From Rhodothermales bacterium (lineage in GTDB: Bacteria; Bacteroidota; Rhodothermia; Rhodothermales; DASSAV01), in NCBI GenBank assembly GCA_041690215.1, contig JAWLHQ010000005.1, positions 234,349 to 298,348 on the forward strand: 64,000 nt of DNA, given 5' to 3'. Below the pieces are notes generated by a model. The model did no database searches. It was not told where the DNA came from and worked only from the letters and a program-made list of their open reading frames with translations. Position numbers and translations under genes: made by a program. Of the stretch, positions 1 through 64,000 are shown piece after piece. Within the stretch, counting starts at the first letter, position 1, and each line of letters begins with the position of its first letter.

Positions 1-97
1 GCTTCTCACCAGTGAGCCAGCCGTTGTGCAGCATGTACAAACGCAGGTTCAACGCGCTCCGAAGGTCGGCCACGCGGTGCTGTTGATCCAGTGTCAT
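1..97 (-). CDS. 5' end of an unidentified gene running off the left edge (MTLDQQHRVADLRSALNLRLYMLHNGWLTGEK...)
   Basis: ATG at 97 on the minus strand, preceded by AGGAGGT (107-101). The frame is open to the window edge. Too short to assign a family. Confidence 0.45.
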   Translation of the reverse strand, partial: MTLDQQHRVADLRSALNLRLYMLHNGWLTGEK

Positions 98-380
98 AGT
101 ACCTCCTGTTTGGTGCGGCAAGACTACTCCCGTCCATCCAGGCATCTCAAGAGAGGTGGATGAAATGTGGAGAACGCACCACACGTGGAGGAAATAAGGA
201 CTCTATCCTAACAGATACTCGATAAGGCGCATCAACCACCACCGGTCCAGCCCCCTCTCTAAGATCACGGGCAGGTCGCTCCACATCCCACTACCCGGAT
301 GCGCTCATCTTGCCCGTTCCGTAAACAGCACCTACTTTACGGCCTCGTGTGTTCTCAGGTAGCTCTCACCCTTTTGCTCC

Positions 381-1331
381 ATGCGCCGCGTCCTGCTTAT
401 CGGCTTCATCATCATTGGAATTGCCATTCTCGTTGTGACCGGCCCGCCGATCACGTTCAAGCCGACTCGATTCGTCGCGATCACCATCGACGACCTCCCC
501 GCCACCTCGGCGCAGGACCTGGCAGAGATGCAGGCCCTCACGGACGACCTGCTGGCCCACCTGAAGAAGTTCGAAATTCCCGCCATAGGCTTCGTGAACG
601 AGGGTAAGCTCTTTGCGGGCGACAGCGCCAAAATCGAGGCCCACACCGCCCTCCTGCGAAGGTGGCTGGATGCCGGACTGGAACTGGGCAACCACACGTA
701 TGCGCACATCGACTTTCAGAATACCCCACTCGACTCGATCAAAGCGGATATCCTCCGTGGCGAACGTATCCTCCGCCCTCTGCTTGCTGAATACGACGCG
801 GTCCCCCGTTATTTCCGCCACCCCTTCCTGCACACCGGCCCCGATCTCCAGACCCGCGCCGCAATTGATAGCTTCCTGGCGGAGCAGGGCTACACCGTCG
901 CCCCGGTGACGATTGACAACAGTGAGTGGATCTACGCCGACGCCTACGACAAGGCACTGGACCGGGGCGACGCATCACTGGCCCACCGTATCGGATCGGA
1001 TTACATCCGCTACATGGAGGAGGTATTCGAATTCAATGAGGCCCTCTCCCACGACGTCGTAGGCCGAGAGATCAAACACGTCCTCCTCCTTCATGCCAAC
1101 CGGCTCAACGCCGACTACCTCGACGACGTCATCACTATGATCCGGAGGCGTGGCTATGCTTTCATCACGCTGGAGGAAGCCCTGCAAGACTCTGCCTACA
1201 CCTTGCCGGATACCTACGCCGGCCCGCGCGGGCTCTCCTGGCTCCAGCGCTGGGCCATCTCCAGGGGCGAGGCTCCCCGTGAAGAACCCGGCCCGCCCGG
1301 GTTCGTGATGGAGATCCACCGCACCAGGTAA
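381..1331 (+). CDS. polysaccharide deacetylase family protein (NodB homology domain) with N-terminal membrane anchor
   Basis: 316-aa ORF. Hydrophobic N-terminus MRRVLLIGFIIIGIAILVV. NodB-type motifs VAITIDDLP and LGNHTYAH. Confidence 0.85.
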   Translation: MRRVLLIGFIIIGIAILVVTGPPITFKPTRFVAITIDDLPATSAQDLAEMQALTDDLLAHLKKFEIPAIGFVNEGKLFAGDSAKIEAHTALLRRWLDAGLELGNHTYAHIDFQNTPLDSIKADILRGERILRPLLAEYDAVPRYFRHPFLHTGPDLQTRAAIDSFLAEQGYTVAPVTIDNSEWIYADAYDKALDRGDASLAHRIGSDYIRYMEEVFEFNEALSHDVVGREIKHVLLLHANRLNADYLDDVITMIRRRGYAFITLEEALQDSAYTLPDTYAGPRGLSWLQRWAISRGEAPREEPGPPGFVMEIHRTR

Positions 1332-1653
1332 AAGCCGTTCATGAAACCCGGCCTTCCCGGACACGGCAGAAGCTGTCCCTGCACCGGACACGCTAGCTTT
1401 CACCGGTAGAGTTACAGCATACGGCATCTGCCCCGGACCATTGAAGTTAGCCTGACCGTAGAGACGCAGACCTCGCGTCTCTACCAGACACAGCCGCTGC
1501 CCTTTGATAAAGTATCCGATGTAACCATGTTTGCCGTGAGCAGCCTGCAGAATTCCACGATCTGGCCTCCCCACCCTCGTCTCAACACGAATCGGTGACG
1601 CTCGTTCGTTATCAGAGAAATCCTCCCTCCAAAAAGTGCTAGCCGCCAGACCC

Positions 1654-2598
1654 ATGCGCCCCTTCCTCCTCTCCCTTCTGCTCCTCTCGGCCTGCACGGG
1701 AAATGTCGAAACGCAAAGCGAAGCGAGTGAACCCGTGGCTGCCGTGACGCAGGAAGGCGGCACGAACGCGGCGTTCGACAAGACTATCGCGGACCGGGCA
1801 ACGCTTCCACCCGCTCCCACCGCAACGTTGAGCAATATCGGCGGGTCGGCCGCATCCCTCCCTGTGGAGGTGCCTGCAAACCAGATGGTGATCCGAAATG
1901 TGAACCTGCAACTGGCCGTCGCCGCCCCCGAGTCTGCCGCCGTCGCCATCACCCGTATCGCCGAGGCGCAGGGCGGCTACGTGACGGAATCCAGCCAGTC
2001 ACGCCAGGGCAATGCGCTCCGAGCCCAGCTCACACTCCGTATTCCGGCAGAACGCCTCACCGAGACGCTGGAGGCCATCCGCAAGGTAGCCGTACGCGTG
2101 GAGCACGAGAACATCAGCGCGCAGGACGTGACGGCGGAGTATACCGATCTCGCAGCACGGCTCAAAAACCTGGAACTCGCGGAAACCGAACTGCGCGAAC
2201 TGCTCACCACGACCCGCGAGCGTTCCCAGAGAGCATCCGACATCCTCGAAGTCTACAACCAGCTCACCCACATCCGGGGAGAAGTCGAACGCACCAAGGC
2301 CCGCATCCAGTACCTCTCGCAGATGACGGCCTACTCGACCTTCCGGATATACCTCAACCAGGACGCAGGCACCGGACCGCTCGTCGGGACGGGCTGGCGT
2401 CCCATCCTCGCCGTGCGGGAGGCCGGGGCACAGCTCGTACGGACCCTGCAGGACGGAGTCGAACTCGGCATCTGGCTGGCCGTCTACGTGCTCCCGCTGT
2501 TGGTCCTGGTCGGAGTACCACTCTATGGGCTCTACCGCCTGCTCCGCCAACGCCTCCCGCGCCTCCGGCGCACGATTTCCAGCGAGGTAGGCAGCTAA
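1654..2598 (+). CDS. DUF4349-like lipoprotein (coiled-coil middle, C-terminal TM helices)
   Basis: Lipobox MRPFLLSLLLLSAC from ATG 1654 (the track ORF starts at GTG 1636). Coiled-coil segment DLAARLKNLELAETELRELL. Hydrophobic C-terminus. Confidence 0.7.
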   Translation: MRPFLLSLLLLSACTGNVETQSEASEPVAAVTQEGGTNAAFDKTIADRATLPPAPTATLSNIGGSAASLPVEVPANQMVIRNVNLQLAVAAPESAAVAITRIAEAQGGYVTESSQSRQGNALRAQLTLRIPAERLTETLEAIRKVAVRVEHENISAQDVTAEYTDLAARLKNLELAETELRELLTTTRERSQRASDILEVYNQLTHIRGEVERTKARIQYLSQMTAYSTFRIYLNQDAGTGPLVGTGWRPILAVREAGAQLVRTLQDGVELGIWLAVYVLPLLVLVGVPLYGLYRLLRQRLPRLRRTISSEVGS

Positions 2599-2625
2599 CC
2601 TCCGAAACAGAGGAACGGGGCTCTT

Positions 2626-4158
2626 TCACAAGGTGGTAATCACCTGCCCGACCAGTTGTGGTCGCTCGGTGGGGCCGAATGCCACATTGTGTTTCGAATC
2701 GATGAGGAGCCGGTCGCCATCGAATCGGAAGACTAGCGTGGAATAATAGGGCGTCTCGTAGGGTACTATCTTGATGGTGAACGCATCGTCCGCTGTCCAC
2801 GCACCGCTGGCCGCAACGAGCGGCTGCGCCGGTACACTCAGGAACCGATCGAGGCCGTTCGTGAAGCCGCTCGGGCTTTTAGCCCAGGACCCGATCCCGA
2901 TGGGGGTCCGGACTTCACCTTCCGATGTGCGCACGAGGAGCGCCGGGGATTCGGAGCTAAAATCCAGCGCGATAGCCTTCAGGCCGAGGTCATTCTCAGC
3001 GAGCGCATACCATTTACCCGACACGTCCGCTGCCAGGGGTGCGGACGGCTGTCCGGCCGGAAGCCGGAGGGTGAGTTGGGCAAGTTTCGCCTCGAGCGCA
3101 CTCTGGGCGGCCGCATCTTCCGGCAGAGGCTCGGCCTGCAACGCCGGCAGGAGCTTTTCCCAGACCAGGTTCAACACGGCCTGCATATCCCGAACTCCAC
3201 TCGTAATGGCCACCACAGCGTCATACTCGGGTAGCACGAGACAGTATTGTCCAAAAGCACCGTCGCCCCGGTAGGAATTATGACGGGAGCGCCAGAATTG
3301 ATAGCCGTACCCCTGATCCCAATCGCTGTCGGGTGATGAGCCGTTGGAGGTCTGCAGGGTTGTGGCGGCAGCCACCCAGGCGGCAGGGATGAGTTGCTGC
3401 CCGTTCCACACGCCGTTCTGGAGATACAGCTGCCCAAACCGGGCGATATCCTCCGTACGCGCCATCAGGCCGAAGCCGCCCGCCGTGATTCCTTCCGGAC
3501 TTTCATCCCACGTCGGGTTTTCGATCCCCAGCGGCTCGAACAACCGCGACCGGAGGTAGTCCAGCACCTTCATGCCAGTCGTCTTCTGCACGATGGCCGA
3601 GAGCATGTACGTGGCGGGCGTGTTGTAAAGAAAGTGCGTGCCCGGCTTGAATGGAACCGGGTGTTCGAGAAAGCGCTGCGTCCATGTTTTCTTTCCCGCC
3701 TCCGGATCGCTCAACCAGAAACTGGGCTCAGTCTGATGCCCGGTATTCATGCGCAGCAGATCGCGGACCCGCATCGCTCGAAGGTTCTGAGAAGGTTCAG
3801 CTGGCACTTCTTCCGGGAAGAACGATACGACCGGGTCATCGATGCTGAAATAGCCTTCCTCTATGGCCAGACCGACGGCCGTTGACGTAAAGCTCTTGCT
3901 CAGCGAGTAGAAGACGTGCTTCGTCTCTGGATCGTACGGTGCCCACCACCCTTCCGCTACGACGTGCCCGTTTCGCACCAGCATGAAGCTGTGCATCGCA
4001 TCGACCTCTTGATCGGCTGCCTCGATGAACGAGAGCAGCGCTGCAGATGAGACACCCTGCTCTTCGGGCGTACTGCGCGGCAAAGCGAGTGTGCTGTCGT
4101 CCAGGGTGGGCGAGGCTGCAGCTAAAAGCAAAGCGATCAGGACGAGAAGCGTATTCAT
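2626..4158 (-). CDS. secreted serine hydrolase, beta-lactamase/transpeptidase-like family
   Basis: SxxK motif in YSLSKSF. Signal peptide MNTLLVLIALLLAAA from the internal ATG at 4158 (the track ORF extends to 4245). Confidence 0.85.
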   Translation of the reverse strand: MNTLLVLIALLLAAASPTLDDSTLALPRSTPEEQGVSSAALLSFIEAADQEVDAMHSFMLVRNGHVVAEGWWAPYDPETKHVFYSLSKSFTSTAVGLAIEEGYFSIDDPVVSFFPEEVPAEPSQNLRAMRVRDLLRMNTGHQTEPSFWLSDPEAGKKTWTQRFLEHPVPFKPGTHFLYNTPATYMLSAIVQKTTGMKVLDYLRSRLFEPLGIENPTWDESPEGITAGGFGLMARTEDIARFGQLYLQNGVWNGQQLIPAAWVAAATTLQTSNGSSPDSDWDQGYGYQFWRSRHNSYRGDGAFGQYCLVLPEYDAVVAITSGVRDMQAVLNLVWEKLLPALQAEPLPEDAAAQSALEAKLAQLTLRLPAGQPSAPLAADVSGKWYALAENDLGLKAIALDFSSESPALLVRTSEGEVRTPIGIGSWAKSPSGFTNGLDRFLSVPAQPLVAASGAWTADDAFTIKIVPYETPYYSTLVFRFDGDRLLIDSKHNVAFGPTERPQLVGQVITTL

Positions 4159-4412
4159 AGGACGCAGGCTGAGGTGGAAGTGGCAATTCGTCCGGGTGGC
4201 AAGTACCCCTGAGATCCACAGATGGCGTGCCGGAAATTTGTACAAATCGGACCGCTGCGTGCCCGGGCGACGTGCGTTGGACCGGTAAAATTCAGGATAT
4301 CGTCCGGAACGTCTTCAGTCAAGGGGGGCTCAAAATAGATGACTATCTACCCTGCATGAGGCTGCAGATTCGGTTTGTCTCAGTCTCCCCCGCACCGTAG
4401 CTTGCCATTTGC

Positions 4413-5201
4413 GTGCGGGCATTGAGACACCTGCGCAATGAGGTAAAGGCGCCTATGCAGCGGATCATCAAACTGGCACGGGAAGGAAAGCGGGCATTCG
4501 TAGCACTCAACCTTTATAAGGTCATCGAGCCTGTCAATCCCTTCCTTATGCGACTCAGCTTCCTCTCGAAGCAGGCCGAATGGATCAGCCGCCACCAGAA
4601 CCTCCCATTCTCCGACCGGGGAGATCCCGGCCTCCACCACGAAAAGCGCTACACGCTGTACCAGTATATCCTCGCCGCCGAACGGCTCGATGAGGCAATC
4701 GATTACCTGGAGTTCGGCGTCGGGCATGGGCATTCCTTCCGGTGGTGGATCGAACACAACCGGAACCCGGAGTCCCGCTTCGTCGGCTTCGATACCTTTA
4801 CCGGCCTGCCAGAAGATTGGGGAGTATATAAACGGGGCACATTCTCGTCAGGAGGCCACCCACCCGAAATTGACGACAGCCGCATCCAGTGGGTGCCTGG
4901 TCTCTTCCAGGATACCCTCCCCGGCTTCCTCGCGACCTACTCCCCCACCCGCCGCAAGCTGATCCACCTGGATGCGGACATGTACAGTTCCACCCTGTAC
5001 GTTCTTACCATGCTCGCCCCCCATCTACGACAGGGCGATCTTCTCCTCTTCGACGAGTTCGGCGTCCCCACCCACGAATTCCGCGCCTTCACCGACTTCG
5101 TCTCCGCCTATCGCATCCAGTACCAGGTTCTCGGACAGGTCAACAACTACCTGCAAGTGGCCATCAAGCTGCTAGCCGATCCCATTCCGGACAAACGGTA
5201 G
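4413..5201 (+). CDS. class I SAM-dependent methyltransferase-like protein (TylF/macrocin O-methyltransferase-like)
   Basis: 262-aa ORF with LEFGVGHGHS glycine-rich loop, FDTFTGLP and HLDADMY motifs. Alternative start ATG 4455. Confidence 0.55.
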   Translation: MRALRHLRNEVKAPMQRIIKLAREGKRAFVALNLYKVIEPVNPFLMRLSFLSKQAEWISRHQNLPFSDRGDPGLHHEKRYTLYQYILAAERLDEAIDYLEFGVGHGHSFRWWIEHNRNPESRFVGFDTFTGLPEDWGVYKRGTFSSGGHPPEIDDSRIQWVPGLFQDTLPGFLATYSPTRRKLIHLDADMYSSTLYVLTMLAPHLRQGDLLLFDEFGVPTHEFRAFTDFVSAYRIQYQVLGQVNNYLQVAIKLLADPIPDKR

Positions 5202-5329
5202 GATAGAGGTGAAGATAGCAGGTAGACACGGAAGGCTCCCCTTTCCTGGCGGGCTCCCTTTACTTCTACGTATATAACGGAAACATCAGTGAGGCCAAAA
5301 ATCACGAAGTCCGAGTTACCCCGATCTGC

Positions 5330-5869
5330 TTAACGGATCATCTCCGCGGCCGTGATGACCTCCGGCGACTCCGGCCAGAGCGCGTGGCGCAGTTGCTTAT
5401 CGTACATGATGGCGAGCAGGACGAGCAAGATAACCGTACCGACTACGAGGAAGAGAAGCCGGTTCATCGGGTCCTTTCGCATCCTCCGCCGCACCTCCTC
5501 TTCCTGCTCGATCCACCACCACGCCGGCCGTTTTGGATCGTGCATCTTCATGGACCCCGGATACGTCTGGCGGCCGGGGTCATGCGACCAATCCCGGAGG
5601 GCGATCTGTCGCAAAACGTGTGTTTCCGTACGCCGGGAAAAGGACAGGCTGACGAACAGAGCACTACACAGAAACAGCAGCCCGACGCCCAGCAAGTAGA
5701 TTCCGCCGCTCTCAACCCGTGTCATTACAGCAAGGCATACCAGACCTGCTGTGGTGAGAAACGTCGTCAGCGTGGCGCGCACGGTACTGAAGTGGCGGAT
5801 GCTGTCGCCCAACTCCTTGTATTCGAGTTTGTAGCGCTCCATGTCGGAGAGCGGCTCCGGTTGTGACAT
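5330..5869 (-). CDS. hypothetical integral membrane protein
   Basis: Several hydrophobic helices (e.g. LTTFLTTAGLVCLAVM, IYLLGVGLLFLCSALFV, LLFLVVGTVILLVLLAIM). Start chosen at MSQPEP. Confidence 0.5.
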   Translation of the reverse strand: MSQPEPLSDMERYKLEYKELGDSIRHFSTVRATLTTFLTTAGLVCLAVMTRVESGGIYLLGVGLLFLCSALFVSLSFSRRTETHVLRQIALRDWSHDPGRQTYPGSMKMHDPKRPAWWWIEQEEEVRRRMRKDPMNRLLFLVVGTVILLVLLAIMYDKQLRHALWPESPEVITAAEMIR

Positions 5870-6069
5870 ATGAGAACCGGGAGAACATGGGAAAGAGTGC
5901 GAGATGTGAACGTGGCAAGTGTACGCCATGCTACGCACCATCACAAGATGAAGTGATGAAGCGCTACAGGTGGCCGACGGGGATTGCCCCTTGTCCGCTG
6001 CAGAGCCGCACCCTACCTTTCCATTTTTCCTTTATGCGTGCGCAGCGCACTCACTCCAGGAGGCCCTAC

Positions 6070-6645
6070 ATGAAACCAATGTACGCACTTGTATGCACCA
6101 TGCTCTTGCTGTTCGGCGCGTGTTCCGATGCACCCGAGACGTCCGGCTCGAACCCCTCCGCCGAGATGGATACGGAGCCATCACCCGGCATCGATGCCGA
6201 CCTCGCCTCGGTACAGGCGTATGAACTCACGATGGAAGGCATCGACAAGTACTACGAAGCCATGAAGAACGTGAGGATCGCGATGAACGAGCTATCGCCC
6301 GAAGAGCGGGAGCAGCTCGAAATGGAACTGAACGCAGAGGAAAGCAACAGCCTCGAAGACATGGCCACCAGCATCGATCGGAACACGCTTTATCGTGAAG
6401 CCCTCGATGATGCCGGGCTGTCTGCGGAAGAATTCGCGATTCTCACTATGTCGATCCTGCAGAGCGGAATGGCCGCCGCCATAGTCGATATGCAACCGAA
6501 CGCGAACCCCGATTCGCTAATCCGGGAAATGCATGCCAACCCGAAAAACGTGGCATTCATGCGGGAAAACCGGGATGCGCTAGATGCAAAACAGCAGGCC
6601 ATGGAAGCAGAACTGGAAGCCCTGGGCATCTCCGACGAGGAGTAG
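6070..6645 (+). CDS. hypothetical acidic lipoprotein
   Basis: Lipobox MKPMYALVCTMLLLFGAC from ATG 6070 (the track ORF starts at 5863). Followed by a strong terminator. Confidence 0.6.
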   Translation: MKPMYALVCTMLLLFGACSDAPETSGSNPSAEMDTEPSPGIDADLASVQAYELTMEGIDKYYEAMKNVRIAMNELSPEEREQLEMELNAEESNSLEDMATSIDRNTLYREALDDAGLSAEEFAILTMSILQSGMAAAIVDMQPNANPDSLIREMHANPKNVAFMRENRDALDAKQQAMEAELEALGISDEE

Positions 6646-6707
6646 GTTACATCCCACCCTATCGGAGCGATTAGCCAGGTACAATCGCTTCTACTGACGA
6701 AGCTACC

Positions 6708-6760
6708 GCCCCATCGCCTGTGTGCTCTCCTCATCGGGGTACACAGGCGATGGGGCTTTT
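6708..6760 (+). terminator. rho-independent terminator
   Basis: Perfect 16-bp stem GCCCCATCGCCTGTGT (6708-6723) / ACACAGGCGATGGGGC (6741-6756), followed by TTTTCGTT. Confidence 0.75.
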
Positions 6761-7043
6761 CGTTATCCTGTCAGACTGCCGGAAACGCCCGACCAGGCCC
6801 CGTCAGCCGCTTCGACGAGCCCCATGTAAGCAGTCACGCAACCCTCACACGGAGGGTATCAATACATAGGAGGCATTAGCCGGTGAAGCAGCTGGACTGA
6901 GAGGTAATTGAACAGAAGAACCGTTTGGGTACACGCAGCGGTGCAAGTCAGGCAGGCCTGGCCGGATAGCGATGCCGAATCCCTGAAAGAAGTCAAACCA
7001 CTTCCCCGCATCGAGCCCAGCCTGGCACACGACCGGCTCCTGT

Positions 7044-7709
7044 CTATTTAGCGGCCTGCTCCGCGGGCTCCGGCGTTGCGGCTCCATCGCCGGGCAGTTC
7101 CTCAGTCCCATTCGGTCCGGAAGAGCCGTTCAGGACGGGCAGTTCGTGCTCGAGCTGGAAAGTTTCAGCCTTTTCCTGTGTCCAGGCGGGGTCGTACAAC
7201 ATGCCGGTGCAGAGACACATTCTCCGCTGCGTCCGGGTGAGGATGTCGTAGTTCGGGCAGCTCCGGCATCCATTCCAGAACACCTCGTCCTGCGTGAGTT
7301 CAGAGAACGTGACGGGCCGGTAGCCCAGCTCCGTATTGATCTTCATCACGGCGAGACTCGTCGTGATGCCGAATATCTTCGCTTCCGGATACTTCTTCCG
7401 GGAGAGTTCGAATGCCTTCTGCTTGATTCGCTTCGCGACACCCGAATGGCGGTACTCCGGTATGACGATGAGACCGGAATTGGCCACATATTTCCCGTGC
7501 TGCCACGTCTCTATGTAGCAGAATCCGACGAAACGCTCTCCCTCCGTAGCAATTACGGCCTTCCCCTCCTCCATCTTCTGACGAACGTAAGCCGGCTCGC
7601 GCTTGGCGATACCTGTTCCCCTGGCCTTTGCAGCTTCCTCGATGATCCGGCAGATCTCTTCGGCATATCCGAAATGCTGCGGGCCGGCCACGTCGACCGT
7701 TATGTTCAT
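7044..7709 (-). CDS. GNAT family N-acetyltransferase with Cys-rich C-terminal extension
   Basis: 221-aa ORF. Acetyl-CoA-binding-like segment IVIPEYRHSGVAKRIKQKAFE. C-terminal CRSCPNYD...CLCTG cysteines. Confidence 0.75.
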   Translation of the reverse strand: MNITVDVAGPQHFGYAEEICRIIEEAAKARGTGIAKREPAYVRQKMEEGKAVIATEGERFVGFCYIETWQHGKYVANSGLIVIPEYRHSGVAKRIKQKAFELSRKKYPEAKIFGITTSLAVMKINTELGYRPVTFSELTQDEVFWNGCRSCPNYDILTRTQRRMCLCTGMLYDPAWTQEKAETFQLEHELPVLNGSSGPNGTEELPGDGAATPEPAEQAAK

Positions 7710-8043
7710 CTATAGGTTATACGGGTAAAGGGGTTAACGCTCTCGTACCGACCGGGTACAGAGCGCATCCAATGACAAAGCGCAAGACTTGTTTCGTCCC
7801 AACGAAGCTCTCCACGATTCTTCCCGTAGGGTCAGTGGAACGTTTGGATAATTCACACGCTGCAGACGATTGTAATTTGCATGTAACTGCGTACATTCTG
7901 CGCAGTCCATGCTCATGTGAACAGGACGCAGCACGCCATCCGCCTCCATGAATATTCCAGTGTAGGGAGCGCGTCGCACGGTACCCGTTGAACCGGCTCT
8001 CCCCCTGACATAAGCAGCCCTCCTTCACTAAGCCGATACGACT

Positions 8044-10386
8044 TTGAAACGACTGTTACTCCTCCCTGCGCTGTTCTTCGCGCTCGTGGCGCACGCGCAA
8101 ACCCCGACATTGAAAGTGATCGACTCCACACCTGCGAACGGAGCCACTAACGTCTCGACTGCCGGAGCCATTGACGTCAGCTTCACCTTTAACGAGCCCC
8201 TGGAAAGCCTGTCCCACGCGCTTGACCTGGTTACTCTGGTCGGCGGCGGTGACATAGATGACCTCGAAGCTTCGCTCAGTGCCGATAAGAAGACGCTCAC
8301 GTTCGAGTTGGCACACAGAGCTGATACCGACTACCTGTGGATCGTTTCCGGATCCTATCTCGTTGATCCCGAATGCGCTGAGGACCAAGGGGCGCAGACC
8401 GAAATCGTGAGCATGCAGGAGCCCTATATCCTGCATTACACCACAAGTGGGTCCATGGGCGTGTATACGGTGAGCGGGACTGTCGATGCCTCTGGAGCCA
8501 GCGCCGCGAAGACGGCACTCTCCGTCGGCACACTGAACCTGGGTAAGATATATACCCTGTCGCCCCGCAAAGTTACCCCGCAGGTTTCCACCTCGTCCAC
8601 TGCAACACCGCAGGCGAGTGTAGGTATGGCCCTACCCCTCGCACGACAGACCAGGCTCTCCACCAGCGCTGCAGAGGTCGGAGGCTCGCTGGTTCTCCTG
8701 GTCCATACTGATAATCCGAACCCGGACCTTGAAGAGAATGCACGGATTGCAGGAGCAGCTGTAGTCGGAGCAGACGGTTCGTATACCGTCAGCCATGTCC
8801 ATCCCGGTTCGTACCTGGCCGTCGCCATGAGCGATTTCCAGTTCGGGAAAGCGCTGGATCTGAGTCTGATTGGCCTGATCGATCAGTTCCTCATTGGGAC
8901 CTACGACGATAATGATCCCGATCCCGATCCCAATGTGATCAACATCACCAGCGGGTCCTTGAGTGGAATCGACATCACGATGCGTCCAGTGTCCTCGTAT
9001 GCCGTGACCATGGAAGAAGCGGAAGCTGATGCGCAAGATCTGGCAGAGACACTCACGAGTGAATCCAACCTCACACTCCTCGGCGCGTCGAGTTTCCTGA
9101 TGGATTCCGATGGAAAGTCCCCGTTCTGGACGTTCGACTATGCCGTGCCCCCAACGGAGGAGGATCTGATTACCGTCGCACGGCTCGCATTTCTCACGTA
9201 TTCGGATGGGGCCACCAGCGATGCCTCGGATTTTGATCCGTTCCCGGCAAGCTACAAGACGCCGGCCGAGGTGCTGACAGCGCTCAATGCCGATAGCCGT
9301 GTACAGGCATTCATGAGCACACTCGGTGCAAAAAAGACCACGATTGCTGTCCTGGGTGGAGATGCTTATCTCTATGGAGACCCCTTTGCCATGGCACATG
9401 CCGACAAAAATCTCTGGCAGGTGACTATCCTGGCATTAGGGAATGCTCTGGACTTATATAGCAGCGTTGCACTATCAGGATACGTCGATGCTGAGACAGG
9501 CGCTATCGTCGATGTACTGACGTTCCCGAACGAGCCGTTCGCGTACACGAGCACCACGCGCGCGGCAGCAAATGTGGTCCTGGAATCCGCATCGCCTACC
9601 TCGCTCTTCCATGTTTTTGCATACGACGTAGACCCGTCCACCGGCAAGGCACAGGCTTGGAGTCACGATTATTTTGCGGACCCAACGGAGATCTTCGCTG
9701 CTCGCGTAACAATGAGCGGAGTGATCTCGCTAGCCTACCCCATTTTTACTAATGGTCTGCCTGCTGGGGTGGCGACCGTTCCTGCAAATCCCGCACCGCT
9801 CACAGATGCACTGGCCCTCGCTGACGAAAAGGTGGGTGACGAAGTCCGCGCGAAACTCGGCAACAATTATGTGATCTCGGTCGAGGGAGGATATGCGCAG
9901 TTCCTACTTGCGTCGGACACAAACATCCTGAATGACCTTCCGAACCTGGCTTCGACTCCGGTCTGGGTCATTTCCTACGAAACACTTGTATTCGACGAAA
10001 CTGACTGCAGCTTCGAGGATACGGTCACGGCGGCCGTGATCATCGACATGGAGACGGGCGCATACATCAAGGAACTCGGCTACAGTATCCCGATCCCGAA
10101 TGAGCCCGATGACGACATTGCGTTCGATACGGGACTCGGAGCAGGTTTCCCGAACCCGTTTGCAACGGAGGCCACCATTCCCTTCTCGCTTGTCAGCGCG
10201 AGTAATGTGTCGCTGAAAGTTTACGACGTTCTCGGCCGTGAGGTCGCTACCCTCGTAGACGGTTTGGTCCCTGCCGGTGAACAAACGGTCCGTTGGAACG
10301 CGACCGGCCATCCGAGCGGCGTCTACTTCGTCCGCCTCACCGTGGATGGCGCCACGTACACGCAAAAGATCGTCCTGCGGAAATAG
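8044..10386 (+). CDS. secreted protein with N-terminal Ig-like (SbsA-type) domain and T9SS C-terminal sorting domain
   Basis: Signal peptide MKRLLLLPALFFALVAHAQ. LKVIDSTPANGATNVS Ig-like start. C-terminus FPNPFATEATIPFSL...LKVYDVLGREVATLVDG...SGVYFVRLTVDG...KIVLRK matches the T9SS CTD pattern. Confidence 0.85.
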   Translation: MKRLLLLPALFFALVAHAQTPTLKVIDSTPANGATNVSTAGAIDVSFTFNEPLESLSHALDLVTLVGGGDIDDLEASLSADKKTLTFELAHRADTDYLWIVSGSYLVDPECAEDQGAQTEIVSMQEPYILHYTTSGSMGVYTVSGTVDASGASAAKTALSVGTLNLGKIYTLSPRKVTPQVSTSSTATPQASVGMALPLARQTRLSTSAAEVGGSLVLLVHTDNPNPDLEENARIAGAAVVGADGSYTVSHVHPGSYLAVAMSDFQFGKALDLSLIGLIDQFLIGTYDDNDPDPDPNVINITSGSLSGIDITMRPVSSYAVTMEEAEADAQDLAETLTSESNLTLLGASSFLMDSDGKSPFWTFDYAVPPTEEDLITVARLAFLTYSDGATSDASDFDPFPASYKTPAEVLTALNADSRVQAFMSTLGAKKTTIAVLGGDAYLYGDPFAMAHADKNLWQVTILALGNALDLYSSVALSGYVDAETGAIVDVLTFPNEPFAYTSTTRAAANVVLESASPTSLFHVFAYDVDPSTGKAQAWSHDYFADPTEIFAARVTMSGVISLAYPIFTNGLPAGVATVPANPAPLTDALALADEKVGDEVRAKLGNNYVISVEGGYAQFLLASDTNILNDLPNLASTPVWVISYETLVFDETDCSFEDTVTAAVIIDMETGAYIKELGYSIPIPNEPDDDIAFDTGLGAGFPNPFATEATIPFSLVSASNVSLKVYDVLGREVATLVDGLVPAGEQTVRWNATGHPSGVYFVRLTVDGATYTQKIVLRK

Positions 10387-10413
10387 GACAGATACGCATT
10401 CCCATGGAATCCT

Positions 10414-10449
10414 GGGCGGGAAAAGGGCGACGCGCTTCTCTTCCCGCCC
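10414..10449 (+). terminator. possible terminator hairpin after the T9SS cargo gene
   Basis: GGGCGGGAA (10414-10422) pairs with TTCCCGCCC (10441-10449). The tail ATTCTGTCTG is only moderately U-rich. Confidence 0.4.
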
Positions 10450-10517
10450 ATTCTGTCTGATACCGCCTGATCCTTCAGCACATGCAGGGTTCTCTTGGTT
10501 GCGAATGGCCTCTCGCC

Positions 10518-10778
10518 TCACGTCGCCTGCTTACGGTATACGATGGTGCGGATGTGCTCGTGGCTCAGCGAAAAATCTCGCGCAAGGATGCGCGTCGCTT
10601 CTTCGACGGTAGCATGCGCTCTGAGCGCCTGAAAACGACGGCAGATGATCTGATCCCTCAAAGCCCGTTCCACGGCGCGTACCACGCGCGGATCGCTGAG
10701 CACCTCCAGTATGTCACTCGGCTTGTGTTCGGCATTCATGACAGCAGGGTGTTTAAGATTGCGGGATGGACGATTCAA
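10518..10778 (-). CDS. small HTH protein (Mor/sigma-70 region-4-like C-terminus)
   Basis: 86-aa ORF ending ...ATVEEATRILARDFSLSHEHIRTIVYRKQ, a helix-turn-helix-like segment. Directly downstream of the 10822-11589 gene on the same strand. Confidence 0.4.
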   Translation of the reverse strand: MNRPSRNLKHPAVMNAEHKPSDILEVLSDPRVVRAVERALRDQIICRRFQALRAHATVEEATRILARDFSLSHEHIRTIVYRKQAT

Positions 10779-10821
10779 AAAGGGTTGAGGGTTACGAGGC
10801 GTGTAACAGTCTGCAGGTGCG

Positions 10822-11589
10822 CTAACGCTCCGCCTGAACGCACCGACCAGGAATCACGACTTCTCCTTTGCGGCGGAAAAGTGCATGACCTCCTGGCTGT
10901 TTCACAGGTTCAAACCAGCGGGTGATCGGGCTCGCTGGCGATAACGTGATGCCGTTCCGCTCTATCCAGGCCAGCGCCTCCTTGTACGTAAACAGGCGGA
11001 ATGCATCCGGTAGAGATTCGGGAATGACATAGTCGTCCTGAATGGAGGCAACGAGCCAGCCGGGGCCGCGCCGGACTCTCGAGCGGGTGCACAGTGCATC
11101 GTAGTGCGCTATGTGACGGCGAATGTGAGCATCGTCATGACGCCGCGCAAGCCGGATCGCAACCGGCTCGCGTACCCCTCGCTTGACGAGCAGACCGGCT
11201 AGCTCTTCGATACGATGTTCCACTCCACCGCTCACGGACACCGGTGCAGCACGATTCCATGAGGGCATTTCACGCAGGCCGGCGGGCGGCTCAGTCTCAG
11301 CCTGTGAGACCACATTTCTCGAGGTCGAGGAGCCGTGTTGAAGCAATCGGTAGTGTGTACTGCGACCGGGACTCATCTCTCGCACGATAAATCCGTCCGC
11401 CTCCAGACGGCGAAGGGAGCGGCGCGTCGTGTACGGATCCATGGCACAACGCCGGGCCAGCGTCGGAACGCTCGGCCAGCAGATTCCCTCGTCATTGGCC
11501 ATGTCGGCAAGAGCCAGAAGAAGGAGGCGCTCGCCCGGGGAGACAGGCTCGGGCGAGGCCCACACACGGGTAATCCAGGCAATACTCAT
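10822..11589 (-). CDS. helix-turn-helix domain protein of the phage/plasmid replication-associated type
   Basis: The N-terminus LLLLALADMANDEGICWPSVPTLARRCAMDPYTTRRSLRRLEADGFIV resembles winged-HTH domains of mobile-element replication/primase-associated proteins. C-terminal GPGWLVASIQDDYVIP motif. Confidence 0.55.
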   Translation of the reverse strand: MSIAWITRVWASPEPVSPGERLLLLALADMANDEGICWPSVPTLARRCAMDPYTTRRSLRRLEADGFIVREMSPGRSTHYRLLQHGSSTSRNVVSQAETEPPAGLREMPSWNRAAPVSVSGGVEHRIEELAGLLVKRGVREPVAIRLARRHDDAHIRRHIAHYDALCTRSRVRRGPGWLVASIQDDYVIPESLPDAFRLFTYKEALAWIERNGITLSPASPITRWFEPVKQPGGHALFRRKGEVVIPGRCVQAER

Positions 11590-11879
11590 GACAACAGGTT
11601 GTCCAGTCGATACGAAAACGTATCAGATTTCGAACGACACATACCATACTCATATCTTGTACATACCTTAATACACTCGCGCAAAAGTTTCCATAGGTGT
11701 GGAAAACTTTATGTCTTAAATATGTGCACATATACCGGACATCTGCCCGCTTGCCTCACCTCATCATCGATCGTGGTGAGGGCAGTGATCGGCATCCCGT
11801 GAGGCAATCGTATACGAGCTGCGCAGCCTTGCCGGGTAATAGCACCACCCACTGTGCACCACCGGGCATCTTCACAACT

Positions 11880-11911
11880 AATAGAAAAGGGCACCCCTTC
11901 CGAGGTGCCCT
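11880..11911 (-). terminator. rho-independent terminator of the NIPSNAP gene
   Basis: On the minus strand: AGGGCACC-TCGGAAGG-GGTGCCCT, followed by TTTCTATTAGTT. Confidence 0.7.
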
Positions 11912-12001
11912 CCATCGACTGAAACAGGCGTATGCGTAGCATCTGCAGGCGTAGAGAGGTACAGAGCCCTCCGCTGCGTCACACAGATGCGCTCTGGATG
12001 C

Positions 12002-12793
12002 TTATATCTGCGAGTACCGGGTAGGCTGAAGAATGATGTCGGAGATCGCAGAAACGGTGTCGGCGTACTGTGGATCGGCGCTGAGCTTCTTCCAGTCCGG
12101 GTCAGCCGAAAAGGCCTTCCACGCAGCGTCCCGAGCCGCCATATCATCAAACGCGAGCATGTAGGTAAGATTGGGCATCTTCGGCCCGGCGAGCGTCTCC
12201 CCGAAGAAGACAGGCGTCAGGCCGACCCGGCGGAAAATGGGGATTTCGCCGCCTTCGTTGAACATTTCGATCTTCTTCTGAGCCGCCTTTTCGCTATGGC
12301 TCTCGTAGGTGCGCAGTTCGAAGATGCGGAACTTGTTTTGCGTCTTCTGCGGCGGGATCTCCACACGGGGCATGTCTGCAAACGCACGTAGGAGCATGCT
12401 TTCCTTGCGTACGTAGGCCGGGTCGGCGAGCGGCGCGTTTACGTACGCGGCGCCGTCCTTCATGTGGGTCTCGTCGGCCAGCAAACGCTGCGTCGCCGTT
12501 GCAAAGGATTCCAGCGTGGGATGTGGTAGGAGTACATAGAGAGTGGGCGCATTGGCGCCATACATCACCTGAAATACGCCCACCGGACCGATCCCCATGC
12601 GATTATAAGCCGGTATAGCTACCTTCTCGAGGTAATCGTGTACGAGCCCGCGCTTGGGACCATGCAAGAGCTGGTACTGCTGCAGTTCTAGGTACTGGGG
12701 TTCGTCGGCCTGCGGGGCGGCGCTGCCGGCAAGCGAAATGAGCGGAGTGACCGCAGCGGCACCTGCTGCGGCGATGAACTGACGTCGTTTCAT
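12002..12793 (-). CDS. NIPSNAP family protein with Tat signal
   Basis: MKRRQFIAAAGAAAVTPL twin-arginine signal from ATG 12793 (the track ORF extends to 12871). Two NIPSNAP-like halves. Confidence 0.75.
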   Translation of the reverse strand: MKRRQFIAAAGAAAVTPLISLAGSAAPQADEPQYLELQQYQLLHGPKRGLVHDYLEKVAIPAYNRMGIGPVGVFQVMYGANAPTLYVLLPHPTLESFATATQRLLADETHMKDGAAYVNAPLADPAYVRKESMLLRAFADMPRVEIPPQKTQNKFRIFELRTYESHSEKAAQKKIEMFNEGGEIPIFRRVGLTPVFFGETLAGPKMPNLTYMLAFDDMAARDAAWKAFSADPDWKKLSADPQYADTVSAISDIILQPTRYSQI

Positions 12794-12957
12794 GATGAGG
12801 GGATGGTTGTGAACGTGGCCTGGAGCGGACTGGCAGGCGATAGATAGTAGAACACTCCAAAGTACGTACACGTAATCTAAGATGCGCCAGCAAAGAGCGC
12901 GTAGCCGGGTGGCGTCCTACATCAGCGAGTGGGTGATCCCCTTATCCCCCTGAAACG

Positions 12958-12991
12958 GTGCGCGGTGGCAGGAGAGCCCACCACCGCGCAC
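12958..12991 (-). terminator. possible terminator hairpin downstream of the SIMPL gene
   Basis: 11-bp stem GTGCGCGGTGG (12958-12968) / CCACCGCGCAC (12981-12991). Weak U tract (CGTTTC) on the minus strand. Confidence 0.4.
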
Positions 12992-13010
12992 ATTCCACCG
13001 AAACCCTTGC

Positions 13011-13745
13011 TCATTGCAGGGCGAAGGCGACCTGCACTACCGCCCTGACCTCTATCTCACCGGCTGCATAGGCGTCTGGCTGCGACTCCGCCACATCGGC
13101 TTTGGCCATCGCATAGGCCATCTCGCCCCGGTACACCGGGCGCGGGAAGTCAAACGCCTGCTCCGAAATCTGCACCACCGACCCCAGGCCTACGTTGAGT
13201 GTTGAAGTCATCAGTTCGGCCTTCGCCCGTGCATTACGCAGCGCTTCCTGAAGCGCCTGGTTGCGTACCGCTTCCCGATTGGATAGATCGTATTCGATGC
13301 CGTTCAGTCGGTTGGCCCCTTCGTCAACTACTCGGACCACGAGGTCAGGCAGTAATTCCAGGTTCTCGAGACGCACGACCACGTCGCGGACGGCCTCGTA
13401 CCCCAGTTCGATCTGACGCTGCGCCTGCGGATCCCATTCCGTTCGCGGATACAGCCGCAACGATTCGAGACGGATGTTCCGCTCCGGGACTCCCAGTTCA
13501 CGGACTGCATTCATCGCGCGTGCGGCTGCTTCCGCATTCTGCTGGCGTGCCTCTTCCGCCGTCTCGGCCCGGGTAACGACCCCGAAGCGCAAAATGGCGA
13601 CATCAGGCTGTACGCGAATAATGCCTTCTCCGCTCGCCGTAACCATTCGCGGAGGTGTCGCGGGCGTCTGGGCCGAAGCGGTCTGTGTCATAGCTACGCC
13701 GATTGTGAATAGGAACGCGATGAGTCGAAAATGACGCTTTATCAT
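13011..13745 (-). CDS. SIMPL (DUF541) domain periplasmic protein
   Basis: Signal peptide MIKRHFRLIAFLFTIGVAMTQTASA from ATG 13745. GEGIIRVQPDVAILRFGVVT... is a typical SIMPL start. Confidence 0.85.
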   Translation of the reverse strand: MIKRHFRLIAFLFTIGVAMTQTASAQTPATPPRMVTASGEGIIRVQPDVAILRFGVVTRAETAEEARQQNAEAAARAMNAVRELGVPERNIRLESLRLYPRTEWDPQAQRQIELGYEAVRDVVVRLENLELLPDLVVRVVDEGANRLNGIEYDLSNREAVRNQALQEALRNARAKAELMTSTLNVGLGSVVQISEQAFDFPRPVYRGEMAYAMAKADVAESQPDAYAAGEIEVRAVVQVAFALQ

Positions 13746-13908
13746 AGTGGCATATGCCTCCACATAGTCTTGAGTGGTACAGGACACGCGTTTGTAGTAA
13801 AACGTATACGCTGGCCGGTTCGTATGTCACGCAATGAATCGATTACGCACCCAGCGATCCGTTTACACTGTATTGCAAGAACCACTCCATATGACCTGAG
13901 CCCCCCGA

Positions 13909-15414
13909 TCACGGGCTGAGGCGGCCCAGCATGCGGGGAAACGGGATGGTCTCACGTACGTGAGGCAGGTGGCATATCCAGGCAACCGTCCGCTCGAGGC
14001 CAAGCCCGAACCCGCTGTGCGGGACCGTCCCGTAGCGCCGGAGATCGAAGTACCAGTCGAACACCTCGGCAGGAAGCCCATGCTCGACCACTTGGCGTTG
14101 CAGAAATGCGAGATCCGTCGCCCGCTCGCCACCGCCGATGATCTCCCCGTATCCTTCCGGAGCCAGCACGTCCATACCGAGAGCCAGCTTATCATTCTCC
14201 GGGTCCCGCTTCATGTAGAACGCCTTGACGGCCGCCGGGAACCGGTGGACGATGATCGGCCGGTCGAAATGCCAGGTCAGCAGCGTCTCGTCGCTACCGC
14301 CGAAGTCGTTGCCCCACTCAAAGTTCTGCGCGGAGGTCTTCCAGGAGGGCAGATTGCGCAGTTCCTCTTCGATTTCACCCAACCGCTGGTTAATCTCGAT
14401 CTCCCGTGCGTCGATGCGGCGCTTCTCGCCTTTGTTCGCCTGCCCGTACCGTTTCTTATTGTCGGCCTGTTCCTCGCGAAGCCGCCGATCCTCATCCTGA
14501 ATCGATGCTATCCGTTCGTCGATCATGCGGGCCGTCTCCTCACTTCGCAGGATCTCGACGGCCTCCGTGTAACTGATCCGGGAGAATGGCTTTTGCACCC
14601 GCTCCAGCGGTGCGGTATCCCGCCCGATGGTTTCCAGCTCCAACCGGCAATCTCGCAATACGTCCTGTACGATCCGGACAATAAAGTCTTCCGCCAGATC
14701 CATGGCCATATCGAGATCATAGAACGCCATCTCGGGCTCGATCATCCAGAATTCGGTGAGGTGCCGGCGCGTCTTGGATTTTTCCGCTCGGAATGTCGGG
14801 CCGAATGTGTAGATCTTCCCGAACGCCATCGCCATAGCCTCCCCGTACAGCTGTCCGCTCTGCGTGAGGTATGCGGGCTCTCCGAAGTAATCGATCTCAA
14901 ACAGCGTCGTCGTGCCCTCCACGGCGTTCCCCGTCAGAATGGGTGCGTCCATCTGAACGAAGCCGCGCTCCTGAAAGAAGGTGTGGATAGACATGATGAT
15001 GCGGTTGCGGACCCGCATGATCGCCCACTGGCGGCGGCTCCTCAGCCAGAGATGCCGGTGGTTCATCAGGAACTCGACGCCGTGCTCCTTGGGTGTGATC
15101 GGGTACTCCTCTGCCTTGCTGATCAGCCGGCAGGCCGTCACCTGAACCTCATAGCCCCCCACCTGGCGCTCGTCCCGTACGACCAGCCCCGTCACTTCAA
15201 GCGCGCTCTCCTGCGTAGCCTCGTCCGCCGCCTGCCACGAGGCTTCGTCTACACTCCCCTGGTTCACGACGGCCTGCACGATGCCGGTGCCGTCCCGCAA
15301 AATCAGGAAGTACAATCCCTTCGAGCTGCGCTTGTTATGCAGCCAGCCCTTCAACGTTACGGTTTCTCCCTCATGGCGGGACAATTCGTTGATGTAGGTG
15401 AAGTCAAGGGGCAT
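13909..15414 (-). CDS. asnS: asparagine--tRNA ligase
   Basis: 501 aa. Class II motifs [21 protein letters not shown] and [29 protein letters not shown]-fold N-terminus. Confidence 0.9.
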
Positions 15415-15503
15415 ATCGGCAAAACCAGACTCGTTTGTGTTCAGGAAATTGAACGGGAAAATACAGCCTCGCCCCGAACCTCTCGCTCATCCGTACATGC
15501 TCT

Positions 15504-16340
15504 TCACCACTTTCCCATCCACCACGCGGCCAGCGCCGTAACAGCGGGCCACGCCACGATGAGGTCGATTCCCGCACCGTTCAGCCACCTCGAGGCAGCA
15601 TACGGTCGCAGCGTGGCCGCAAGCATCATCAATGGCCCAATCAGATCGATCAAAAACAGGATCTGGACGCGCTGGTGGAACGCCAATCCAAGCCCAATGG
15701 CAAGTGCCAGGACGAGGCTGCAGGCCGCCAGAAGCCGAATGGCTCGTTCGGAAAGCATCGTTGCCGCCGTTTGAAGGCCCACCCGCGCATCCCCCTCTCG
15801 ATCCGGCACATCCGCGATCACCGCATTGGGCAGTATGAACAGAAAGCGGTATGTGGCAAAGGCGAGCGTTGTCCACGTGATCGCGGCTCCGGCCTGGACG
15901 GCCGGGAGCAGCACGCCGCCTACTGCCCACCCGCTGCTGATGAACAGCGGCTTCAGAAACCATACGGACTTGCCGCGCCGCCCTCCCGGCAGCAAGGGCG
16001 CCATATAGAACAGGCTGACGGCTCCGAGTGCCACGCACCACCCGAAGGTCTCCGGACGTAGGGCGGGAAAAGCAAGCACAGAAAAAACACAGGCGGCCCC
16101 GATCGCCCCCCAGAAGTAACCGCGATGCGCCCGCATCCATGACACCCGATCCGGATGATTGTACATGTCTTCAGGAGCCCAGCCCCATCCTCGCTCGATG
16201 TGGTAGACCAGAAACGCTCCGCAAAACCCGAGCAGTAGCAGAGGCACACTCACCGGCAAACCAACCAGGGCATACGTCCCCAGGATAAAGGAGACCGCGA
16301 TCAGGCCTATATACAGGTTGGTGTGTAGCAGATGCCTCAT
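15504..16340 (-). CDS. UbiA-superfamily prenyltransferase-like membrane protein
   Basis: About 8 hydrophobic helices. Asp-rich motifs EDMYNHPDR and ADVPDREGD resemble the two UbiA motifs. Confidence 0.6.
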   Translation of the reverse strand: MRHLLHTNLYIGLIAVSFILGTYALVGLPVSVPLLLLGFCGAFLVYHIERGWGWAPEDMYNHPDRVSWMRAHRGYFWGAIGAACVFSVLAFPALRPETFGWCVALGAVSLFYMAPLLPGGRRGKSVWFLKPLFISSGWAVGGVLLPAVQAGAAITWTTLAFATYRFLFILPNAVIADVPDREGDARVGLQTAATMLSERAIRLLAACSLVLALAIGLGLAFHQRVQILFLIDLIGPLMMLAATLRPYAASRWLNGAGIDLIVAWPAVTALAAWWMGKW

Positions 16341-16484
16341 CGGCTACCGGCACAATCCCTATCTGAACGACTTGAACAAGACATTACGGCATCAACCACC
16401 CCGGCAACCACGTGCGCCAGAGCCCTGATCACCCATCCAGTTTTCCTAATGACGATGCCTGTGTTTCCGTTCCTTCGTGCAGAT

Positions 16485-16520
16485 ACAAAGAAGGGACGGC
16501 GCATATGCCTGCGCCGTCCC
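16485..16520 (-). terminator. rho-independent terminator ending the TonB-receptor/PorV/thioredoxin operon
   Basis: 11-bp stem GGGACGGCGCA (16493-16503) / TGCGCCGTCCC (16510-16520). The minus-strand tail is TTCTTTGTATCTG. Confidence 0.7.
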
Positions 16521-16544
16521 TCCCTACACCGATGGAGATGTCGA

Positions 16545-17069
16545 TCACAACAACGGCTGAATGGTCTCTTTTAGCGTCGCGACAGAGACGACCTCACCGA
16601 ACCATATCCTCCGGATCTTTGCTTTTCTATCGATGACGTAGATGCCCGGGGTCGGTGCTGGCTCTCCCTGGAAGCTCTGGTAATAGTTGAAGATCCTGCT
16701 GTTTTCCGTGTCATCACGAAGTACGCGATATGGAATGTCGAACGCATCCACGAATGCCTTGAGATCGGCTTCAGATGCTCGAGAGATACCGACGACTTCC
16801 AGCCCCTGAGCGTGGAGATCGCCATGCAACTCCACCATCTGAGGGACCTGTTGCTGACAGGTCGAACAGCCTACGTTGAAGAAATTCAACACGACGACCT
16901 TCCCGAAGCTGTTCGAGAGTTGAAATTCTACTCCGTTCAGATCCTTCAGGATGAAGTCGGCCGTTTTATCCGGTTGAAGTTCAACGGGGTCGTCATTGCA
17001 CCCCGTCGCTAGCATAAGACTCAGCGCGAGAATCGGCCCTATAGCGAGAGCACGCCGGATGCAATTCAT
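16545..17069 (-). CDS. TlpA-like thiol-disulfide oxidoreductase lipoprotein (thioredoxin fold)
   Basis: Lipobox LSLMLATGC from ATG 17069, with GGAGGGGAG upstream. CxxC motif in VVLNFFNVGCSTCQQQVP. Confidence 0.8.
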   Translation of the reverse strand: MNCIRRALAIGPILALSLMLATGCNDDPVELQPDKTADFILKDLNGVEFQLSNSFGKVVVLNFFNVGCSTCQQQVPQMVELHGDLHAQGLEVVGISRASEADLKAFVDAFDIPYRVLRDDTENSRIFNYYQSFQGEPAPTPGIYVIDRKAKIRRIWFGEVVSVATLKETIQPLL

Positions 17070-17172
17070 AATCTCCCCTCCATAATACACTGAATGTTGT
17101 GAACAGGCCGGAACCCCGGACCTCTCCTGTTCCCGATTCCCCTTGCATACAGCCGTTGCCATACGCCGGGCA

Positions 17173-18210
17173 TTACTCAAACCGTAGGCCGATCCCGACT
17201 CGATGCAGGGCACCAAAGAACTCGTCGGTCCTGCCATACGCGTAATCCGCTTTCAGGCCAATGCCGCCCGTGCCCACCTTCACCCCCACACCTGCCGTGA
17301 GGCCCTCCGAGTCATAGTTGAATTTGTACCCGCCCCGCAAGAAAATCGCGTCCATGAATCCGTACTCGGCTCCGATATGAACACGCTCGGAGAAATCGCG
17401 CGGATGGAGCCAGTCCACGCCGACGTTCAGCACGCTCCGCGAGGACTCACCCGCCGCCGACGGTAGCAGGTTCAGCAGGTTCATCGCCAGGCCCACGTCG
17501 AACGTCAGTGGCAATTCGAAGCGCTGATCGTAATAGTCGGCCTGATTCGAGAAATTGCGGATCGAGACACCGAAACGGAGGTCTTCGAAACCCGGATAGA
17601 ACAGCGTACCGAAGTCGAAGGCCAGGTTGCCGAGCTTGTTGTCCACGACCTCGATGGTGCCGTTGACCAGGTCGCTGATGGCGACGCTACCAAGATCCTG
17701 GTGCGCGTACTTGATCTGACCGCCAACGTAGAACTGACTGGTGATCTGCCGCGCGTACGTTACTCCGACGGCGTACTCGGCCACCGTGAACGTGCCCTCG
17801 TCAATGTAGCCGTCTTGACGCAGGTCTGGATCCGTTCCCTGGTAGACCGATGTGCGGCGGAACTCCCCATAGTCCATACTGACCACGCTCACGCCAAACG
17901 TACCGATGTTGCCGACGCGAAACGCAGCGCCCCCGCCGTAGTGCTTGATATCAGCGATCCAGCTGGTCGTACTGAGCAGCACGTCACCTCCCTCCAGCAT
18001 GGCGAGGCCCGCCGGGTTGGCGAACATCGCTGAGGCGTCACCGCTCACGGTCGCGTGCGTGCCGCCCAGTGCGGCCATACGGCCGCCCACATCGAGGGTC
18101 AGGAATTTCATTCCGGCCTGTGCGTACTTCACCGGTTGTGCCTGCAATGCGCCGGCCGCCAGGGTGAGGCAGAGCGCGGCGAGCAGGATGCGATAAGATG
18201 TATGTCTCAT
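17173..18210 (-). CDS. PorV/PorQ-family outer-membrane beta-barrel protein (T9SS-associated)
   Basis: Signal peptide from ATG 18210. AGMKFLTLDVGGRMAALGGTHATVSGDASAMFANPAGLA matches the conserved PorV N-terminal pattern. Ends in an aromatic-rich beta-barrel terminus ...GIGLRFE. Confidence 0.75.
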   Translation of the reverse strand: MRHTSYRILLAALCLTLAAGALQAQPVKYAQAGMKFLTLDVGGRMAALGGTHATVSGDASAMFANPAGLAMLEGGDVLLSTTSWIADIKHYGGGAAFRVGNIGTFGVSVVSMDYGEFRRTSVYQGTDPDLRQDGYIDEGTFTVAEYAVGVTYARQITSQFYVGGQIKYAHQDLGSVAISDLVNGTIEVVDNKLGNLAFDFGTLFYPGFEDLRFGVSIRNFSNQADYYDQRFELPLTFDVGLAMNLLNLLPSAAGESSRSVLNVGVDWLHPRDFSERVHIGAEYGFMDAIFLRGGYKFNYDSEGLTAGVGVKVGTGGIGLKADYAYGRTDEFFGALHRVGIGLRFE

Positions 18211-18272
18211 GTCGATACCCCATGTGCTAGGATGTTGAGCAAGCGTGTGGTTCTGTGACGGGATACCCCCGT

Positions 18273-20393
18273 TCACTTGATGACCACGAACTTGCCGATA
18301 GCCTGCTCGCCGGTGGGATTGCCGCTGGCATCCAGCTCCTCAACGACGTAGATGTAGACGCCACTGACGATCTCCATCGTGCTGAATGTGTCCTGGCGCT
18401 CCCAGTCCTCATCCCCCGTATTGCCCATATGGCGTAGCGTCTGCACTTTATCCCCGGTCATCGTATAGATGTGGATGTTGGCGTAAGGGGGCGTATTGAG
18501 GAAGTTCAGACGCCGGTTGTTGACACCGTAGTTGGCCGCACCGCTCAGGTGGTACGGGTTCGGCACGACCACGATGTTCTCCTTCCAGTTGGGATCGGGC
18601 GTACGCGTCGGGGCTACCGCCTCGTCGCTCCGCGTCGATGATGTACCCGTGCGGTTCTGGTAGGCGTTGCTCTCCACCCCGTTGACCGTGACCGCCGTCA
18701 CGTAGTAGTAATACTGCTCCCCGCGAATGACATCCGTATCGACATACTCGTAGGTCCCCACGGGCAGATCGTTTTCATCGGCAATCAGGATGTGCGTTGT
18801 GTCCGTCGGGAGGGTGATGTTGATATCACGCTTGAAATCGCGGTAGATGCGGTAACCAGCAATGGGATCGGCGCGGTTGTCCTGCTCTGCTTCCCGGCCC
18901 CAGGCGATCCGGATCTGGTCGTTTTCCGATGTAACGGTCAGGGAGGGTGCTGCCGGGGCAAACTCCACATTGAACTGTCCCTCTCCCTTCCGCACCATAC
19001 TGTTCTCCCACGTACGCCGGGCCTTGCTGGCGGTCTGGAAGGCATAGAACTGGCCCATATCCAGAATCCGATCCTTCTGGTCCCGTGAAAGGGTCGATCC
19101 CGCACTGGCAATCAGGTTACCGTTGAGGTCATACACATCCTCGGGCAGCGGAATGAGGTTCAGCTGGGCCGTGTTGCCGTTCTTGTAAGCCCGCCCCGCA
19201 TCGATGGCGAGACGATGCGGAATCTGCCCGCCCGCGAAGGCGACCACGACCCGAAAGTCCTCGCCGGGCTGCAACTGGTACGGGCCGAAGCTGAAGAGCG
19301 CCGCCTTCTCCTGCTCCGTCTGGGAGCTGGAATTGCGCACGTCCCAACCCGGCCGCAAAATGCGATACCAGCCGCCCTTAACCGTCGTAGCGTAATCACC
19401 GGGGTTCGAAGGATCCCACGGCATACTCAGGAAATTGTAAACGTTCTGGTGATCGCTACTCCCGAGGTCCGGAGAAAGCTGGCGCTGCGACCAGCCTGCC
19501 TTGATTGGCTTGCTCGGATCGTCGCTCTCATCTGACGGACTCTTGTCCGCGTGGATCACCGTATAGGCCATGTACTGCGGTTCCTGGAAAACGCCGTAAA
19601 TGGACTCAGGATGACCTCGCGGATCCACGCCGGCCTGTGGATCACCCGCGCCCCAGGAATACCAGACGCGCATGGAATCGGCAGTGGGGTCTCCCGCCAC
19701 GTACTCCTCGTAGGTAGCCCCGTAATAGTTTCCCCAGATATCGCCGGGGTAGTGTTCATTACCGTTGGTCTGGGCGGTCAGGCCGAGGTACACGTCGTTC
19801 CGGACCTCGTTGGAGGTATTGGTAACGACGTACTCCATGATGATATAGTCGTCATGCTCAGGGTTCGCGAACGCGTACGCCCAACGCTCCAGCTGCAGCC
19901 CCATCCCATAGGCAGGCCACCCTTTCATCTTCACGTACGCCATCGCATCCGATGGGATGTTGGGATCGATCGGATCGAGCTTGTCGAAGTTGCGAGTCCA
20001 GTCCTGCCCGTCGATGGTCTTCGTCGGATACGGATTGCGGAAGACCCGCTTGAAGGCTCCGGGCTCCGGTACAAAAATGTCCTCGATGTTTGTCGTCTTG
20101 TTATGCGCCACCTGTGCGATCTGCACCGGCCAGGAGACCCCGGTCGCATCGGTCCAGCTGCGCCGCACGCCGAGGATGACGCCGTGGTTGGTCAGCATCG
20201 TCTGGTCCGTCCACGGCTGGTATCTCGGCCACAGAATCGCATCTTGCGTGAGCCCCTCGTTCATGTTGTAATGCATGGCGCCGATGTTGATCTCACGGCT
20301 CTGCTGGGCCCGTGCGGGACTGGCCCCTGCTACCGCCAGCAACACCAGACCGCCCAGGAAGAGGCATCGAAAGGCCCCGATTCGTCTATTCAT
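18273..20393 (-). CDS. large secreted protein of unknown function with FN3-like segment and T9SS-CTD-like C-terminus
   Basis: Signal peptide MNRRIGAFRCLFLGGLVLLAVAGASPARAQ from ATG 20393. C-terminus VVVPNPYHLSGA...NIHIYTMTGDKVQTL...SGVYIYVVEEL...GKFVVIK resembles a T9SS sorting domain. Confidence 0.7.
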   Translation of the reverse strand: MNRRIGAFRCLFLGGLVLLAVAGASPARAQQSREINIGAMHYNMNEGLTQDAILWPRYQPWTDQTMLTNHGVILGVRRSWTDATGVSWPVQIAQVAHNKTTNIEDIFVPEPGAFKRVFRNPYPTKTIDGQDWTRNFDKLDPIDPNIPSDAMAYVKMKGWPAYGMGLQLERWAYAFANPEHDDYIIMEYVVTNTSNEVRNDVYLGLTAQTNGNEHYPGDIWGNYYGATYEEYVAGDPTADSMRVWYSWGAGDPQAGVDPRGHPESIYGVFQEPQYMAYTVIHADKSPSDESDDPSKPIKAGWSQRQLSPDLGSSDHQNVYNFLSMPWDPSNPGDYATTVKGGWYRILRPGWDVRNSSSQTEQEKAALFSFGPYQLQPGEDFRVVVAFAGGQIPHRLAIDAGRAYKNGNTAQLNLIPLPEDVYDLNGNLIASAGSTLSRDQKDRILDMGQFYAFQTASKARRTWENSMVRKGEGQFNVEFAPAAPSLTVTSENDQIRIAWGREAEQDNRADPIAGYRIYRDFKRDINITLPTDTTHILIADENDLPVGTYEYVDTDVIRGEQYYYYVTAVTVNGVESNAYQNRTGTSSTRSDEAVAPTRTPDPNWKENIVVVPNPYHLSGAANYGVNNRRLNFLNTPPYANIHIYTMTGDKVQTLRHMGNTGDEDWERQDTFSTMEIVSGVYIYVVEELDASGNPTGEQAIGKFVVIK

Positions 20394-20536
20394 AATAACG
20401 CTCGCTTGATTACGCATGGGGATGCTGCCTGGTCTGCTTCACCGGCCAGCGGGAGGATTCTGTATCACCGGACCAGAACTCCCTCCCGCTCGCGAGCGGC
20501 GAATGGCTGCAGCCAGGAGTCGGAAAAGTGCCTTGC

Positions 20537-23500
20537 TCAGAAGTAGAGCTTTACACCGAAGAAGATGTCGCGCTTCTCGATGAAGAGGAAGTTGTAGAAG
20601 CCCGGCAGGTCGATGTCGTCTCCCTTCCAGTCACCCGGACGGTACTTGCCTGTCGTCTTCCCATCTTTCTCCACCTTGAGGCCGAGAGACTCCATGTAGG
20701 CCCTGAACTCCTGCTTGAAGAACTCATTGTCGTCCCAGACCCAGTTGTCATGGATATCCGCGGTCCCCTGCTGCGTCATGTTGCGTTTATTGAAGACGTT
20801 GCTCACGTCTATGTAGAACAGGCTGGAGAAGCGGCCCTGCCGGAAGAGATCCTTCGAGAAACGCAGGTCCCAGCGGGAGTAGGGACGCCAGCGGACGTTG
20901 TTCTCGATGAGAGGTAATTGCTCGGGATTCCACGTGAACTGCTTGCCGCGCTGCCACGTGTAGAGCAGGTTCACGTTGATACCGCCTAACAATGAGAACG
21001 ACTCGTTCCCCGGCCCGAATCGATCCGGCGTGTGGAAGTCTATGTTCGCCTTGATGACGGGCCGCACGTCGGCATCAGATACCTGCGACGAGACGAACCG
21101 CGGCTGGCGCGTCGGATCTTCGTAGAACTGATCGTACCCGAACTCGCCCTCGGTTTCGACTCGGTAGTCGAAGCTCGTCCAGCCGCTTACGAAAGGAACC
21201 GTATTCCGGCGCAGTTCGAGGAGTGCCTCGAAGCCGCGCACGTCCTTGAACCGCTGGTTCGTACGGGTGGTGTAACTCGCCCCGCCGAAATTGATCGGGA
21301 AAAACTGGGTGTTGTCGTACTCGTTGTTGATGTCGCGGTAATAGCCCGTCAGCCGGAGGTTCATCCGGTTGAACAGGTTGTGTTCGTACCCAAGTTCGTA
21401 CGCGATCGTCCGGGAAGGCTCGAGATCAGGGTTGCCAATGTTGTTGACCCGGAACTGAGCGTTCCGCTGCCGTTGCACCCGGTACATGTCCAGCGCGTTC
21501 GGCCACTGGTAGGCATGCCCGTAGTTGAAGAAGATCTTGGCGACGGTCGTGATCGGGTGCGAAATCCCGATACGCGGGCTGAGAACCACGTGCGTGCGCC
21601 GCTTTGACGGGATCGCGTCGAACTCATCCGCCCGCCCGCCGAGCAGGAACTCGGAGTAGGGCCCGCCCTCCGGATCGTTCGGGTCACCTGCGATGAGCGC
21701 GGGGAATTTCGCCGTATTCAGCCAGTCGGCTCGGACCCCCAGGTTTGCCACGAGTCCTTTGAATTCCAGCTTGTTCTGCACGTAAAATGCACCCATCCAG
21801 GGGGTCGCATTTGATGCTGTCGAGTCGCCGCCGTTGACCGAAGGGTCAATCGCGTTGTACATCTGGAATACTTTCAGACGCTCGACTTCGAATCCAGCCT
21901 TCACCTGGTTGAACCGGTTTACCTGGCTCGTCACACTGCCCCAGAGCCTGGATTGCCGTGAATAGGTTTCGTTCTGGCGGATATTGCACGAGGACATACG
22001 GAAGACGCCGCTCTCGTCACGGAACTGGTCCGGCATGTATCCCCAGGGAGCTTCGTCGTAATAGTAGTCGCCGATCTTGATCTTGGCCCAGTCACGCCAG
22101 TTCTCCCAACCGACTACCCCCTGAGCCGCAAGTGCATCCGCTTCTTGCTCCGTACCGATGAGGCCTTCGAGACGGCTCGTGAGGCCCCACGGGGACCCCG
22201 GAACCGGCGCGGTATTGCGGACTTCCTGGAGCATCTCGTAGTCGGCGCGGGAATGCGAGAAGTCCAGCTGGAAGAACGTGTTGGCCGAGACCGTATGTGT
22301 GATCGTACCGCCGTAAATCTGTCGTGTCTGCTGGCCCGGTACGGCGCAATGCAAGTACCACATCTTGTTCATGGCACCGTCGATCGAACGGAACGGGTTG
22401 CTTGAAATGAACCCGTCGATGGACGGTCCCTGTCCGCCGTCACCCCCCTCCTGCCGGGCATAGAAGCCGTGCAGGTTCAACCGCGTCTTGGGTGTGATAT
22501 TCGTGGTGATACGGGCGCGGAACGAGTTATCCGTATAGGCGCGGTTGACCGTACGCGGATTGTACTCGGTCTGCTGCCGGTCATACGAAACGAAAAATTT
22601 GACGGAGTTCAAGAGCGGAACCGGTCCTCCCAGGGTGAATCCCGCCGTATAGTCGGGCAGCGTTCCGTACTCGTGGATGGCATCGTCCATGCTCACGTCA
22701 TACCCCATCTCGCGCAGTTTCTTGATGGAGTCACGCGAGCGGTGCCGCCACAGATAGCGCGCATACAGTTCCTGCGCGCTCTGCTCCAGTTCGGCCTGCG
22801 TCCATTTACCATCTTTGACGCCGTCCTTGAGGTCTACATAGTGTGGACCTGCGAGCCCCTCGTTCTCAGCGTTCGCGTAGAACCCCTTCCATCCGGCTTC
22901 GAAAAACGGATTCGGAATCCGTTCGCCATTCGCATCGAGCTTGTACGTCACTCCGTCCGGCTCCATCAGATAGCCCGTGAAAGCGCCCATCGTAGGATCG
23001 ACGAACGGCTGAACGACCGGGGAATCGTGGCTGAACAGCATCGGGCCGAAGTGCTTGATGCCCGGTGCGCTGTAGCTGAAGTTGATGGAGCCGGAGTAGA
23101 CGTCACCTCCCTCCTTCGTAGCCACGTTGACGACGCCCGTCTGTAAATTGCCATACTCCGCCGCGAAACCACCCGTCTGGATCTTGACCTCCTCAACCGC
23201 GTCGAGGTTGACCTTGAAGTAGGGCCGGTTCGTCAGCGCATCCCCCTGAGACACACCATCCACGATGAACAGGGCCTCATCGAACGCACCGCCCCGGATA
23301 CCCGGACGATCCTCATAGGCGCTGATCGAGTTCACGCCGACCGTCGTCCCGACTACGCTCGTGACATTCTGAAACCGCCCGGCCTGAATTTCCTCCGCAC
23401 TGATATTGCGCTGCGTACCGGATATGTCCTGCTGAATGATCGGCGCATCGGCGATGACGACGACCTCATCCAGTCCGACGGTTTCCTCTCCGAGCGAGAA

Positions 23501-23794
23501 GTTCACCTCTGTGGTTAGGTCGATATCGACATTCACCCCCTGGATGACCTGAGGCGCGTACCCTATGAATGACGCACGCAATGCGTACGTACCTGGACGA
23601 ACGTTCAGGATGTTATAGTACCCGTCCAGGTCGGTTATCGAACCCTGTGTCGTACCGTCGATTACGACGCTCACTCCCGGCAATCCCTCGCCGGACTCGG
23701 CATCCGTAACCCTACCGGCAATCTTGCCTACCTGTGCCATGGCCGAAGCCGGTATCAACAGGGTCAACAAGGCCAGTAACTGTACTCTTCTCAT
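20537..23794 (-). CDS. TonB-dependent outer-membrane receptor with N-terminal carboxypeptidase-regulatory-like domain
   Basis: 1085 aa. Signal peptide. GKIAGRVTDAESGEGLPGVSVVIDGT...GYYNILNVRPGTYALRASFIGY is a CarboxypepD_reg-like segment. Plug-like segment follows. C-terminal ...FFGVKLYF beta-barrel terminus. Confidence 0.9.
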   Translation of the reverse strand: MRRVQLLALLTLLIPASAMAQVGKIAGRVTDAESGEGLPGVSVVIDGTTQGSITDLDGYYNILNVRPGTYALRASFIGYAPQVIQGVNVDIDLTTEVNFSLGEETVGLDEVVVIADAPIIQQDISGTQRNISAEEIQAGRFQNVTSVVGTTVGVNSISAYEDRPGIRGGAFDEALFIVDGVSQGDALTNRPYFKVNLDAVEEVKIQTGGFAAEYGNLQTGVVNVATKEGGDVYSGSINFSYSAPGIKHFGPMLFSHDSPVVQPFVDPTMGAFTGYLMEPDGVTYKLDANGERIPNPFFEAGWKGFYANAENEGLAGPHYVDLKDGVKDGKWTQAELEQSAQELYARYLWRHRSRDSIKKLREMGYDVSMDDAIHEYGTLPDYTAGFTLGGPVPLLNSVKFFVSYDRQQTEYNPRTVNRAYTDNSFRARITTNITPKTRLNLHGFYARQEGGDGGQGPSIDGFISSNPFRSIDGAMNKMWYLHCAVPGQQTRQIYGGTITHTVSANTFFQLDFSHSRADYEMLQEVRNTAPVPGSPWGLTSRLEGLIGTEQEADALAAQGVVGWENWRDWAKIKIGDYYYDEAPWGYMPDQFRDESGVFRMSSCNIRQNETYSRQSRLWGSVTSQVNRFNQVKAGFEVERLKVFQMYNAIDPSVNGGDSTASNATPWMGAFYVQNKLEFKGLVANLGVRADWLNTAKFPALIAGDPNDPEGGPYSEFLLGGRADEFDAIPSKRRTHVVLSPRIGISHPITTVAKIFFNYGHAYQWPNALDMYRVQRQRNAQFRVNNIGNPDLEPSRTIAYELGYEHNLFNRMNLRLTGYYRDINNEYDNTQFFPINFGGASYTTRTNQRFKDVRGFEALLELRRNTVPFVSGWTSFDYRVETEGEFGYDQFYEDPTRQPRFVSSQVSDADVRPVIKANIDFHTPDRFGPGNESFSLLGGINVNLLYTWQRGKQFTWNPEQLPLIENNVRWRPYSRWDLRFSKDLFRQGRFSSLFYIDVSNVFNKRNMTQQGTADIHDNWVWDDNEFFKQEFRAYMESLGLKVEKDGKTTGKYRPGDWKGDDIDLPGFYNFLFIEKRDIFFGVKLYF

Positions 23795-24312
23795 GGAATG
23801 GCCCTCCTTGATTAGTACGTCTGCCCTTCACTCCACCCCATCCAGGCACGTTGGGGACGGAGTTATGGCGTATGTTTGCTACCGAAACGAGCACAGAAAG
23901 CGCTTCCTGACAGGCCGCCTTTCAGCAGCACAGGGAAAGGCTGTACCCATGCCCACATCTCGTGCAGGGATAATCAGGTACGCGGCTGATGTCTACTATC
24001 CTGGCGCCCTGCCCTTCTCCTTCAGATCAGCGGTGAGTCGCAAGTGGGTGATCGCTCACCGCCTACCGGGCGGGCGTAAACGTCCGTCTATGAAAGGTGC
24101 CGCCCAGGGAGCCCCAGAAGCCGTTCCGGTGTGTCTCCTGTGTGGCACGAGCGTTCTATTTCAAGGTGGGGCGGCCCAAGTTAACGCTTAAGGAGAAGAA
24201 CGGAGCGGCAGGCGGTCACGGTGAGAACGGGATCATCCTGCAGCACCTCTCATCGTCACGACCTGAAATGCCGGGGGACGGCACCTCGTGACAGGCTTGG
24301 GACGCAAAGGCG

Positions 24313-24341
24313 ATTCTACAAAACCGCCACACGCATGTCAA
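24313..24341 (-). promoter_or_regulatory. candidate sigma-70-type promoter (TTGACA-N17-TAGAAT) facing the TonB-receptor operon
   Basis: On the minus strand, TTGACA (24341-24336), a 17-nt spacer and TAGAAT (24318-24313). It is not known whether this organism uses this consensus. Confidence 0.35.
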
Positions 24342-24371
24342 GGCAATTTCACGGTGCCTTGACATGCGTGT
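24329..24371. promoter_or_regulatory. perfect 17-bp inverted repeat overlapping the candidate -35 box (possible operator)
   Basis: ACACGCATGTCAAGGCA (24329-24345), a 9-nt spacer, then TGCCTTGACATGCGTGT (24355-24371). Confidence 0.55.
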
Positions 24372-24486
24372 CTAGAATTACACGGAGATCATTTTCCACA
24401 AACCCAAAAAAACGGCCTCCAGAATAACTTCTGCGCGGATGTAGAAAAAAAGCTTGCCAGATCTGCCCCTGAACCCACCACACCTG

Positions 24487-24600
24487 CCCGGAAACCTGTT
24501 CAGCACCCTCAAACAGATCAATCCGGCCAATTTCCGGCCCCAACCCTCCCCCGACAACGTCACGCCCCGCCCAGAGCCAGGCAGCGCACAGCCTGAAGAA
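24487..24600 (+). repeat. degenerate copy of the modular intergenic repeat family
   Basis: CTCAAACAGATCAATCCGGCC...CCCTCCCCCGACAACGTCACGCCCC...GCCAGGCAGCGCACAGCCTGAAG aligns with modules a, b and the CCAGGCAGC core of the other copies. Confidence 0.45.
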
Positions 24601-24830
24601 CCTCTCTCAAACTCACTATGACCGCTGAGGAGCGTCAGTCATCCTAGAATGAGCGGGCCTGAGGGCACATGTATACTGCTCCGTAATCGGGCGCCATCCC
24701 GAGCGCGGCCGGGGACACGAGGCGAAACCGACTGTCGGAGAAATCCCACAAAAGAGCACCACGATCAGGATCAATCTCTTCGCCCAGCATGACACATGAC
24801 GAACATACCAGATGCCCCGGACGCACTCGT

Positions 24831-25949
24831 CTACTGGGCCGCCTCCGCAAACGCCGCGTAGTCTGTCTCGATCACCTCAGGCGCAGCCACTCCGGTGTAG
24901 ATGATGATGCGGTGTTTGAACGTCGTGGACTCACCGGCAGCAAGGCTGAAGTTCAATTCCTCCTTCCCACCACTCAGGTCCTTTTGCCCGAGTGGGTTGG
25001 CCGCAAAGAGCCCGTAACCGCGGGCATGCCAGTACGTGGGGAATCCGGGATTCTCGGGGTTATCCAGAATCACGACGCTCACAGAGTCCCCCTCCAGGAC
25101 GCCGGATAGCCGCATCCACCGTCCTCGCGTTCCCCAGACGTCCTCTCCCTCGATGCCCTCACTGCTGAGGTAGTGGCCCGTCACGCCCTCGTTGTTCAGA
25201 ACCGCGACCTCCGTCGGCTTGCCGCTGGCATCCGTAAAGATCTCTGGCTTCGTGGCGGGATGCTCCAGCGCACGCGTCACCCGAAGGCCGAGGACCCCTT
25301 CCTTATTGTCCTTCAGGCTCACGGGCTCATCGAGCGCTGTCAGCGTAGTAATCCGGTCGATAGCTCGTTTACCATCTTCGTAGGCGCGGAAAACATAACG
25401 CGTATTCTCCTCAAGCAGCACGTCTCCGCTCGGGTTGACCCACTCGGCTGAAACCTCCAACACACCCTGCCCCTCTCCGCCTTCGGCGGTATTGATCATG
25501 GTATGCCGGATCGTACCCATCTTGGCAACACGATCCCCAGTGATCGCGTCCGAGTTATTCCAGAAGTCGAATCCGTTCACGTCCCCGTAATTGAACCACA
25601 GGCCGATGTGATGCGGGTGGTCCGTCCGTTCGCCTGCCTTCTGCTCAAACGGGTAGCCGCGCGTAATGGCTTTCCCGTTCGCCGTCAGGATCGGATACAG
25701 CACCGGCTTCTTCAGAACCGGAAGGGCGTCCGTGTAGAGATAGGATGTGAACGGCTGCCCGCCGACAAACACATCCACACGCTTCTCTGCATCGTTCCGA
25801 ACCAGCTCGACTCTCCGGGCACCGGCCTCCGACGGCGCCGCGTCGCCCTCTCCGGGGACATCGGACTGGCAGGCTGCGATCCCTGCAGTAACGGCTGCGA
25901 CAACAGCCAGCGAACACGCGTTGCGAATACCGGTCTTTAAGCTGATCAT
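24831..25949 (-). CDS. DUF6807/PmoA-family protein (secreted)
   Basis: Lipoprotein-like signal ...AGIAAC. TDHPHHIGLWFNYGDVNGFDFW and YWHARGYGLFAANPLG are signature segments of this family. Confidence 0.85.
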   Translation of the reverse strand: MISLKTGIRNACSLAVVAAVTAGIAACQSDVPGEGDAAPSEAGARRVELVRNDAEKRVDVFVGGQPFTSYLYTDALPVLKKPVLYPILTANGKAITRGYPFEQKAGERTDHPHHIGLWFNYGDVNGFDFWNNSDAITGDRVAKMGTIRHTMINTAEGGEGQGVLEVSAEWVNPSGDVLLEENTRYVFRAYEDGKRAIDRITTLTALDEPVSLKDNKEGVLGLRVTRALEHPATKPEIFTDASGKPTEVAVLNNEGVTGHYLSSEGIEGEDVWGTRGRWMRLSGVLEGDSVSVVILDNPENPGFPTYWHARGYGLFAANPLGQKDLSGGKEELNFSLAAGESTTFKHRIIIYTGVAAPEVIETDYAAFAEAAQ

Positions 25950-26037
25950 AGGTTACTCGGTTCAGTGTGACGGTTCGTAAAAGCACGGCAGGCCGTGCCG
26001 CTGCGTTCGTTCGAGTCCGGAAGTTCACCCGATCGCA

Positions 26038-27381
26038 TCAGGCAACGACGACCTCCTGCTGCTCATCGTCGAACGTGATGCGTTTGCCGGTTTGGATGGC
26101 TGCGATGTTCATGATGAGCGCGATTGAGTGATTGTAGGCCGCCCGGACATCCGCGTTGGGCGTCTTGCGGCTCCGAATGCATTCCATCCAGTTGCGAACG
26201 TTGGCCGAGGTCGCGTCATCCACGCCAGTATTCGCCGCCGTTTCCATACCGCCTGCCGCGGCCAGCTTCATCTCGGAAAGCAAATTGGCCTGCATACCCA
26301 TCGCCTTTGCGTGGTTCTCCTGCAGACCACCTTCCGCCGAGATCGTGTTCGTGTCCAGGTTAAGGGTGCCGCCATTCGAATAGTAGATCTCTTTTACGCC
26401 GCCCGCCGAGTTCGTCATCCGCGACGAATAGGTTACCTGGAATCCTTTGTTCGGATTGTCGAACGGGCCGTAATCGAACACGGCTGTCATGGTATCCCAG
26501 TTGCGCCGTCCGTCGTTCCAGAGGTAGATCCCTCCGTTGGCGACGACGCTCCTGGGCCGCGGTAGACCGGTGAACCAGTGTACGGTATCGATCTGATGAA
26601 CCAGCCACTGGTCTGGAATACCGGACGAGTAGGGCCAGAATAGGCGGAATTCAAGGTACTTCCGCGGGTCCCACTCCTCATAGGGACGATTCATCAGGTA
26701 ACGGTTCCAGTCCGTATCCTCCTTCCGGATCGCAGCCACTTCCCTCGGCCGGCGCCAGCGCCCCGGCTGGTTGACGTTCCACGTCATCTCGACCGCCACG
26801 AGATCGCCGAACTGGCCGGACTTAATGTACTCGTTCGCGAGCTGATAATTGCGTGCGCTCCGCCGCTGCGTACCGACCGCAAACACCCGGTCGCTACCCT
26901 CTACCGTTTTCAGCCCCAACCGCGCATCATCGATGGTATTCGCCCAGGGCTTCTCCGAATAGACGTCCTGCCCCGCATTGATGGCTTCTACGGTGTGAAG
27001 CGCATGCTGAAAGTCCGCCGTACTGATAATGACCGCATCGGTCATTCCGGAGTCGTACAACTCCTCGTTGTTCCGGTAAGGCGTAACCTTGCCGCCTGTT
27101 TTTTCCGATATGGCCGCGGCTCCCTCCTCACGGCGCTTGTTCCAGATGTCGGAGACCGCCACGATCTCCATGTTCAGCTCACTGCTATGCTTAAGGAATG
27201 CGGGAATCAACGAGCCGCGCGCCCGGTCGGAGTACCCCACGATCCCCACACGCACACGGTCGTTCGCGCCGATGATGCGCGCGTAGCTGTACGCGGGCAT
27301 GCTCATGGCGATTCCGGCCCCGGCCGCGCCAGCAGCCGCCTTCTTGATGAAATCCCTTCGTGAGCTCGTGTCATTCAGCAT
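26038..27381 (-). CDS. Tat-exported Gfo/Idh/MocA family oxidoreductase
   Basis: Twin-arginine signal SRRDFIKKAAAGAAGAGIAM. Rossmann start VRVGIVGYSDRA. Confidence 0.9.
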   Translation of the reverse strand: MLNDTSSRRDFIKKAAAGAAGAGIAMSMPAYSYARIIGANDRVRVGIVGYSDRARGSLIPAFLKHSSELNMEIVAVSDIWNKRREEGAAAISEKTGGKVTPYRNNEELYDSGMTDAVIISTADFQHALHTVEAINAGQDVYSEKPWANTIDDARLGLKTVEGSDRVFAVGTQRRSARNYQLANEYIKSGQFGDLVAVEMTWNVNQPGRWRRPREVAAIRKEDTDWNRYLMNRPYEEWDPRKYLEFRLFWPYSSGIPDQWLVHQIDTVHWFTGLPRPRSVVANGGIYLWNDGRRNWDTMTAVFDYGPFDNPNKGFQVTYSSRMTNSAGGVKEIYYSNGGTLNLDTNTISAEGGLQENHAKAMGMQANLLSEMKLAAAGGMETAANTGVDDATSANVRNWMECIRSRKTPNADVRAAYNHSIALIMNIAAIQTGKRITFDDEQQEVVVA

Positions 27382-27521
27382 GGCAGCCTCCTTAAGCGTT
27401 TAAGTAAAGAACCTGTCTTATCTCCGCATCACGTATACCTCCTCCGTTGTCTCATCTGAGCTGCCCGAACAGCAGACCGCCCGTTTGAAGGCGGTCTGCT
27501 GTTCGCGGCTGGTAGTCAAAC

Positions 27522-28928
27522 TCACGATAGCAGCTTCATACCGTCCGGATCCCAGGCATACGGACGCCTGGTCTCATAGCTCAGGTTTGCCAGGAGTGGC
27601 GGCGCCGCGGCGCGATAGCCGAACACCGGACCCTCCACGACCGGCTTACCCTCACGGATTCCTGCAAAAAAGTCAGCGAAGTGGTCCAGACGGTCGTCGT
27701 ATCCCTGCGGTACCCTGTATTCGATGCTCTCGTCCAACTCGGCAGGCGGACTCGTCGGATGCTCGCGGCGATACTGCTCCACGAACTGCCGCTGCACCTC
27801 TTCCGAGAACGTGAAGACCGAGTTGTAACCTTCGACCAGTTGCTGCTCTGTCGGCGGGCGCATGGGACGGCGTGACAGGCGGAGCGTACCACCTTCGATG
27901 CTCATCGCCCCCTCGTCTCCAATGAACCGGAAGACCGTCCCGCCTCCACCACCATGAGCGAAGTTCGTCTGCAATGCCAGGGTAAAGTCCGGATGCTTAT
28001 CCGTTTCCGGGTACTGGTACAAACCCAGCATGACATCCGGAGCGTCCCGGCCATCCTTCCATTTGCGGATCCCCCCCACCGCATAGATCTCGGTCGGGCC
28101 CTTCGCACTGATGGCACGGTGGATACCCGTGAACAGGTGAACGAAAAGGTCTCCGGCCACACCCGTTCCATAGTCCGAATAATTGCGCCACCGGAAGAAA
28201 CGTACGGCGTCGAACGGACGCTTCGGCGCGTTCCCCAGGAACGTATCCCAATCGACGGTCTCGGGCGACGCATCGGGCGGAATCGAGTATTGCCAGGCCC
28301 CGAGCGATGAATTCCGGTTATACGAGGCCTCGATCATGTTCAGCCGTCCGATGGCTCCGGCCTCGAACAGTTCCTGCGCCTTGGCGAAGATGAGCGAGCT
28401 TGCGAACTGGCTTCCCACCTGGAGCACGCGGCCCGTCCGTTCCTGCGCGGCAATCACCTCCGGGCCCTCCTCTACCCGGTGCACCATCGGCTTCTCGAGG
28501 TACACGTGCTTGCCTGCTTCCATCGCATCTACCGCGATCTGCTTATGCCAGTGATCCGGCGTGGCTACGATGACCGCATCGATATCCGGCCGGGCCAGAA
28601 TCTCCCGGTAATCGCGCGTCGTGAAGATGTGATCGCCGTAAACCTCCTTAACCCGTACGAGCCGGCTGTCGTAAAGGTCGGCAGCCGCGACGAACTCGAC
28701 GCCGGGCACCCGCAGAGCCGTATTGACATCGCTGTACGCGATGATACCCATTCCGATGGACGCAATCCGAATCCGATCGTTCGGAGAAACCGGCTTGAGC
28801 GGTTCCGCTGTCAACAGTTGAGTCCGGCTGCCCGCCAGCGCGGAGGTTGCGAATCCTGCAGCTACCGTGGAACTAGCTGCCAGCTTGAGAAAGGAGCGTC
28901 GCGATGTACTTCTGCCTGCCATCTGCAA
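27522..28928 (-). CDS. Tat-exported Gfo/Idh/MocA family oxidoreductase
   Basis: SRRSFLKLAASSTVAAGFA Tat signal. IRIASIGMGIIAYSD Rossmann start. EKPM motif. Confidence 0.9.
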   Translation of the reverse strand: MQMAGRSTSRRSFLKLAASSTVAAGFATSALAGSRTQLLTAEPLKPVSPNDRIRIASIGMGIIAYSDVNTALRVPGVEFVAAADLYDSRLVRVKEVYGDHIFTTRDYREILARPDIDAVIVATPDHWHKQIAVDAMEAGKHVYLEKPMVHRVEEGPEVIAAQERTGRVLQVGSQFASSLIFAKAQELFEAGAIGRLNMIEASYNRNSSLGAWQYSIPPDASPETVDWDTFLGNAPKRPFDAVRFFRWRNYSDYGTGVAGDLFVHLFTGIHRAISAKGPTEIYAVGGIRKWKDGRDAPDVMLGLYQYPETDKHPDFTLALQTNFAHGGGGGTVFRFIGDEGAMSIEGGTLRLSRRPMRPPTEQQLVEGYNSVFTFSEEVQRQFVEQYRREHPTSPPAELDESIEYRVPQGYDDRLDHFADFFAGIREGKPVVEGPVFGYRAAAPPLLANLSYETRRPYAWDPDGMKLLS

Positions 28929-29057
28929 GGAACCCTTAGATTGTTAAGGTGCAACAACATTGCGGTAGAAAGCCCTGCCATAAACGGGCGTCTCTACACG
29001 GATGCTTCAATAAACAACGTTCACACGGTAGTCACAAGCCCGGCCTGCCATTTCCGG

Positions 29058-30386
29058 CTAAAGCGCCCAGGACGTCCGGTATTCTGAAATCAACAAAGCC
29101 TCTGCCTCGGGCAGATCGACGGCAACTTCCCGCTCTCCGTCCCACTGAATCTGCCGCCCGAGGCGGTACGCCACGTTCCCGAGCATCGCCGTACTGCTCG
29201 ACCGGTGGCCGATCTCGATATCGCAAATCGGCTTCTCTCGGGATTTCACGGAGTCCAGGAAGTTGGCGATGTGTTTACTGCCGTCGTTGCCTTCGTTCTT
29301 CAGTTCCAGCGGCTCCAGGCTGCTCCCCTTCTCCGGCATTAACTTGAGCACGCTGCGGTCGACGAACAGCGTCCCGTTCGTCCCGTGAAACATGATGCCG
29401 TAGCCGTGCCCCTCCATCGGGAAACCGTTATCCTGGCGATTCTCGTAGGTCGCAACGAACGTCGGATACTGGTATGTAGCCACGATAGTATCCGGCGTGT
29501 CGCGGTTGTCCTGGAGATAAAACTTGCCGCCCACGGCCGCAACCGACGTAGGATAGTCGACCTCCATGGCCCACTGCACGATATCGAGCAGGTGAACCCC
29601 CCAGTCCGTCATCATGCCTCCGGCATAATCCCAGAAATAGCGCCACGTTGCCCACCGCGTGAAGTTGCCTTCGGCATCGACCGCAACACCGAACCGGTTG
29701 GCATTGTAGGGCACACGTGGAGCCGGTCCGAGCCACATCTCCCAGTCCAGCCCTGCAGGCGGCGCGCCGTCCGGCGGATTGCCAATCCCTGCCGGATACT
29801 CGTTGCCATAATTCCAGGTACGGACAAAGCTGATCGGGCCCAGCTTGCCGCTTCGCACGATATCCACGGCGTTCTGAAATACGAAGCTGGAACGCTGCTG
29901 CGTGCCAACCTGCACGATGCGGTTGTTTTTCCGCGCCGCCTCGACCATCTGGCGTCCCTCGGAAACCCGTACCGCCGTGGGCTTCTCGACGTAGACGTCC
30001 TTCCCGGCTTCGGTCGCAAGGATGGTGTTCAGCGCGTGCCAGTGATCCGGAGTCACGACAAAGACCGCGTCCACTTCGGGCCGTTCGAGCAGCCGTCGGA
30101 AATCCGTATACGTCTGTGCGTCCGGAGCCCGCTGGGCCGCCCAACGCAGATTGGGCTCGTAGACGTCCGACAGCGCAACCACCTGCGCCGTCGCCGCATG
30201 ATCTTGCAGGAGCCGTTGCAAGTGCCCGCGCGCCTGTCGGCCCATCCCGATGATTCCGATCCCGATCCGCTCATTGGACCCGAGAATACGGGCATAACTC
30301 GATGCGGGCATACCGACCGCAGCCCCGGCCAACCCGGCCGCAACAGTCTTGACGAAATCCCGGCGCGTAGCAACTGAGATCGACAT
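29058..30386 (-). CDS. Tat-exported Gfo/Idh/MocA family oxidoreductase
   Basis: TRRDFVKTVAAGLAGAAVGM Tat signal. IGIGIIGMGRQARGH Rossmann start. VYVEKP motif. Confidence 0.9.
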   Translation of the reverse strand: MSISVATRRDFVKTVAAGLAGAAVGMPASSYARILGSNERIGIGIIGMGRQARGHLQRLLQDHAATAQVVALSDVYEPNLRWAAQRAPDAQTYTDFRRLLERPEVDAVFVVTPDHWHALNTILATEAGKDVYVEKPTAVRVSEGRQMVEAARKNNRIVQVGTQQRSSFVFQNAVDIVRSGKLGPISFVRTWNYGNEYPAGIGNPPDGAPPAGLDWEMWLGPAPRVPYNANRFGVAVDAEGNFTRWATWRYFWDYAGGMMTDWGVHLLDIVQWAMEVDYPTSVAAVGGKFYLQDNRDTPDTIVATYQYPTFVATYENRQDNGFPMEGHGYGIMFHGTNGTLFVDRSVLKLMPEKGSSLEPLELKNEGNDGSKHIANFLDSVKSREKPICDIEIGHRSSSTAMLGNVAYRLGRQIQWDGEREVAVDLPEAEALLISEYRTSWAL

Positions 30387-30404
30387 GACGCGGCCCTCCG
30401 GTGG

Positions 30405-31295
30405 TTAGCCAAGAGATACGGTTACGCTGGGCGCACCCAGCCCGGCCAGCACGCCCCGCATATACGCGAAGGATTCCAGCATGCCCGGCAGCGGATCGTC
30501 GGCGTTGATTTCGTACTCGAGATTGACGTACCCCTGGAAGTCCATCTTGATGAGCTGCCGAAAAATATCGGCAATCGGCATCTTCCCGCGTCCCACGATC
30601 ACCTGGCTCTCCCTCACCATGAGGTCACTCAGGTCCTTGATGTGCATATCGAGGAGCCGGGGTCCGGCGTCTGCGATGGCCGCCACCACATCCGTACCTG
30701 TACGCGTCGTGTGCCCCACGTCGATGCAGAGCCCCATGCGCGGGTCCATATCTTTGATGACCTCCAGCGCATCGGCAGGAGCCGGATAAAACTTGTCCTC
30801 CGGACCGTGGTTGTGGATCGCGACCTTGATGTCGTACTGCTTGGCGAACCTCTCTACGCGCGGCATGATCTCCGGAGCCCCCGTTACCACCATAAGCGGC
30901 ATGCCGGCATTCTTGGCATACTCGAAGTACTTGCCAACATCCTCGTCCGTATCCTCCTGGAACGTGATCGTGCCGCCGCCGACGACCTGCAATCCGGCAT
31001 CGGCAAAGTCCTTCCGTGCCGCCGCATACTCTTCCGCCGTGCTCTCATACGGAAGATGGAACGACTTGATGTTGACGTATGGCGTGCCGATCTCCTTGAT
31101 CATCGCAATCGCCTCGGGCCGGCTGAACTTGCGCAGCGAGTAGCTCGCCACCCCCAGTTTAACGCCGCCTTTCACCGCGCCTGCACGAGCTACACGGACC
31201 GGCTCTGCAAAGGCCTGCATGGGCGCAACGGCAACACCGGCCAGCCCCACAGCCGCCCCTTTCAGGAAATTCCGTCTCGATTCCCCTGCTGTCAT
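30405..31295 (-). CDS. Tat-exported sugar phosphate isomerase/epimerase (xylose isomerase-like TIM barrel)
   Basis: SRRNFLKGAAVGLAGVAVAP Tat signal. IAIHNHGPED, DVGHT and YVNLEYE metal-ligand-like motifs of the AP endonuclease 2/xylose isomerase-like fold. Confidence 0.88.
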   Translation of the reverse strand: MTAGESRRNFLKGAAVGLAGVAVAPMQAFAEPVRVARAGAVKGGVKLGVASYSLRKFSRPEAIAMIKEIGTPYVNIKSFHLPYESTAEEYAAARKDFADAGLQVVGGGTITFQEDTDEDVGKYFEYAKNAGMPLMVVTGAPEIMPRVERFAKQYDIKVAIHNHGPEDKFYPAPADALEVIKDMDPRMGLCIDVGHTTRTGTDVVAAIADAGPRLLDMHIKDLSDLMVRESQVIVGRGKMPIADIFRQLIKMDFQGYVNLEYEINADDPLPGMLESFAYMRGVLAGLGAPSVTVSLG

Positions 31296-31378
31296 GATAG
31301 CCCCCTGGTCTAAGTTGATGGCTCAAACGGTAGGAGTTGGGTTTCAGGTACCAGTGATCTCACTACCCGAACACCCTC

Positions 31379-32242
31379 TTATTGCTCCGCAGGCAGCGGG
31401 CGCACCTTGATATTCCGGTACCACACATCGTCGTTATGGTCCTGAAGAACGATGTGCCCCTTCCGGTTATCCGCAAATCCTTGGATATCCTTGTACTTGC
31501 TGGCAGCCAGATATTGGTTGAATTCCTCGCTGCCGATCTCGTACTCCACGACCTTCTCGCCGTTCAGCCAGTGCTCGACGTGGTTGCCCTGCTTCACGAT
31601 GCGGCCCTGGTTCCACTCTCCCGTGGGTTTCATCTTCTTGTTCGCGTTCGGCGGAATCATGTCGTAGAGAGCGGCCGCCGTGCGGTTTCCGTTGACGCCC
31701 ATCTTCGCATCCGGATGCAGGCTGTCATCGAGCACCTGATACTCGAACCCGAGCGCCGCCCGGGCCATGGGGTTCCTCAGCGACATTTCTTCCGAGACGT
31801 TGTACTTCACGCCGCTGTTGGCGCCGGGGCTCAACTTGAAGTCAAAAGCGAACTCGAAATTATCGTAGGTATCAACCGTTATCAGGTCGCCCCCCCGAAG
31901 CGGCTGCCCGTCAGGAGCGACCGGCACCTTGCCGCTGGCCACCTTGTGCAGGGTGCCATCCTCGATGACCCAGTGCTGCGCGGGTATCGAATCCTGCCCG
32001 ATGCCGCGCCAGTTCTCAAAGCTCTCGCCGTCAAAAAGGAGAATCCAGCCCTCTGCTTGCTCCTGGCTCGTGAGCGTGTTCACCGCCGCAACGGCCGTTT
32101 CACTCGCGTCCCCCGCCGGAGCGGGCTCCGCCCGGTCCCCTGCACAGGCACTCACCGTACAGGCAACGAGGCCGGCAGCTGATGCGGATAGCAGCATGTG
32201 CAGGGTGGACGATGTGTGCCCGGTCAGGTCTCGGTAGAACAT
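31379..32242 (-). CDS. DUF1080 (3-keto-disaccharide hydrolase family) secreted protein
   Basis: GWILLFDGESFENWRG, FEFAFDFKLSPGANSGVKY, GFEYQVLDD and HIVLQDHNDDVWYRNIKVRPL are typical DUF1080 segments. Confidence 0.88.
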   Translation of the reverse strand: MFYRDLTGHTSSTLHMLLSASAAGLVACTVSACAGDRAEPAPAGDASETAVAAVNTLTSQEQAEGWILLFDGESFENWRGIGQDSIPAQHWVIEDGTLHKVASGKVPVAPDGQPLRGGDLITVDTYDNFEFAFDFKLSPGANSGVKYNVSEEMSLRNPMARAALGFEYQVLDDSLHPDAKMGVNGNRTAAALYDMIPPNANKKMKPTGEWNQGRIVKQGNHVEHWLNGEKVVEYEIGSEEFNQYLAASKYKDIQGFADNRKGHIVLQDHNDDVWYRNIKVRPLPAEQ

Positions 32243-32434
32243 GGCCAGCTCCGATGAATGGATGGTAATAGATTCACTTAAACGTTAAAGCATGAAACGG
32301 CTACACAGGCAGCATCTCGTGGATCTGAAAGCGCTTCGCAGCCTCTCCATGCTGCAACGAGCCGGATATCGCACGTGCTCAGTTTGCGAAAACACTGAAA
32401 TAAAGCGATTCCGCCCGCTAAGGTCAATCACGAC

Positions 32435-32469
32435 GAGCATAAAAAGCCGGACAGTGTGCTTTTTTGCTC
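32435..32469 (-). terminator. possible terminator hairpin after hemL
   Basis: GAGCATAAAAAGC (32435-32447) pairs with GCTTTTTTGCTC (32458-32469), with one bulge. The U-rich run lies inside the stem, so the direction is ambiguous. Confidence 0.4.
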
Positions 32470-32527
32470 GCCGGTATTCGGGGCCTCCCCACCTCTCCAG
32501 TGCGCTCGCTCCGATATGCCCCGACAC

Positions 32528-33862
32528 CTACTCCTCAAGCGACTGCTGCAAAGCCCACCGCTGAGCACGCAGGGTATGCTCCAGTTCCCGCTCGCCGTGG
32601 GCGGTAGACCAGAAGAAGGCCTCGAACTGCGACGGCGCGAGGTATACCCCCTGCGAAAGCATGGCGTGGAAATACCGGGCGAACTGCTGCGTACGGCTGG
32701 TAAGTGCCGTATCGTAGTCCACGACCTTGTTCTCCGTAAAGAAGAGACATCCCATCGACCCGACCCGCGTAGTATAATAGTCCAGGCCGATGGCGCGAAG
32801 GTTCTCACGAGTCCCCTCCTCCAGCGCGGCCCCGTACGTCTCGAGCCGCTCGTACAGATCCGGCGAATCCGCGATGATGCGAAGCATCGCAAGCCCGGCG
32901 TTCATGGCCAGCGGGTTGCCGGACAGCGTACCGGCCTGGTAGACCGGCCCCGCAGGCGAAATGTAGTCCATAATCTCCCGCCGCCCCCCGTACGCCCCGA
33001 CAGGCAGACCGGCGCCGATGATCTTTCCGAGCGTCGTCAGGTCGGGTTGTACGCCGAAACGCTCCTGCGCACCGCCGCGAGCGACGCGAAAACCCGTCAT
33101 GACCTCGTCGAAGATCAGCACGATCCCTTCTGCATCGCAGAGGGCGCGCAACCCCTCCAGGAAACCGGGCTCGGGAGGAATGCATCCCATATTCCCGGCC
33201 ACGGGCTCGACGATGATGCACGCCACCTGGCCTGGGTTCGCATTCACGAGGTCACGGACATGCTCGATGTCGTTGTAGCGTGCGATCAGTGTATCCTGCG
33301 CCGTACCGGGAGTCACGCCGGGCGAGTTGGGAACTCCCATCGTAAGGGCGCCGCTTCCCGCCGCGATCAGGAAGAAATCGGCGTGACCGTGGTAATTACC
33401 CTGAAACTTGATCACCTTGTCGCGCCCCGTGAATCCCCGCGCCAGGCGTGCCGCACTCATGGTAGCCTCTGTGCCGGAATTCACCATGCGGACCTTCTCG
33501 ATGGAGGGCACCAGTTCGCAGATCAGTTCGGCCACTTCGATTTCCACCTTCGTCGGCGCACCGAACGAAGTGGAACCGGTCGCTGCCTCCTGCACGGCCC
33601 GGACTACGTCCGGATGCGCATGCCCTAACAGCATGGGGCCCCAGGATCCCACGTAGTCCACGTACCGGTTTCCGTCGGCATCCTCCAGGTAGGCCCCCTC
33701 TGCGCGATCGATGAAGAGGGGCGTCCCTCCCACACTCTTGAACGCCCGGACCGGCGAGTTGACACCGCCCGGAATCACCTTCTGGGCACGCTCGAACAAG
33801 TGCCTGCTGGTTTCCGGCGCGTGAATGATGTCCTGACTGCGTGGTGGGGGAAGTGTGCTCAT
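32528..33862 (-). CDS. hemL: glutamate-1-semialdehyde 2,1-aminomutase
   Basis: Start [10 protein letters not shown]... at 33862 (the track ORF extends to 33994). [25 protein letters not shown] and [20 protein letters not shown] are hallmark HemL segments. Confidence 0.92.
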
Positions 33863-34003
33863 GGCGTATGTGTCGTCAGCCTGAAGGCAGAAAGGATGCA
33901 ACGTATTCCAAAGGAATGTACGCATACACTCAGGGACAGGACAGGTCGTATCCTTGAAGAATCGATTCCCTTCGGATGCATGCGTCCGGCCCAAAGTACC
34001 GGT

Positions 34004-34618
34004 TCAAACGGGCGTATCTGGCTCCACGCGGCGGTAAATCCCTTCGAGGCGCAGATGGTCCGTGGACGTTCGCCGTGGGACTTCGGCGAGAGCCAGGCCG
34101 TTCTCCTCCATCATCTGCGTGAGTGTGTCTTCTGTATAACTGAACTGTGGACCGCTGTCGCTGGCGTATTCTGCCTCTTGGGTGCGCGGGTTGAACGCGG
34201 GGTCGAGCGCCGGGACGGCTACATAGATCCACCCGCCTGGCTTGAGGACGCGGCGCGCCTCGACGAGCGCGCCGCTGAGTTCATCGTAGGAGGTAATGCT
34301 GTCAAAAGTATCGTAGGCGATGACCCAATCGAAAAAATCGTCCGGATACCCCAGCGCATCGATCCGTAGAATCGGGGTAATCCGCCGCTCCGCCTCTGCC
34401 GGCCCCGCCTGCTCGGCCACCCACGCCCGCGCACGCAATACCGCCTCTTCTTCCACGTCACAGGCGTATGCGTCGAATCCGAGTTGAAAAAGCGGCAGCG
34501 TGTGCCGTCCGTTGGAGCAGCCCAGTTCCAGGATGGTGCTGCTGGCCGGAACGGCAGCAAGGGTGCGAAGCAGGTGATCGGATAGTTGAGTCAAGCTGAC
34601 GTCGGATCTTGGATTCAA
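34004..34618 (-). CDS. class I SAM-dependent methyltransferase
   Basis: Motif I ILELGCSNGRHTLPL. LKPGGWIYV post-I region. Confidence 0.8.
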   Translation of the reverse strand: MNPRSDVSLTQLSDHLLRTLAAVPASSTILELGCSNGRHTLPLFQLGFDAYACDVEEEAVLRARAWVAEQAGPAEAERRITPILRIDALGYPDDFFDWVIAYDTFDSITSYDELSGALVEARRVLKPGGWIYVAVPALDPAFNPRTQEAEYASDSGPQFSYTEDTLTQMMEENGLALAEVPRRTSTDHLRLEGIYRRVEPDTPV

Positions 34619-34713
34619 GATGCGCGCAGGCTCACCTCGCAGGTGCAGGAACGGGCCACCGGGTGTTCATGCTGAAACCGCGCGCCCGGTCAAGGATAGC
34701 ATGCGCGTGAACC

Positions 34714-36003
34714 TTAACGATTCGCACGGGAAGCGATGGCAGATGACGTAGTGGTAGTCCACTGCCGGGCCTCCGTGATCTTCTCACACTGGTGGCATCG
34801 CGTGCAACGCTCTGCCGTCGGGAAACGCGGCATCTGATCGAGAGGACGAAGCGTATACTCCTGTGAGACCGGTGCCCCGTCACCGCTGGACCCGAGCCAG
34901 CTGGCAGGCCGACCCACCGGCGCAAGCTGAGCCGCCACCGCTTCGGCCAGCGCCTCGATGAACAGCGGATGGCAATTGAGGCCGGAAGTTACTTCGTAAT
35001 GCTCGATGCCAAAGTGCTCGGCCTCTGCACGGACCTCCACATCCAGCTCATACGCGGTCTCGACGTGATCCGTGACGAACGCTACCGGTACGACGAGCAC
35101 GCTCTTGTGCCCTTGATCCGCCAGCTCTTTGAGCTTGTCAGGCGTGCTCGGCGTGAGCCATTCTGCAGGACCGACCTTGCTCTGGAACGATACGTGGAAG
35201 GGCCGGTCATGCCCTCGCAGGTTCATCACCTGCTCGACGGTCGAATGAATGAGGCAGCAATATGGATCGCGGCGCTCCTTCATCTCCTTGAGCGGGGTAC
35301 CATGCGCACTGAAGATGATCTGAACCTTGGACCGGACGTCCTTTGGGAAACGCTGAAGCCCTTCGTCCATCCGCTCGCTGATCGCCCGGATGTACTTCGG
35401 ATTGGCTGCATATTCGAAAACGTACGTGGTCGGCCACGATGGAATCTCTTTCTCTTCGGAGAGCATCCACCAGTACAACAGGGAAGAGCCGGTCGTGGTC
35501 TTCGAGTACTGCGGATAGAGCGGCAGCAACACGACCTTCGTGATGCCGTCCTCTACCATCCTCGCCGCGGCCTCTTCGCTGAACGGATGCCAGTACCGCA
35601 TCGCGATGTACGTCTTGAACTCGACCCCGATCTCTTTCCCGTACTTATCGTTCAACACGCGCATGAGGCGCCCGGCCTGTTCCCGCGTCAGGCGATTGAT
35701 CGGCGACCCCCCGCCGATCACCTCGTAATCCTTTGCGACGGACTTCGACCGGGTCTTGGCAATAAAGCTCGACAGCCAGTGACGGAGGATTCCGCCAAAT
35801 GGCATGTCGATGATGGCCGGGTCCATGAACAGGTTGTAGAGAAACGGCCGCACTTCCTCCGTCTTGTCCGGCCCGCCGAGATTCAGCAGGACGACACCCA
35901 CCCGGTCACCCGGCTCCACCGTAAGCGGCGCCGACGGAAAATAACGTCCGGTAATCAGCCGCTTGTCGTACCGGTACTTCTTGAGAAACTCACGTGGCGT
36001 CAT
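34714..36003 (-). CDS. hemH: ferrochelatase with Cys-rich C-terminal extension
   Basis: VGVVLLNLGGPD start, LPLYPQYSKTTTGS and FSAHGTPL motifs. Extra C-terminal segment of about 70 aa containing CTRCHQC. Confidence 0.9.
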   Translation of the reverse strand: MTPREFLKKYRYDKRLITGRYFPSAPLTVEPGDRVGVVLLNLGGPDKTEEVRPFLYNLFMDPAIIDMPFGGILRHWLSSFIAKTRSKSVAKDYEVIGGGSPINRLTREQAGRLMRVLNDKYGKEIGVEFKTYIAMRYWHPFSEEAAARMVEDGITKVVLLPLYPQYSKTTTGSSLLYWWMLSEEKEIPSWPTTYVFEYAANPKYIRAISERMDEGLQRFPKDVRSKVQIIFSAHGTPLKEMKERRDPYCCLIHSTVEQVMNLRGHDRPFHVSFQSKVGPAEWLTPSTPDKLKELADQGHKSVLVVPVAFVTDHVETAYELDVEVRAEAEHFGIEHYEVTSGLNCHPLFIEALAEAVAAQLAPVGRPASWLGSSGDGAPVSQEYTLRPLDQMPRFPTAERCTRCHQCEKITEARQWTTTTSSAIASRANR

Positions 36004-36202
36004 GGACCGCTGCGTAGATGAGAACGGGGAAAGGCTCTAAAACTTAGCTAAGTCTAGCCTTTTTAAGTCCGTTCAGTTCCACTTCCTACTTGAATATTGC
36101 TCAAAGCAAAGCGCACCTTCGCGTTTGAACATCACATAATTAGCCCCGCAATTTCAAGGGCCTGCCTACCGTTCCGCGCTCGAATGAAAGCGGAACCCGG
36201 CG

Positions 36203-37228
36203 TCATAATGAACCGGGATACCGGGATGCAGAGTCTCCGGGCACGTCGGCTGGCTTGAGTGTCAGCCAGTCTCGTGGCTGGAAAAACCAGAGTGCATCAG
36301 CTTCCTGCGAACCGGGTGCCGGATGCCAGTCATAATGCCACTGGACGTGCGGCGGAAGGCTCATCAGTATGCTTTCCGTACGACCTTCCGTCTCGATCCC
36401 GAACCGGGTACCCCTATCGAAAAGCAGGTTGAATTCGACGTAACGGCCCCGGCGAATCTCCTGAAAGGTCCGCTCGCGCTCTCCATAGGGAATATCCTTC
36501 CGGCGTTCGACGATTGGCAGATACGACCGCAAAAAAGCCCTGCCCGCATCGCGGGAAAACAGAAACGTACCTTCCGGATCATCCCGGAGGTAATCGTAGA
36601 AAATGCCGCTCACGCCCCTCGTCTCGCCCCGGTGTGGGAGATAGAAATATTCGTCGCAGCGCTGCTTGAACACCTCGTAATCCGCAACAGGATGGCGGTC
36701 GCACACTTCCTTCCAGACACGGTGAAAATGCCGGGCATCCTCCAGAAAAGGGTAGCACGGTGTCAGATCCGCCCCGCCGCCAAACCACTGGTCGATAGGC
36801 CGGAACAGGTCCTCCCCGAGCGCGAAATAGCGAAAGTTCGCGTGAACCGCCGGAACGTACGGAGAACGTGGATGGATGACGAGCGAAAGCCCGGTCGCGA
36901 AAAACGGAACGGGCTGGACGTTCAGCATCGCCGCCGTCCGCTCGGGCAGCACGCCATGCACCGCAGAAGTATTGACCCCTGCTTTCTCAAATACCTGTCC
37001 GCCTTCCAGAACACGGCTGAGGCCACCTCCCCCCTCCCGACGCTCCCAGGCATCCGTCCGGAAGCGCACATCCTCCTCGAAATCCTCCAGCGCCGCGCAG
37101 ATACTGTGCTGCAACGCTTCCACGAAGCGCTGCATCCGGTGACCCATCGAGATATCGGTGCGGGGCTCCTCACGGAGCCGGGCAACACGTTCTTCGTTAT
37201 CGAGCATGATGTCTCGGACAGACTGCAA
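36203..37228 (-). CDS. hemF: oxygen-dependent coproporphyrinogen III oxidase
   Basis: WERREGGGGLSRVLEGGQVFEKAGVNTSAVHG, HPRSPYVPAVHANFRYF and WFGGGADLTPCYP. The true start may be an internal Met (M8 or M28). Confidence 0.9.
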   Translation of the reverse strand: MQSVRDIMLDNEERVARLREEPRTDISMGHRMQRFVEALQHSICAALEDFEEDVRFRTDAWERREGGGGLSRVLEGGQVFEKAGVNTSAVHGVLPERTAAMLNVQPVPFFATGLSLVIHPRSPYVPAVHANFRYFALGEDLFRPIDQWFGGGADLTPCYPFLEDARHFHRVWKEVCDRHPVADYEVFKQRCDEYFYLPHRGETRGVSGIFYDYLRDDPEGTFLFSRDAGRAFLRSYLPIVERRKDIPYGERERTFQEIRRGRYVEFNLLFDRGTRFGIETEGRTESILMSLPPHVQWHYDWHPAPGSQEADALWFFQPRDWLTLKPADVPGDSASRYPGSL

Positions 37229-37439
37229 TCTGACTGTAGAAACTCACAGGAAGGCATACGCATGAAACCGAACCGGTATCCGCCTGCTCGAAGTCTTCAA
37301 GACTTCCAGGATATCCGGTAACGGATAATACATGCCTGAACCTCCGAGTTAAAGGAGAGCCATCCCCATTTTCGACCGAATGCTTCTCAACTCGTCCCTC
37401 CCCCGGCCCCCACACGCCCCGAAGAGATTCGCTCAATGC

Positions 37440-37760
37440 CCTCAAATAGAGCAATCCAACCTCATTCCAGGATCTCCCCACCCCAACATCACGCCCGACC
37501 CTGACCACATACGCGTCAAGGCGCCATGTTCACAACCTCGATCCAGGCAATCCGGCTCACGTTCACCTAAAACCTCCCCCTCACCGTCATGCCCGCGAAG
37601 GCGGACACGAGCGGCGCGACCGACGCAGTAAATCCAGGCAGCACGACCTCAAGGCTACCTACCCGCTGGCGTGAGCACCTCCGAAAGGCCGAAATCAGAT
37701 TAAACCCGGACACCGCGCCATTTCCTTGACACCCCCGACCGAGCATCCAGGCAGCACAAC
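37440..37760 (+). repeat. modular intergenic repeat locus: one short unit, one long unit and a terminal fragment
   Basis: Short unit about 37440-37546. Long unit 37547-37706 with hairpin CCGC-GAAG-GCGG (37593-37604) and core GTAAATCCAGGCAGCACGACC (37628-37648). Fragment ...CATCCAGGCAGCACAACC at 37744-37760. Confidence 0.8.
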
Positions 37761-37785
37761 CACCACCATGCGCTCCGCTCTGATG

Positions 37786-38472
37786 TCAGGACCTACCCAG
37801 CAACCCGCTAACCTCCCGGTCAAACAGACCACCCCACGTCTCAGGTGGCAGTGTCTCCCACGCCATGTGCTCCCGCCTCGTAGGATGCTCAAACCCCAGA
37901 TGGTAGCAATGCAGGGCGATGTTGCGGCCGTCCAGTTCCTTCGTAGCCCCGTAACGAAAGTCGCCCAGTATGGGTGTCCCGCCATGTGCCAGTTGAACAC
38001 GGATCTGGTGCGGCCTGCCGGTTTCTAGCCTGACTTCGACCAGGGATAACCCACCCCGGACCGCCACGGCCTTCCAGGATAGTTCCGCACGCTGTGCACG
38101 GGGGTAGGTTTTCGGCACGACCCGCACCCGCCGGTTCTCCTTGACGAGGTAATCGACACAGCTACCGGATCCCTGCCGGACACCCTCCACCACGGCGAGA
38201 TACCGTTTGTCTACCGTCCGCCTGCGGAACTGGTCGGAAAGGCGAGCTGCCGCCTTCGATGTACGGGCAAACACCATCACGCCGGAAACGGGCCGGTCCA
38301 GCCGGTGTACGAGACCGAGATACACGTTACCCGGCTTCTCGAACCGCTCCTTGACGTACGCCTTTGCAAGCGTGAACAGATCCGGATCTCCCGTCTCGTC
38401 CTCCTGAACCAGCATTCCCGCAGGCTTGTTCACCACGAGGATCTGGTTGTCCACGAAAAGCACGTCGATCAT
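37786..38472 (-). CDS. RluA-family RNA pseudouridine synthase
   Basis: HRLDRPVSGVMVFARTSKAAARL catalytic-Asp motif. Start taken at ATG 38472, which overlaps the upstream stop as ATGA (the track ORF extends to 38547). Confidence 0.85.
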   Translation of the reverse strand: MIDVLFVDNQILVVNKPAGMLVQEDETGDPDLFTLAKAYVKERFEKPGNVYLGLVHRLDRPVSGVMVFARTSKAAARLSDQFRRRTVDKRYLAVVEGVRQGSGSCVDYLVKENRRVRVVPKTYPRAQRAELSWKAVAVRGGLSLVEVRLETGRPHQIRVQLAHGGTPILGDFRYGATKELDGRNIALHCYHLGFEHPTRREHMAWETLPPETWGGLFDREVSGLLGRS

Positions 38473-38822
38473 AAACCGAGTGCCTGCCGCTCCGCCCGAG
38501 TCAGTCCCTTCGCTACCAGTTCGTACGAGTGGTCGATCATCTGACACACTTCCGCCGACGGAATGCTCCCGTCCATGACGACCGTATTCCAGTGCCGCTT
38601 GTTCATGTGGTAGCCCGGCATAACGGCGGGGTACCGTTCACGCAGTTCGGCACTCCACTCTGGATCGCATTTCAGATTCACACTCGAAGGCAAGGCGGCA
38701 AGGTCGAGCAGTGCAAACATCTTGCTGCCGACCTTGAACACAAGCGTTTCCTCTCCAAACGGAAAACCCTCGGAGACGCCCTGCTTGGAGAGGCAGTAAT
38801 CCCGGATCGTATCGATGGTCAT
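38469..38822 (-). CDS. MmcQ/YjbR family DNA-binding protein
   Basis: MTIDTIRDYCLSKQGVSEGFPFGEETLVFKVGSKMFALL is a typical family N-terminus. Start ATG 38822. Confidence 0.8.
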   Translation of the reverse strand: MTIDTIRDYCLSKQGVSEGFPFGEETLVFKVGSKMFALLDLAALPSSVNLKCDPEWSAELRERYPAVMPGYHMNKRHWNTVVMDGSIPSAEVCQMIDHSYELVAKGLTRAERQALGL

Positions 38823-38927
38823 GGCGCGTAGTGATAACTTCTGACCCGGCAATAAACGCACGGGCACTAAAGAATGCCACCCTACGCACCATGACCTTCG
38901 ATGCTCCCTACTCGTTCGAAAACGCAC

Positions 38928-39506
38928 TCACATCGCCAGGCTCGTCTTCATGACCAGTGAGGGCTCCTCCTCGGTTTCGACGTCGAACGGGAGAACGCTA
39001 TCGGTCATCCAGCATCTGTCGAACTCGCCTCCAACCTGACGCTTCAGCGTGAACAGGTATCCGTGCCGCTCCGCGCTCTCGGATACGATGATGACCGGAA
39101 CCGTAGCCTGGTTCTCGGAAATCTTGATCTTTCCGTACCGGGCGTGGATGTGGTTCAATACCGGCCGGTATACCGGGTTATGCACAAGTTCGATGAACTT
39201 CTCTAGCGGACCGGTCGTCCTCCGGTTATCCGGAGAAGAAAAGCGGAAGGCCACTTCGGCGCCCGCATTCGCATGCGGGTAATCATTCATCCCCAGCGCT
39301 TCTACCACGATCTGGACCACGTCTGCCGGTGCCAGCGCCGGGCTCGGGGTCGCATTCAAAATCTTCTCGCGCTCAGCTGTCAGGACAGTCTGCGTGCTGT
39401 CGGCCGTGGCATGCGCCACAGATTCTATATGGCTAACATGGTCGGGTGCTACCGCCGCAATCAGAGCGGTCAGCACCGTAACCATGGCCTTTTTCATGGT
39501 TTTCAC
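38928..39506 (-). CDS. DUF4864-like secreted protein
   Basis: Signal peptide MKTMKKAMVTVLTALIAAVA. FRFSSPDNRRTTGPLEKF...WMTDSV pattern as in DUF4864. Confidence 0.65.
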   Translation of the reverse strand: MKTMKKAMVTVLTALIAAVAPDHVSHIESVAHATADSTQTVLTAEREKILNATPSPALAPADVVQIVVEALGMNDYPHANAGAEVAFRFSSPDNRRTTGPLEKFIELVHNPVYRPVLNHIHARYGKIKISENQATVPVIIVSESAERHGYLFTLKRQVGGEFDRCWMTDSVLPFDVETEEEPSLVMKTSLAM

Positions 39507-39828
39507 GATACACCTCCATCCCTCTACAACTCCGTACAGTAATGCACTCGTGCGGCGTATCGACTCATGCCGAAGATGCCACGTGTGCAGAACGGACCGC
39601 CTGCAAACTCCTTACGGGGAGTTCTTGGCGACCTTACCCTTCAAACGGAATTGGAGCGGGGATTTCTCCACCGAAGATGGACGCCCTCTGTTACAACCGG
39701 CGCTTGCCGCTGTTACGGTCTCGAAATAGGGCGTTTCGCAGTGAGATGCATACGGCAGCCTCTTTTTTACTACCGCGGCGCTACGTGAGCCATGAGAGGA
39801 ATGAAAGCGGCTTGTCCGCCGCCAACCA

Positions 39829-39868
39829 GAATGTCCGGGGATCCGCACACCTGGATCCCCGGACATTC
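39829..39868 (-). terminator. strong hairpin immediately after the hemE stop
   Basis: Perfect 16-bp stem GAATGTCCGGGGATCC (39829-39844) / GGATCCCCGGACATTC (39853-39868). The minus-strand tail TCTGGTTGG is only weakly U-rich. Confidence 0.5.
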
Positions 39869-39884
39869 AACCACCTTTTCAGTA

Positions 39885-40946
39885 CTACTGCGCAACTTCG
39901 ACGGATAATTCGTGGACCGCATCGATAAAGGCACGGGCGTGCTCGGGGTCGTGATCTGGGTGCATGCCATGGCCGAGGTTGGCAATATGGCCTAGCGGAC
40001 CGAAATTGCTGAGCATGCGCAAAACCTCTGTCCGGATCGTGTCCGGATCGGCGTAGAGAACACATGGATCGAGATTTCCCTGCAAGGCCACCCGATCCCC
40101 CACGATGTCGCGCACAACGCGAGGGTCCATCGTCCAGTCGAGCCCTATCACGTTGAATCCCGATTCGGCAAGCTCCTCCATCGCGTAATGCGCTCCCTTT
40201 GCAAACACGATCGTCGGCACCTCGGGGTGGTTCTCGCGAAGATGCGCAGCGATCCGCCGCAGGTACGGAAGAGCAAACATGTTGAACTCGACAGGGCCCA
40301 GGTACCCCGCCCACGAATCGAAAACCTGGATAGCCTGGGCACCCGCCCGGATCTGGCCGTCCAGATACGTCAACAGCACGTCTGTGATCGCCTCCAGAAG
40401 CCGGTGGCTCTCCGCCGGAAGCGTGTAGAGCCAGGTTTTCGCACGGGCAAACGTCTTACTGCCCCCGCCCTCGATCATGTACGCCATGAGCGTCCAGGGC
40501 GCACCGCAGAACCCGATGAGCGGCACCCTCCCATTCAGTTCCCGGCGGACGAGCGTGATCGCATCGAAGACGTACCCCAGACTCTCGTTCACATCGGGAC
40601 GGATGAGCCGGCGCAGATCGTCAGGCCCTTGTAAGGGCTGTGGGAACACCGGACCTCTCCCTCGCTCCATCCGCACGTCCAGCCCCATGGCCTGTGGGAC
40701 GACCAGAATATCCGAGAAAATGATGGCAGCATCCAAGTCGAAGCGCCGGATTGGCTGGAGCGTCGCCTCCGCTGCCAGATCTGGCGTGCGGCACACGGTA
40801 AAGAATTCGTCCTCGGACCGGAGCGCACGGTACTCGGGCAGGTAACGACCTGCCTGACGCATCATCCAGACAGGAGTACGTTCGACGGGTTGCCGCCGCG
40901 CGGCGCGAAGAAGAAGATCGTTCTGTAGAGGAGGAAAATCGGACAT
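39885..40946 (-). CDS. hemE: uroporphyrinogen decarboxylase
   Basis: [33 protein letters not shown]-terminal signature. 353 aa. Confidence 0.92.
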
Positions 40947-41164
40947 GAGTCGCTTGCCGCTACGGACGGCCGGTTACAGGCCCCGGGCGGATCGGTTCTA
41001 ATCCTGAGTTATGGATAGATAGGGTTATATGATTAGAGAGGCATTGCTCGCCGCGTGCTCAAACAGCCGCAAGCCTCACTTCGTTAGCACGACGAAGGGC
41101 GTACCTCCGTTTCCAGAAGACGCCCTTTTGCCGTGAAGAGTCGCTGAATGCAGTCGCGTACCGG

Positions 41165-42061
41165 CTACATGAACACCTCGCCAGTGAGATTCTCTTTGAA
41201 GAAGGCCAGCGTCCGTGCCCAGGAATCTTCCGCCGCCCCGGCATCATAGTTGTTGCCGGTGGGGTTGGCGAAAGCGTGGCCTGCGTTCTCATACACGTGG
41301 ATCTCCACTTCCTTCCCGAGGTCCTTCAGGGTCTGTTCGAACGCACGAACCTGTTCGAGAGGGATGCCGTCGTCTTGGCCCCCGAAGAAACCAAGAATCG
41401 GCATCTCCAGCTTCGTCAGCGCTGCCCGGTCCTCCACGAGCCGTCCGTAGTAGATGACGGTCGCATCCAGTTCCTTCGGAAGCGCAAGGGCAGCCTGAAG
41501 CGACATCGCCCCTCCGAAACACCAGCCGACGACGCCCACACGCGGCGCGTTCTGCTCTTCTGCGAGATACCGGTACGCCGCCCTCAGATTCTCGATGAGG
41601 GCAGGCTGGTTCTGGAGGGCTCTCTGCACGAGTTGCTGCGCCTGCTCGGACTGCGTGGCAACCTGGCCTCCATACAGGTCGACCGCAAGCGCCCGATAAC
41701 CCTCCCCGGCCAGGCGACGTGCCATTGCCTTGATGTTATCGTTCAGCCCCCACCACTCCTGAATCACGATGACTCCTGGAAGCGCGCTTCCCGCCTCCAG
41801 GCCCAGCACCTGGCGCGCGGAATCCACGTTGGCCGGCGCCGCCATGTACCCTGTCACCACCTGCCCGTCGATAGTCCCGTACGGTATGCTGGACGTATCG
41901 ACAGCAGCAGTCGGCTCAGCAGTGATAGGCGTAGCCACCGTCGTATCGTGTGCATGCTGCTCGGCCATCTTCGCTGCGTAGTCGTCCTTCGATTCTCCGG
42001 CACAACCGGCTCCGAAAAGCACCACCACGAGCACGATGGATAAGAGAGACCTGTGTTTCAT
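41165..42061 (-). CDS. dienelactone hydrolase family lipoprotein
   Basis: Lipobox VVLFGAGC from ATG 42061. VGVVGWCFGG nucleophile elbow. HVYENAGHAF. Confidence 0.85.
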   Translation of the reverse strand: MKHRSLLSIVLVVVLFGAGCAGESKDDYAAKMAEQHAHDTTVATPITAEPTAAVDTSSIPYGTIDGQVVTGYMAAPANVDSARQVLGLEAGSALPGVIVIQEWWGLNDNIKAMARRLAGEGYRALAVDLYGGQVATQSEQAQQLVQRALQNQPALIENLRAAYRYLAEEQNAPRVGVVGWCFGGAMSLQAALALPKELDATVIYYGRLVEDRAALTKLEMPILGFFGGQDDGIPLEQVRAFEQTLKDLGKEVEIHVYENAGHAFANPTGNNYDAGAAEDSWARTLAFFKENLTGEVFM

Positions 42062-42198
42062 GACCGCGATACCGTAAGGAGAGGTGGAACGGGACCGAGC
42101 CGGGCGCAATCATACAAACCCGCCCCGCAATATAGGAAACCCCCGTATGAGAGCGCGATTCCCCCCACCACGGTTAGAAAGAAGGCAACCTCGGTACA

Positions 42199-42400
42199 CC
42201 CTCAAACAGGGCAATCCGGCTCATCTTCACCTCACGCCTCCCCCTCAACTTCATTCCCATGAAAATGGACGCGAGCCGCAGGCGACCGACGAAGTAAATC
42301 CAGGCGAGATGCCCTACAGGCATGCCGTTTGGCTGGCGTGCTCACTTCCGTAAAGGCCGAAATCAGATTAAACCAGGTCTCTGCGCCATTTTCTTCACAG
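42199..42400 (+). repeat. modular intergenic repeat, long unit (variant)
   Basis: CTCAAACAGGGCAATCCGGCTCA..., hairpin CCAT-GAAA-ATGG (42257-42268), GTAAATCCAGGC, GGCTGGCGTG, AAAGGCCGAAATCAGATTAAACC (ends 42374), plus a shared tail GCGCCATTTTCTTCACA. Confidence 0.8.
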
Positions 42401-42428
42401 CACTGCGGCCCCGTACGGACACGGTACC

Positions 42429-42462
42429 AGACCTGACAGGTTTTCAAAAACCTGTCAGGTCT
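42429..42462. repeat. perfect 14-15 bp palindromic hairpin
   Basis: AGACCTGACAGGTT (42429-42442), TTCAAA, AACCTGTCAGGTCT (42449-42462). Confidence 0.7.
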
Positions 42463-42578
42463 AACCCACAACCCCCATATACAACAAGCCTGCGCCATCC
42501 CCCATTCGCACTTAGTCACGGAGCCTGTCCCGACCTGTCGGGATACTTCTTCTCAGAGTCTGCCCCGGCCAGACGGAG

Positions 42579-43481
42579 TTACTTAGGCTCGGGAGAGTCC
42601 GAAGGCTCCAGGACGAAACCACAGACGGGGCACGTATCCCCGTGGATGTTCACGCGAGCCTGACCGCAGGACGGACAGGTGACGAAGATCTCTGTCTCCT
42701 GGAGCGGGTGGCCGCAATGCACACACCGCTCGGCCGTCGGCGGGTTCAAATTACGGCAGACGGGGCATTCACCCGGCTCCAGAAAGGGCGACTCGTCCGC
42801 GAGCTTGATGAGACGAAGATGGGCGAGGTAGGCAAGCACCCCCAGCGCCGCCAAGCTAATGAGTGCCGCATACGACTCCTGCATGAAAAGCAAGAAGTTA
42901 GAGCCTGCGTGGACGATCCCCGCAGCAGCGATAGACGGCCACATCACGCGGAACGTATTCTTTTCCGGGTGAACGAACCGGGCCAGGGCAAGGCCGTACC
43001 CCCAGAGCGCCGCATAGGCCATGTGCGCCGGAACCGGCCAGAGAAAACGCACCAGAAGCACCTCGTTGCCAAAACGTGTGGCATACAGCGCGTTCTCGAA
43101 CGAAGCGAAGCCGAGCCCTACCGTCATCGCGTAGATCATCGCGTCGATCGGCTCGTTGAGGTCGCCAAACTTGCGCGTAACGACCAGGGTAGCGACAGCC
43201 TTGGATATCTCCTCCGCAAACCCGACGACGATGGTAAAGATGAGTAGCTTCCATACGTCGATGCGTTCTGCGTTGGCGAACATGCTCGACCGGATACCCA
43301 GCGAGCGGCTCACCCCCTCGTTGATGAGGGCCGCCACAACTACACTCGCCAGCCCACCCACTACAGCCACGTTGATCAGGTGGCGCAAATCTTCCGGCTC
43401 GATCCGGTCGTAACGGCGCAGAATCCACAGCCAGAGCCCGGTCCCAAAAACGATAGCTCCGAATGTAACGACCGTATCCAT
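42579..43481 (-). CDS. PrsW-family intramembrane metalloprotease fused to C-terminal zinc-ribbon repeats
   Basis: GFAEEISKAVA (EExxK) and HAGSN-type motifs in a polytopic membrane domain. C-terminus has CPVC...CVHC...CPSC...CPVC. Confidence 0.75.
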   Translation of the reverse strand: MDTVVTFGAIVFGTGLWLWILRRYDRIEPEDLRHLINVAVVGGLASVVVAALINEGVSRSLGIRSSMFANAERIDVWKLLIFTIVVGFAEEISKAVATLVVTRKFGDLNEPIDAMIYAMTVGLGFASFENALYATRFGNEVLLVRFLWPVPAHMAYAALWGYGLALARFVHPEKNTFRVMWPSIAAAGIVHAGSNFLLFMQESYAALISLAALGVLAYLAHLRLIKLADESPFLEPGECPVCRNLNPPTAERCVHCGHPLQETEIFVTCPSCGQARVNIHGDTCPVCGFVLEPSDSPEPK

Positions 43482-43746
43482 AGTTCAGCTCAGGGATGCC
43501 TTACATCCGGCCCGGCAGTGGGGTTACGCGCCACGTCGCGTGGTTCACGACGAATGGTACGGGCTGTGCACATCAATGCCATGAAATAGACCGTTTCAAC
43601 CCGGCCTGCCTCGGGTAGATCCGCGCAAAGGTACCCCGTATACCCTCTGGCAGACGCACCCGCTGCTCCGCTCCCGTAACGATTCACCCGATCCTCATAC
43701 GAAAGCATGCTTCACCGCACCTGGCATATCGAACAATCACCGAACT

Positions 43747-44523
43747 ATGTCGGTTGATGGAGCGGCATTATCGGCTCGAGGGAGCATGAATACGATTAGG
43801 TTCCCGGCCAACCCGATCCGTTACACGTTCAGCAGCATGGATCCACGCATGAGGCAACGCCCCGCGCCAGAAGCACACATTGAGGAGGAGGTCCCTCAGA
43901 TCCCCTATGCTGCCGAATTGAAACGGAAGGCGCTCCACCTCCTGGCGCTCGTCGTCCCGCTCTCCATCGCCGTAATCGGGAAACAGGCGCTCTTTCTCCT
44001 CATCCCGCTCACGCTCCTCGCACTCGCGGGAGATTACTTCCGCGCTCGTTCAGAGGCATTCGCCCGCTTCATCTACCGCATCTTCGGATTCATGATGCGT
44101 GCAGAGGAAATTCATCCCGTAGGTGGTCCCATCGTGATCAATGGCGCCACCTGGGTACTGATCACCGCCACGCTGCTCGCCACCGTGTTCCCCGTCCGCA
44201 TCGCCGCCGGATCTTTTGCCATGTTCATGGTCTGCGACGCCGCCGCTGCCCTCGTCGGCCGGCGTTTCGGACGCCTGCGGTGGGGCCGGACGCGCCGTAC
44301 CGTGGAGGGCAGTACAGCCTTCATCATAACCGGGTTCATCATCATGGCGCTGATGCCGGGCTTTACGTTCTGGGTCGGCGCCGTCAGTGTCCTCTTTGCA
44401 GCCGTCGCAGAGGCCGCTCCCGGCCCACTGAACGACAACATCCGCGTACCCTTCGTCGCAGCTTCCGTCATCTTCCTCCTCGAACGCTTCGTGCTCGGCA
44501 TGGACGTGGCGCTCTTCTTCTAA
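43747..44523 (+). CDS. dolichol/polyprenol kinase - phosphatidate cytidylyltransferase superfamily membrane protein
   Basis: LKRKALHLLALVVPL start of the conserved region. Multiple TM helices. GRRFGRLRW and VEGSTAFIITGF motifs. The start codon is uncertain (internal Mets at residues 14 and 31). Confidence 0.65.
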   Translation: MSVDGAALSARGSMNTIRFPANPIRYTFSSMDPRMRQRPAPEAHIEEEVPQIPYAAELKRKALHLLALVVPLSIAVIGKQALFLLIPLTLLALAGDYFRARSEAFARFIYRIFGFMMRAEEIHPVGGPIVINGATWVLITATLLATVFPVRIAAGSFAMFMVCDAAAALVGRRFGRLRWGRTRRTVEGSTAFIITGFIIMALMPGFTFWVGAVSVLFAAVAEAAPGPLNDNIRVPFVAASVIFLLERFVLGMDVALFF

Positions 44524-44526
44524 GCC

Positions 44527-45345
44527 CGATCCCGATACGGCACCCTACCCCAGCCGCCGACCGGGAACACATCCAGCCCACCCCTTTCCACCCACGCCAC
44601 GCCCCCGATCTTACAGGCGTCAGGGAAAAAGCGTATGTACTGTCAAACTCGGCACTACGGCTTCCCTTCAACGCCATCCCCCACCCAACGTCATGCCCGA
44701 CCCCGACCGCATGCGCGTCAAGAAAGCGCGTTAGCTCCTTCAACAGGGCAATACGGCTGACTTCAAAACTCAACTCTCCCCCAACGTCATTCCCGACCCT
44801 GAGCGTATGGGCACCAAGGAACCAACATCGGATCCTCACAAGCAGCAATCCGGCTCACGTTCACCCCAAACCTCCCCCACAACGTCATGCCTGGCCCCGA
44901 CCGGGCATCCAGGCAGCACGACCTCAAGGCTAACTACCTCACTGGCGTGAGCACGTCCGTCAAGTACGACATGCCCACCTTGGCAGTACCGTGCCCATTC
45001 CAAATTCCACGCCCTCACCGTGTCATCCAGTTGTCGTAAGGACGTGACACTGCCACGCCCTGCCTGAAAAAATCCTCCTTGGAAGGAGGACAGCCTTGCG
45101 AACGCGTCCAGCGGAGCAAGGCAGGAGGATGTTCGCACCCGGCCAGGAATACCCCATGGCATGAATCACCTCACACCTCCCCTCAACGTCATTCCCAACT
45201 TGATTGGACGCGAGCGGAGCGACCGGCGAAGTAAATCCAGGCAGCACGACCCTGAAGGACTACCTATCCGCTGGCGTGAGCACGTCCGTAAAAGGCCGAA
45301 ATCAGATCAAACCAAAACCCTCCCGTCAACGTCATGCCCGGCCCC
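44527..45345 (+). repeat. largest repeat locus: tandem short units, a short-variant long unit, an SD-rich module and a full long unit
   Basis: Tandem units 44651-44746 (96 nt) and 44747-44844 (98 nt). Variant unit 44845-44963. Conserved 50-nt module 45083-45132. Long unit about 45161-45320 with hairpin CCAA-CTTGA-TTGG (45195-45207). Trailing module-b fragment to about 45345. Confidence 0.85.
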
Positions 45346-45479
45346 GCAAACCCCATCCCGAGCGTTTATGCCCACACCCTCCCGGTGCGGGCAGCCTATC
45401 ATGTGCGGCAGTCCCACGCTTGCAAGGCTGAGCGACCCGTCGTAACGTGCGGCACCCTACCGTACCTCCCTGATTACCC

Positions 45480-46850
45480 ATGCCTGCACTCTCTGGCCCT
45501 TTGCTCCTGCTGCTCCTACTGGCAGCCATCCTCTTCATTATCATCGCGACGGCGCGCCTCAAGATCAATGCGTTCCTGGTCCTCCTCATCGCGGCTTACG
45601 CGCTGGGATTGCTCGCCGGACTTCCCGGGAAAGACACCATTTCTGCTATCCTGAGCGGCTTTTCCGGAACGGTCGGACAGATCGGCATCGTCATCGCGGC
45701 AGGTACGGTCATTGGACTCGTACTGGAACGGTGCGGCGGAGCATTGGTGATGGGGAACGCCATTACCCGCCTCATCGGCCCGCAGCGAGCCGCCTTCGCC
45801 ATGAGTGTGACAGGCGCTGTCGTGTCTATCCCGGTATTCTGCGATTCCGGCTTCGTCATTCTCTCTCCGCTAGCACGCTCGCTCGCACGAGGCAGCCGCC
45901 ACTCGCCCGCCGTGTTCGCGACAGCGCTCAGCATGGGCCTCTACACCACCCATGTCTTCGTCCCACCGACGCCCGGCCCCATCGCCGCCGCCGGAGAACT
46001 GGGCGCCGGAGTAGGGATGGTCATCGTACTGGGACTCATTGCGACCATTCCCGTCGTGCTGGCTACCTACGCTTTCGCCGTCTACGTGGGATCCCGCGTG
46101 CAGCTCGATACCGCCCCCTTTCAACCCGTCGAGGCGACAGCAGAGGAAACTGCCGCACTCGAAGCCGCGCGCCCCGGCGTGTTGTGGGCCTTCCTGCCTA
46201 TCATCGCCCCTGTCCTGCTGATTGCCCTGAGTTCCGTTGCCGAACTCCCCGAAGCTCCGTTCGGCACAGGACTCATAGCTGCCACGATCACCTTCTTCGG
46301 CAACCCGAACACGGCCCTCCTCCTCGGTGTAGCGCTGGCCTTCATCGCGGCCAGACGCTATGGCCCCGTCGTCTACGGTGGGTGGGTATCGGATGCGCTC
46401 GCCAGCGCCGGAGCCATCATCCTCATCACCGGCGCTGGCGGTGCCCTGGGCGGCGTGCTGCGTGCCACGCCGGTCGCGGATTACCTGAGCAGCACGCTGA
46501 GCGCCATCGACTTCGGCTCGTTCGGTGCCCTCCTCCCGTTCATCATCGCCGCCGCGCTGAAAACAGCCCTTGGATCCTCGACCGTCGCAATCATCACGAC
46601 GGCTCCCCTCGTGGCCCCCGTGCTTCCTTCCATCGGCCTGGGCTCAGATATCGGTCTCGCTCTGACGGTGCTCGCGATCGGCGCGGGCTCCATGACGGTC
46701 TCGCACGCAAACGACAGCTACTTCTGGGTCGTAAATCAGTTCAGCGGGATGTCAGTACCCCAGGCCTACCGCCTGCAAACGCTCGGCTCCGCCGTAGCAG
46801 GGATATCAGGTATCCTGACTGTCCTGCTGCTCCAGTTCCTCCTGCTGTAA
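45480..46850 (+). CDS. GntP-family (gluconate:H+ symporter-type) permease
   Basis: 456 aa, highly hydrophobic. N-terminus LLLLLLAAILFIIIATARLKINAFLVLLIAAYALGL and overall layout typical of the GntP family. Confidence 0.85.
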   Translation: MPALSGPLLLLLLLAAILFIIIATARLKINAFLVLLIAAYALGLLAGLPGKDTISAILSGFSGTVGQIGIVIAAGTVIGLVLERCGGALVMGNAITRLIGPQRAAFAMSVTGAVVSIPVFCDSGFVILSPLARSLARGSRHSPAVFATALSMGLYTTHVFVPPTPGPIAAAGELGAGVGMVIVLGLIATIPVVLATYAFAVYVGSRVQLDTAPFQPVEATAEETAALEAARPGVLWAFLPIIAPVLLIALSSVAELPEAPFGTGLIAATITFFGNPNTALLLGVALAFIAARRYGPVVYGGWVSDALASAGAIILITGAGGALGGVLRATPVADYLSSTLSAIDFGSFGALLPFIIAAALKTALGSSTVAIITTAPLVAPVLPSIGLGSDIGLALTVLAIGAGSMTVSHANDSYFWVVNQFSGMSVPQAYRLQTLGSAVAGISGILTVLLLQFLLL

Positions 46851-46920
46851 GCGGTTGCCCATCTCAGCGGAACTACCTGAAGGTTCAGGAGATAGGACCT
46901 CTGGATCTTATCGTTGCGCC

Positions 46921-47790
46921 ATGCTCCTGAGTCTCAGCAAAATCGCCGATACCGTCGGGCAGCGATTCCTCGTAGTGGAGCCCTTCCCCCAGCCGCCCGT
47001 CGTCCGCACGCGCTACCCCGTCGTGCTCATGCACGGCTTCGGACTGCTTGCCGCACTCCGACGCGGTGGGCACCTCCACGACACCGCGATGTACCTGCGC
47101 AGCCACGGCGTGCTCGCATACGCACCCAACGTTGCCCCCTATAGCACCGTCGCCGACCGTTCCGAAACCTGGAAACAGGGCATCGAGCGCATTCTGCATG
47201 AGACGGGCGCCGAAAAAGTGAACCTCATTGCCCAGTCCATGGGCGGCCTCGATGCCCGCTACCTCATCAGCAAACTGGGCATGCACGAGGTTGTCGCCTC
47301 TCTATCCACCATCTCGACACCACACCGGGGGAGCGGCATCGCGAACTACGTGCTCCGGCAGCCGGAGCGCGTTCAGGAGTGGCTCGCCGGTCTCTGCAAC
47401 TGGATGGGCCAGGTTTCCGTGGCGGGCTGCACCGCCAACTTCCTGAAATGCGTCGAGCAGCTAACGCCGGAATACGTTACCGGCACGTTCAACCCGGAGG
47501 TGCCGGACCACCCCGCGGTTACGTACTGGTCGTACGCCGGCGTAGCAGGCAAAGACACGGACGTACCGATCAGCCCCTGGCTCGGATTCCTCAATTCGAT
47601 CCTCTACCGGACCGAAGGCCCCAACGACGGCTTCGTCTCCGAACGAAGCGCTCGCTGGGGCGAGTATCTGGGCCGCATCCCCGCCGACCACGCCTGTGAG
47701 ATCGGCATCCAGATCTTTCCCGGTACCGATTTCGACTCCAACGCCTTCTACGTTTCTATCGCGCGCAAACTGGCTGAGAGCGGGTTCTGA
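46921..47790 (+). CDS. alpha/beta-hydrolase lipase/esterase
   Basis: YPVVLMHGFGLL oxyanion region and AQSMGG (GxSxG-type) nucleophile elbow. Start ATG 46921 preferred (the track ORF starts at 46855). Confidence 0.75.
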   Translation: MLLSLSKIADTVGQRFLVVEPFPQPPVVRTRYPVVLMHGFGLLAALRRGGHLHDTAMYLRSHGVLAYAPNVAPYSTVADRSETWKQGIERILHETGAEKVNLIAQSMGGLDARYLISKLGMHEVVASLSTISTPHRGSGIANYVLRQPERVQEWLAGLCNWMGQVSVAGCTANFLKCVEQLTPEYVTGTFNPEVPDHPAVTYWSYAGVAGKDTDVPISPWLGFLNSILYRTEGPNDGFVSERSARWGEYLGRIPADHACEIGIQIFPGTDFDSNAFYVSIARKLAESGF

Positions 47791-47796
47791 GATCAC

Positions 47797-49512
47797 TTAA
47801 TGGGTGATCGCCTCTTCGATCCCGATGATCGGCCCCGTCTTCTCATCGATGGAGTGAACATAGAGCCGCAGCCCCGGTAGCTCTACGAAGGAACCTTCCT
47901 CCAGGGGACGGTGCAGATGCCGCAGCATGAACTGTTCCAGGTTCTCGTCCGGATCGCCATTCAGATCGATGCTGTACAGTATGTCGATCTCACGCAGTCT
48001 CATCGAGCCAGGCAATAATATTCCCGTACGAAGCGGGATCTCCACCGGCTCTTGCGGGATCTGCCGGAAAACGTGATCGACGGCCTCGCGGGCGCCCGGT
48101 CGAAGTATGAGAAACACGTGATCGCCGGGAAGCAGCACGGTCGCCCCTCTGGCTGGAATGATCTCTCGGTCTCGCGTCACCATAGCGATGACTACGTCCT
48201 CCGGCAGATTCAACTCGCTGATACGAAGGTGTGCAGCAGCAGAGATCTCGGTGATCTCGTAGTCCACGATATCGGCATTGACCTGGTGCAACGAGGTGAT
48301 ATCCAGCGTCACGGGCGGCTCCGCTTCTTCTGGTGATTCCAGGCCGAGCATTCGGGCTGTCTTCGTTAGTGTCGTGCCCTGCAATACTGTGGAGAGTAGC
48401 ACCACGAAGAACACGACGTTGAAATACAAGAGGCCGTCCGGCACACCCAGCAAAAGCGGGAACGTACCGAGAATGATCGGTACGGCTCCTTTCAACCCGA
48501 CCCACGAAATCAGCACGAACTCTTTGAACGTGAAACCGAATGGCCAGATCGAAGCGAGAACCGCGAGCGGACGAGCGACGAACATCAGCACGAATCCCAT
48601 GGCCAGACCTTGCCATGCGGTCTCAACGAGCGCGCTCGGATAAACCAGCAGTCCCAGTACGACGAACATGACAATCTGGCTTACCCAGGCCAGCCCGTCG
48701 TGGAAGAGCAGGGTGCCACGCTTGTACACCATCGAGCTGTTCCCGAGAACCACGCCTGCGATGTATACGGCCAGGAAGCCGCTCCCCCCCGCAAATGCAG
48801 TCAGGCCGAACGTGGCGAACCCGATCGTAACCACGAGCACGGGATACAGACCGGCCGCATCCAGGTTGATGCGGTTGATGAGAAGGGCTCCGATTCGCCC
48901 CATCACATACCCGAACACGACGCCGAGCCCCATCTGCATCACAAAGAAGCTCAGGAGCCCCACGCCCAGCGAACGTTCCTCGAGCACGACCTGAATGAGC
49001 CCCACCGTCAGAAAAATGGCCATGGGATCGTTCGAAGCGCTCTCGATCTCGAGCGTGTCGGCCAGCTTCCTTTCGAGATTGACTCCCTGTGATCGCAGAG
49101 TCGAGAACACCGCAGCCGCATCCGTCGACGCCACGATGCTGGAAAGGAGCAATCCTTGCAGCAGCGACATCCCCAGTATCCACGACGCAAATACGCCCGT
49201 AATGACGGCCGTGAGAAACACACCTAACGTGGCCAGTGACAGGGCGGGCTTCCAGGCCCTCTGCAGCGACTCACGCGAGGTGCGAAGGCCGCCATCGAAC
49301 AGGATGACGACGAGCGCGACCGTACCAATGCCGTGAGCGATCGAGAAGTTGTTGAAGTCGATCCCACCGATCCCCTCCGATCCCGCCAGCATACCGACCA
49401 GCAGAAACAACACCAGCACGGGCACACCGAAGCGCGCGGAAAACTTCCGCGATAGGATCGCTATCAGGACCAGAAGACTGCCGGATAAAATGAGCTGGTC
49501 GACTAAAAACAT
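47797..49512 (-). CDS. K+/H+ (cation:proton) antiporter, CPA1 family with C-terminal TrkA-C domain
   Basis: 571 aa. About 12 TM helices, then a soluble domain ...VVIAMVTRDREIIPARGATVLLPGDHVFLIL (TrkA-C-like). Confidence 0.85.
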   Translation of the reverse strand: MFLVDQLILSGSLLVLIAILSRKFSARFGVPVLVLFLLVGMLAGSEGIGGIDFNNFSIAHGIGTVALVVILFDGGLRTSRESLQRAWKPALSLATLGVFLTAVITGVFASWILGMSLLQGLLLSSIVASTDAAAVFSTLRSQGVNLERKLADTLEIESASNDPMAIFLTVGLIQVVLEERSLGVGLLSFFVMQMGLGVVFGYVMGRIGALLINRINLDAAGLYPVLVVTIGFATFGLTAFAGGSGFLAVYIAGVVLGNSSMVYKRGTLLFHDGLAWVSQIVMFVVLGLLVYPSALVETAWQGLAMGFVLMFVARPLAVLASIWPFGFTFKEFVLISWVGLKGAVPIILGTFPLLLGVPDGLLYFNVVFFVVLLSTVLQGTTLTKTARMLGLESPEEAEPPVTLDITSLHQVNADIVDYEITEISAAAHLRISELNLPEDVVIAMVTRDREIIPARGATVLLPGDHVFLILRPGAREAVDHVFRQIPQEPVEIPLRTGILLPGSMRLREIDILYSIDLNGDPDENLEQFMLRHLHRPLEEGSFVELPGLRLYVHSIDEKTGPIIGIEEAITH

Positions 49513-49915
49513 GAACGATAAGCAGAGGTAAATGGGAAGAAGAAATGCATGAGATTATGCCAAGCCTAAAAATGGCACGCGGCACTGCGGGGAATAGTGA
49601 ATTATCCTCAAACAACCACGTTGAGGCCACATTCCCCCGTGTTTCTAGCCCTCGCATCATGTAGCAGAAATGTGTTCCGCTGGATCTCTACGGATTCGAA
49701 GCGCAACACGTTGGTAGAAGAGACGGACCGGAACGACATCCTCGGATCGTCATACTCCATGAACTGCGCAGAGTGCTTCGTCCATGCCCCTCCATACGGC
49801 AGCAAGATCCGTTATCTGTTTGGTCTGCGCTAAGCGTATATTATGGTTGCCGTTCCGTCGGTACCTATGCCCTACCTCGGACGGCATCATTCACTTTTCG
49901 TTCGTAGGGAGCGAT

Positions 49916-64000: not shown

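Follow-up and report, generated by a model that had tools for sequence, protein, structure and literature searches.

The window, a stretch of 64,000 nucleotides from a Rhodothermales bacterium, contains a four-gene unit on the minus strand that runs from 23794 to 16545 and encodes, in order, a TonB-dependent receptor (TBDR), a protein that we term X, an outer-membrane barrel and a CxxC lipoprotein (Table 1). All four open reading frames are present and, with the likely starts chosen for X (20393), the barrel (18210) and the thioredoxin-like lipoprotein (17069), the gaps between them are 143, 62 and 103 bp. The hairpin that closes the unit has a GC-rich stem of 14 bp followed by UUCUUUGU. It was missing from the list returned by a simple terminator scan, but its fold has a z score of -6.2 and was equaled in 0/200 shuffles. 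Thus the proposal of an earlier note on this DNA, that four minus-strand genes end at one terminator, is borne out, and the identities which that note gave to the TBDR, the barrel and the TlpA-like lipoprotein agree with Pfam and NCBIfam matches. Upstream of the TBDR gene lies a 1-kb non-coding gap in which we found no open reading frame and no Rfam family. The possible promoter within this gap carries little weight because 4 sites were found against 3.1 expected in shuffles.

Table 1. Features of the four-gene unit and its surroundings, in coordinates of the window
Feature	Position	Strand	Remarks
Intrinsic terminator hairpin	16485..16520	-	Closes four-gene unit; MFE -40.2 kcal/mol
TlpA/ResA-like thioredoxin-fold lipoprotein, 174 aa	16545..17069	-	ORF 16545-17237; likely start 17069
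PorV/PorQ-family barrel, 345 aa	17173..18210	-	ORF 17173-18276; likely ATG at 18210; signal peptide
Protein X, 706 aa	18273..20393	-	ORF reaches 20417 (714 aa); likely start 20393
X C-terminal domain, aa ~606-706	18276..18578	-	7-strand beta-sandwich; divergent T9SS CTD, PorZ-like type
X Fn3-like domain, aa ~480-572	18678..18956	-	From model; many Fn3 structural matches
X N-terminal domain, aa ~32-465	18999..20300	-	Predicted large beta-sandwich with long helix at end (model)
TBDR, SusC-like, 1085 aa	20537..23794	-	CarbopepD_reg_2, Plug, TonB_dep_Rec_b-barrel
Sigma-70-like promoter match, possible only	24313..24341	-	TTGACA-17-TAGAAT, 11/12
Upstream same-strand neighbours	24831..32242	-	Pfam; RR motifs and lipoboxes in N-termini

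The TBDR is composed of a signal peptide, a carboxypeptidase-regulatory-like N-terminal extension (residues 25-113; CarbopepD_reg_2, E 5e-22), a plug (residues 122-220; Plug, 2e-8) and a large barrel (TonB_dep_Rec_b-barrel, 4e-22), with a TonB-box-like DEVVVIA sequence at about residues 109-115. The SusC/RagA model TIGR04056 covers the N-terminus only and, at 101 bits, does not reach its cutoff of 368. At the other end of the unit, the thioredoxin-like protein has a lipobox (LATGC; identified, like the start, by inspection of the sequence) and a CSTC active site, and it matches AhpC-TSA (4e-22), Redoxin (5e-12) and ResA NF002854 (5e-18).

Protein X matched no family in a Pfam search, and its relatives are mostly named 'hypothetical protein' or left without a name. 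They comprise 80 full-length homologues at 40-61% identity and a distant clade at about 25%, within a wider family of about 1000 representatives at E<=1e-30 that includes Fn3-repeat giants; the giant proteins align to positions 480-575 of the X profile. The type I signal peptide of X ends ARA/QQ and there is no lipobox, so that some route across the outer membrane is needed. The AlphaFold2 model is confident (pLDDT 89, pTM 0.85) and has three parts: first a large beta-sandwich, then an Fn3 domain, and lastly a C-terminal domain (CTD) of 7 strands. A family-wide motif, LHAD-S--D--DDP-QP, lies in the N-domain, and H281 and D283 within it are invariant in both clades. In Foldseek searches against the PDB the N-domain was best matched by the GH94 cellobiose phosphorylase 8ho9 (E 6e-9, TM 0.25), other matches being GH116, ExoMA2 and dextran dextrinase; the matched parts are N-terminal beta-supersandwich domains, and at a TM of 0.25 this likeness is weak and tells little about the ligand.

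The C-terminus of X had been read as a T9SS sorting domain encoded by 18273-18575. We find that it is indeed such a tail, with support at the family level and from structure, but place it at 18276-18578. The window tail itself is sub-threshold: it scores 16.2 bits against TIGR04183 (E 0.0077), whereas the type A cutoff is 23. Motifs of the domain include VVVPNPYH, IHIYTMTGD, SGVYIYVVEE and GKFVVIK. When a model of the CTD on its own (pLDDT 85) was compared with PDB structures, PorZ (5m11) ranked first (E 6.7e-4, TM 0.61), followed by the CTD of NucA in the T9SS translocon (8glk_D), PorU, 8gl8_D and the RgpB CTD; FlgD and Fn3 sandwiches also occur among these fold matches, which have modest E-values (best 6.7e-4) for a domain of the common Ig-like sandwich type. 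At the sequence level the C-terminal positions 669-754 of NCBIfam T9SS_PorZ weakly match X members in two sets (19/29 and 8/43), as does Por_Secre_tail (13/29 and 8/43). Pfam searches of 23 X CTDs returned CHU_C for 13 and Por_Secre_tail for 11, and a CTD profile run against PDB sequences gave one match only, a weak one to the NucA CTD. T9SS tails are the only families that X CTDs match repeatedly, and some X members pass the type A threshold, bearing the NCBI name 'T9SS type A sorting domain-containing protein'. The CTD is also the most conserved domain of X, with a mean pairwise identity of 63% against 47% for the N-domain, which is more in keeping with lasting binding than with a signal that is discarded.

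The third gene encodes a 14-strand (FadL-type) outer-membrane barrel. Its assignment to the PorV/PorQ family stands, as NF033709 (cutoff 90) gives it 177 bits. The protein falls below both equivalog cutoffs, scoring 95.5 bits for PorQ (cutoff 220) and 47.7 bits for PorV (cutoff 250), and the same is true of all 43 module barrels tested, each a PorV/PorQ-family protein lying well below these cutoffs. They are thus module-specific paralogues. When a profile of the 43 barrels was searched against PDB sequences, PorV of F. johnsoniae (6h3i_F) came first (E 4.7e-18), with TodX at 1e-5, and the window barrel matches Toluene_X (FadL/TodX) at E 0.0013. Weak matches to the PorP/SprF family (11/43) and to BamG (7/43, 5e-5) also occur among the module barrels.

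Relatives are encoded at 156 genome loci. The order and strand of the TBDR, X and barrel genes are the same in almost all of about 85 loci with enough flanking sequence, in Rhodothermales, Balneolales, Ignavibacteria, Calditrichota, KSB1 and Marinimicrobia/Fidelibacterota, and gene 1 is a TBDR and gene 3 a barrel in every locus. The arrangement is far beyond chance, since these three genes co-occur in about 85 independent loci. The thioredoxin gene follows the barrel in about 13 of these loci, all of close Rhodothermales type, with AhpC-TSA in 10/130 downstream neighbours, and it was not found in the modules of KSB1, Calditrichota, Ignavibacteria, Balneolales or Marinimicrobia. It is a lineage-specific accessory gene, and the conservation expected for the gene quartet therefore extends to the triplet alone. 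Multiple modules, each with its own barrel, are present in OZ252093 and L061 (both in tandem), KSB1 Bin_228 and PL23a_bin.4, and one 8.1-Mb contig has three X genes. The occurrence of at least two modules in several genomes, together with the sub-equivalog scores, upholds the suggestion that the barrel is a dedicated paralogue and not the housekeeping PorV.

The three genes share one history, with raw correlations among them of 0.91-0.97. Across 58 modules the X CTD co-diverges with the barrel given the N-domain and TBDR (r 0.39, p 0.001) and the X N-domain with the TBDR (r 0.76, p 0.001) by partial Mantel tests, which are known to be anticonservative. The TBDR and barrel are likewise correlated (r 0.49, p 0.001), and there is no such correlation between the N-domain and the barrel (r -0.07, p 0.90).

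The same-strand genes upstream of the module encode a DUF6807 lipoprotein, three Tat-signal Gfo/Idh/MocA oxidoreductases, a Tat-signal xylose-isomerase-like TIM barrel and a PF06439 3-keto-disaccharide hydrolase lipoprotein. They look like a periplasmic 3-keto-glycoside pathway of the kind characterised in B. thetaiotaomicron BT2156-2160 (PMC8121099; bioRxiv 10.1101/2024.03.25.586180), and this is the likely functional context. At seven loci a Gfo and DUF6807 pair immediately precedes the TBDR gene, and at another DUF6807 does so alone. The surroundings of modules relate to carbohydrates and to the T9SS: genes adjoining modules include those for GH16, GHL10, NAGPA, alginate lyase/heparinase, SSF transporters, LacI and sulfatases, and 22/130 downstream neighbours have a bona fide Por_Secre_tail. 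Peptidase-like genes (PD40, DPPIV_N) adjoin some modules, in 7-9/101 upstream neighbours, so the substrate class may vary; for the window module, glycosides or oligosaccharides are the likely substrates. The window also contains a T9SS cargo gene (8044-10386, Por_Secre_tail at 1.9e-9).

Our preferred reading, which we hold with about even confidence, is that the TBDR, X and barrel form a conserved three-gene outer-membrane module for nutrient uptake in which the barrel tethers X by the transporter as a substrate-capturing partner. X would be exported by Sec and then, by way of its CTD, across the outer membrane by the T9SS. From its conservation and by analogy with PorZ, the CTD would stay uncleaved and be held by the barrel, as PorQ holds PorZ and PorV holds PorU; we propose the barrel as both cognate carrier and anchor of X. 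The beta-sandwich and Fn3 domains would end up on the cell surface beside the SusC-like TBDR, in a putative physical complex, where X would capture, and possibly cleave, substrate and hand it over to the TBDR. For the window module, imported glycosides or oligosaccharides would be degraded by the periplasmic enzymes of the putative 3-keto-glycoside pathway, the genes of which lie just upstream. Mature X and the barrel have no cysteine, a point that we count against this reading as far as a role for the thioredoxin is concerned.

X might instead be a surface enzyme, anchored in the same way, that cuts polymer for the transporter and is not a passive binder. The top folds of its N-domain are glycoside phosphorylase and hydrolase domains, the polar motif is strictly conserved, and for some modules no endo-acting enzyme is evident in the vicinity. 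However, the matched GH94, GH116 and GH15-type parts are non-catalytic N-terminal sandwiches, the CAZyme, peptidase and lyase models of Pfam and NCBIfam find nothing on X beyond weak matches to the pectate lyase PelI (1/43 and 4/29 members), and many modules have separate T9SS-tailed hydrolases beside them. We consider an enzymatic X rather unlikely. It is unlikely that the barrel is a dedicated secretion carrier only, comparable to SprF, which SprB requires for its export, with X released into the medium or linked by the PorU sortase to LPS after CTD cleavage and forming no stable complex. A general PorV would suffice for ordinary type A cargo, yet every module has its own barrel; moreover the X CTD is the most conserved domain and is closest to the uncleaved CTD of PorZ, and the co-divergence of the barrel with both CTD and TBDR remains after control for the other parts. 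These observations have to be set against the normal behavior of PorV-type carriers, which pass type A cargo to release or LPS linkage (PMC10994853, PMC5562754), and against those X members that attain the type A threshold and are named accordingly.

The link to the T9SS could also be superficial, the barrel being a FadL-type channel or a structural accessory of the TBDR (such as one for substrates that are hydrophobic or amphipathic), the CTD just an Ig-like domain, and X reaching its destination by another route. This we judge improbable. The barrel does have weak FadL/TodX likeness, the window CTD is below the T9SS thresholds, and FlgD and Fn3 sandwiches are among its fold matches, but the PorV/PorQ scores far exceed those for FadL, the CTDs repeatedly match nothing other than T9SS tails, and modules have an excess of bona fide T9SS cargo genes beside them. 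Fortuitous adjacency of X to a housekeeping PorV or PorQ has only the family name of the barrel in its favor and a negligible probability; it is refuted by a gene order that several phyla share, at about 85 loci, and by the paralogy evident in multiple modules per genome, and is further opposed by the sub-equivalog scores of all the barrels and the strong co-divergence of the three genes.

We found no published description of a TBDR-X-barrel module. The earlier note had taken the PorV shuttle as precedent and knew of no characterised example; better precedents are PorQ-PorZ, PorV-PorU and the type B cargo/carrier pairs. Since these hold CTD-retaining cargo on the surface, the principle of a barrel dedicated to one cargo is already characterised, and it is the coupling to a TBDR that lacks a characterised precedent. 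In the Porphyromonas gingivalis attachment complex, PorQ and PorV hold PorZ and PorU, cargo with an uncleaved CTD, on the surface (PMC5562754, PMC10947112). The X CTD is nearest to that of PorZ in fold and sequence, and the PorQ model gives the window barrel a higher score than the PorV model does. However, PorQ and PorZ occur in single copy and serve to attach cargo to LPS, with no paired genes beside a TonB transporter, whereas the modules are multi-copy, occur in nutrient-utilisation contexts and have barrels under the PorQ threshold; PorZ has beta-propellers, to which the sandwich and Fn3 domains of X are unrelated. Type B cargo is anchored by cognate carriers (PMC10994853), and in SprB-SprF (Flavobacterium johnsoniae) and PG1035-PorP the T9SS cargo gene likewise adjoins that of its own anchoring carrier (PMC10994853, PMC10947112). 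The weak CHU_C and PorP/SprF matches of X CTDs (13/23) and barrels (11/43) are further points of likeness. Nevertheless, the module carrier is PorV/PorQ and not PorP/SprF, the X CTD has less in common with type B than with PorZ and type A, and it is gliding adhesins that the known type B pairs serve, whereas the module goes with a TonB-dependent transporter. The BamG-BamH pair of the Bacteroidota BAM complex also has a FadL-family 14-strand barrel, the extracellular part of which anchors a surface protein (PMC12611786), and is kept across FCB phyla; BamH, though, is a lipoprotein and not T9SS cargo, the role of the pair is in OMP biogenesis, and BamG matches the module barrels weakly.

The module resembles SusC-SusD in having a TBDR (with carboxypeptidase-regulatory-like extension, DEVVV-type TonB box and plug) next to a co-evolving surface-protein gene, and in being present in multiple copies per genome, with genes for glycan degradation and for regulators of LacI or other types around it. 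X, however, is all-beta, has no lipobox and is unlike SusD, an alpha-helical TPR-like lipoprotein, in both sequence and fold. The module TBDR also fails the SusC/RagA model, and the barrel is an obligatory third gene. Under the definition by a SusC/SusD pair (PMC8121099), the module is not a PUL. If surface X feeds the TBDR, it would take the role of SusD or of the surface glycan-binding lipoproteins in the PULs of Bacteroidia with an unrelated fold, the T9SS tether replacing the lipid anchor. From this standpoint, the TBDR-X-barrel module is probably a nutrient-capture device that operates without a SusD protein.

The four minus-strand genes running from 23794 down to 16545 encode a TonB-dependent receptor (TBDR), a 706-aa protein that we call X, a PorV/PorQ-family outer-membrane protein (the barrel) and a thioredoxin-like lipoprotein. 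They are separated by intergenic gaps of 143, 62 and 103 bp, and a 14-bp GC-rich hairpin lies 24 bases past the last stop codon, followed by UUCUUUGU (-40 kcal/mol, z = -6.2). The description of this unit in the earlier note is correct at the sequence level apart from the start codons, which need adjusting.

Features of the module locus in the window and domains of protein X
Feature	Position	Strand	Description
3-keto-glycoside suite, upstream of TBDR	24831-32242	-	complete-looking, periplasmic
TBDR	20537-23794	-	1085 aa; carboxypeptidase-regulatory-like N-terminal domain, plug, barrel
X	18273-20393 (ORF to 20417)	-	type I signal peptide; no Pfam family
Barrel	17173-18210	-	signal peptide; passes NCBIfam PorV/PorQ family model
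Thioredoxin-like lipoprotein	16545-17069	-	LATGC; AhpC-TSA/ResA-like thioredoxin fold; CSTC
X, large beta-sandwich ending in long helix	aa ~32-465		AlphaFold2 model
X, Fn3-like domain	aa ~480-572		AlphaFold2 model
X, conserved linker	between Fn3-like domain and C-terminal sandwich		AlphaFold2 model
X, 7-strand sandwich (C-terminal domain, CTD)	aa ~606-706		AlphaFold2 model

A scan of one genome per species identified 156 loci with X relatives, from Rhodothermales (including the cultured Roseithermus sacchariphilus), Balneolales, Ignavibacteria, Calditrichota, KSB1 and Neomarinimicrobiota/Fidelibacterota. Wherever the flanks suffice, tblastn with the four window proteins finds X flanked on its own strand by a TBDR gene immediately upstream and a PorV/PorQ-family barrel gene immediately downstream. 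Only about 13 loci have a thioredoxin gene after the barrel gene, and all of these belong to the close Rhodothermales-type clade; AhpC-TSA proteins account for 10 of 130 downstream neighbours. Several genomes possess two or more copies of the arrangement, some of them in tandem and each with its own barrel, though we found no second copy within the window. This synteny, the rarity of the thioredoxin and the presence of one barrel per copy imply that the conserved unit is the triplet TBDR-X-barrel (the module), and that the barrel is a module-specific paralogue. The earlier note had proposed a four-gene operon in which a dedicated PorV-like barrel holds a type IX secretion system (T9SS) cargo beside the transporter. 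This interpretation is upheld in part. Its T9SS link and its dedicated barrel stand, and TBDR-X-barrel is conserved outside this genome, but the conserved unit is a triplet and not a quartet. At some of the numbered homologous loci the canonical module is adjoined by a second arrangement, in which a PorV/PorQ-family barrel gene stands directly 5' of a TBDR gene (L051:11261-15353, L063:6999-9953, L067:14454-16076).

The distance matrices of the TBDR, X and the barrel correlate at 0.91-0.97 across 58 non-redundant modules, and so the three genes travel as a unit. Partial Mantel tests, in which each pair is controlled for the other parts, leave three links: between the CTD and the barrel (partial r 0.39, p 0.001), between the N-terminal domain of X and the TBDR (0.76, p 0.001), and between the TBDR and the barrel (0.49, p 0.001). 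The corresponding values are -0.07 (p 0.90) for the N-domain and the barrel and 0.08 (p 0.045) for the CTD and the TBDR. Such a pattern would fit a CTD in contact with the barrel, an N-domain acting jointly with the transporter, and a side-by-side placement of the two barrels; it is treated here as suggestive only because the partial Mantel test is known to be anticonservative.

X has approximately 80 full-length homologues at 40-61% identity, none of which has a Pfam domain and the few named members of which are hypothetical proteins. Hundreds of further members form a second clade, at about 25% identity, and a profile search of 1.84 billion representatives yields about 1000 proteins at E<=1e-30, the best 150 matches being mostly full-length proteins of ~700 aa and the remainder Fn3-repeat giants. 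The polar motif LHAD-S--D--DDP-QP is kept in both clades. The 996-aa homologue P0380 additionally has LRR repeats and a Por_Secre_tail among its precomputed domains; this may reflect fusion to an adjacent LRR-CTD gene (cf. L086:18312-19844) or, as the protein comes from a 3.6-kb contig, a gene-calling artefact. The AlphaFold2 model of X, from a 43-sequence alignment, has a pLDDT of 89 and a pTM of 0.85. In Foldseek searches of the PDB, its first domain resembles the super-sandwich domains found at the N-termini of GH94 phosphorylases, GH116, ExoMA2 and dextran dextrinase, with a good E-value (6e-9) but a low TM-score (0.25), a modelled likeness that may hint at carbohydrate biology and points no further. 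X has no SusD match in Pfam or NCBIfam and its model is all-beta save for one long helix; it is at most a functional analogue of SusD.

T9SS CTDs are C-terminal 7-strand Ig-like beta-sandwiches with the motifs PNP, GxY and K-x-x-[VI]-K. The X CTD, modelled alone, has 7 strands (pLDDT 85) and the sequences VVVPNPYH, SGVYIYVVEE and GKFVVIK. Its best fold match in the PDB is PorZ (5m11), and the CTD of NucA in the F. johnsoniae translocon (8glk_D), PorU, 8gl8_D and the RgpB CTD are all among its top 30; strands, fold matches and motifs together identify it as a T9SS CTD of some class. A profile of the CTD run against PDB sequences gives a single weak match, itself a T9SS CTD (E 1.6). By itself the window protein scores below the type A cutoff (TIGR04183 / PF18962; 16.2 bits vs 23). 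Across the family, in contrast, the models repeatedly matched are T9SS signals only: the type A Por_Secre_tail in 13/29, 8/43 and 11/23 members (E down to 4e-5), the type B model CHU_C in 13/23, and, most frequently, the C-terminus of T9SS_PorZ (positions 669-754) in 19/29 and 8/43 (best E 2e-7). For a few members, NCBI gives a type A name or there is a precomputed PF18962 match. It is these family-level tail matches, together with the fold matches of the CTD, that uphold the T9SS link. Within X, moreover, conservation is highest in the CTD (mean pairwise identity 63%, compared with 51% for the Fn3 domain and 47% for the N-domain), the opposite of what is expected for a disposable export signal. 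This conservation, the PorZ-model matches and the co-divergence with the barrel argue indirectly for a putative uncleaved CTD of PorZ type that binds a PorQ-type barrel. Elsewhere in the window, a 780-aa protein with a Big_5 domain (8044-10386, +) ends in a bona fide type A tail (Por_Secre_tail, E 1.9e-9) which, on sequence grounds, shows that the organism uses a T9SS; this tail aligns motif-for-motif with the X CTD, the latter having extra inserted residues.

The TBDR matches both the plug model (PF07715, 35 bits, cutoff 23.9) and the barrel model (PF00593, 80 bits, cutoff 27) of TonB-dependent receptors, which are defined by a Plug domain and a 22-strand TonB-dependent barrel. It scores well below the cutoff of the SusC/RagA model TIGR04056 (101.4 bits vs 368), with the match limited to model positions 2-216, corresponding to the N-terminal extension and plug. 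The TBDR is SusC-like in architecture, though not by the score of the family model. Between the N-terminal extension and the plug lies a DEVVVIA stretch, which we take to resemble a SusC-type TonB box. A search of 15000-26000 for a riboswitch or other RNA control of the TBDR gave no Rfam match at E<=1.

The barrel could in principle be a housekeeping PorV. It belongs to the PorV/PorQ family (NF033709, 177 bits vs a cutoff of 90), as do 43/43 module barrels, and its best solved relative is PorV (6h3i_F). Nevertheless, its scores lie far under the equivalog cutoffs for PorQ (NF033711, 95.5 vs 220 bits), PorV (NF033710, 47.7 vs 250) and PorV2 (48.9 vs 325), indicating a family paralogue rather than a housekeeping protein. 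On these scores and the conserved synteny we reject the housekeeping alternative, and the barrel is dedicated to its module, each module in multi-module genomes having its own. The thioredoxin, by its distribution, is not a core member of the module. It has an AhpC-TSA match (78.8 bits), a CSTC motif and a LATGC lipoprotein signal, as expected for a TlpA/ResA-like periplasmic thiol-disulfide oxidoreductase, and falls under the ResA and TlpA equivalog and subfamily cutoffs. A function as folding factor for X or the barrel is rejected because neither mature X nor the barrel contains a cysteine; the TBDR contains two. The thioredoxin is a real, exported, lipid-anchored and lineage-specific protein, possibly acting on the substrate or in redox protection. 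At the Rhodothermales locus L046 (6913-8146) a TlpA-like thioredoxin gene is found in two tandem copies past the barrel gene.

Upstream of the TBDR gene, the 3-keto-glycoside suite encodes two lipoproteins, namely a DUF6807 protein and a PF06439 3-keto-disaccharide hydrolase, and four enzymes with RR Tat motifs: three Gfo/Idh/MocA oxidoreductases and a xylose-isomerase-like TIM barrel. The suite has its counterpart in the periplasmic 3-keto-glycoside pathway encoded by BT2156-2160 in B. thetaiotaomicron (PMC8121099; bioRxiv 10.1101/2024.03.25.586180). A Gfo and DUF6807 pair is found directly upstream of the TBDR gene at seven other Rhodothermales loci (L009, L010, L015, L019, L023, L025, L027), and DUF6807 alone at L032. 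The 1-kb gap between the DUF6807 and TBDR genes in the window (23795-24830) contains no credible ORF, which leads us to reject a hidden gene there, and one strong sigma-70-like match (24341-24313, -). The equivalent gap in related loci is occupied by a Tat-signal gene (for example L009:2291-3253), an AP_endonuc_2-like gene of which the window gap holds no remnant. We infer that the window module imports glycosides or oligosaccharides for the 3-keto-glycoside pathway. Haem biosynthesis genes (ferrochelatase, coproporphyrinogen III oxidase, uroporphyrinogen decarboxylase) located amid unrelated genes at 34714-40946 (-) have no apparent link to the module.

Elsewhere, modules neighbour LacI regulators and DHDPS-family genes; alginate lyase/heparinase, SSF transporters and a T9SS-tailed GHL10; GH16 with a weak T9SS tail; NAGPA and GHL10, both T9SS-tailed; or sulfatases. 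Among 130 immediate downstream neighbours, a bona fide Por_Secre_tail is present in 22 and a TIG domain in 19. Peptidase-like genes adjoin some other modules, so that different paralogues probably have substrates of different classes. Modules of the distant clade have five genes (L085:13184-15869, also L004 and many of L051-L084), the barrel gene being regularly followed by those for a TIG-domain lipoprotein, which has a VVSC lipobox and a beta-propeller-like C-terminal part, and for a beta-propeller protein with a true type A tail. In Gracilimonas tropica, T9SS-tailed GHL10 and NAGPA enzymes come after the TIG and beta-propeller genes. In the xylan locus of Rhodothermus marinus (Rmar_1070-1073) a TBDR is co-transcribed with Xyn10A and followed by three more genes, of which the first encodes a hypothetical protein with a Por-secretion CTD, the second a hypothetical protein and the third another CTD protein (PMC6987092). 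The gene order matches that of the module, which makes the locus a possible instance of it, and R. marinus names are absent among the best 120 matches listed in either X homologue search. If this locus is a module, it would connect the module with xylan utilization in a model organism that can be cultured.

Taken together, the module is a SusC-like transporter joined to a T9SS cargo/carrier pair, elements of known kinds, and for X we infer a role in capture. We tentatively propose, at slightly less than even confidence, that the module is a ternary nutrient-capture machine in which T9SS-delivered X is tethered beside a SusC-like TonB transporter by an uncleaved PorZ-like CTD bound to a private PorQ-like barrel, and that it represents a widespread, previously undescribed class. 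No prior description of the triplet was found in the searchable literature. What is understood of nutrient capture in Bacteroidota comes almost wholly from SusC/SusD pairs; if the proposal is correct, the module provides SusD-independent substrate capture in Rhodothermia, Balneolia, Ignavibacteria, Calditrichota, KSB1 and Marinimicrobia, and T9SS carrier barrels gain a second general function, that of modular anchors for uptake systems at the cell surface. Several related lineages of polymer degraders from oceans, sediments and hot springs, Ignavibacteria, Calditrichota, KSB1 and Marinimicrobia among them, have many SusC-like receptors without known surface partners, for which the module offers a concrete candidate. 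The module would join TonB-dependent uptake to type IX secretion, a link so far undescribed, and would bring into metabolism the notion of a cognate carrier for T9SS cargo, hitherto applied to the secretion machinery and to gliding adhesins. It also provides a basis for annotating a large family of 700-aa proteins now called "hypothetical", as well as PorV/PorQ-family paralogues. The module has a broad taxonomic reach and good testability, being carried by the cultured Roseithermus sacchariphilus MEBiC09517 and Gracilimonas tropica, and possibly by Rhodothermus marinus.

Polysaccharide utilization loci (PULs) are defined by an adjacent susC/susD-like pair; the module has no SusD homologue and is PUL-like by context only. 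A barrel that anchors a surface protein has a precedent in the FadL-type BamG, the anchor of BamH (PMC12611786). Within the T9SS, the extracellular loops of the F. johnsoniae carrier PorV bind the CTD inside the translocon, and type B cargoes exit with alternative cognate carriers by which they are then anchored (PMC10994853). The P. gingivalis cargoes PorZ and PorU retain their CTDs and have PorQ and PorV, respectively, as surface anchors (PMC5562754, PMC10947112). The pair formed by X and the barrel fits this cargo/carrier scheme, and its closest counterpart is PorZ-PorQ.

Follow-up and report, generated by a model that had tools for sequence, protein, structure and literature searches.

The closest characterised relatives of the gene cluster described here are the BT2156-BT2160 system of Bacteroides thetaiotaomicron and the AL1-AL5 system of Alistipes (PMC8121099; bioRxiv 10.1101/2024.03.25.586180), and for three protein families that it shares with them a mechanism has been published by Liu et al. 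(2021, PMC8121099) and Nasseri et al. (bioRxiv 10.1101/2024.03.25.586180). An analogous oxidation-elimination-hydration-reduction operon of Agrobacterium tumefaciens, GlycDH-AtOGE-AtHYD-Gfo, follows the same four-step logic, with TIM barrels acting on 3-keto intermediates (Bitter et al. 2023, PMC10628242); besides GlycDH it encodes a further Gfo oxidoreductase and a pair of TIM barrels, and it lacks both DUF1080 and DUF6807 proteins. In the 3'-ketolactose route of Caulobacter crescentus, a glycoside is oxidised to the 3-keto form in the periplasm, after which an exported DUF1080 protein acts (Price et al. 2022, PMC9007349); the dehydrogenase in that case, LacABC, is bound to the membrane, has three components and is described as dependent on cytochrome c, and is not a Tat-exported Gfo/Idh/MocA oxidoreductase (GFO) with a bound nicotinamide cofactor. 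The glucose-fructose oxidoreductase (GFOR) of Zymomonas mobilis is a Tat-exported Gfo/Idh/MocA enzyme that performs a redox-neutral ping-pong reaction in the periplasm with tightly bound NADP; it acts on free glucose, which it oxidises at C1 to gluconolactone, and does so without requiring lyase or hydratase partners. Finally, GH109 enzymes and the NAD-dependent sulfoquinovosidases have the Gfo/Idh/MocA fold, and they and GH4 carry out the same oxidise-eliminate-hydrate-reduce chemistry entirely within one active site, whereas the present cluster has separate lyase and hydratase families alongside its dehydrogenases.

With moderate confidence, we read this cluster as an exported multi-enzyme system that splits glycosidic bonds by a 3-keto-glycoside route and is probably fed by a neighbouring receptor. 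By analogy, it most likely uses the oxidise-eliminate-rehydrate-reduce route already known from gut bacteria; what is new is the proposed part of DUF6807 in this known chemistry. In common with the Bacteroides and Alistipes systems, it has a Tat-exported GFO, a DUF1080 lipoprotein and an AP_endonuc_2 TIM barrel side by side. Unlike them, it has three Tat-exported GFOs and no cytosolic GFO of the BT2159/AL4 type; its TIM barrel is of a different subfamily and is Tat-exported, whereas AL1 carries a Sec signal; and it has an additional, conserved DUF6807 gene and a conserved TonB receptor neighbour, without a SusR or DUF6377 regulator.

Gene order, export signals and conservation

The cluster occupies positions 24831-32242 of the window (the whole 64,000-nucleotide stretch that was analysed). 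All of the open reading frames of the six genes that an earlier note had placed on one strand were found there, on the minus strand, in the order DUF1080, xylose-isomerase-like TIM barrel, GFO_C, GFO_B, GFO_A and DUF6807, with gaps of 18-140 nt between them, and we infer that they form an operon. Pfam searches recovered the families that had been assigned (PF06439, PF01261, three times PF01408, and PF14100). The three GFO paralogues are about 33% identical to each other. No glycoside hydrolase or sugar-catabolic gene was found near the cluster within the window.

The TIM barrel and the three GFOs carry twin-arginine motifs; the strings SRRNFLKGAA, TRRDFVKTVA, SRRSFLKLAA and SRRDFIKKAA, named earlier, occur verbatim in the sequences, and the four proteins score 20.5, 18.9, 17.6 and 23.5 bits against the NCBIfam Tat signal model TIGR01409, whose cut-off is 16.7. 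Orthologues of these proteins keep the RR motif, which in the TIM barrel is at least 90% conserved. The lipoprotein-type signal attributed to the DUF6807 protein is seen as the lipobox IAAC, and to this we add a lipobox (LVAC or VSAC) in the DUF1080 protein, so that all six proteins carry export signals; judged from database gene calls, the lipobox cysteine is present in four of four DUF1080 orthologues and in five of six DUF6807 orthologues.

Comparison of gene neighbourhoods shows that the gene set recurs across phyla. Two unrelated large contigs (L089 and L090) carry all six orthologues in nearly the same order at 52-70% identity, and two further loci have five-gene and seven-gene versions (L094 and L095, respectively). 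Since the same set recurs across phyla, the six-gene grouping is far beyond chance. The recurring frame is DUF1080-TIM-[1-3 GFOs]-GFO_A-DUF6807, and its one to three middle GFO paralogues fit the idea, also put forward earlier, of a multi-substrate variant. Among 80 loci (genomes) sampled through DUF6807, GFO_A lies beside it in 34 and within 4 kb in 6 more (40/80); in the reciprocal test, with loci picked from the GFO_A side, DUF6807 stands beside GFO_A in 4 of 4. The cluster is modular, and GFO_A and DUF6807 are an obligate pair.

The DUF1080, GFO and TIM-barrel proteins

The DUF1080 lipoprotein (31379-32242, minus strand; 287 aa; PF06439, 2.7e-46) has PDB sequence matches that include the BT2157/AL2-type chain 8tda (4e-45), and by alignment it keeps seven of eight conserved BT2157 active-site residues: N142, E167, Q169, Y193, K249, Q267 and H269, equivalent to N134, E164, Q166, Y190, K245, Q273 and H275 of BT2. 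It is accordingly predicted from sequence to be a 3-keto-alpha-glycoside 1,2-lyase and 2-hydroxy-3-keto-glycal hydratase. These are the activities described for DUF1080 enzymes (Nasseri et al., bioRxiv 10.1101/2024.03.25.586180), and the label of hydrolase used in the earlier note is corrected to lyase and hydratase on the basis of that work.

The three oxidoreductases, all on the minus strand, are GFO_C (29058-30386; 442 aa; PF01408, 8.6e-23, with C-terminal domains), GFO_B (27522-28928; 468 aa from a TTG start, with an ATG two codons in; PF01408, 3e-21) and GFO_A (26038-27381; 447 aa; PF01408, 1.3e-12). For all three, the Tat-exported glycoside 3-dehydrogenases AL3/BT2158 are the top match among solved structures and curated families, in alignments that span mainly the N-terminal two-thirds, and the closest characterised relatives after these are C3-oxidising DgpA and WlbA-type enzymes. 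GFO_C has BT_2158_fam as its top NCBIfam match (157 bits, cut-off 750) and 8tdf/8tdh as its top PDB match (1.4e-26); GFO_B gives 141 bits and 8tdf at 8.6e-28, and GFO_A has 8tdh/8tdf at the head of its PDB matches at 1e-12. No GFO scores at the BT_2158 equivalog level in NCBIfam (75-157 bits against 750). GFOR is a PDB match of GFO_C and GFO_B, less similar to the cluster's GFOs than AL3 is. Weak PDB matches include 8qc2 and 8qc3, deposited as 'Gfo/Idh/MocA family oxidoreductase', which we take to be sulfoquinovosidases; no GH109 structure was recognised among the GFO matches listed (E<=1e-5, 1e-6, 1e-8).

GFO_C and GFO_B have EKP and D-x3-H motifs, and GFO_C has Gly and Tyr in place of the sugar-binding Arg192 and Trp195 of AL3. 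In GFO_A the EKP is invariant and Q-W-x-x-H replaces the D-x3-H of its paralogues and AL3 (Gln for Asp). Orthologues of GFO_C are 58-66% identical (L089, L090, L095) and those of GFO_B 56-69% (L089, L090, L094, L095, L017, L032, L059); GFO_A, 57-70% identical to 40 orthologues in several phyla, belongs to a deeply conserved subfamily and is the obligate partner of DUF6807. We predict that GFO_C is a glycoside 3-dehydrogenase with tightly bound NAD(P) and that GFO_B is a second such paralogue. The earlier assertion that Tat-exported GFOs are glycoside 3-dehydrogenases is supported for these proteins by the AL3/BT2158 matches, but not as a rule: the Tat signal alone does not make a GFO a 3-dehydrogenase, since Zymomonas GFOR oxidises at C1.

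The Tat-exported TIM barrel (PF01261, 1.5e-18; 296 aa; 30405-31295, minus strand) has the invariant residues H80, H161-N-H163, D192, H195, H218, E260 and E262. Assignment to the AL1/BT1-type lyases by sequence was rejected: neither is among its PDB matches (phmmer, E<=10) nor in the best 50 structural neighbours of its AF2 model (pLDDT 86.6), and its relatives are uncharacterised proteins such as 3lmz. In Foldseek searches of the model, 3lmz, 3p6l and 4kw2 come first, followed by YcjR, AtHYD (the Agrobacterium hydratase, 8ro4) and CGD among generic family members. On sequence grounds the protein belongs to a separate, uncharacterised subfamily, of a fold to which 3-keto-sugar hydratases, epimerases and C-C lyases belong as well, and we predict a metal-dependent eliminase, hydratase or epimerase acting on a 3-keto-sugar intermediate.

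The DUF6807 lipoprotein

The DUF6807 lipoprotein (24831-25949, minus strand; 372 aa; PF14100, annotated 'PmoA family', 1.7e-77) is about 60% identical across phyla and has a conserved polar core of R97, D110-H-P-H113, D214, R223, D296, H308/R310 and N318. No sequence relative was found in the PDB, profile search included. Its AF2 model (pLDDT 85.4) has galactose mutarotases as its best structural matches, nearly full length and of similar size (GalM 4bze, 3mwx, 1nsx and 1l7k; for the first three, E 2e-6, Foldseek probability 1.0, TM 0.38-0.42). The protein therefore models as a galactose-mutarotase-like fold, a likeness at the level of the fold alone: TM is about 0.4, E. coli GalM showed no similarity in a profile comparison, and DUF6807 differs in its own D-H-P-H-H motif, its lipoprotein signal and its pairing with a GFO. 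Fusions of it to DUF1080 are present in five protein clusters or more (P0092, P0242, P0263, P0275, P0293), and either domain may come first; the DUF1080 half of P0092 is 52% identical to the cluster's DUF1080 protein. Among 136 otherwise unlabelled DUF6807 neighbours, AP_endonuc_2 (19), GFO (13-14) and DUF1080 (5) proteins are commonest. Gene context and fusions firmly tie this widespread family to the 3-keto-glycoside route, and we predict a sugar-acting enzyme.

Lactonase-type beta-propellers are also fused to DUF6807, and they bear on an alternative that we consider unlikely, namely periplasmic oxidation of free sugars, in which GFO_A, perhaps with other GFOs, would act like GFOR, oxidising an aldose at C1 to its lactone while a second sugar is reduced. 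DUF6807 would then be an aldose mutarotase that provides the correct anomer, and the products would enter sugar-acid pathways. The modelled fold suits this scheme, as do fusions of DUF6807 to a 7-bladed lactonase (P0273) and an SMP-30/gluconolactonase domain (P0346), the genes for UxaC/UxaA/UxaB, KDG kinase and KDPG aldolase that adjoin the GFO_A-DUF6807 pair in three loci (L004, L075, L078), a galactokinase or a 2-keto-3-deoxygalactonate kinase beside it in two others (L030 and L080, respectively), and the precedent of an NADP-bound, Tat-exported GFO that makes gluconolactone. However, C3-oxidising enzymes head the PDB matches of GFO_A and GFOR is not among them (E<=1e-6); DUF6807 is most often found beside, or fused to, DUF1080 proteins and TIM barrels, whose substrates are 3-keto intermediates, not lactones; and no lactonase or sugar-acid gene was found within the window.

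That DUF6807 is not an enzyme, and instead is a lipid-anchored sugar-binding or scaffold protein holding the substrate or GFO_A at the membrane, seems to us quite improbable. Catalytic residues could not be mapped on it, it carries a lipoprotein signal, and glycoside hydrolases and phosphorylases, which are among the lower-ranked Foldseek matches, likewise contain mutarotase-like beta-sandwiches as domains without catalytic function. Yet its conserved Asp/His/Arg cluster (D110-H-P-H113, D214, D296, H308/R310) is a pattern more often seen in active sites, the structures that it matches best are complete, stand-alone mutarotases and not accessory domains, and its fusions to enzymes, with either partner first, suggest successive steps of catalysis.

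Proposed route and downstream genes

The chemical steps and the substrate of the 3-keto-glycoside route that we infer for this cluster are as follows. A glycoside or oligosaccharide would be imported across the outer membrane, and a Tat-exported GFO with tightly bound NAD(P) would oxidise the C3 hydroxyl of its non-reducing sugar. The C2 proton, thereby acidified, would allow 1,2-elimination of the aglycone by the metal-dependent TIM barrel, the DUF1080 lipoprotein or both, and the resulting 2-hydroxy-3-keto-glycal would be hydrated to the free 3-keto-sugar by DUF1080 (or the TIM barrel). The reduced dehydrogenase would then turn the 3-keto-sugar back into the sugar, regenerating its bound cofactor; the cycle would therefore be redox-neutral and would not need a periplasmic NAD pool. 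GFO_B and GFO_C, the middle GFOs whose number varies by genome, would be the substrate-specific dehydrogenases, and GFO_A with DUF6807 the constant, obligately paired module. According to Nasseri et al. (bioRxiv 10.1101/2024.03.25.586180), 3-ketoglucose drifts into a furanose, and this restricts the recycling of the cofactor. The role we prefer for DUF6807 is mutarotase-like: acting on the free 3-keto-sugar or another reducing sugar, it would exchange its anomers and ring forms, and we propose that GFO_A is thereby given a usable form. Another possibility is a third type of 3-keto-glycoside lyase or hydratase, homologous to neither of the others. As a type of system, the periplasmic 3-keto-glycoside pathway suggested by the earlier note is the reading best supported by the GFO matches, the DUF1080 residues and the conserved export signals, with several of its details corrected.

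A substrate-level variant of this same mechanism, deglycosylation of plant or microbial natural-product glycosides, C-glycosides included, with the TIM barrel as a C-C or C-O beta-eliminase, would follow the DgpA/DgpBC or the Agrobacterium GlycDH/OGE/HYD system. We think it very unlikely, although DgpA ranks second among the PDB matches of each GFO, the TIM barrel weakly matches C-glycoside deglycosidase subunits (7bvr, 7xrf, 9m3a; E 0.01-0.06) and structurally matches deglycosidase 8qvc at rank 48, and the Agrobacterium operon shares the oxidation-elimination-hydration-reduction logic. Judging by entry names, known C-glycoside lyases appear to work with two different TIM-type subunits and there is one TIM gene here; this TIM barrel matches generic sugar epimerases equally well; and all six proteins here carry export signals, whereas no Dgp enzyme is known to be exported. 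The least probable alternative is conversion of cyclitols, either inositols or pseudo-sugars, by IolG-like inositol dehydrogenases and an IolE-like inosose dehydratase, for which there are inositol dehydrogenases among the PDB matches and secondary NCBIfam matches to IolG, at 62-108 bits, and to IolE, at 30 bits, but the curated thresholds of 355 and 290 bits are far higher, known inositol catabolism is cytoplasmic while all six proteins here have export signals, inositol pathways have no role for DUF1080, and no further iol genes were found nearby in the window.

Downstream of the enzyme genes, a non-coding spacer of about 1 kb (23795-24830) has no credible open reading frame and no Rfam family; it contains one strong match to a sigma-70-like promoter, TTGACA-17-TAGAAT (24341-24313, minus strand; 11/12 positions), in a total of promoter-like matches that is at chance level. 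Beyond it lies the gene for a TonB-dependent outer-membrane receptor (20537-23794, minus strand) with Pfam Plug, beta-barrel and CarboxypepD_reg domains, the last a carboxypeptidase-regulatory-like N-terminal domain, which scores 101 bits against the SusC/RagA model (cut-off 368). Orthologues stand directly downstream of the cluster in two other loci (L094, 56% identity; L093, 50% identity, 1071 bits), TonB receptor or SusC/SusD genes adjoin the module in many loci, and the receptor is the probable importer of the cluster's substrate. It is followed by the gene for a 714-aa secreted protein (18273-20417, minus strand), which has no Pfam match even at E<=5 and a weak match to TIGR04183, the T9SS C-terminal domain, and is possibly surface-exposed. 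Given that both of these neighbours are conserved, the functional unit probably extends beyond the six genes; in L093, too, a homologue of the 714-aa protein (48% identical) follows the receptor.

The six genes, their export signals and their surroundings

The six ORFs lie consecutively on the minus strand of the window (24831-32242), with gaps of 18-140 nt between genes, and Pfam assigns them to the families that the earlier note had named for a co-directional set. In order of transcription they encode a DUF1080 protein (31379-32242, 287 aa; PF06439, '3-keto-disaccharide hydrolase', E 2.7e-46), a xylose-isomerase-like TIM barrel, here called TIM (30405-31295, 296 aa; PF01261, E 1.5e-18), three Gfo/Idh/MocA oxidoreductases of PF01408, GFO_C (29058-30386, 442 aa; E 8.6e-23), GFO_B (27522-28928, 468 aa; E 3e-21) and GFO_A (26038-27381, 447 aa; E 1.3e-12), and a DUF6807 protein (24831-25949, 372 aa; PF14100, E 1.7e-77). 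Pairwise identity among the three oxidoreductases is about 33%. The spacing makes a single operon plausible; scans for promoters and terminators found about as many as expected by chance, and we therefore infer its boundaries from spacing as well. GC content is uniform over the whole window, and the idea of a horizontal-transfer island was rejected on this ground.

The twin-arginine (Tat) strings quoted earlier for TIM and the three GFOs are all there, and all four score above the TIGR01409 cut-off. The lipoprotein-type signal ascribed to the DUF6807 protein is likewise borne out by an N-terminal lipobox (...GIAAC), and the DUF1080 protein carries a second one (...GLVAC / VSAC), like that reported for the Alistipes DUF1080 enzyme AL2. 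Database gene calls at related loci agree: the RR motif is found in 6/6 TIM and 4/4 GFO_A orthologues, and the lipobox cysteine in 4/4 DUF1080 and 5/6 DUF6807 orthologues.

The genes downstream of the cluster, also on the minus strand, encode a TonB-dependent receptor (20537-23794), a secreted protein of 714 aa (18273-20417) with a weak match to the T9SS C-terminal domain and no Pfam family even at a permissive threshold, and, in a row after it, a PorV/PorQ-family protein (17173-18276). The receptor matches SusC/RagA in its N-terminal part only (101 bits, cut-off 368) and the 714-aa protein that follows it has no SusD or other Pfam match, and in these respects the arrangement differs from a canonical SusC/SusD locus; genuine SusC/SusD pairs are found beside the GFO_A-DUF6807 module in other phyla. 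A receptor orthologue (56% identity) lies downstream of the cluster in the closest relative locus, L094, and another locus, L093, has the receptor (50%) and a homologue of the 714-aa protein (48% identity) together. The receptor and the 714-aa protein may therefore be an import or surface module of a non-SusD type, and with the enzyme cluster they resemble a non-canonical glycan-utilisation locus. The spacer of about 1 kb between the enzyme and receptor genes (23795-24830) has no credible ORF, and an Rfam scan of the whole window, spacer included, found no family. Within the spacer, at 24341-24313 on the minus strand, is one near-consensus sigma-70-like promoter; a receptor mRNA started there would have a 5' leader of about 500 nt.

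Directly upstream of the cluster is a minus-strand haem-biosynthesis run (32528-40946) encoding a HemL-type class-III aminotransferase, a methyltransferase, ferrochelatase, coproporphyrinogen III oxidase and uroporphyrinogen decarboxylase (UroD), and interrupted by a pseudouridine synthase gene. This adjacency is not conserved in related loci, and a functional link to the cluster was rejected for that reason. The rest of the window has no glycosidase or sugar-catabolic genes. The 780-aa protein encoded at 8044-10386 (plus strand) has a Big_5 domain and a T9SS sorting tail; together with the PorV/PorQ-family gene this tail points to the use of type IX secretion by the lineage. Farther away (56151-57140, plus strand) a YscW-like lipoprotein domain is fused to an MliC lysozyme-inhibitor domain.

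Gene order in other genomes

A DUF6807-based scan with one genome per species gave at least 599 matching stretches, and we searched the ORFs of the best 80 of these with the window proteins as queries. The 80 loci come from Bacteroidota, Gemmatimonadota, Acidobacteriota, Calditrichota, Ignavibacteria and Balneolaceae. A GFO_A orthologue (560-700 bits) is directly upstream of DUF6807 in 34 of them and within 4 kb in 6 more, and in a further 4 the locus ends before the upstream side. Some GFO gene lies within 5 kb of DUF6807 in 61 of the 80 loci, and DUF1080 is present in 15. Among 136 otherwise unlabelled DUF6807 neighbours the top Pfam families were AP_endonuc_2 TIM barrels (19), GFO (13-14) and DUF1080 (5). 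The reciprocal test gave the same pairing: DUF6807 is directly downstream of GFO_A in 4/4 loci, the four orthologues having been picked solely for being on long contigs.

All six orthologues are present, at 52-70% identity, in two large contigs (L089 and L090; 5.8 Mb and 8.1 Mb), in the order DUF1080-TIM-GFO_B-GFO_C-GFO_A-DUF6807, which is nearly that of the window. L094, one protein of which a source assigns to a Rhodothermales MAG, has DUF1080-TIM-GFO_B-GFO_A-DUF6807, and in locus L095 there are three GFOs between TIM and GFO_A. Taken together, these four gene orders give the frame DUF1080-TIM-[1-3 GFOs]-GFO_A-DUF6807, in which the ends are constant and the middle varies. A gene-neighbourhood survey, as the earlier note had proposed, thus finds the gene set recurring across phyla, and the six-gene set is a conserved unit and not a chance neighbourhood.

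Several details of these loci can be recorded here. Tandem DUF6807 paralogues follow GFO_A in L089 (7344-9621) and L090 (7351-9646), and L050 has two adjacent DUF6807 ORFs (best match at 10001-11047). The 4-nt overlap of GFO_A with the first DUF6807 gene in L089 suggests translational coupling. Culturable genera that carry the GFO_A-DUF6807 pair include Algoriphagus, Parapedobacter and Pontibacter. Hexuronate genes stand directly after the GFO_A-DUF6807 pair in L004 (11156-18609), L075 (11312-15761) and L078, loci from Gemmatimonadaceae and Parapedobacter; the set comprises UxaC, UxaA and a mannitol-dehydrogenase-family reductase, and in L004 also KDG kinase, KDPG aldolase and UxuA. In the Acidobacteriota loci L030 (7121-8308) and L080 (7457-8494) a galactokinase or 2-keto-3-deoxygalactonate kinase gene precedes the pair. 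Such hexuronate- or galactose-type neighbours are a possible hint at the substrate.

Comparison with characterised 3-keto-glycoside enzymes

The nearest characterised systems are BT2156-2159 of Bacteroides thetaiotaomicron and AL1-4 of Alistipes. There, BT2158/AL3, a Tat-exported GFO with tightly bound NAD, oxidises glycosides at C3, the TIM barrel BT2156/AL1 eliminates beta-aglycones, and the 3-keto-sugar most likely re-oxidises the dehydrogenase (Liu et al. PMC8121099; Nasseri et al. bioRxiv 10.1101/2024.03.25.586180). The window shares with them Tat-exported GFOs, an exported DUF1080 protein with seven of the eight BT2157 residues and a PF01261 barrel; it differs in having a TIM that sequence and structure searches do not link to AL1/BT1, no BT2159/AL4 GFO and no SusR or DUF6377 regulator. 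Indeed, no regulator gene of these or other types was found between 17173 and 34000.

For all three GFOs the best curated family is BT_2158_fam (NF058561; 157, 141 and 75 bits) and the best solved structures are those of AL3 (8tdf/8tdh; E 1e-26 to 1e-12), matched mainly over residues ~45-315. None of the three reaches the BT2158 equivalog level (cut-off 750 bits). The lysine of the EKP motif and the catalytic histidine are invariant in all three, and GFO_B and GFO_C retain the aspartate of the D-x3-H motif, where GFO_A has glutamine. Across 40 orthologues (L007-L086) this glutamine is invariant, so that the GFO_A subfamily, which is unusually conserved (57-70% identity across phyla), has Q-W-x-x-H where its paralogues and AL3 have D-x-x-x-H. 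In GFO_C, Gly and Tyr align with the sugar-binding Arg192 and Trp195 of AL3. Judged by the sub-cut-off scores, the GFO_A glutamine and the GFO_C Gly/Tyr pair, therefore, the three enzymes appear to be homologues of AL3/BT2158 with different specificity and not orthologues. The middle GFOs, which vary in number, are best read as predicted substrate-specific dehydrogenases. Each of the three GFOs has its Tat motif, and the cluster has no cytosolic GFO of the BT2159/AL4 type; against BT_2159_fam, the cytosolic second GFO, the three score 25-53 bits (cut-off 650).

Other pathways that use such oxidoreductases fit less well. An inositol pathway was rejected on the IolG (62-108 bits, cut-off 355) and IolE (30, cut-off 290) scores, and the levoglucosan (LgdA) pathway on LevoglcsnDh scores of 36-60 bits against a cut-off of 650. 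No GH109 structure was recognised among the listed PDB matches of the three GFOs, and a GH109-like single-enzyme glycosidase was rejected. Nor does the cluster match the DgpA/DgpBC C-glycoside system: the DgpA matches (E 1e-11 to 1e-20) are weaker than those to AL3, and there is a single TIM gene and no two-subunit lyase.

The DUF1080 protein aligns with 8tda, a chain of the BT2157 type of lyase/hydratase (E 4e-45). Seven of eight conserved BT2157 active-site positions are identical in it (N, E, Q, Y, K, Q, H); Glu103, the remaining one, is in a loop with alignment gaps and has an Asp nearby.

The TIM protein is the weakest link in the comparison. Its closest PDB sequence relatives are three uncharacterised Parabacteroides proteins, 3lmz (E 2e-45), 3p6l and 4kw2, and its structure model (pLDDT 86.6) finds the same three first with Foldseek, followed by generic family members, among them YcjR (a 3-keto-glucoside 4-epimerase), AtHYD (a 2-hydroxy-3-keto-glucal hydratase) and a C-glucosyl deglycosidase. 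Neither its phmmer PDB matches at E<=10 nor its top 50 Foldseek matches include AL1/BT1, whose structures are solved according to the preprint and which we assume to be deposited in the PDB. Against the TIM subunits of the CGD/Dgp enzymes the E-values were only 0.01-0.06. The TIM orthologues share an invariant H-x-H...D...H...E pattern; this is compatible with a metal site, and from the spacing alone its residues could be the equivalents of the AL1 ligands. In an Agrobacterium operon, TIM barrels can act both as eliminase and as hydratase (PMC10628242), and TIM is here a candidate eliminase, hydratase or epimerase, a choice that is not readable from sequence.

DUF6807 and its proposed place in the pathway

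DUF6807 is a large family, with 3401 clusters at 50% identity (E<=1e-3; 596 at E<=1e-30) and thousands of members in Bacteroidota, Rhodothermota, Gemmatimonadota, Acidobacteriota and other groups, about 60% identical across phyla. In some sources its members carry the name 'PmoA family' or 'Methane oxygenase PmoA'. Literature searches with DUF6807, PF14100 and 'PmoA family protein' brought up, in the parts of the sources retrieved, a mention of the DUF number and a bioreactor metagenome match and no functional study, and DUF6807 is nowhere mentioned in the newer 3-keto-glycoside literature that we searched.

The earlier note had suggested structure prediction and Foldseek, and we ran these on DUF6807 as well as on TIM. 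The AlphaFold2 model (pLDDT 85.4) finds stand-alone galactose mutarotases (4bze, 3mwx and the 1nsx series) as its best matches, near full length and with probability 1.0 (E 2e-6 to 1e-5), at TM scores of only 0.35-0.42; DUF6807 thus models as a mutarotase-like beta-sandwich. Sequence and profile searches against the PDB gave no match at E<=10, Pfam has no family for the protein besides PF14100, and hhalign of the DUF6807 alignment with E. coli GalM gave a probability of 0.1%. The catalytic residues of aldose 1-epimerases are His/His/Asp/Glu. Polar residues conserved over 91 diverse DUF6807 members are R97, D110 (with H111 and H113), D214, R223, D296, H308/R310 and N318, a set that looks like a putative sugar-binding active site, possibly with a metal.

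The evidence from gene fusions is strong. At least five separate protein clusters (P0092, P0242, P0263, P0275 and P0293) contain fusions of DUF1080 with DUF6807, and both domain orders occur. The DUF1080 half of P0092 shares 52% identity with the window protein and is without a signal peptide of its own, and the gene context of P0092 is TIM-GFO-fusion, with a GFO 66% identical to GFO_A. DUF6807 is also fused to lactonase-type beta-propellers, a 7-bladed lactonase in P0273 and an SMP-30/gluconolactonase domain in P0346; these do not fit neatly to a 3-keto model. In P0245, P0324 and P0028 its partners are, respectively, a metallo-beta-lactamase fold, peptidase S51 and a SnoaL/ketosteroid-isomerase-like domain.

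The genomic evidence tying DUF6807 to 3-keto chemistry is strong, since it combines obligate adjacency, repeated fusions and a sugar-enzyme fold. The exported 3-keto-glycoside pathway that was proposed for the six genes stands as the best available assignment, on family-level homology and context; at the equivalog level several tests fail. In such a pathway the substrate would enter through the TonB-dependent receptor, a GFO with bound NAD(P) would oxidise it at C3, TIM and/or DUF1080 would eliminate the aglycone, the resulting glycal would be hydrated, and the reduced GFO would then reduce the 3-keto-sugar, closing a redox-neutral cycle.

Where DUF6807 would act in this cycle can be argued from its partners. 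Because the GFO_A-DUF6807 pair is often found alone, it must either suffice by itself or work on a shared intermediate. Fusion to DUF1080, which yields free 3-keto-sugar, and fusion to lactonases, which act one step after an anomer-specific dehydrogenase, both put DUF6807 at a free reducing sugar. The reading we prefer, with a confidence short of even, is that DUF6807 is a candidate mutarotase-like catalyst for free 3-keto-sugar. According to Nasseri et al. (bioRxiv 10.1101/2024.03.25.586180), cofactor recycling is slowed because 3-ketoglucose builds up in a furanose form. Less probably, DUF6807 is itself a candidate lyase or hydratase, and the GFO_A-DUF6807 pair would in that case amount to a minimal glycosidase of two proteins.

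Three other explanations have to be weighed. The one that survives best, which we nevertheless consider unlikely, has free sugars oxidised at C1 and DUF6807 as an aldose mutarotase. The lactonase fusions speak for it, as does the fact that the pair adjoins hexuronate genes (UxaC, UxaA, UxaB, KDG kinase, aldolase; L004, L075, L078), galactokinase (L030) and 2-keto-3-deoxygalactonate kinase (L080); these neighbours can equally be read as hinting at uronide or galacto-configured glycoside substrates. The gut enzymes handle such glycosides poorly (bioRxiv 10.1101/2024.03.25.586180). A non-catalytic binding role for DUF6807 is improbable, and the conserved polar cluster makes it less likely. Deglycosylation of natural products or C-glycosides, a substrate-level variant of the 3-keto-glycoside model, is very improbable.

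Our overall proposal, held tentatively, is that DUF6807 is a new catalytic component of 3-keto-glycoside metabolism, either mutarotase-like, keeping free 3-keto-sugar in the ring form and anomer that re-oxidation of the bound cofactor requires, or a third, non-homologous lyase/hydratase, that it works in an obligate pair with GFO_A, that the middle GFOs set the substrate range, and that the receptor and the 714-aa surface protein feed the system. The obligate pair, with glutamine for the family aspartate in GFO_A, is new, and so is a coherent functional place for DUF6807 that can be put to the test. The oxidation-elimination-hydration-reduction route, a broadly specific alternative to classical glycosidases, was worked out only recently, in Bacteroidales of the gut; new in this locus, a conserved and fully exported environmental version of it, is a fixed frame with a variable number of dehydrogenases. 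If true, the proposal would give a role to thousands of unannotated DUF6807 genes, could explain the turnover of periplasmic dehydrogenases with non-exchangeable cofactors that Nasseri et al. left open, and would improve prediction of soil and aquatic glycan and glycoside turnover that is currently invisible to glycosidase-based annotation.

Finally, just downstream of DUF6807 (~1.1 kb) in L010 there is a 545-aa ORF for an FAD-dependent oxidoreductase (PF12831), a family that matched three of the scanned DUF6807 neighbours. ORFs of 545 aa occupy the same position in L041, L047 and L060; L010, L041 and L047 are from Algoriphagus, and L060 is labelled Limnohabitans.
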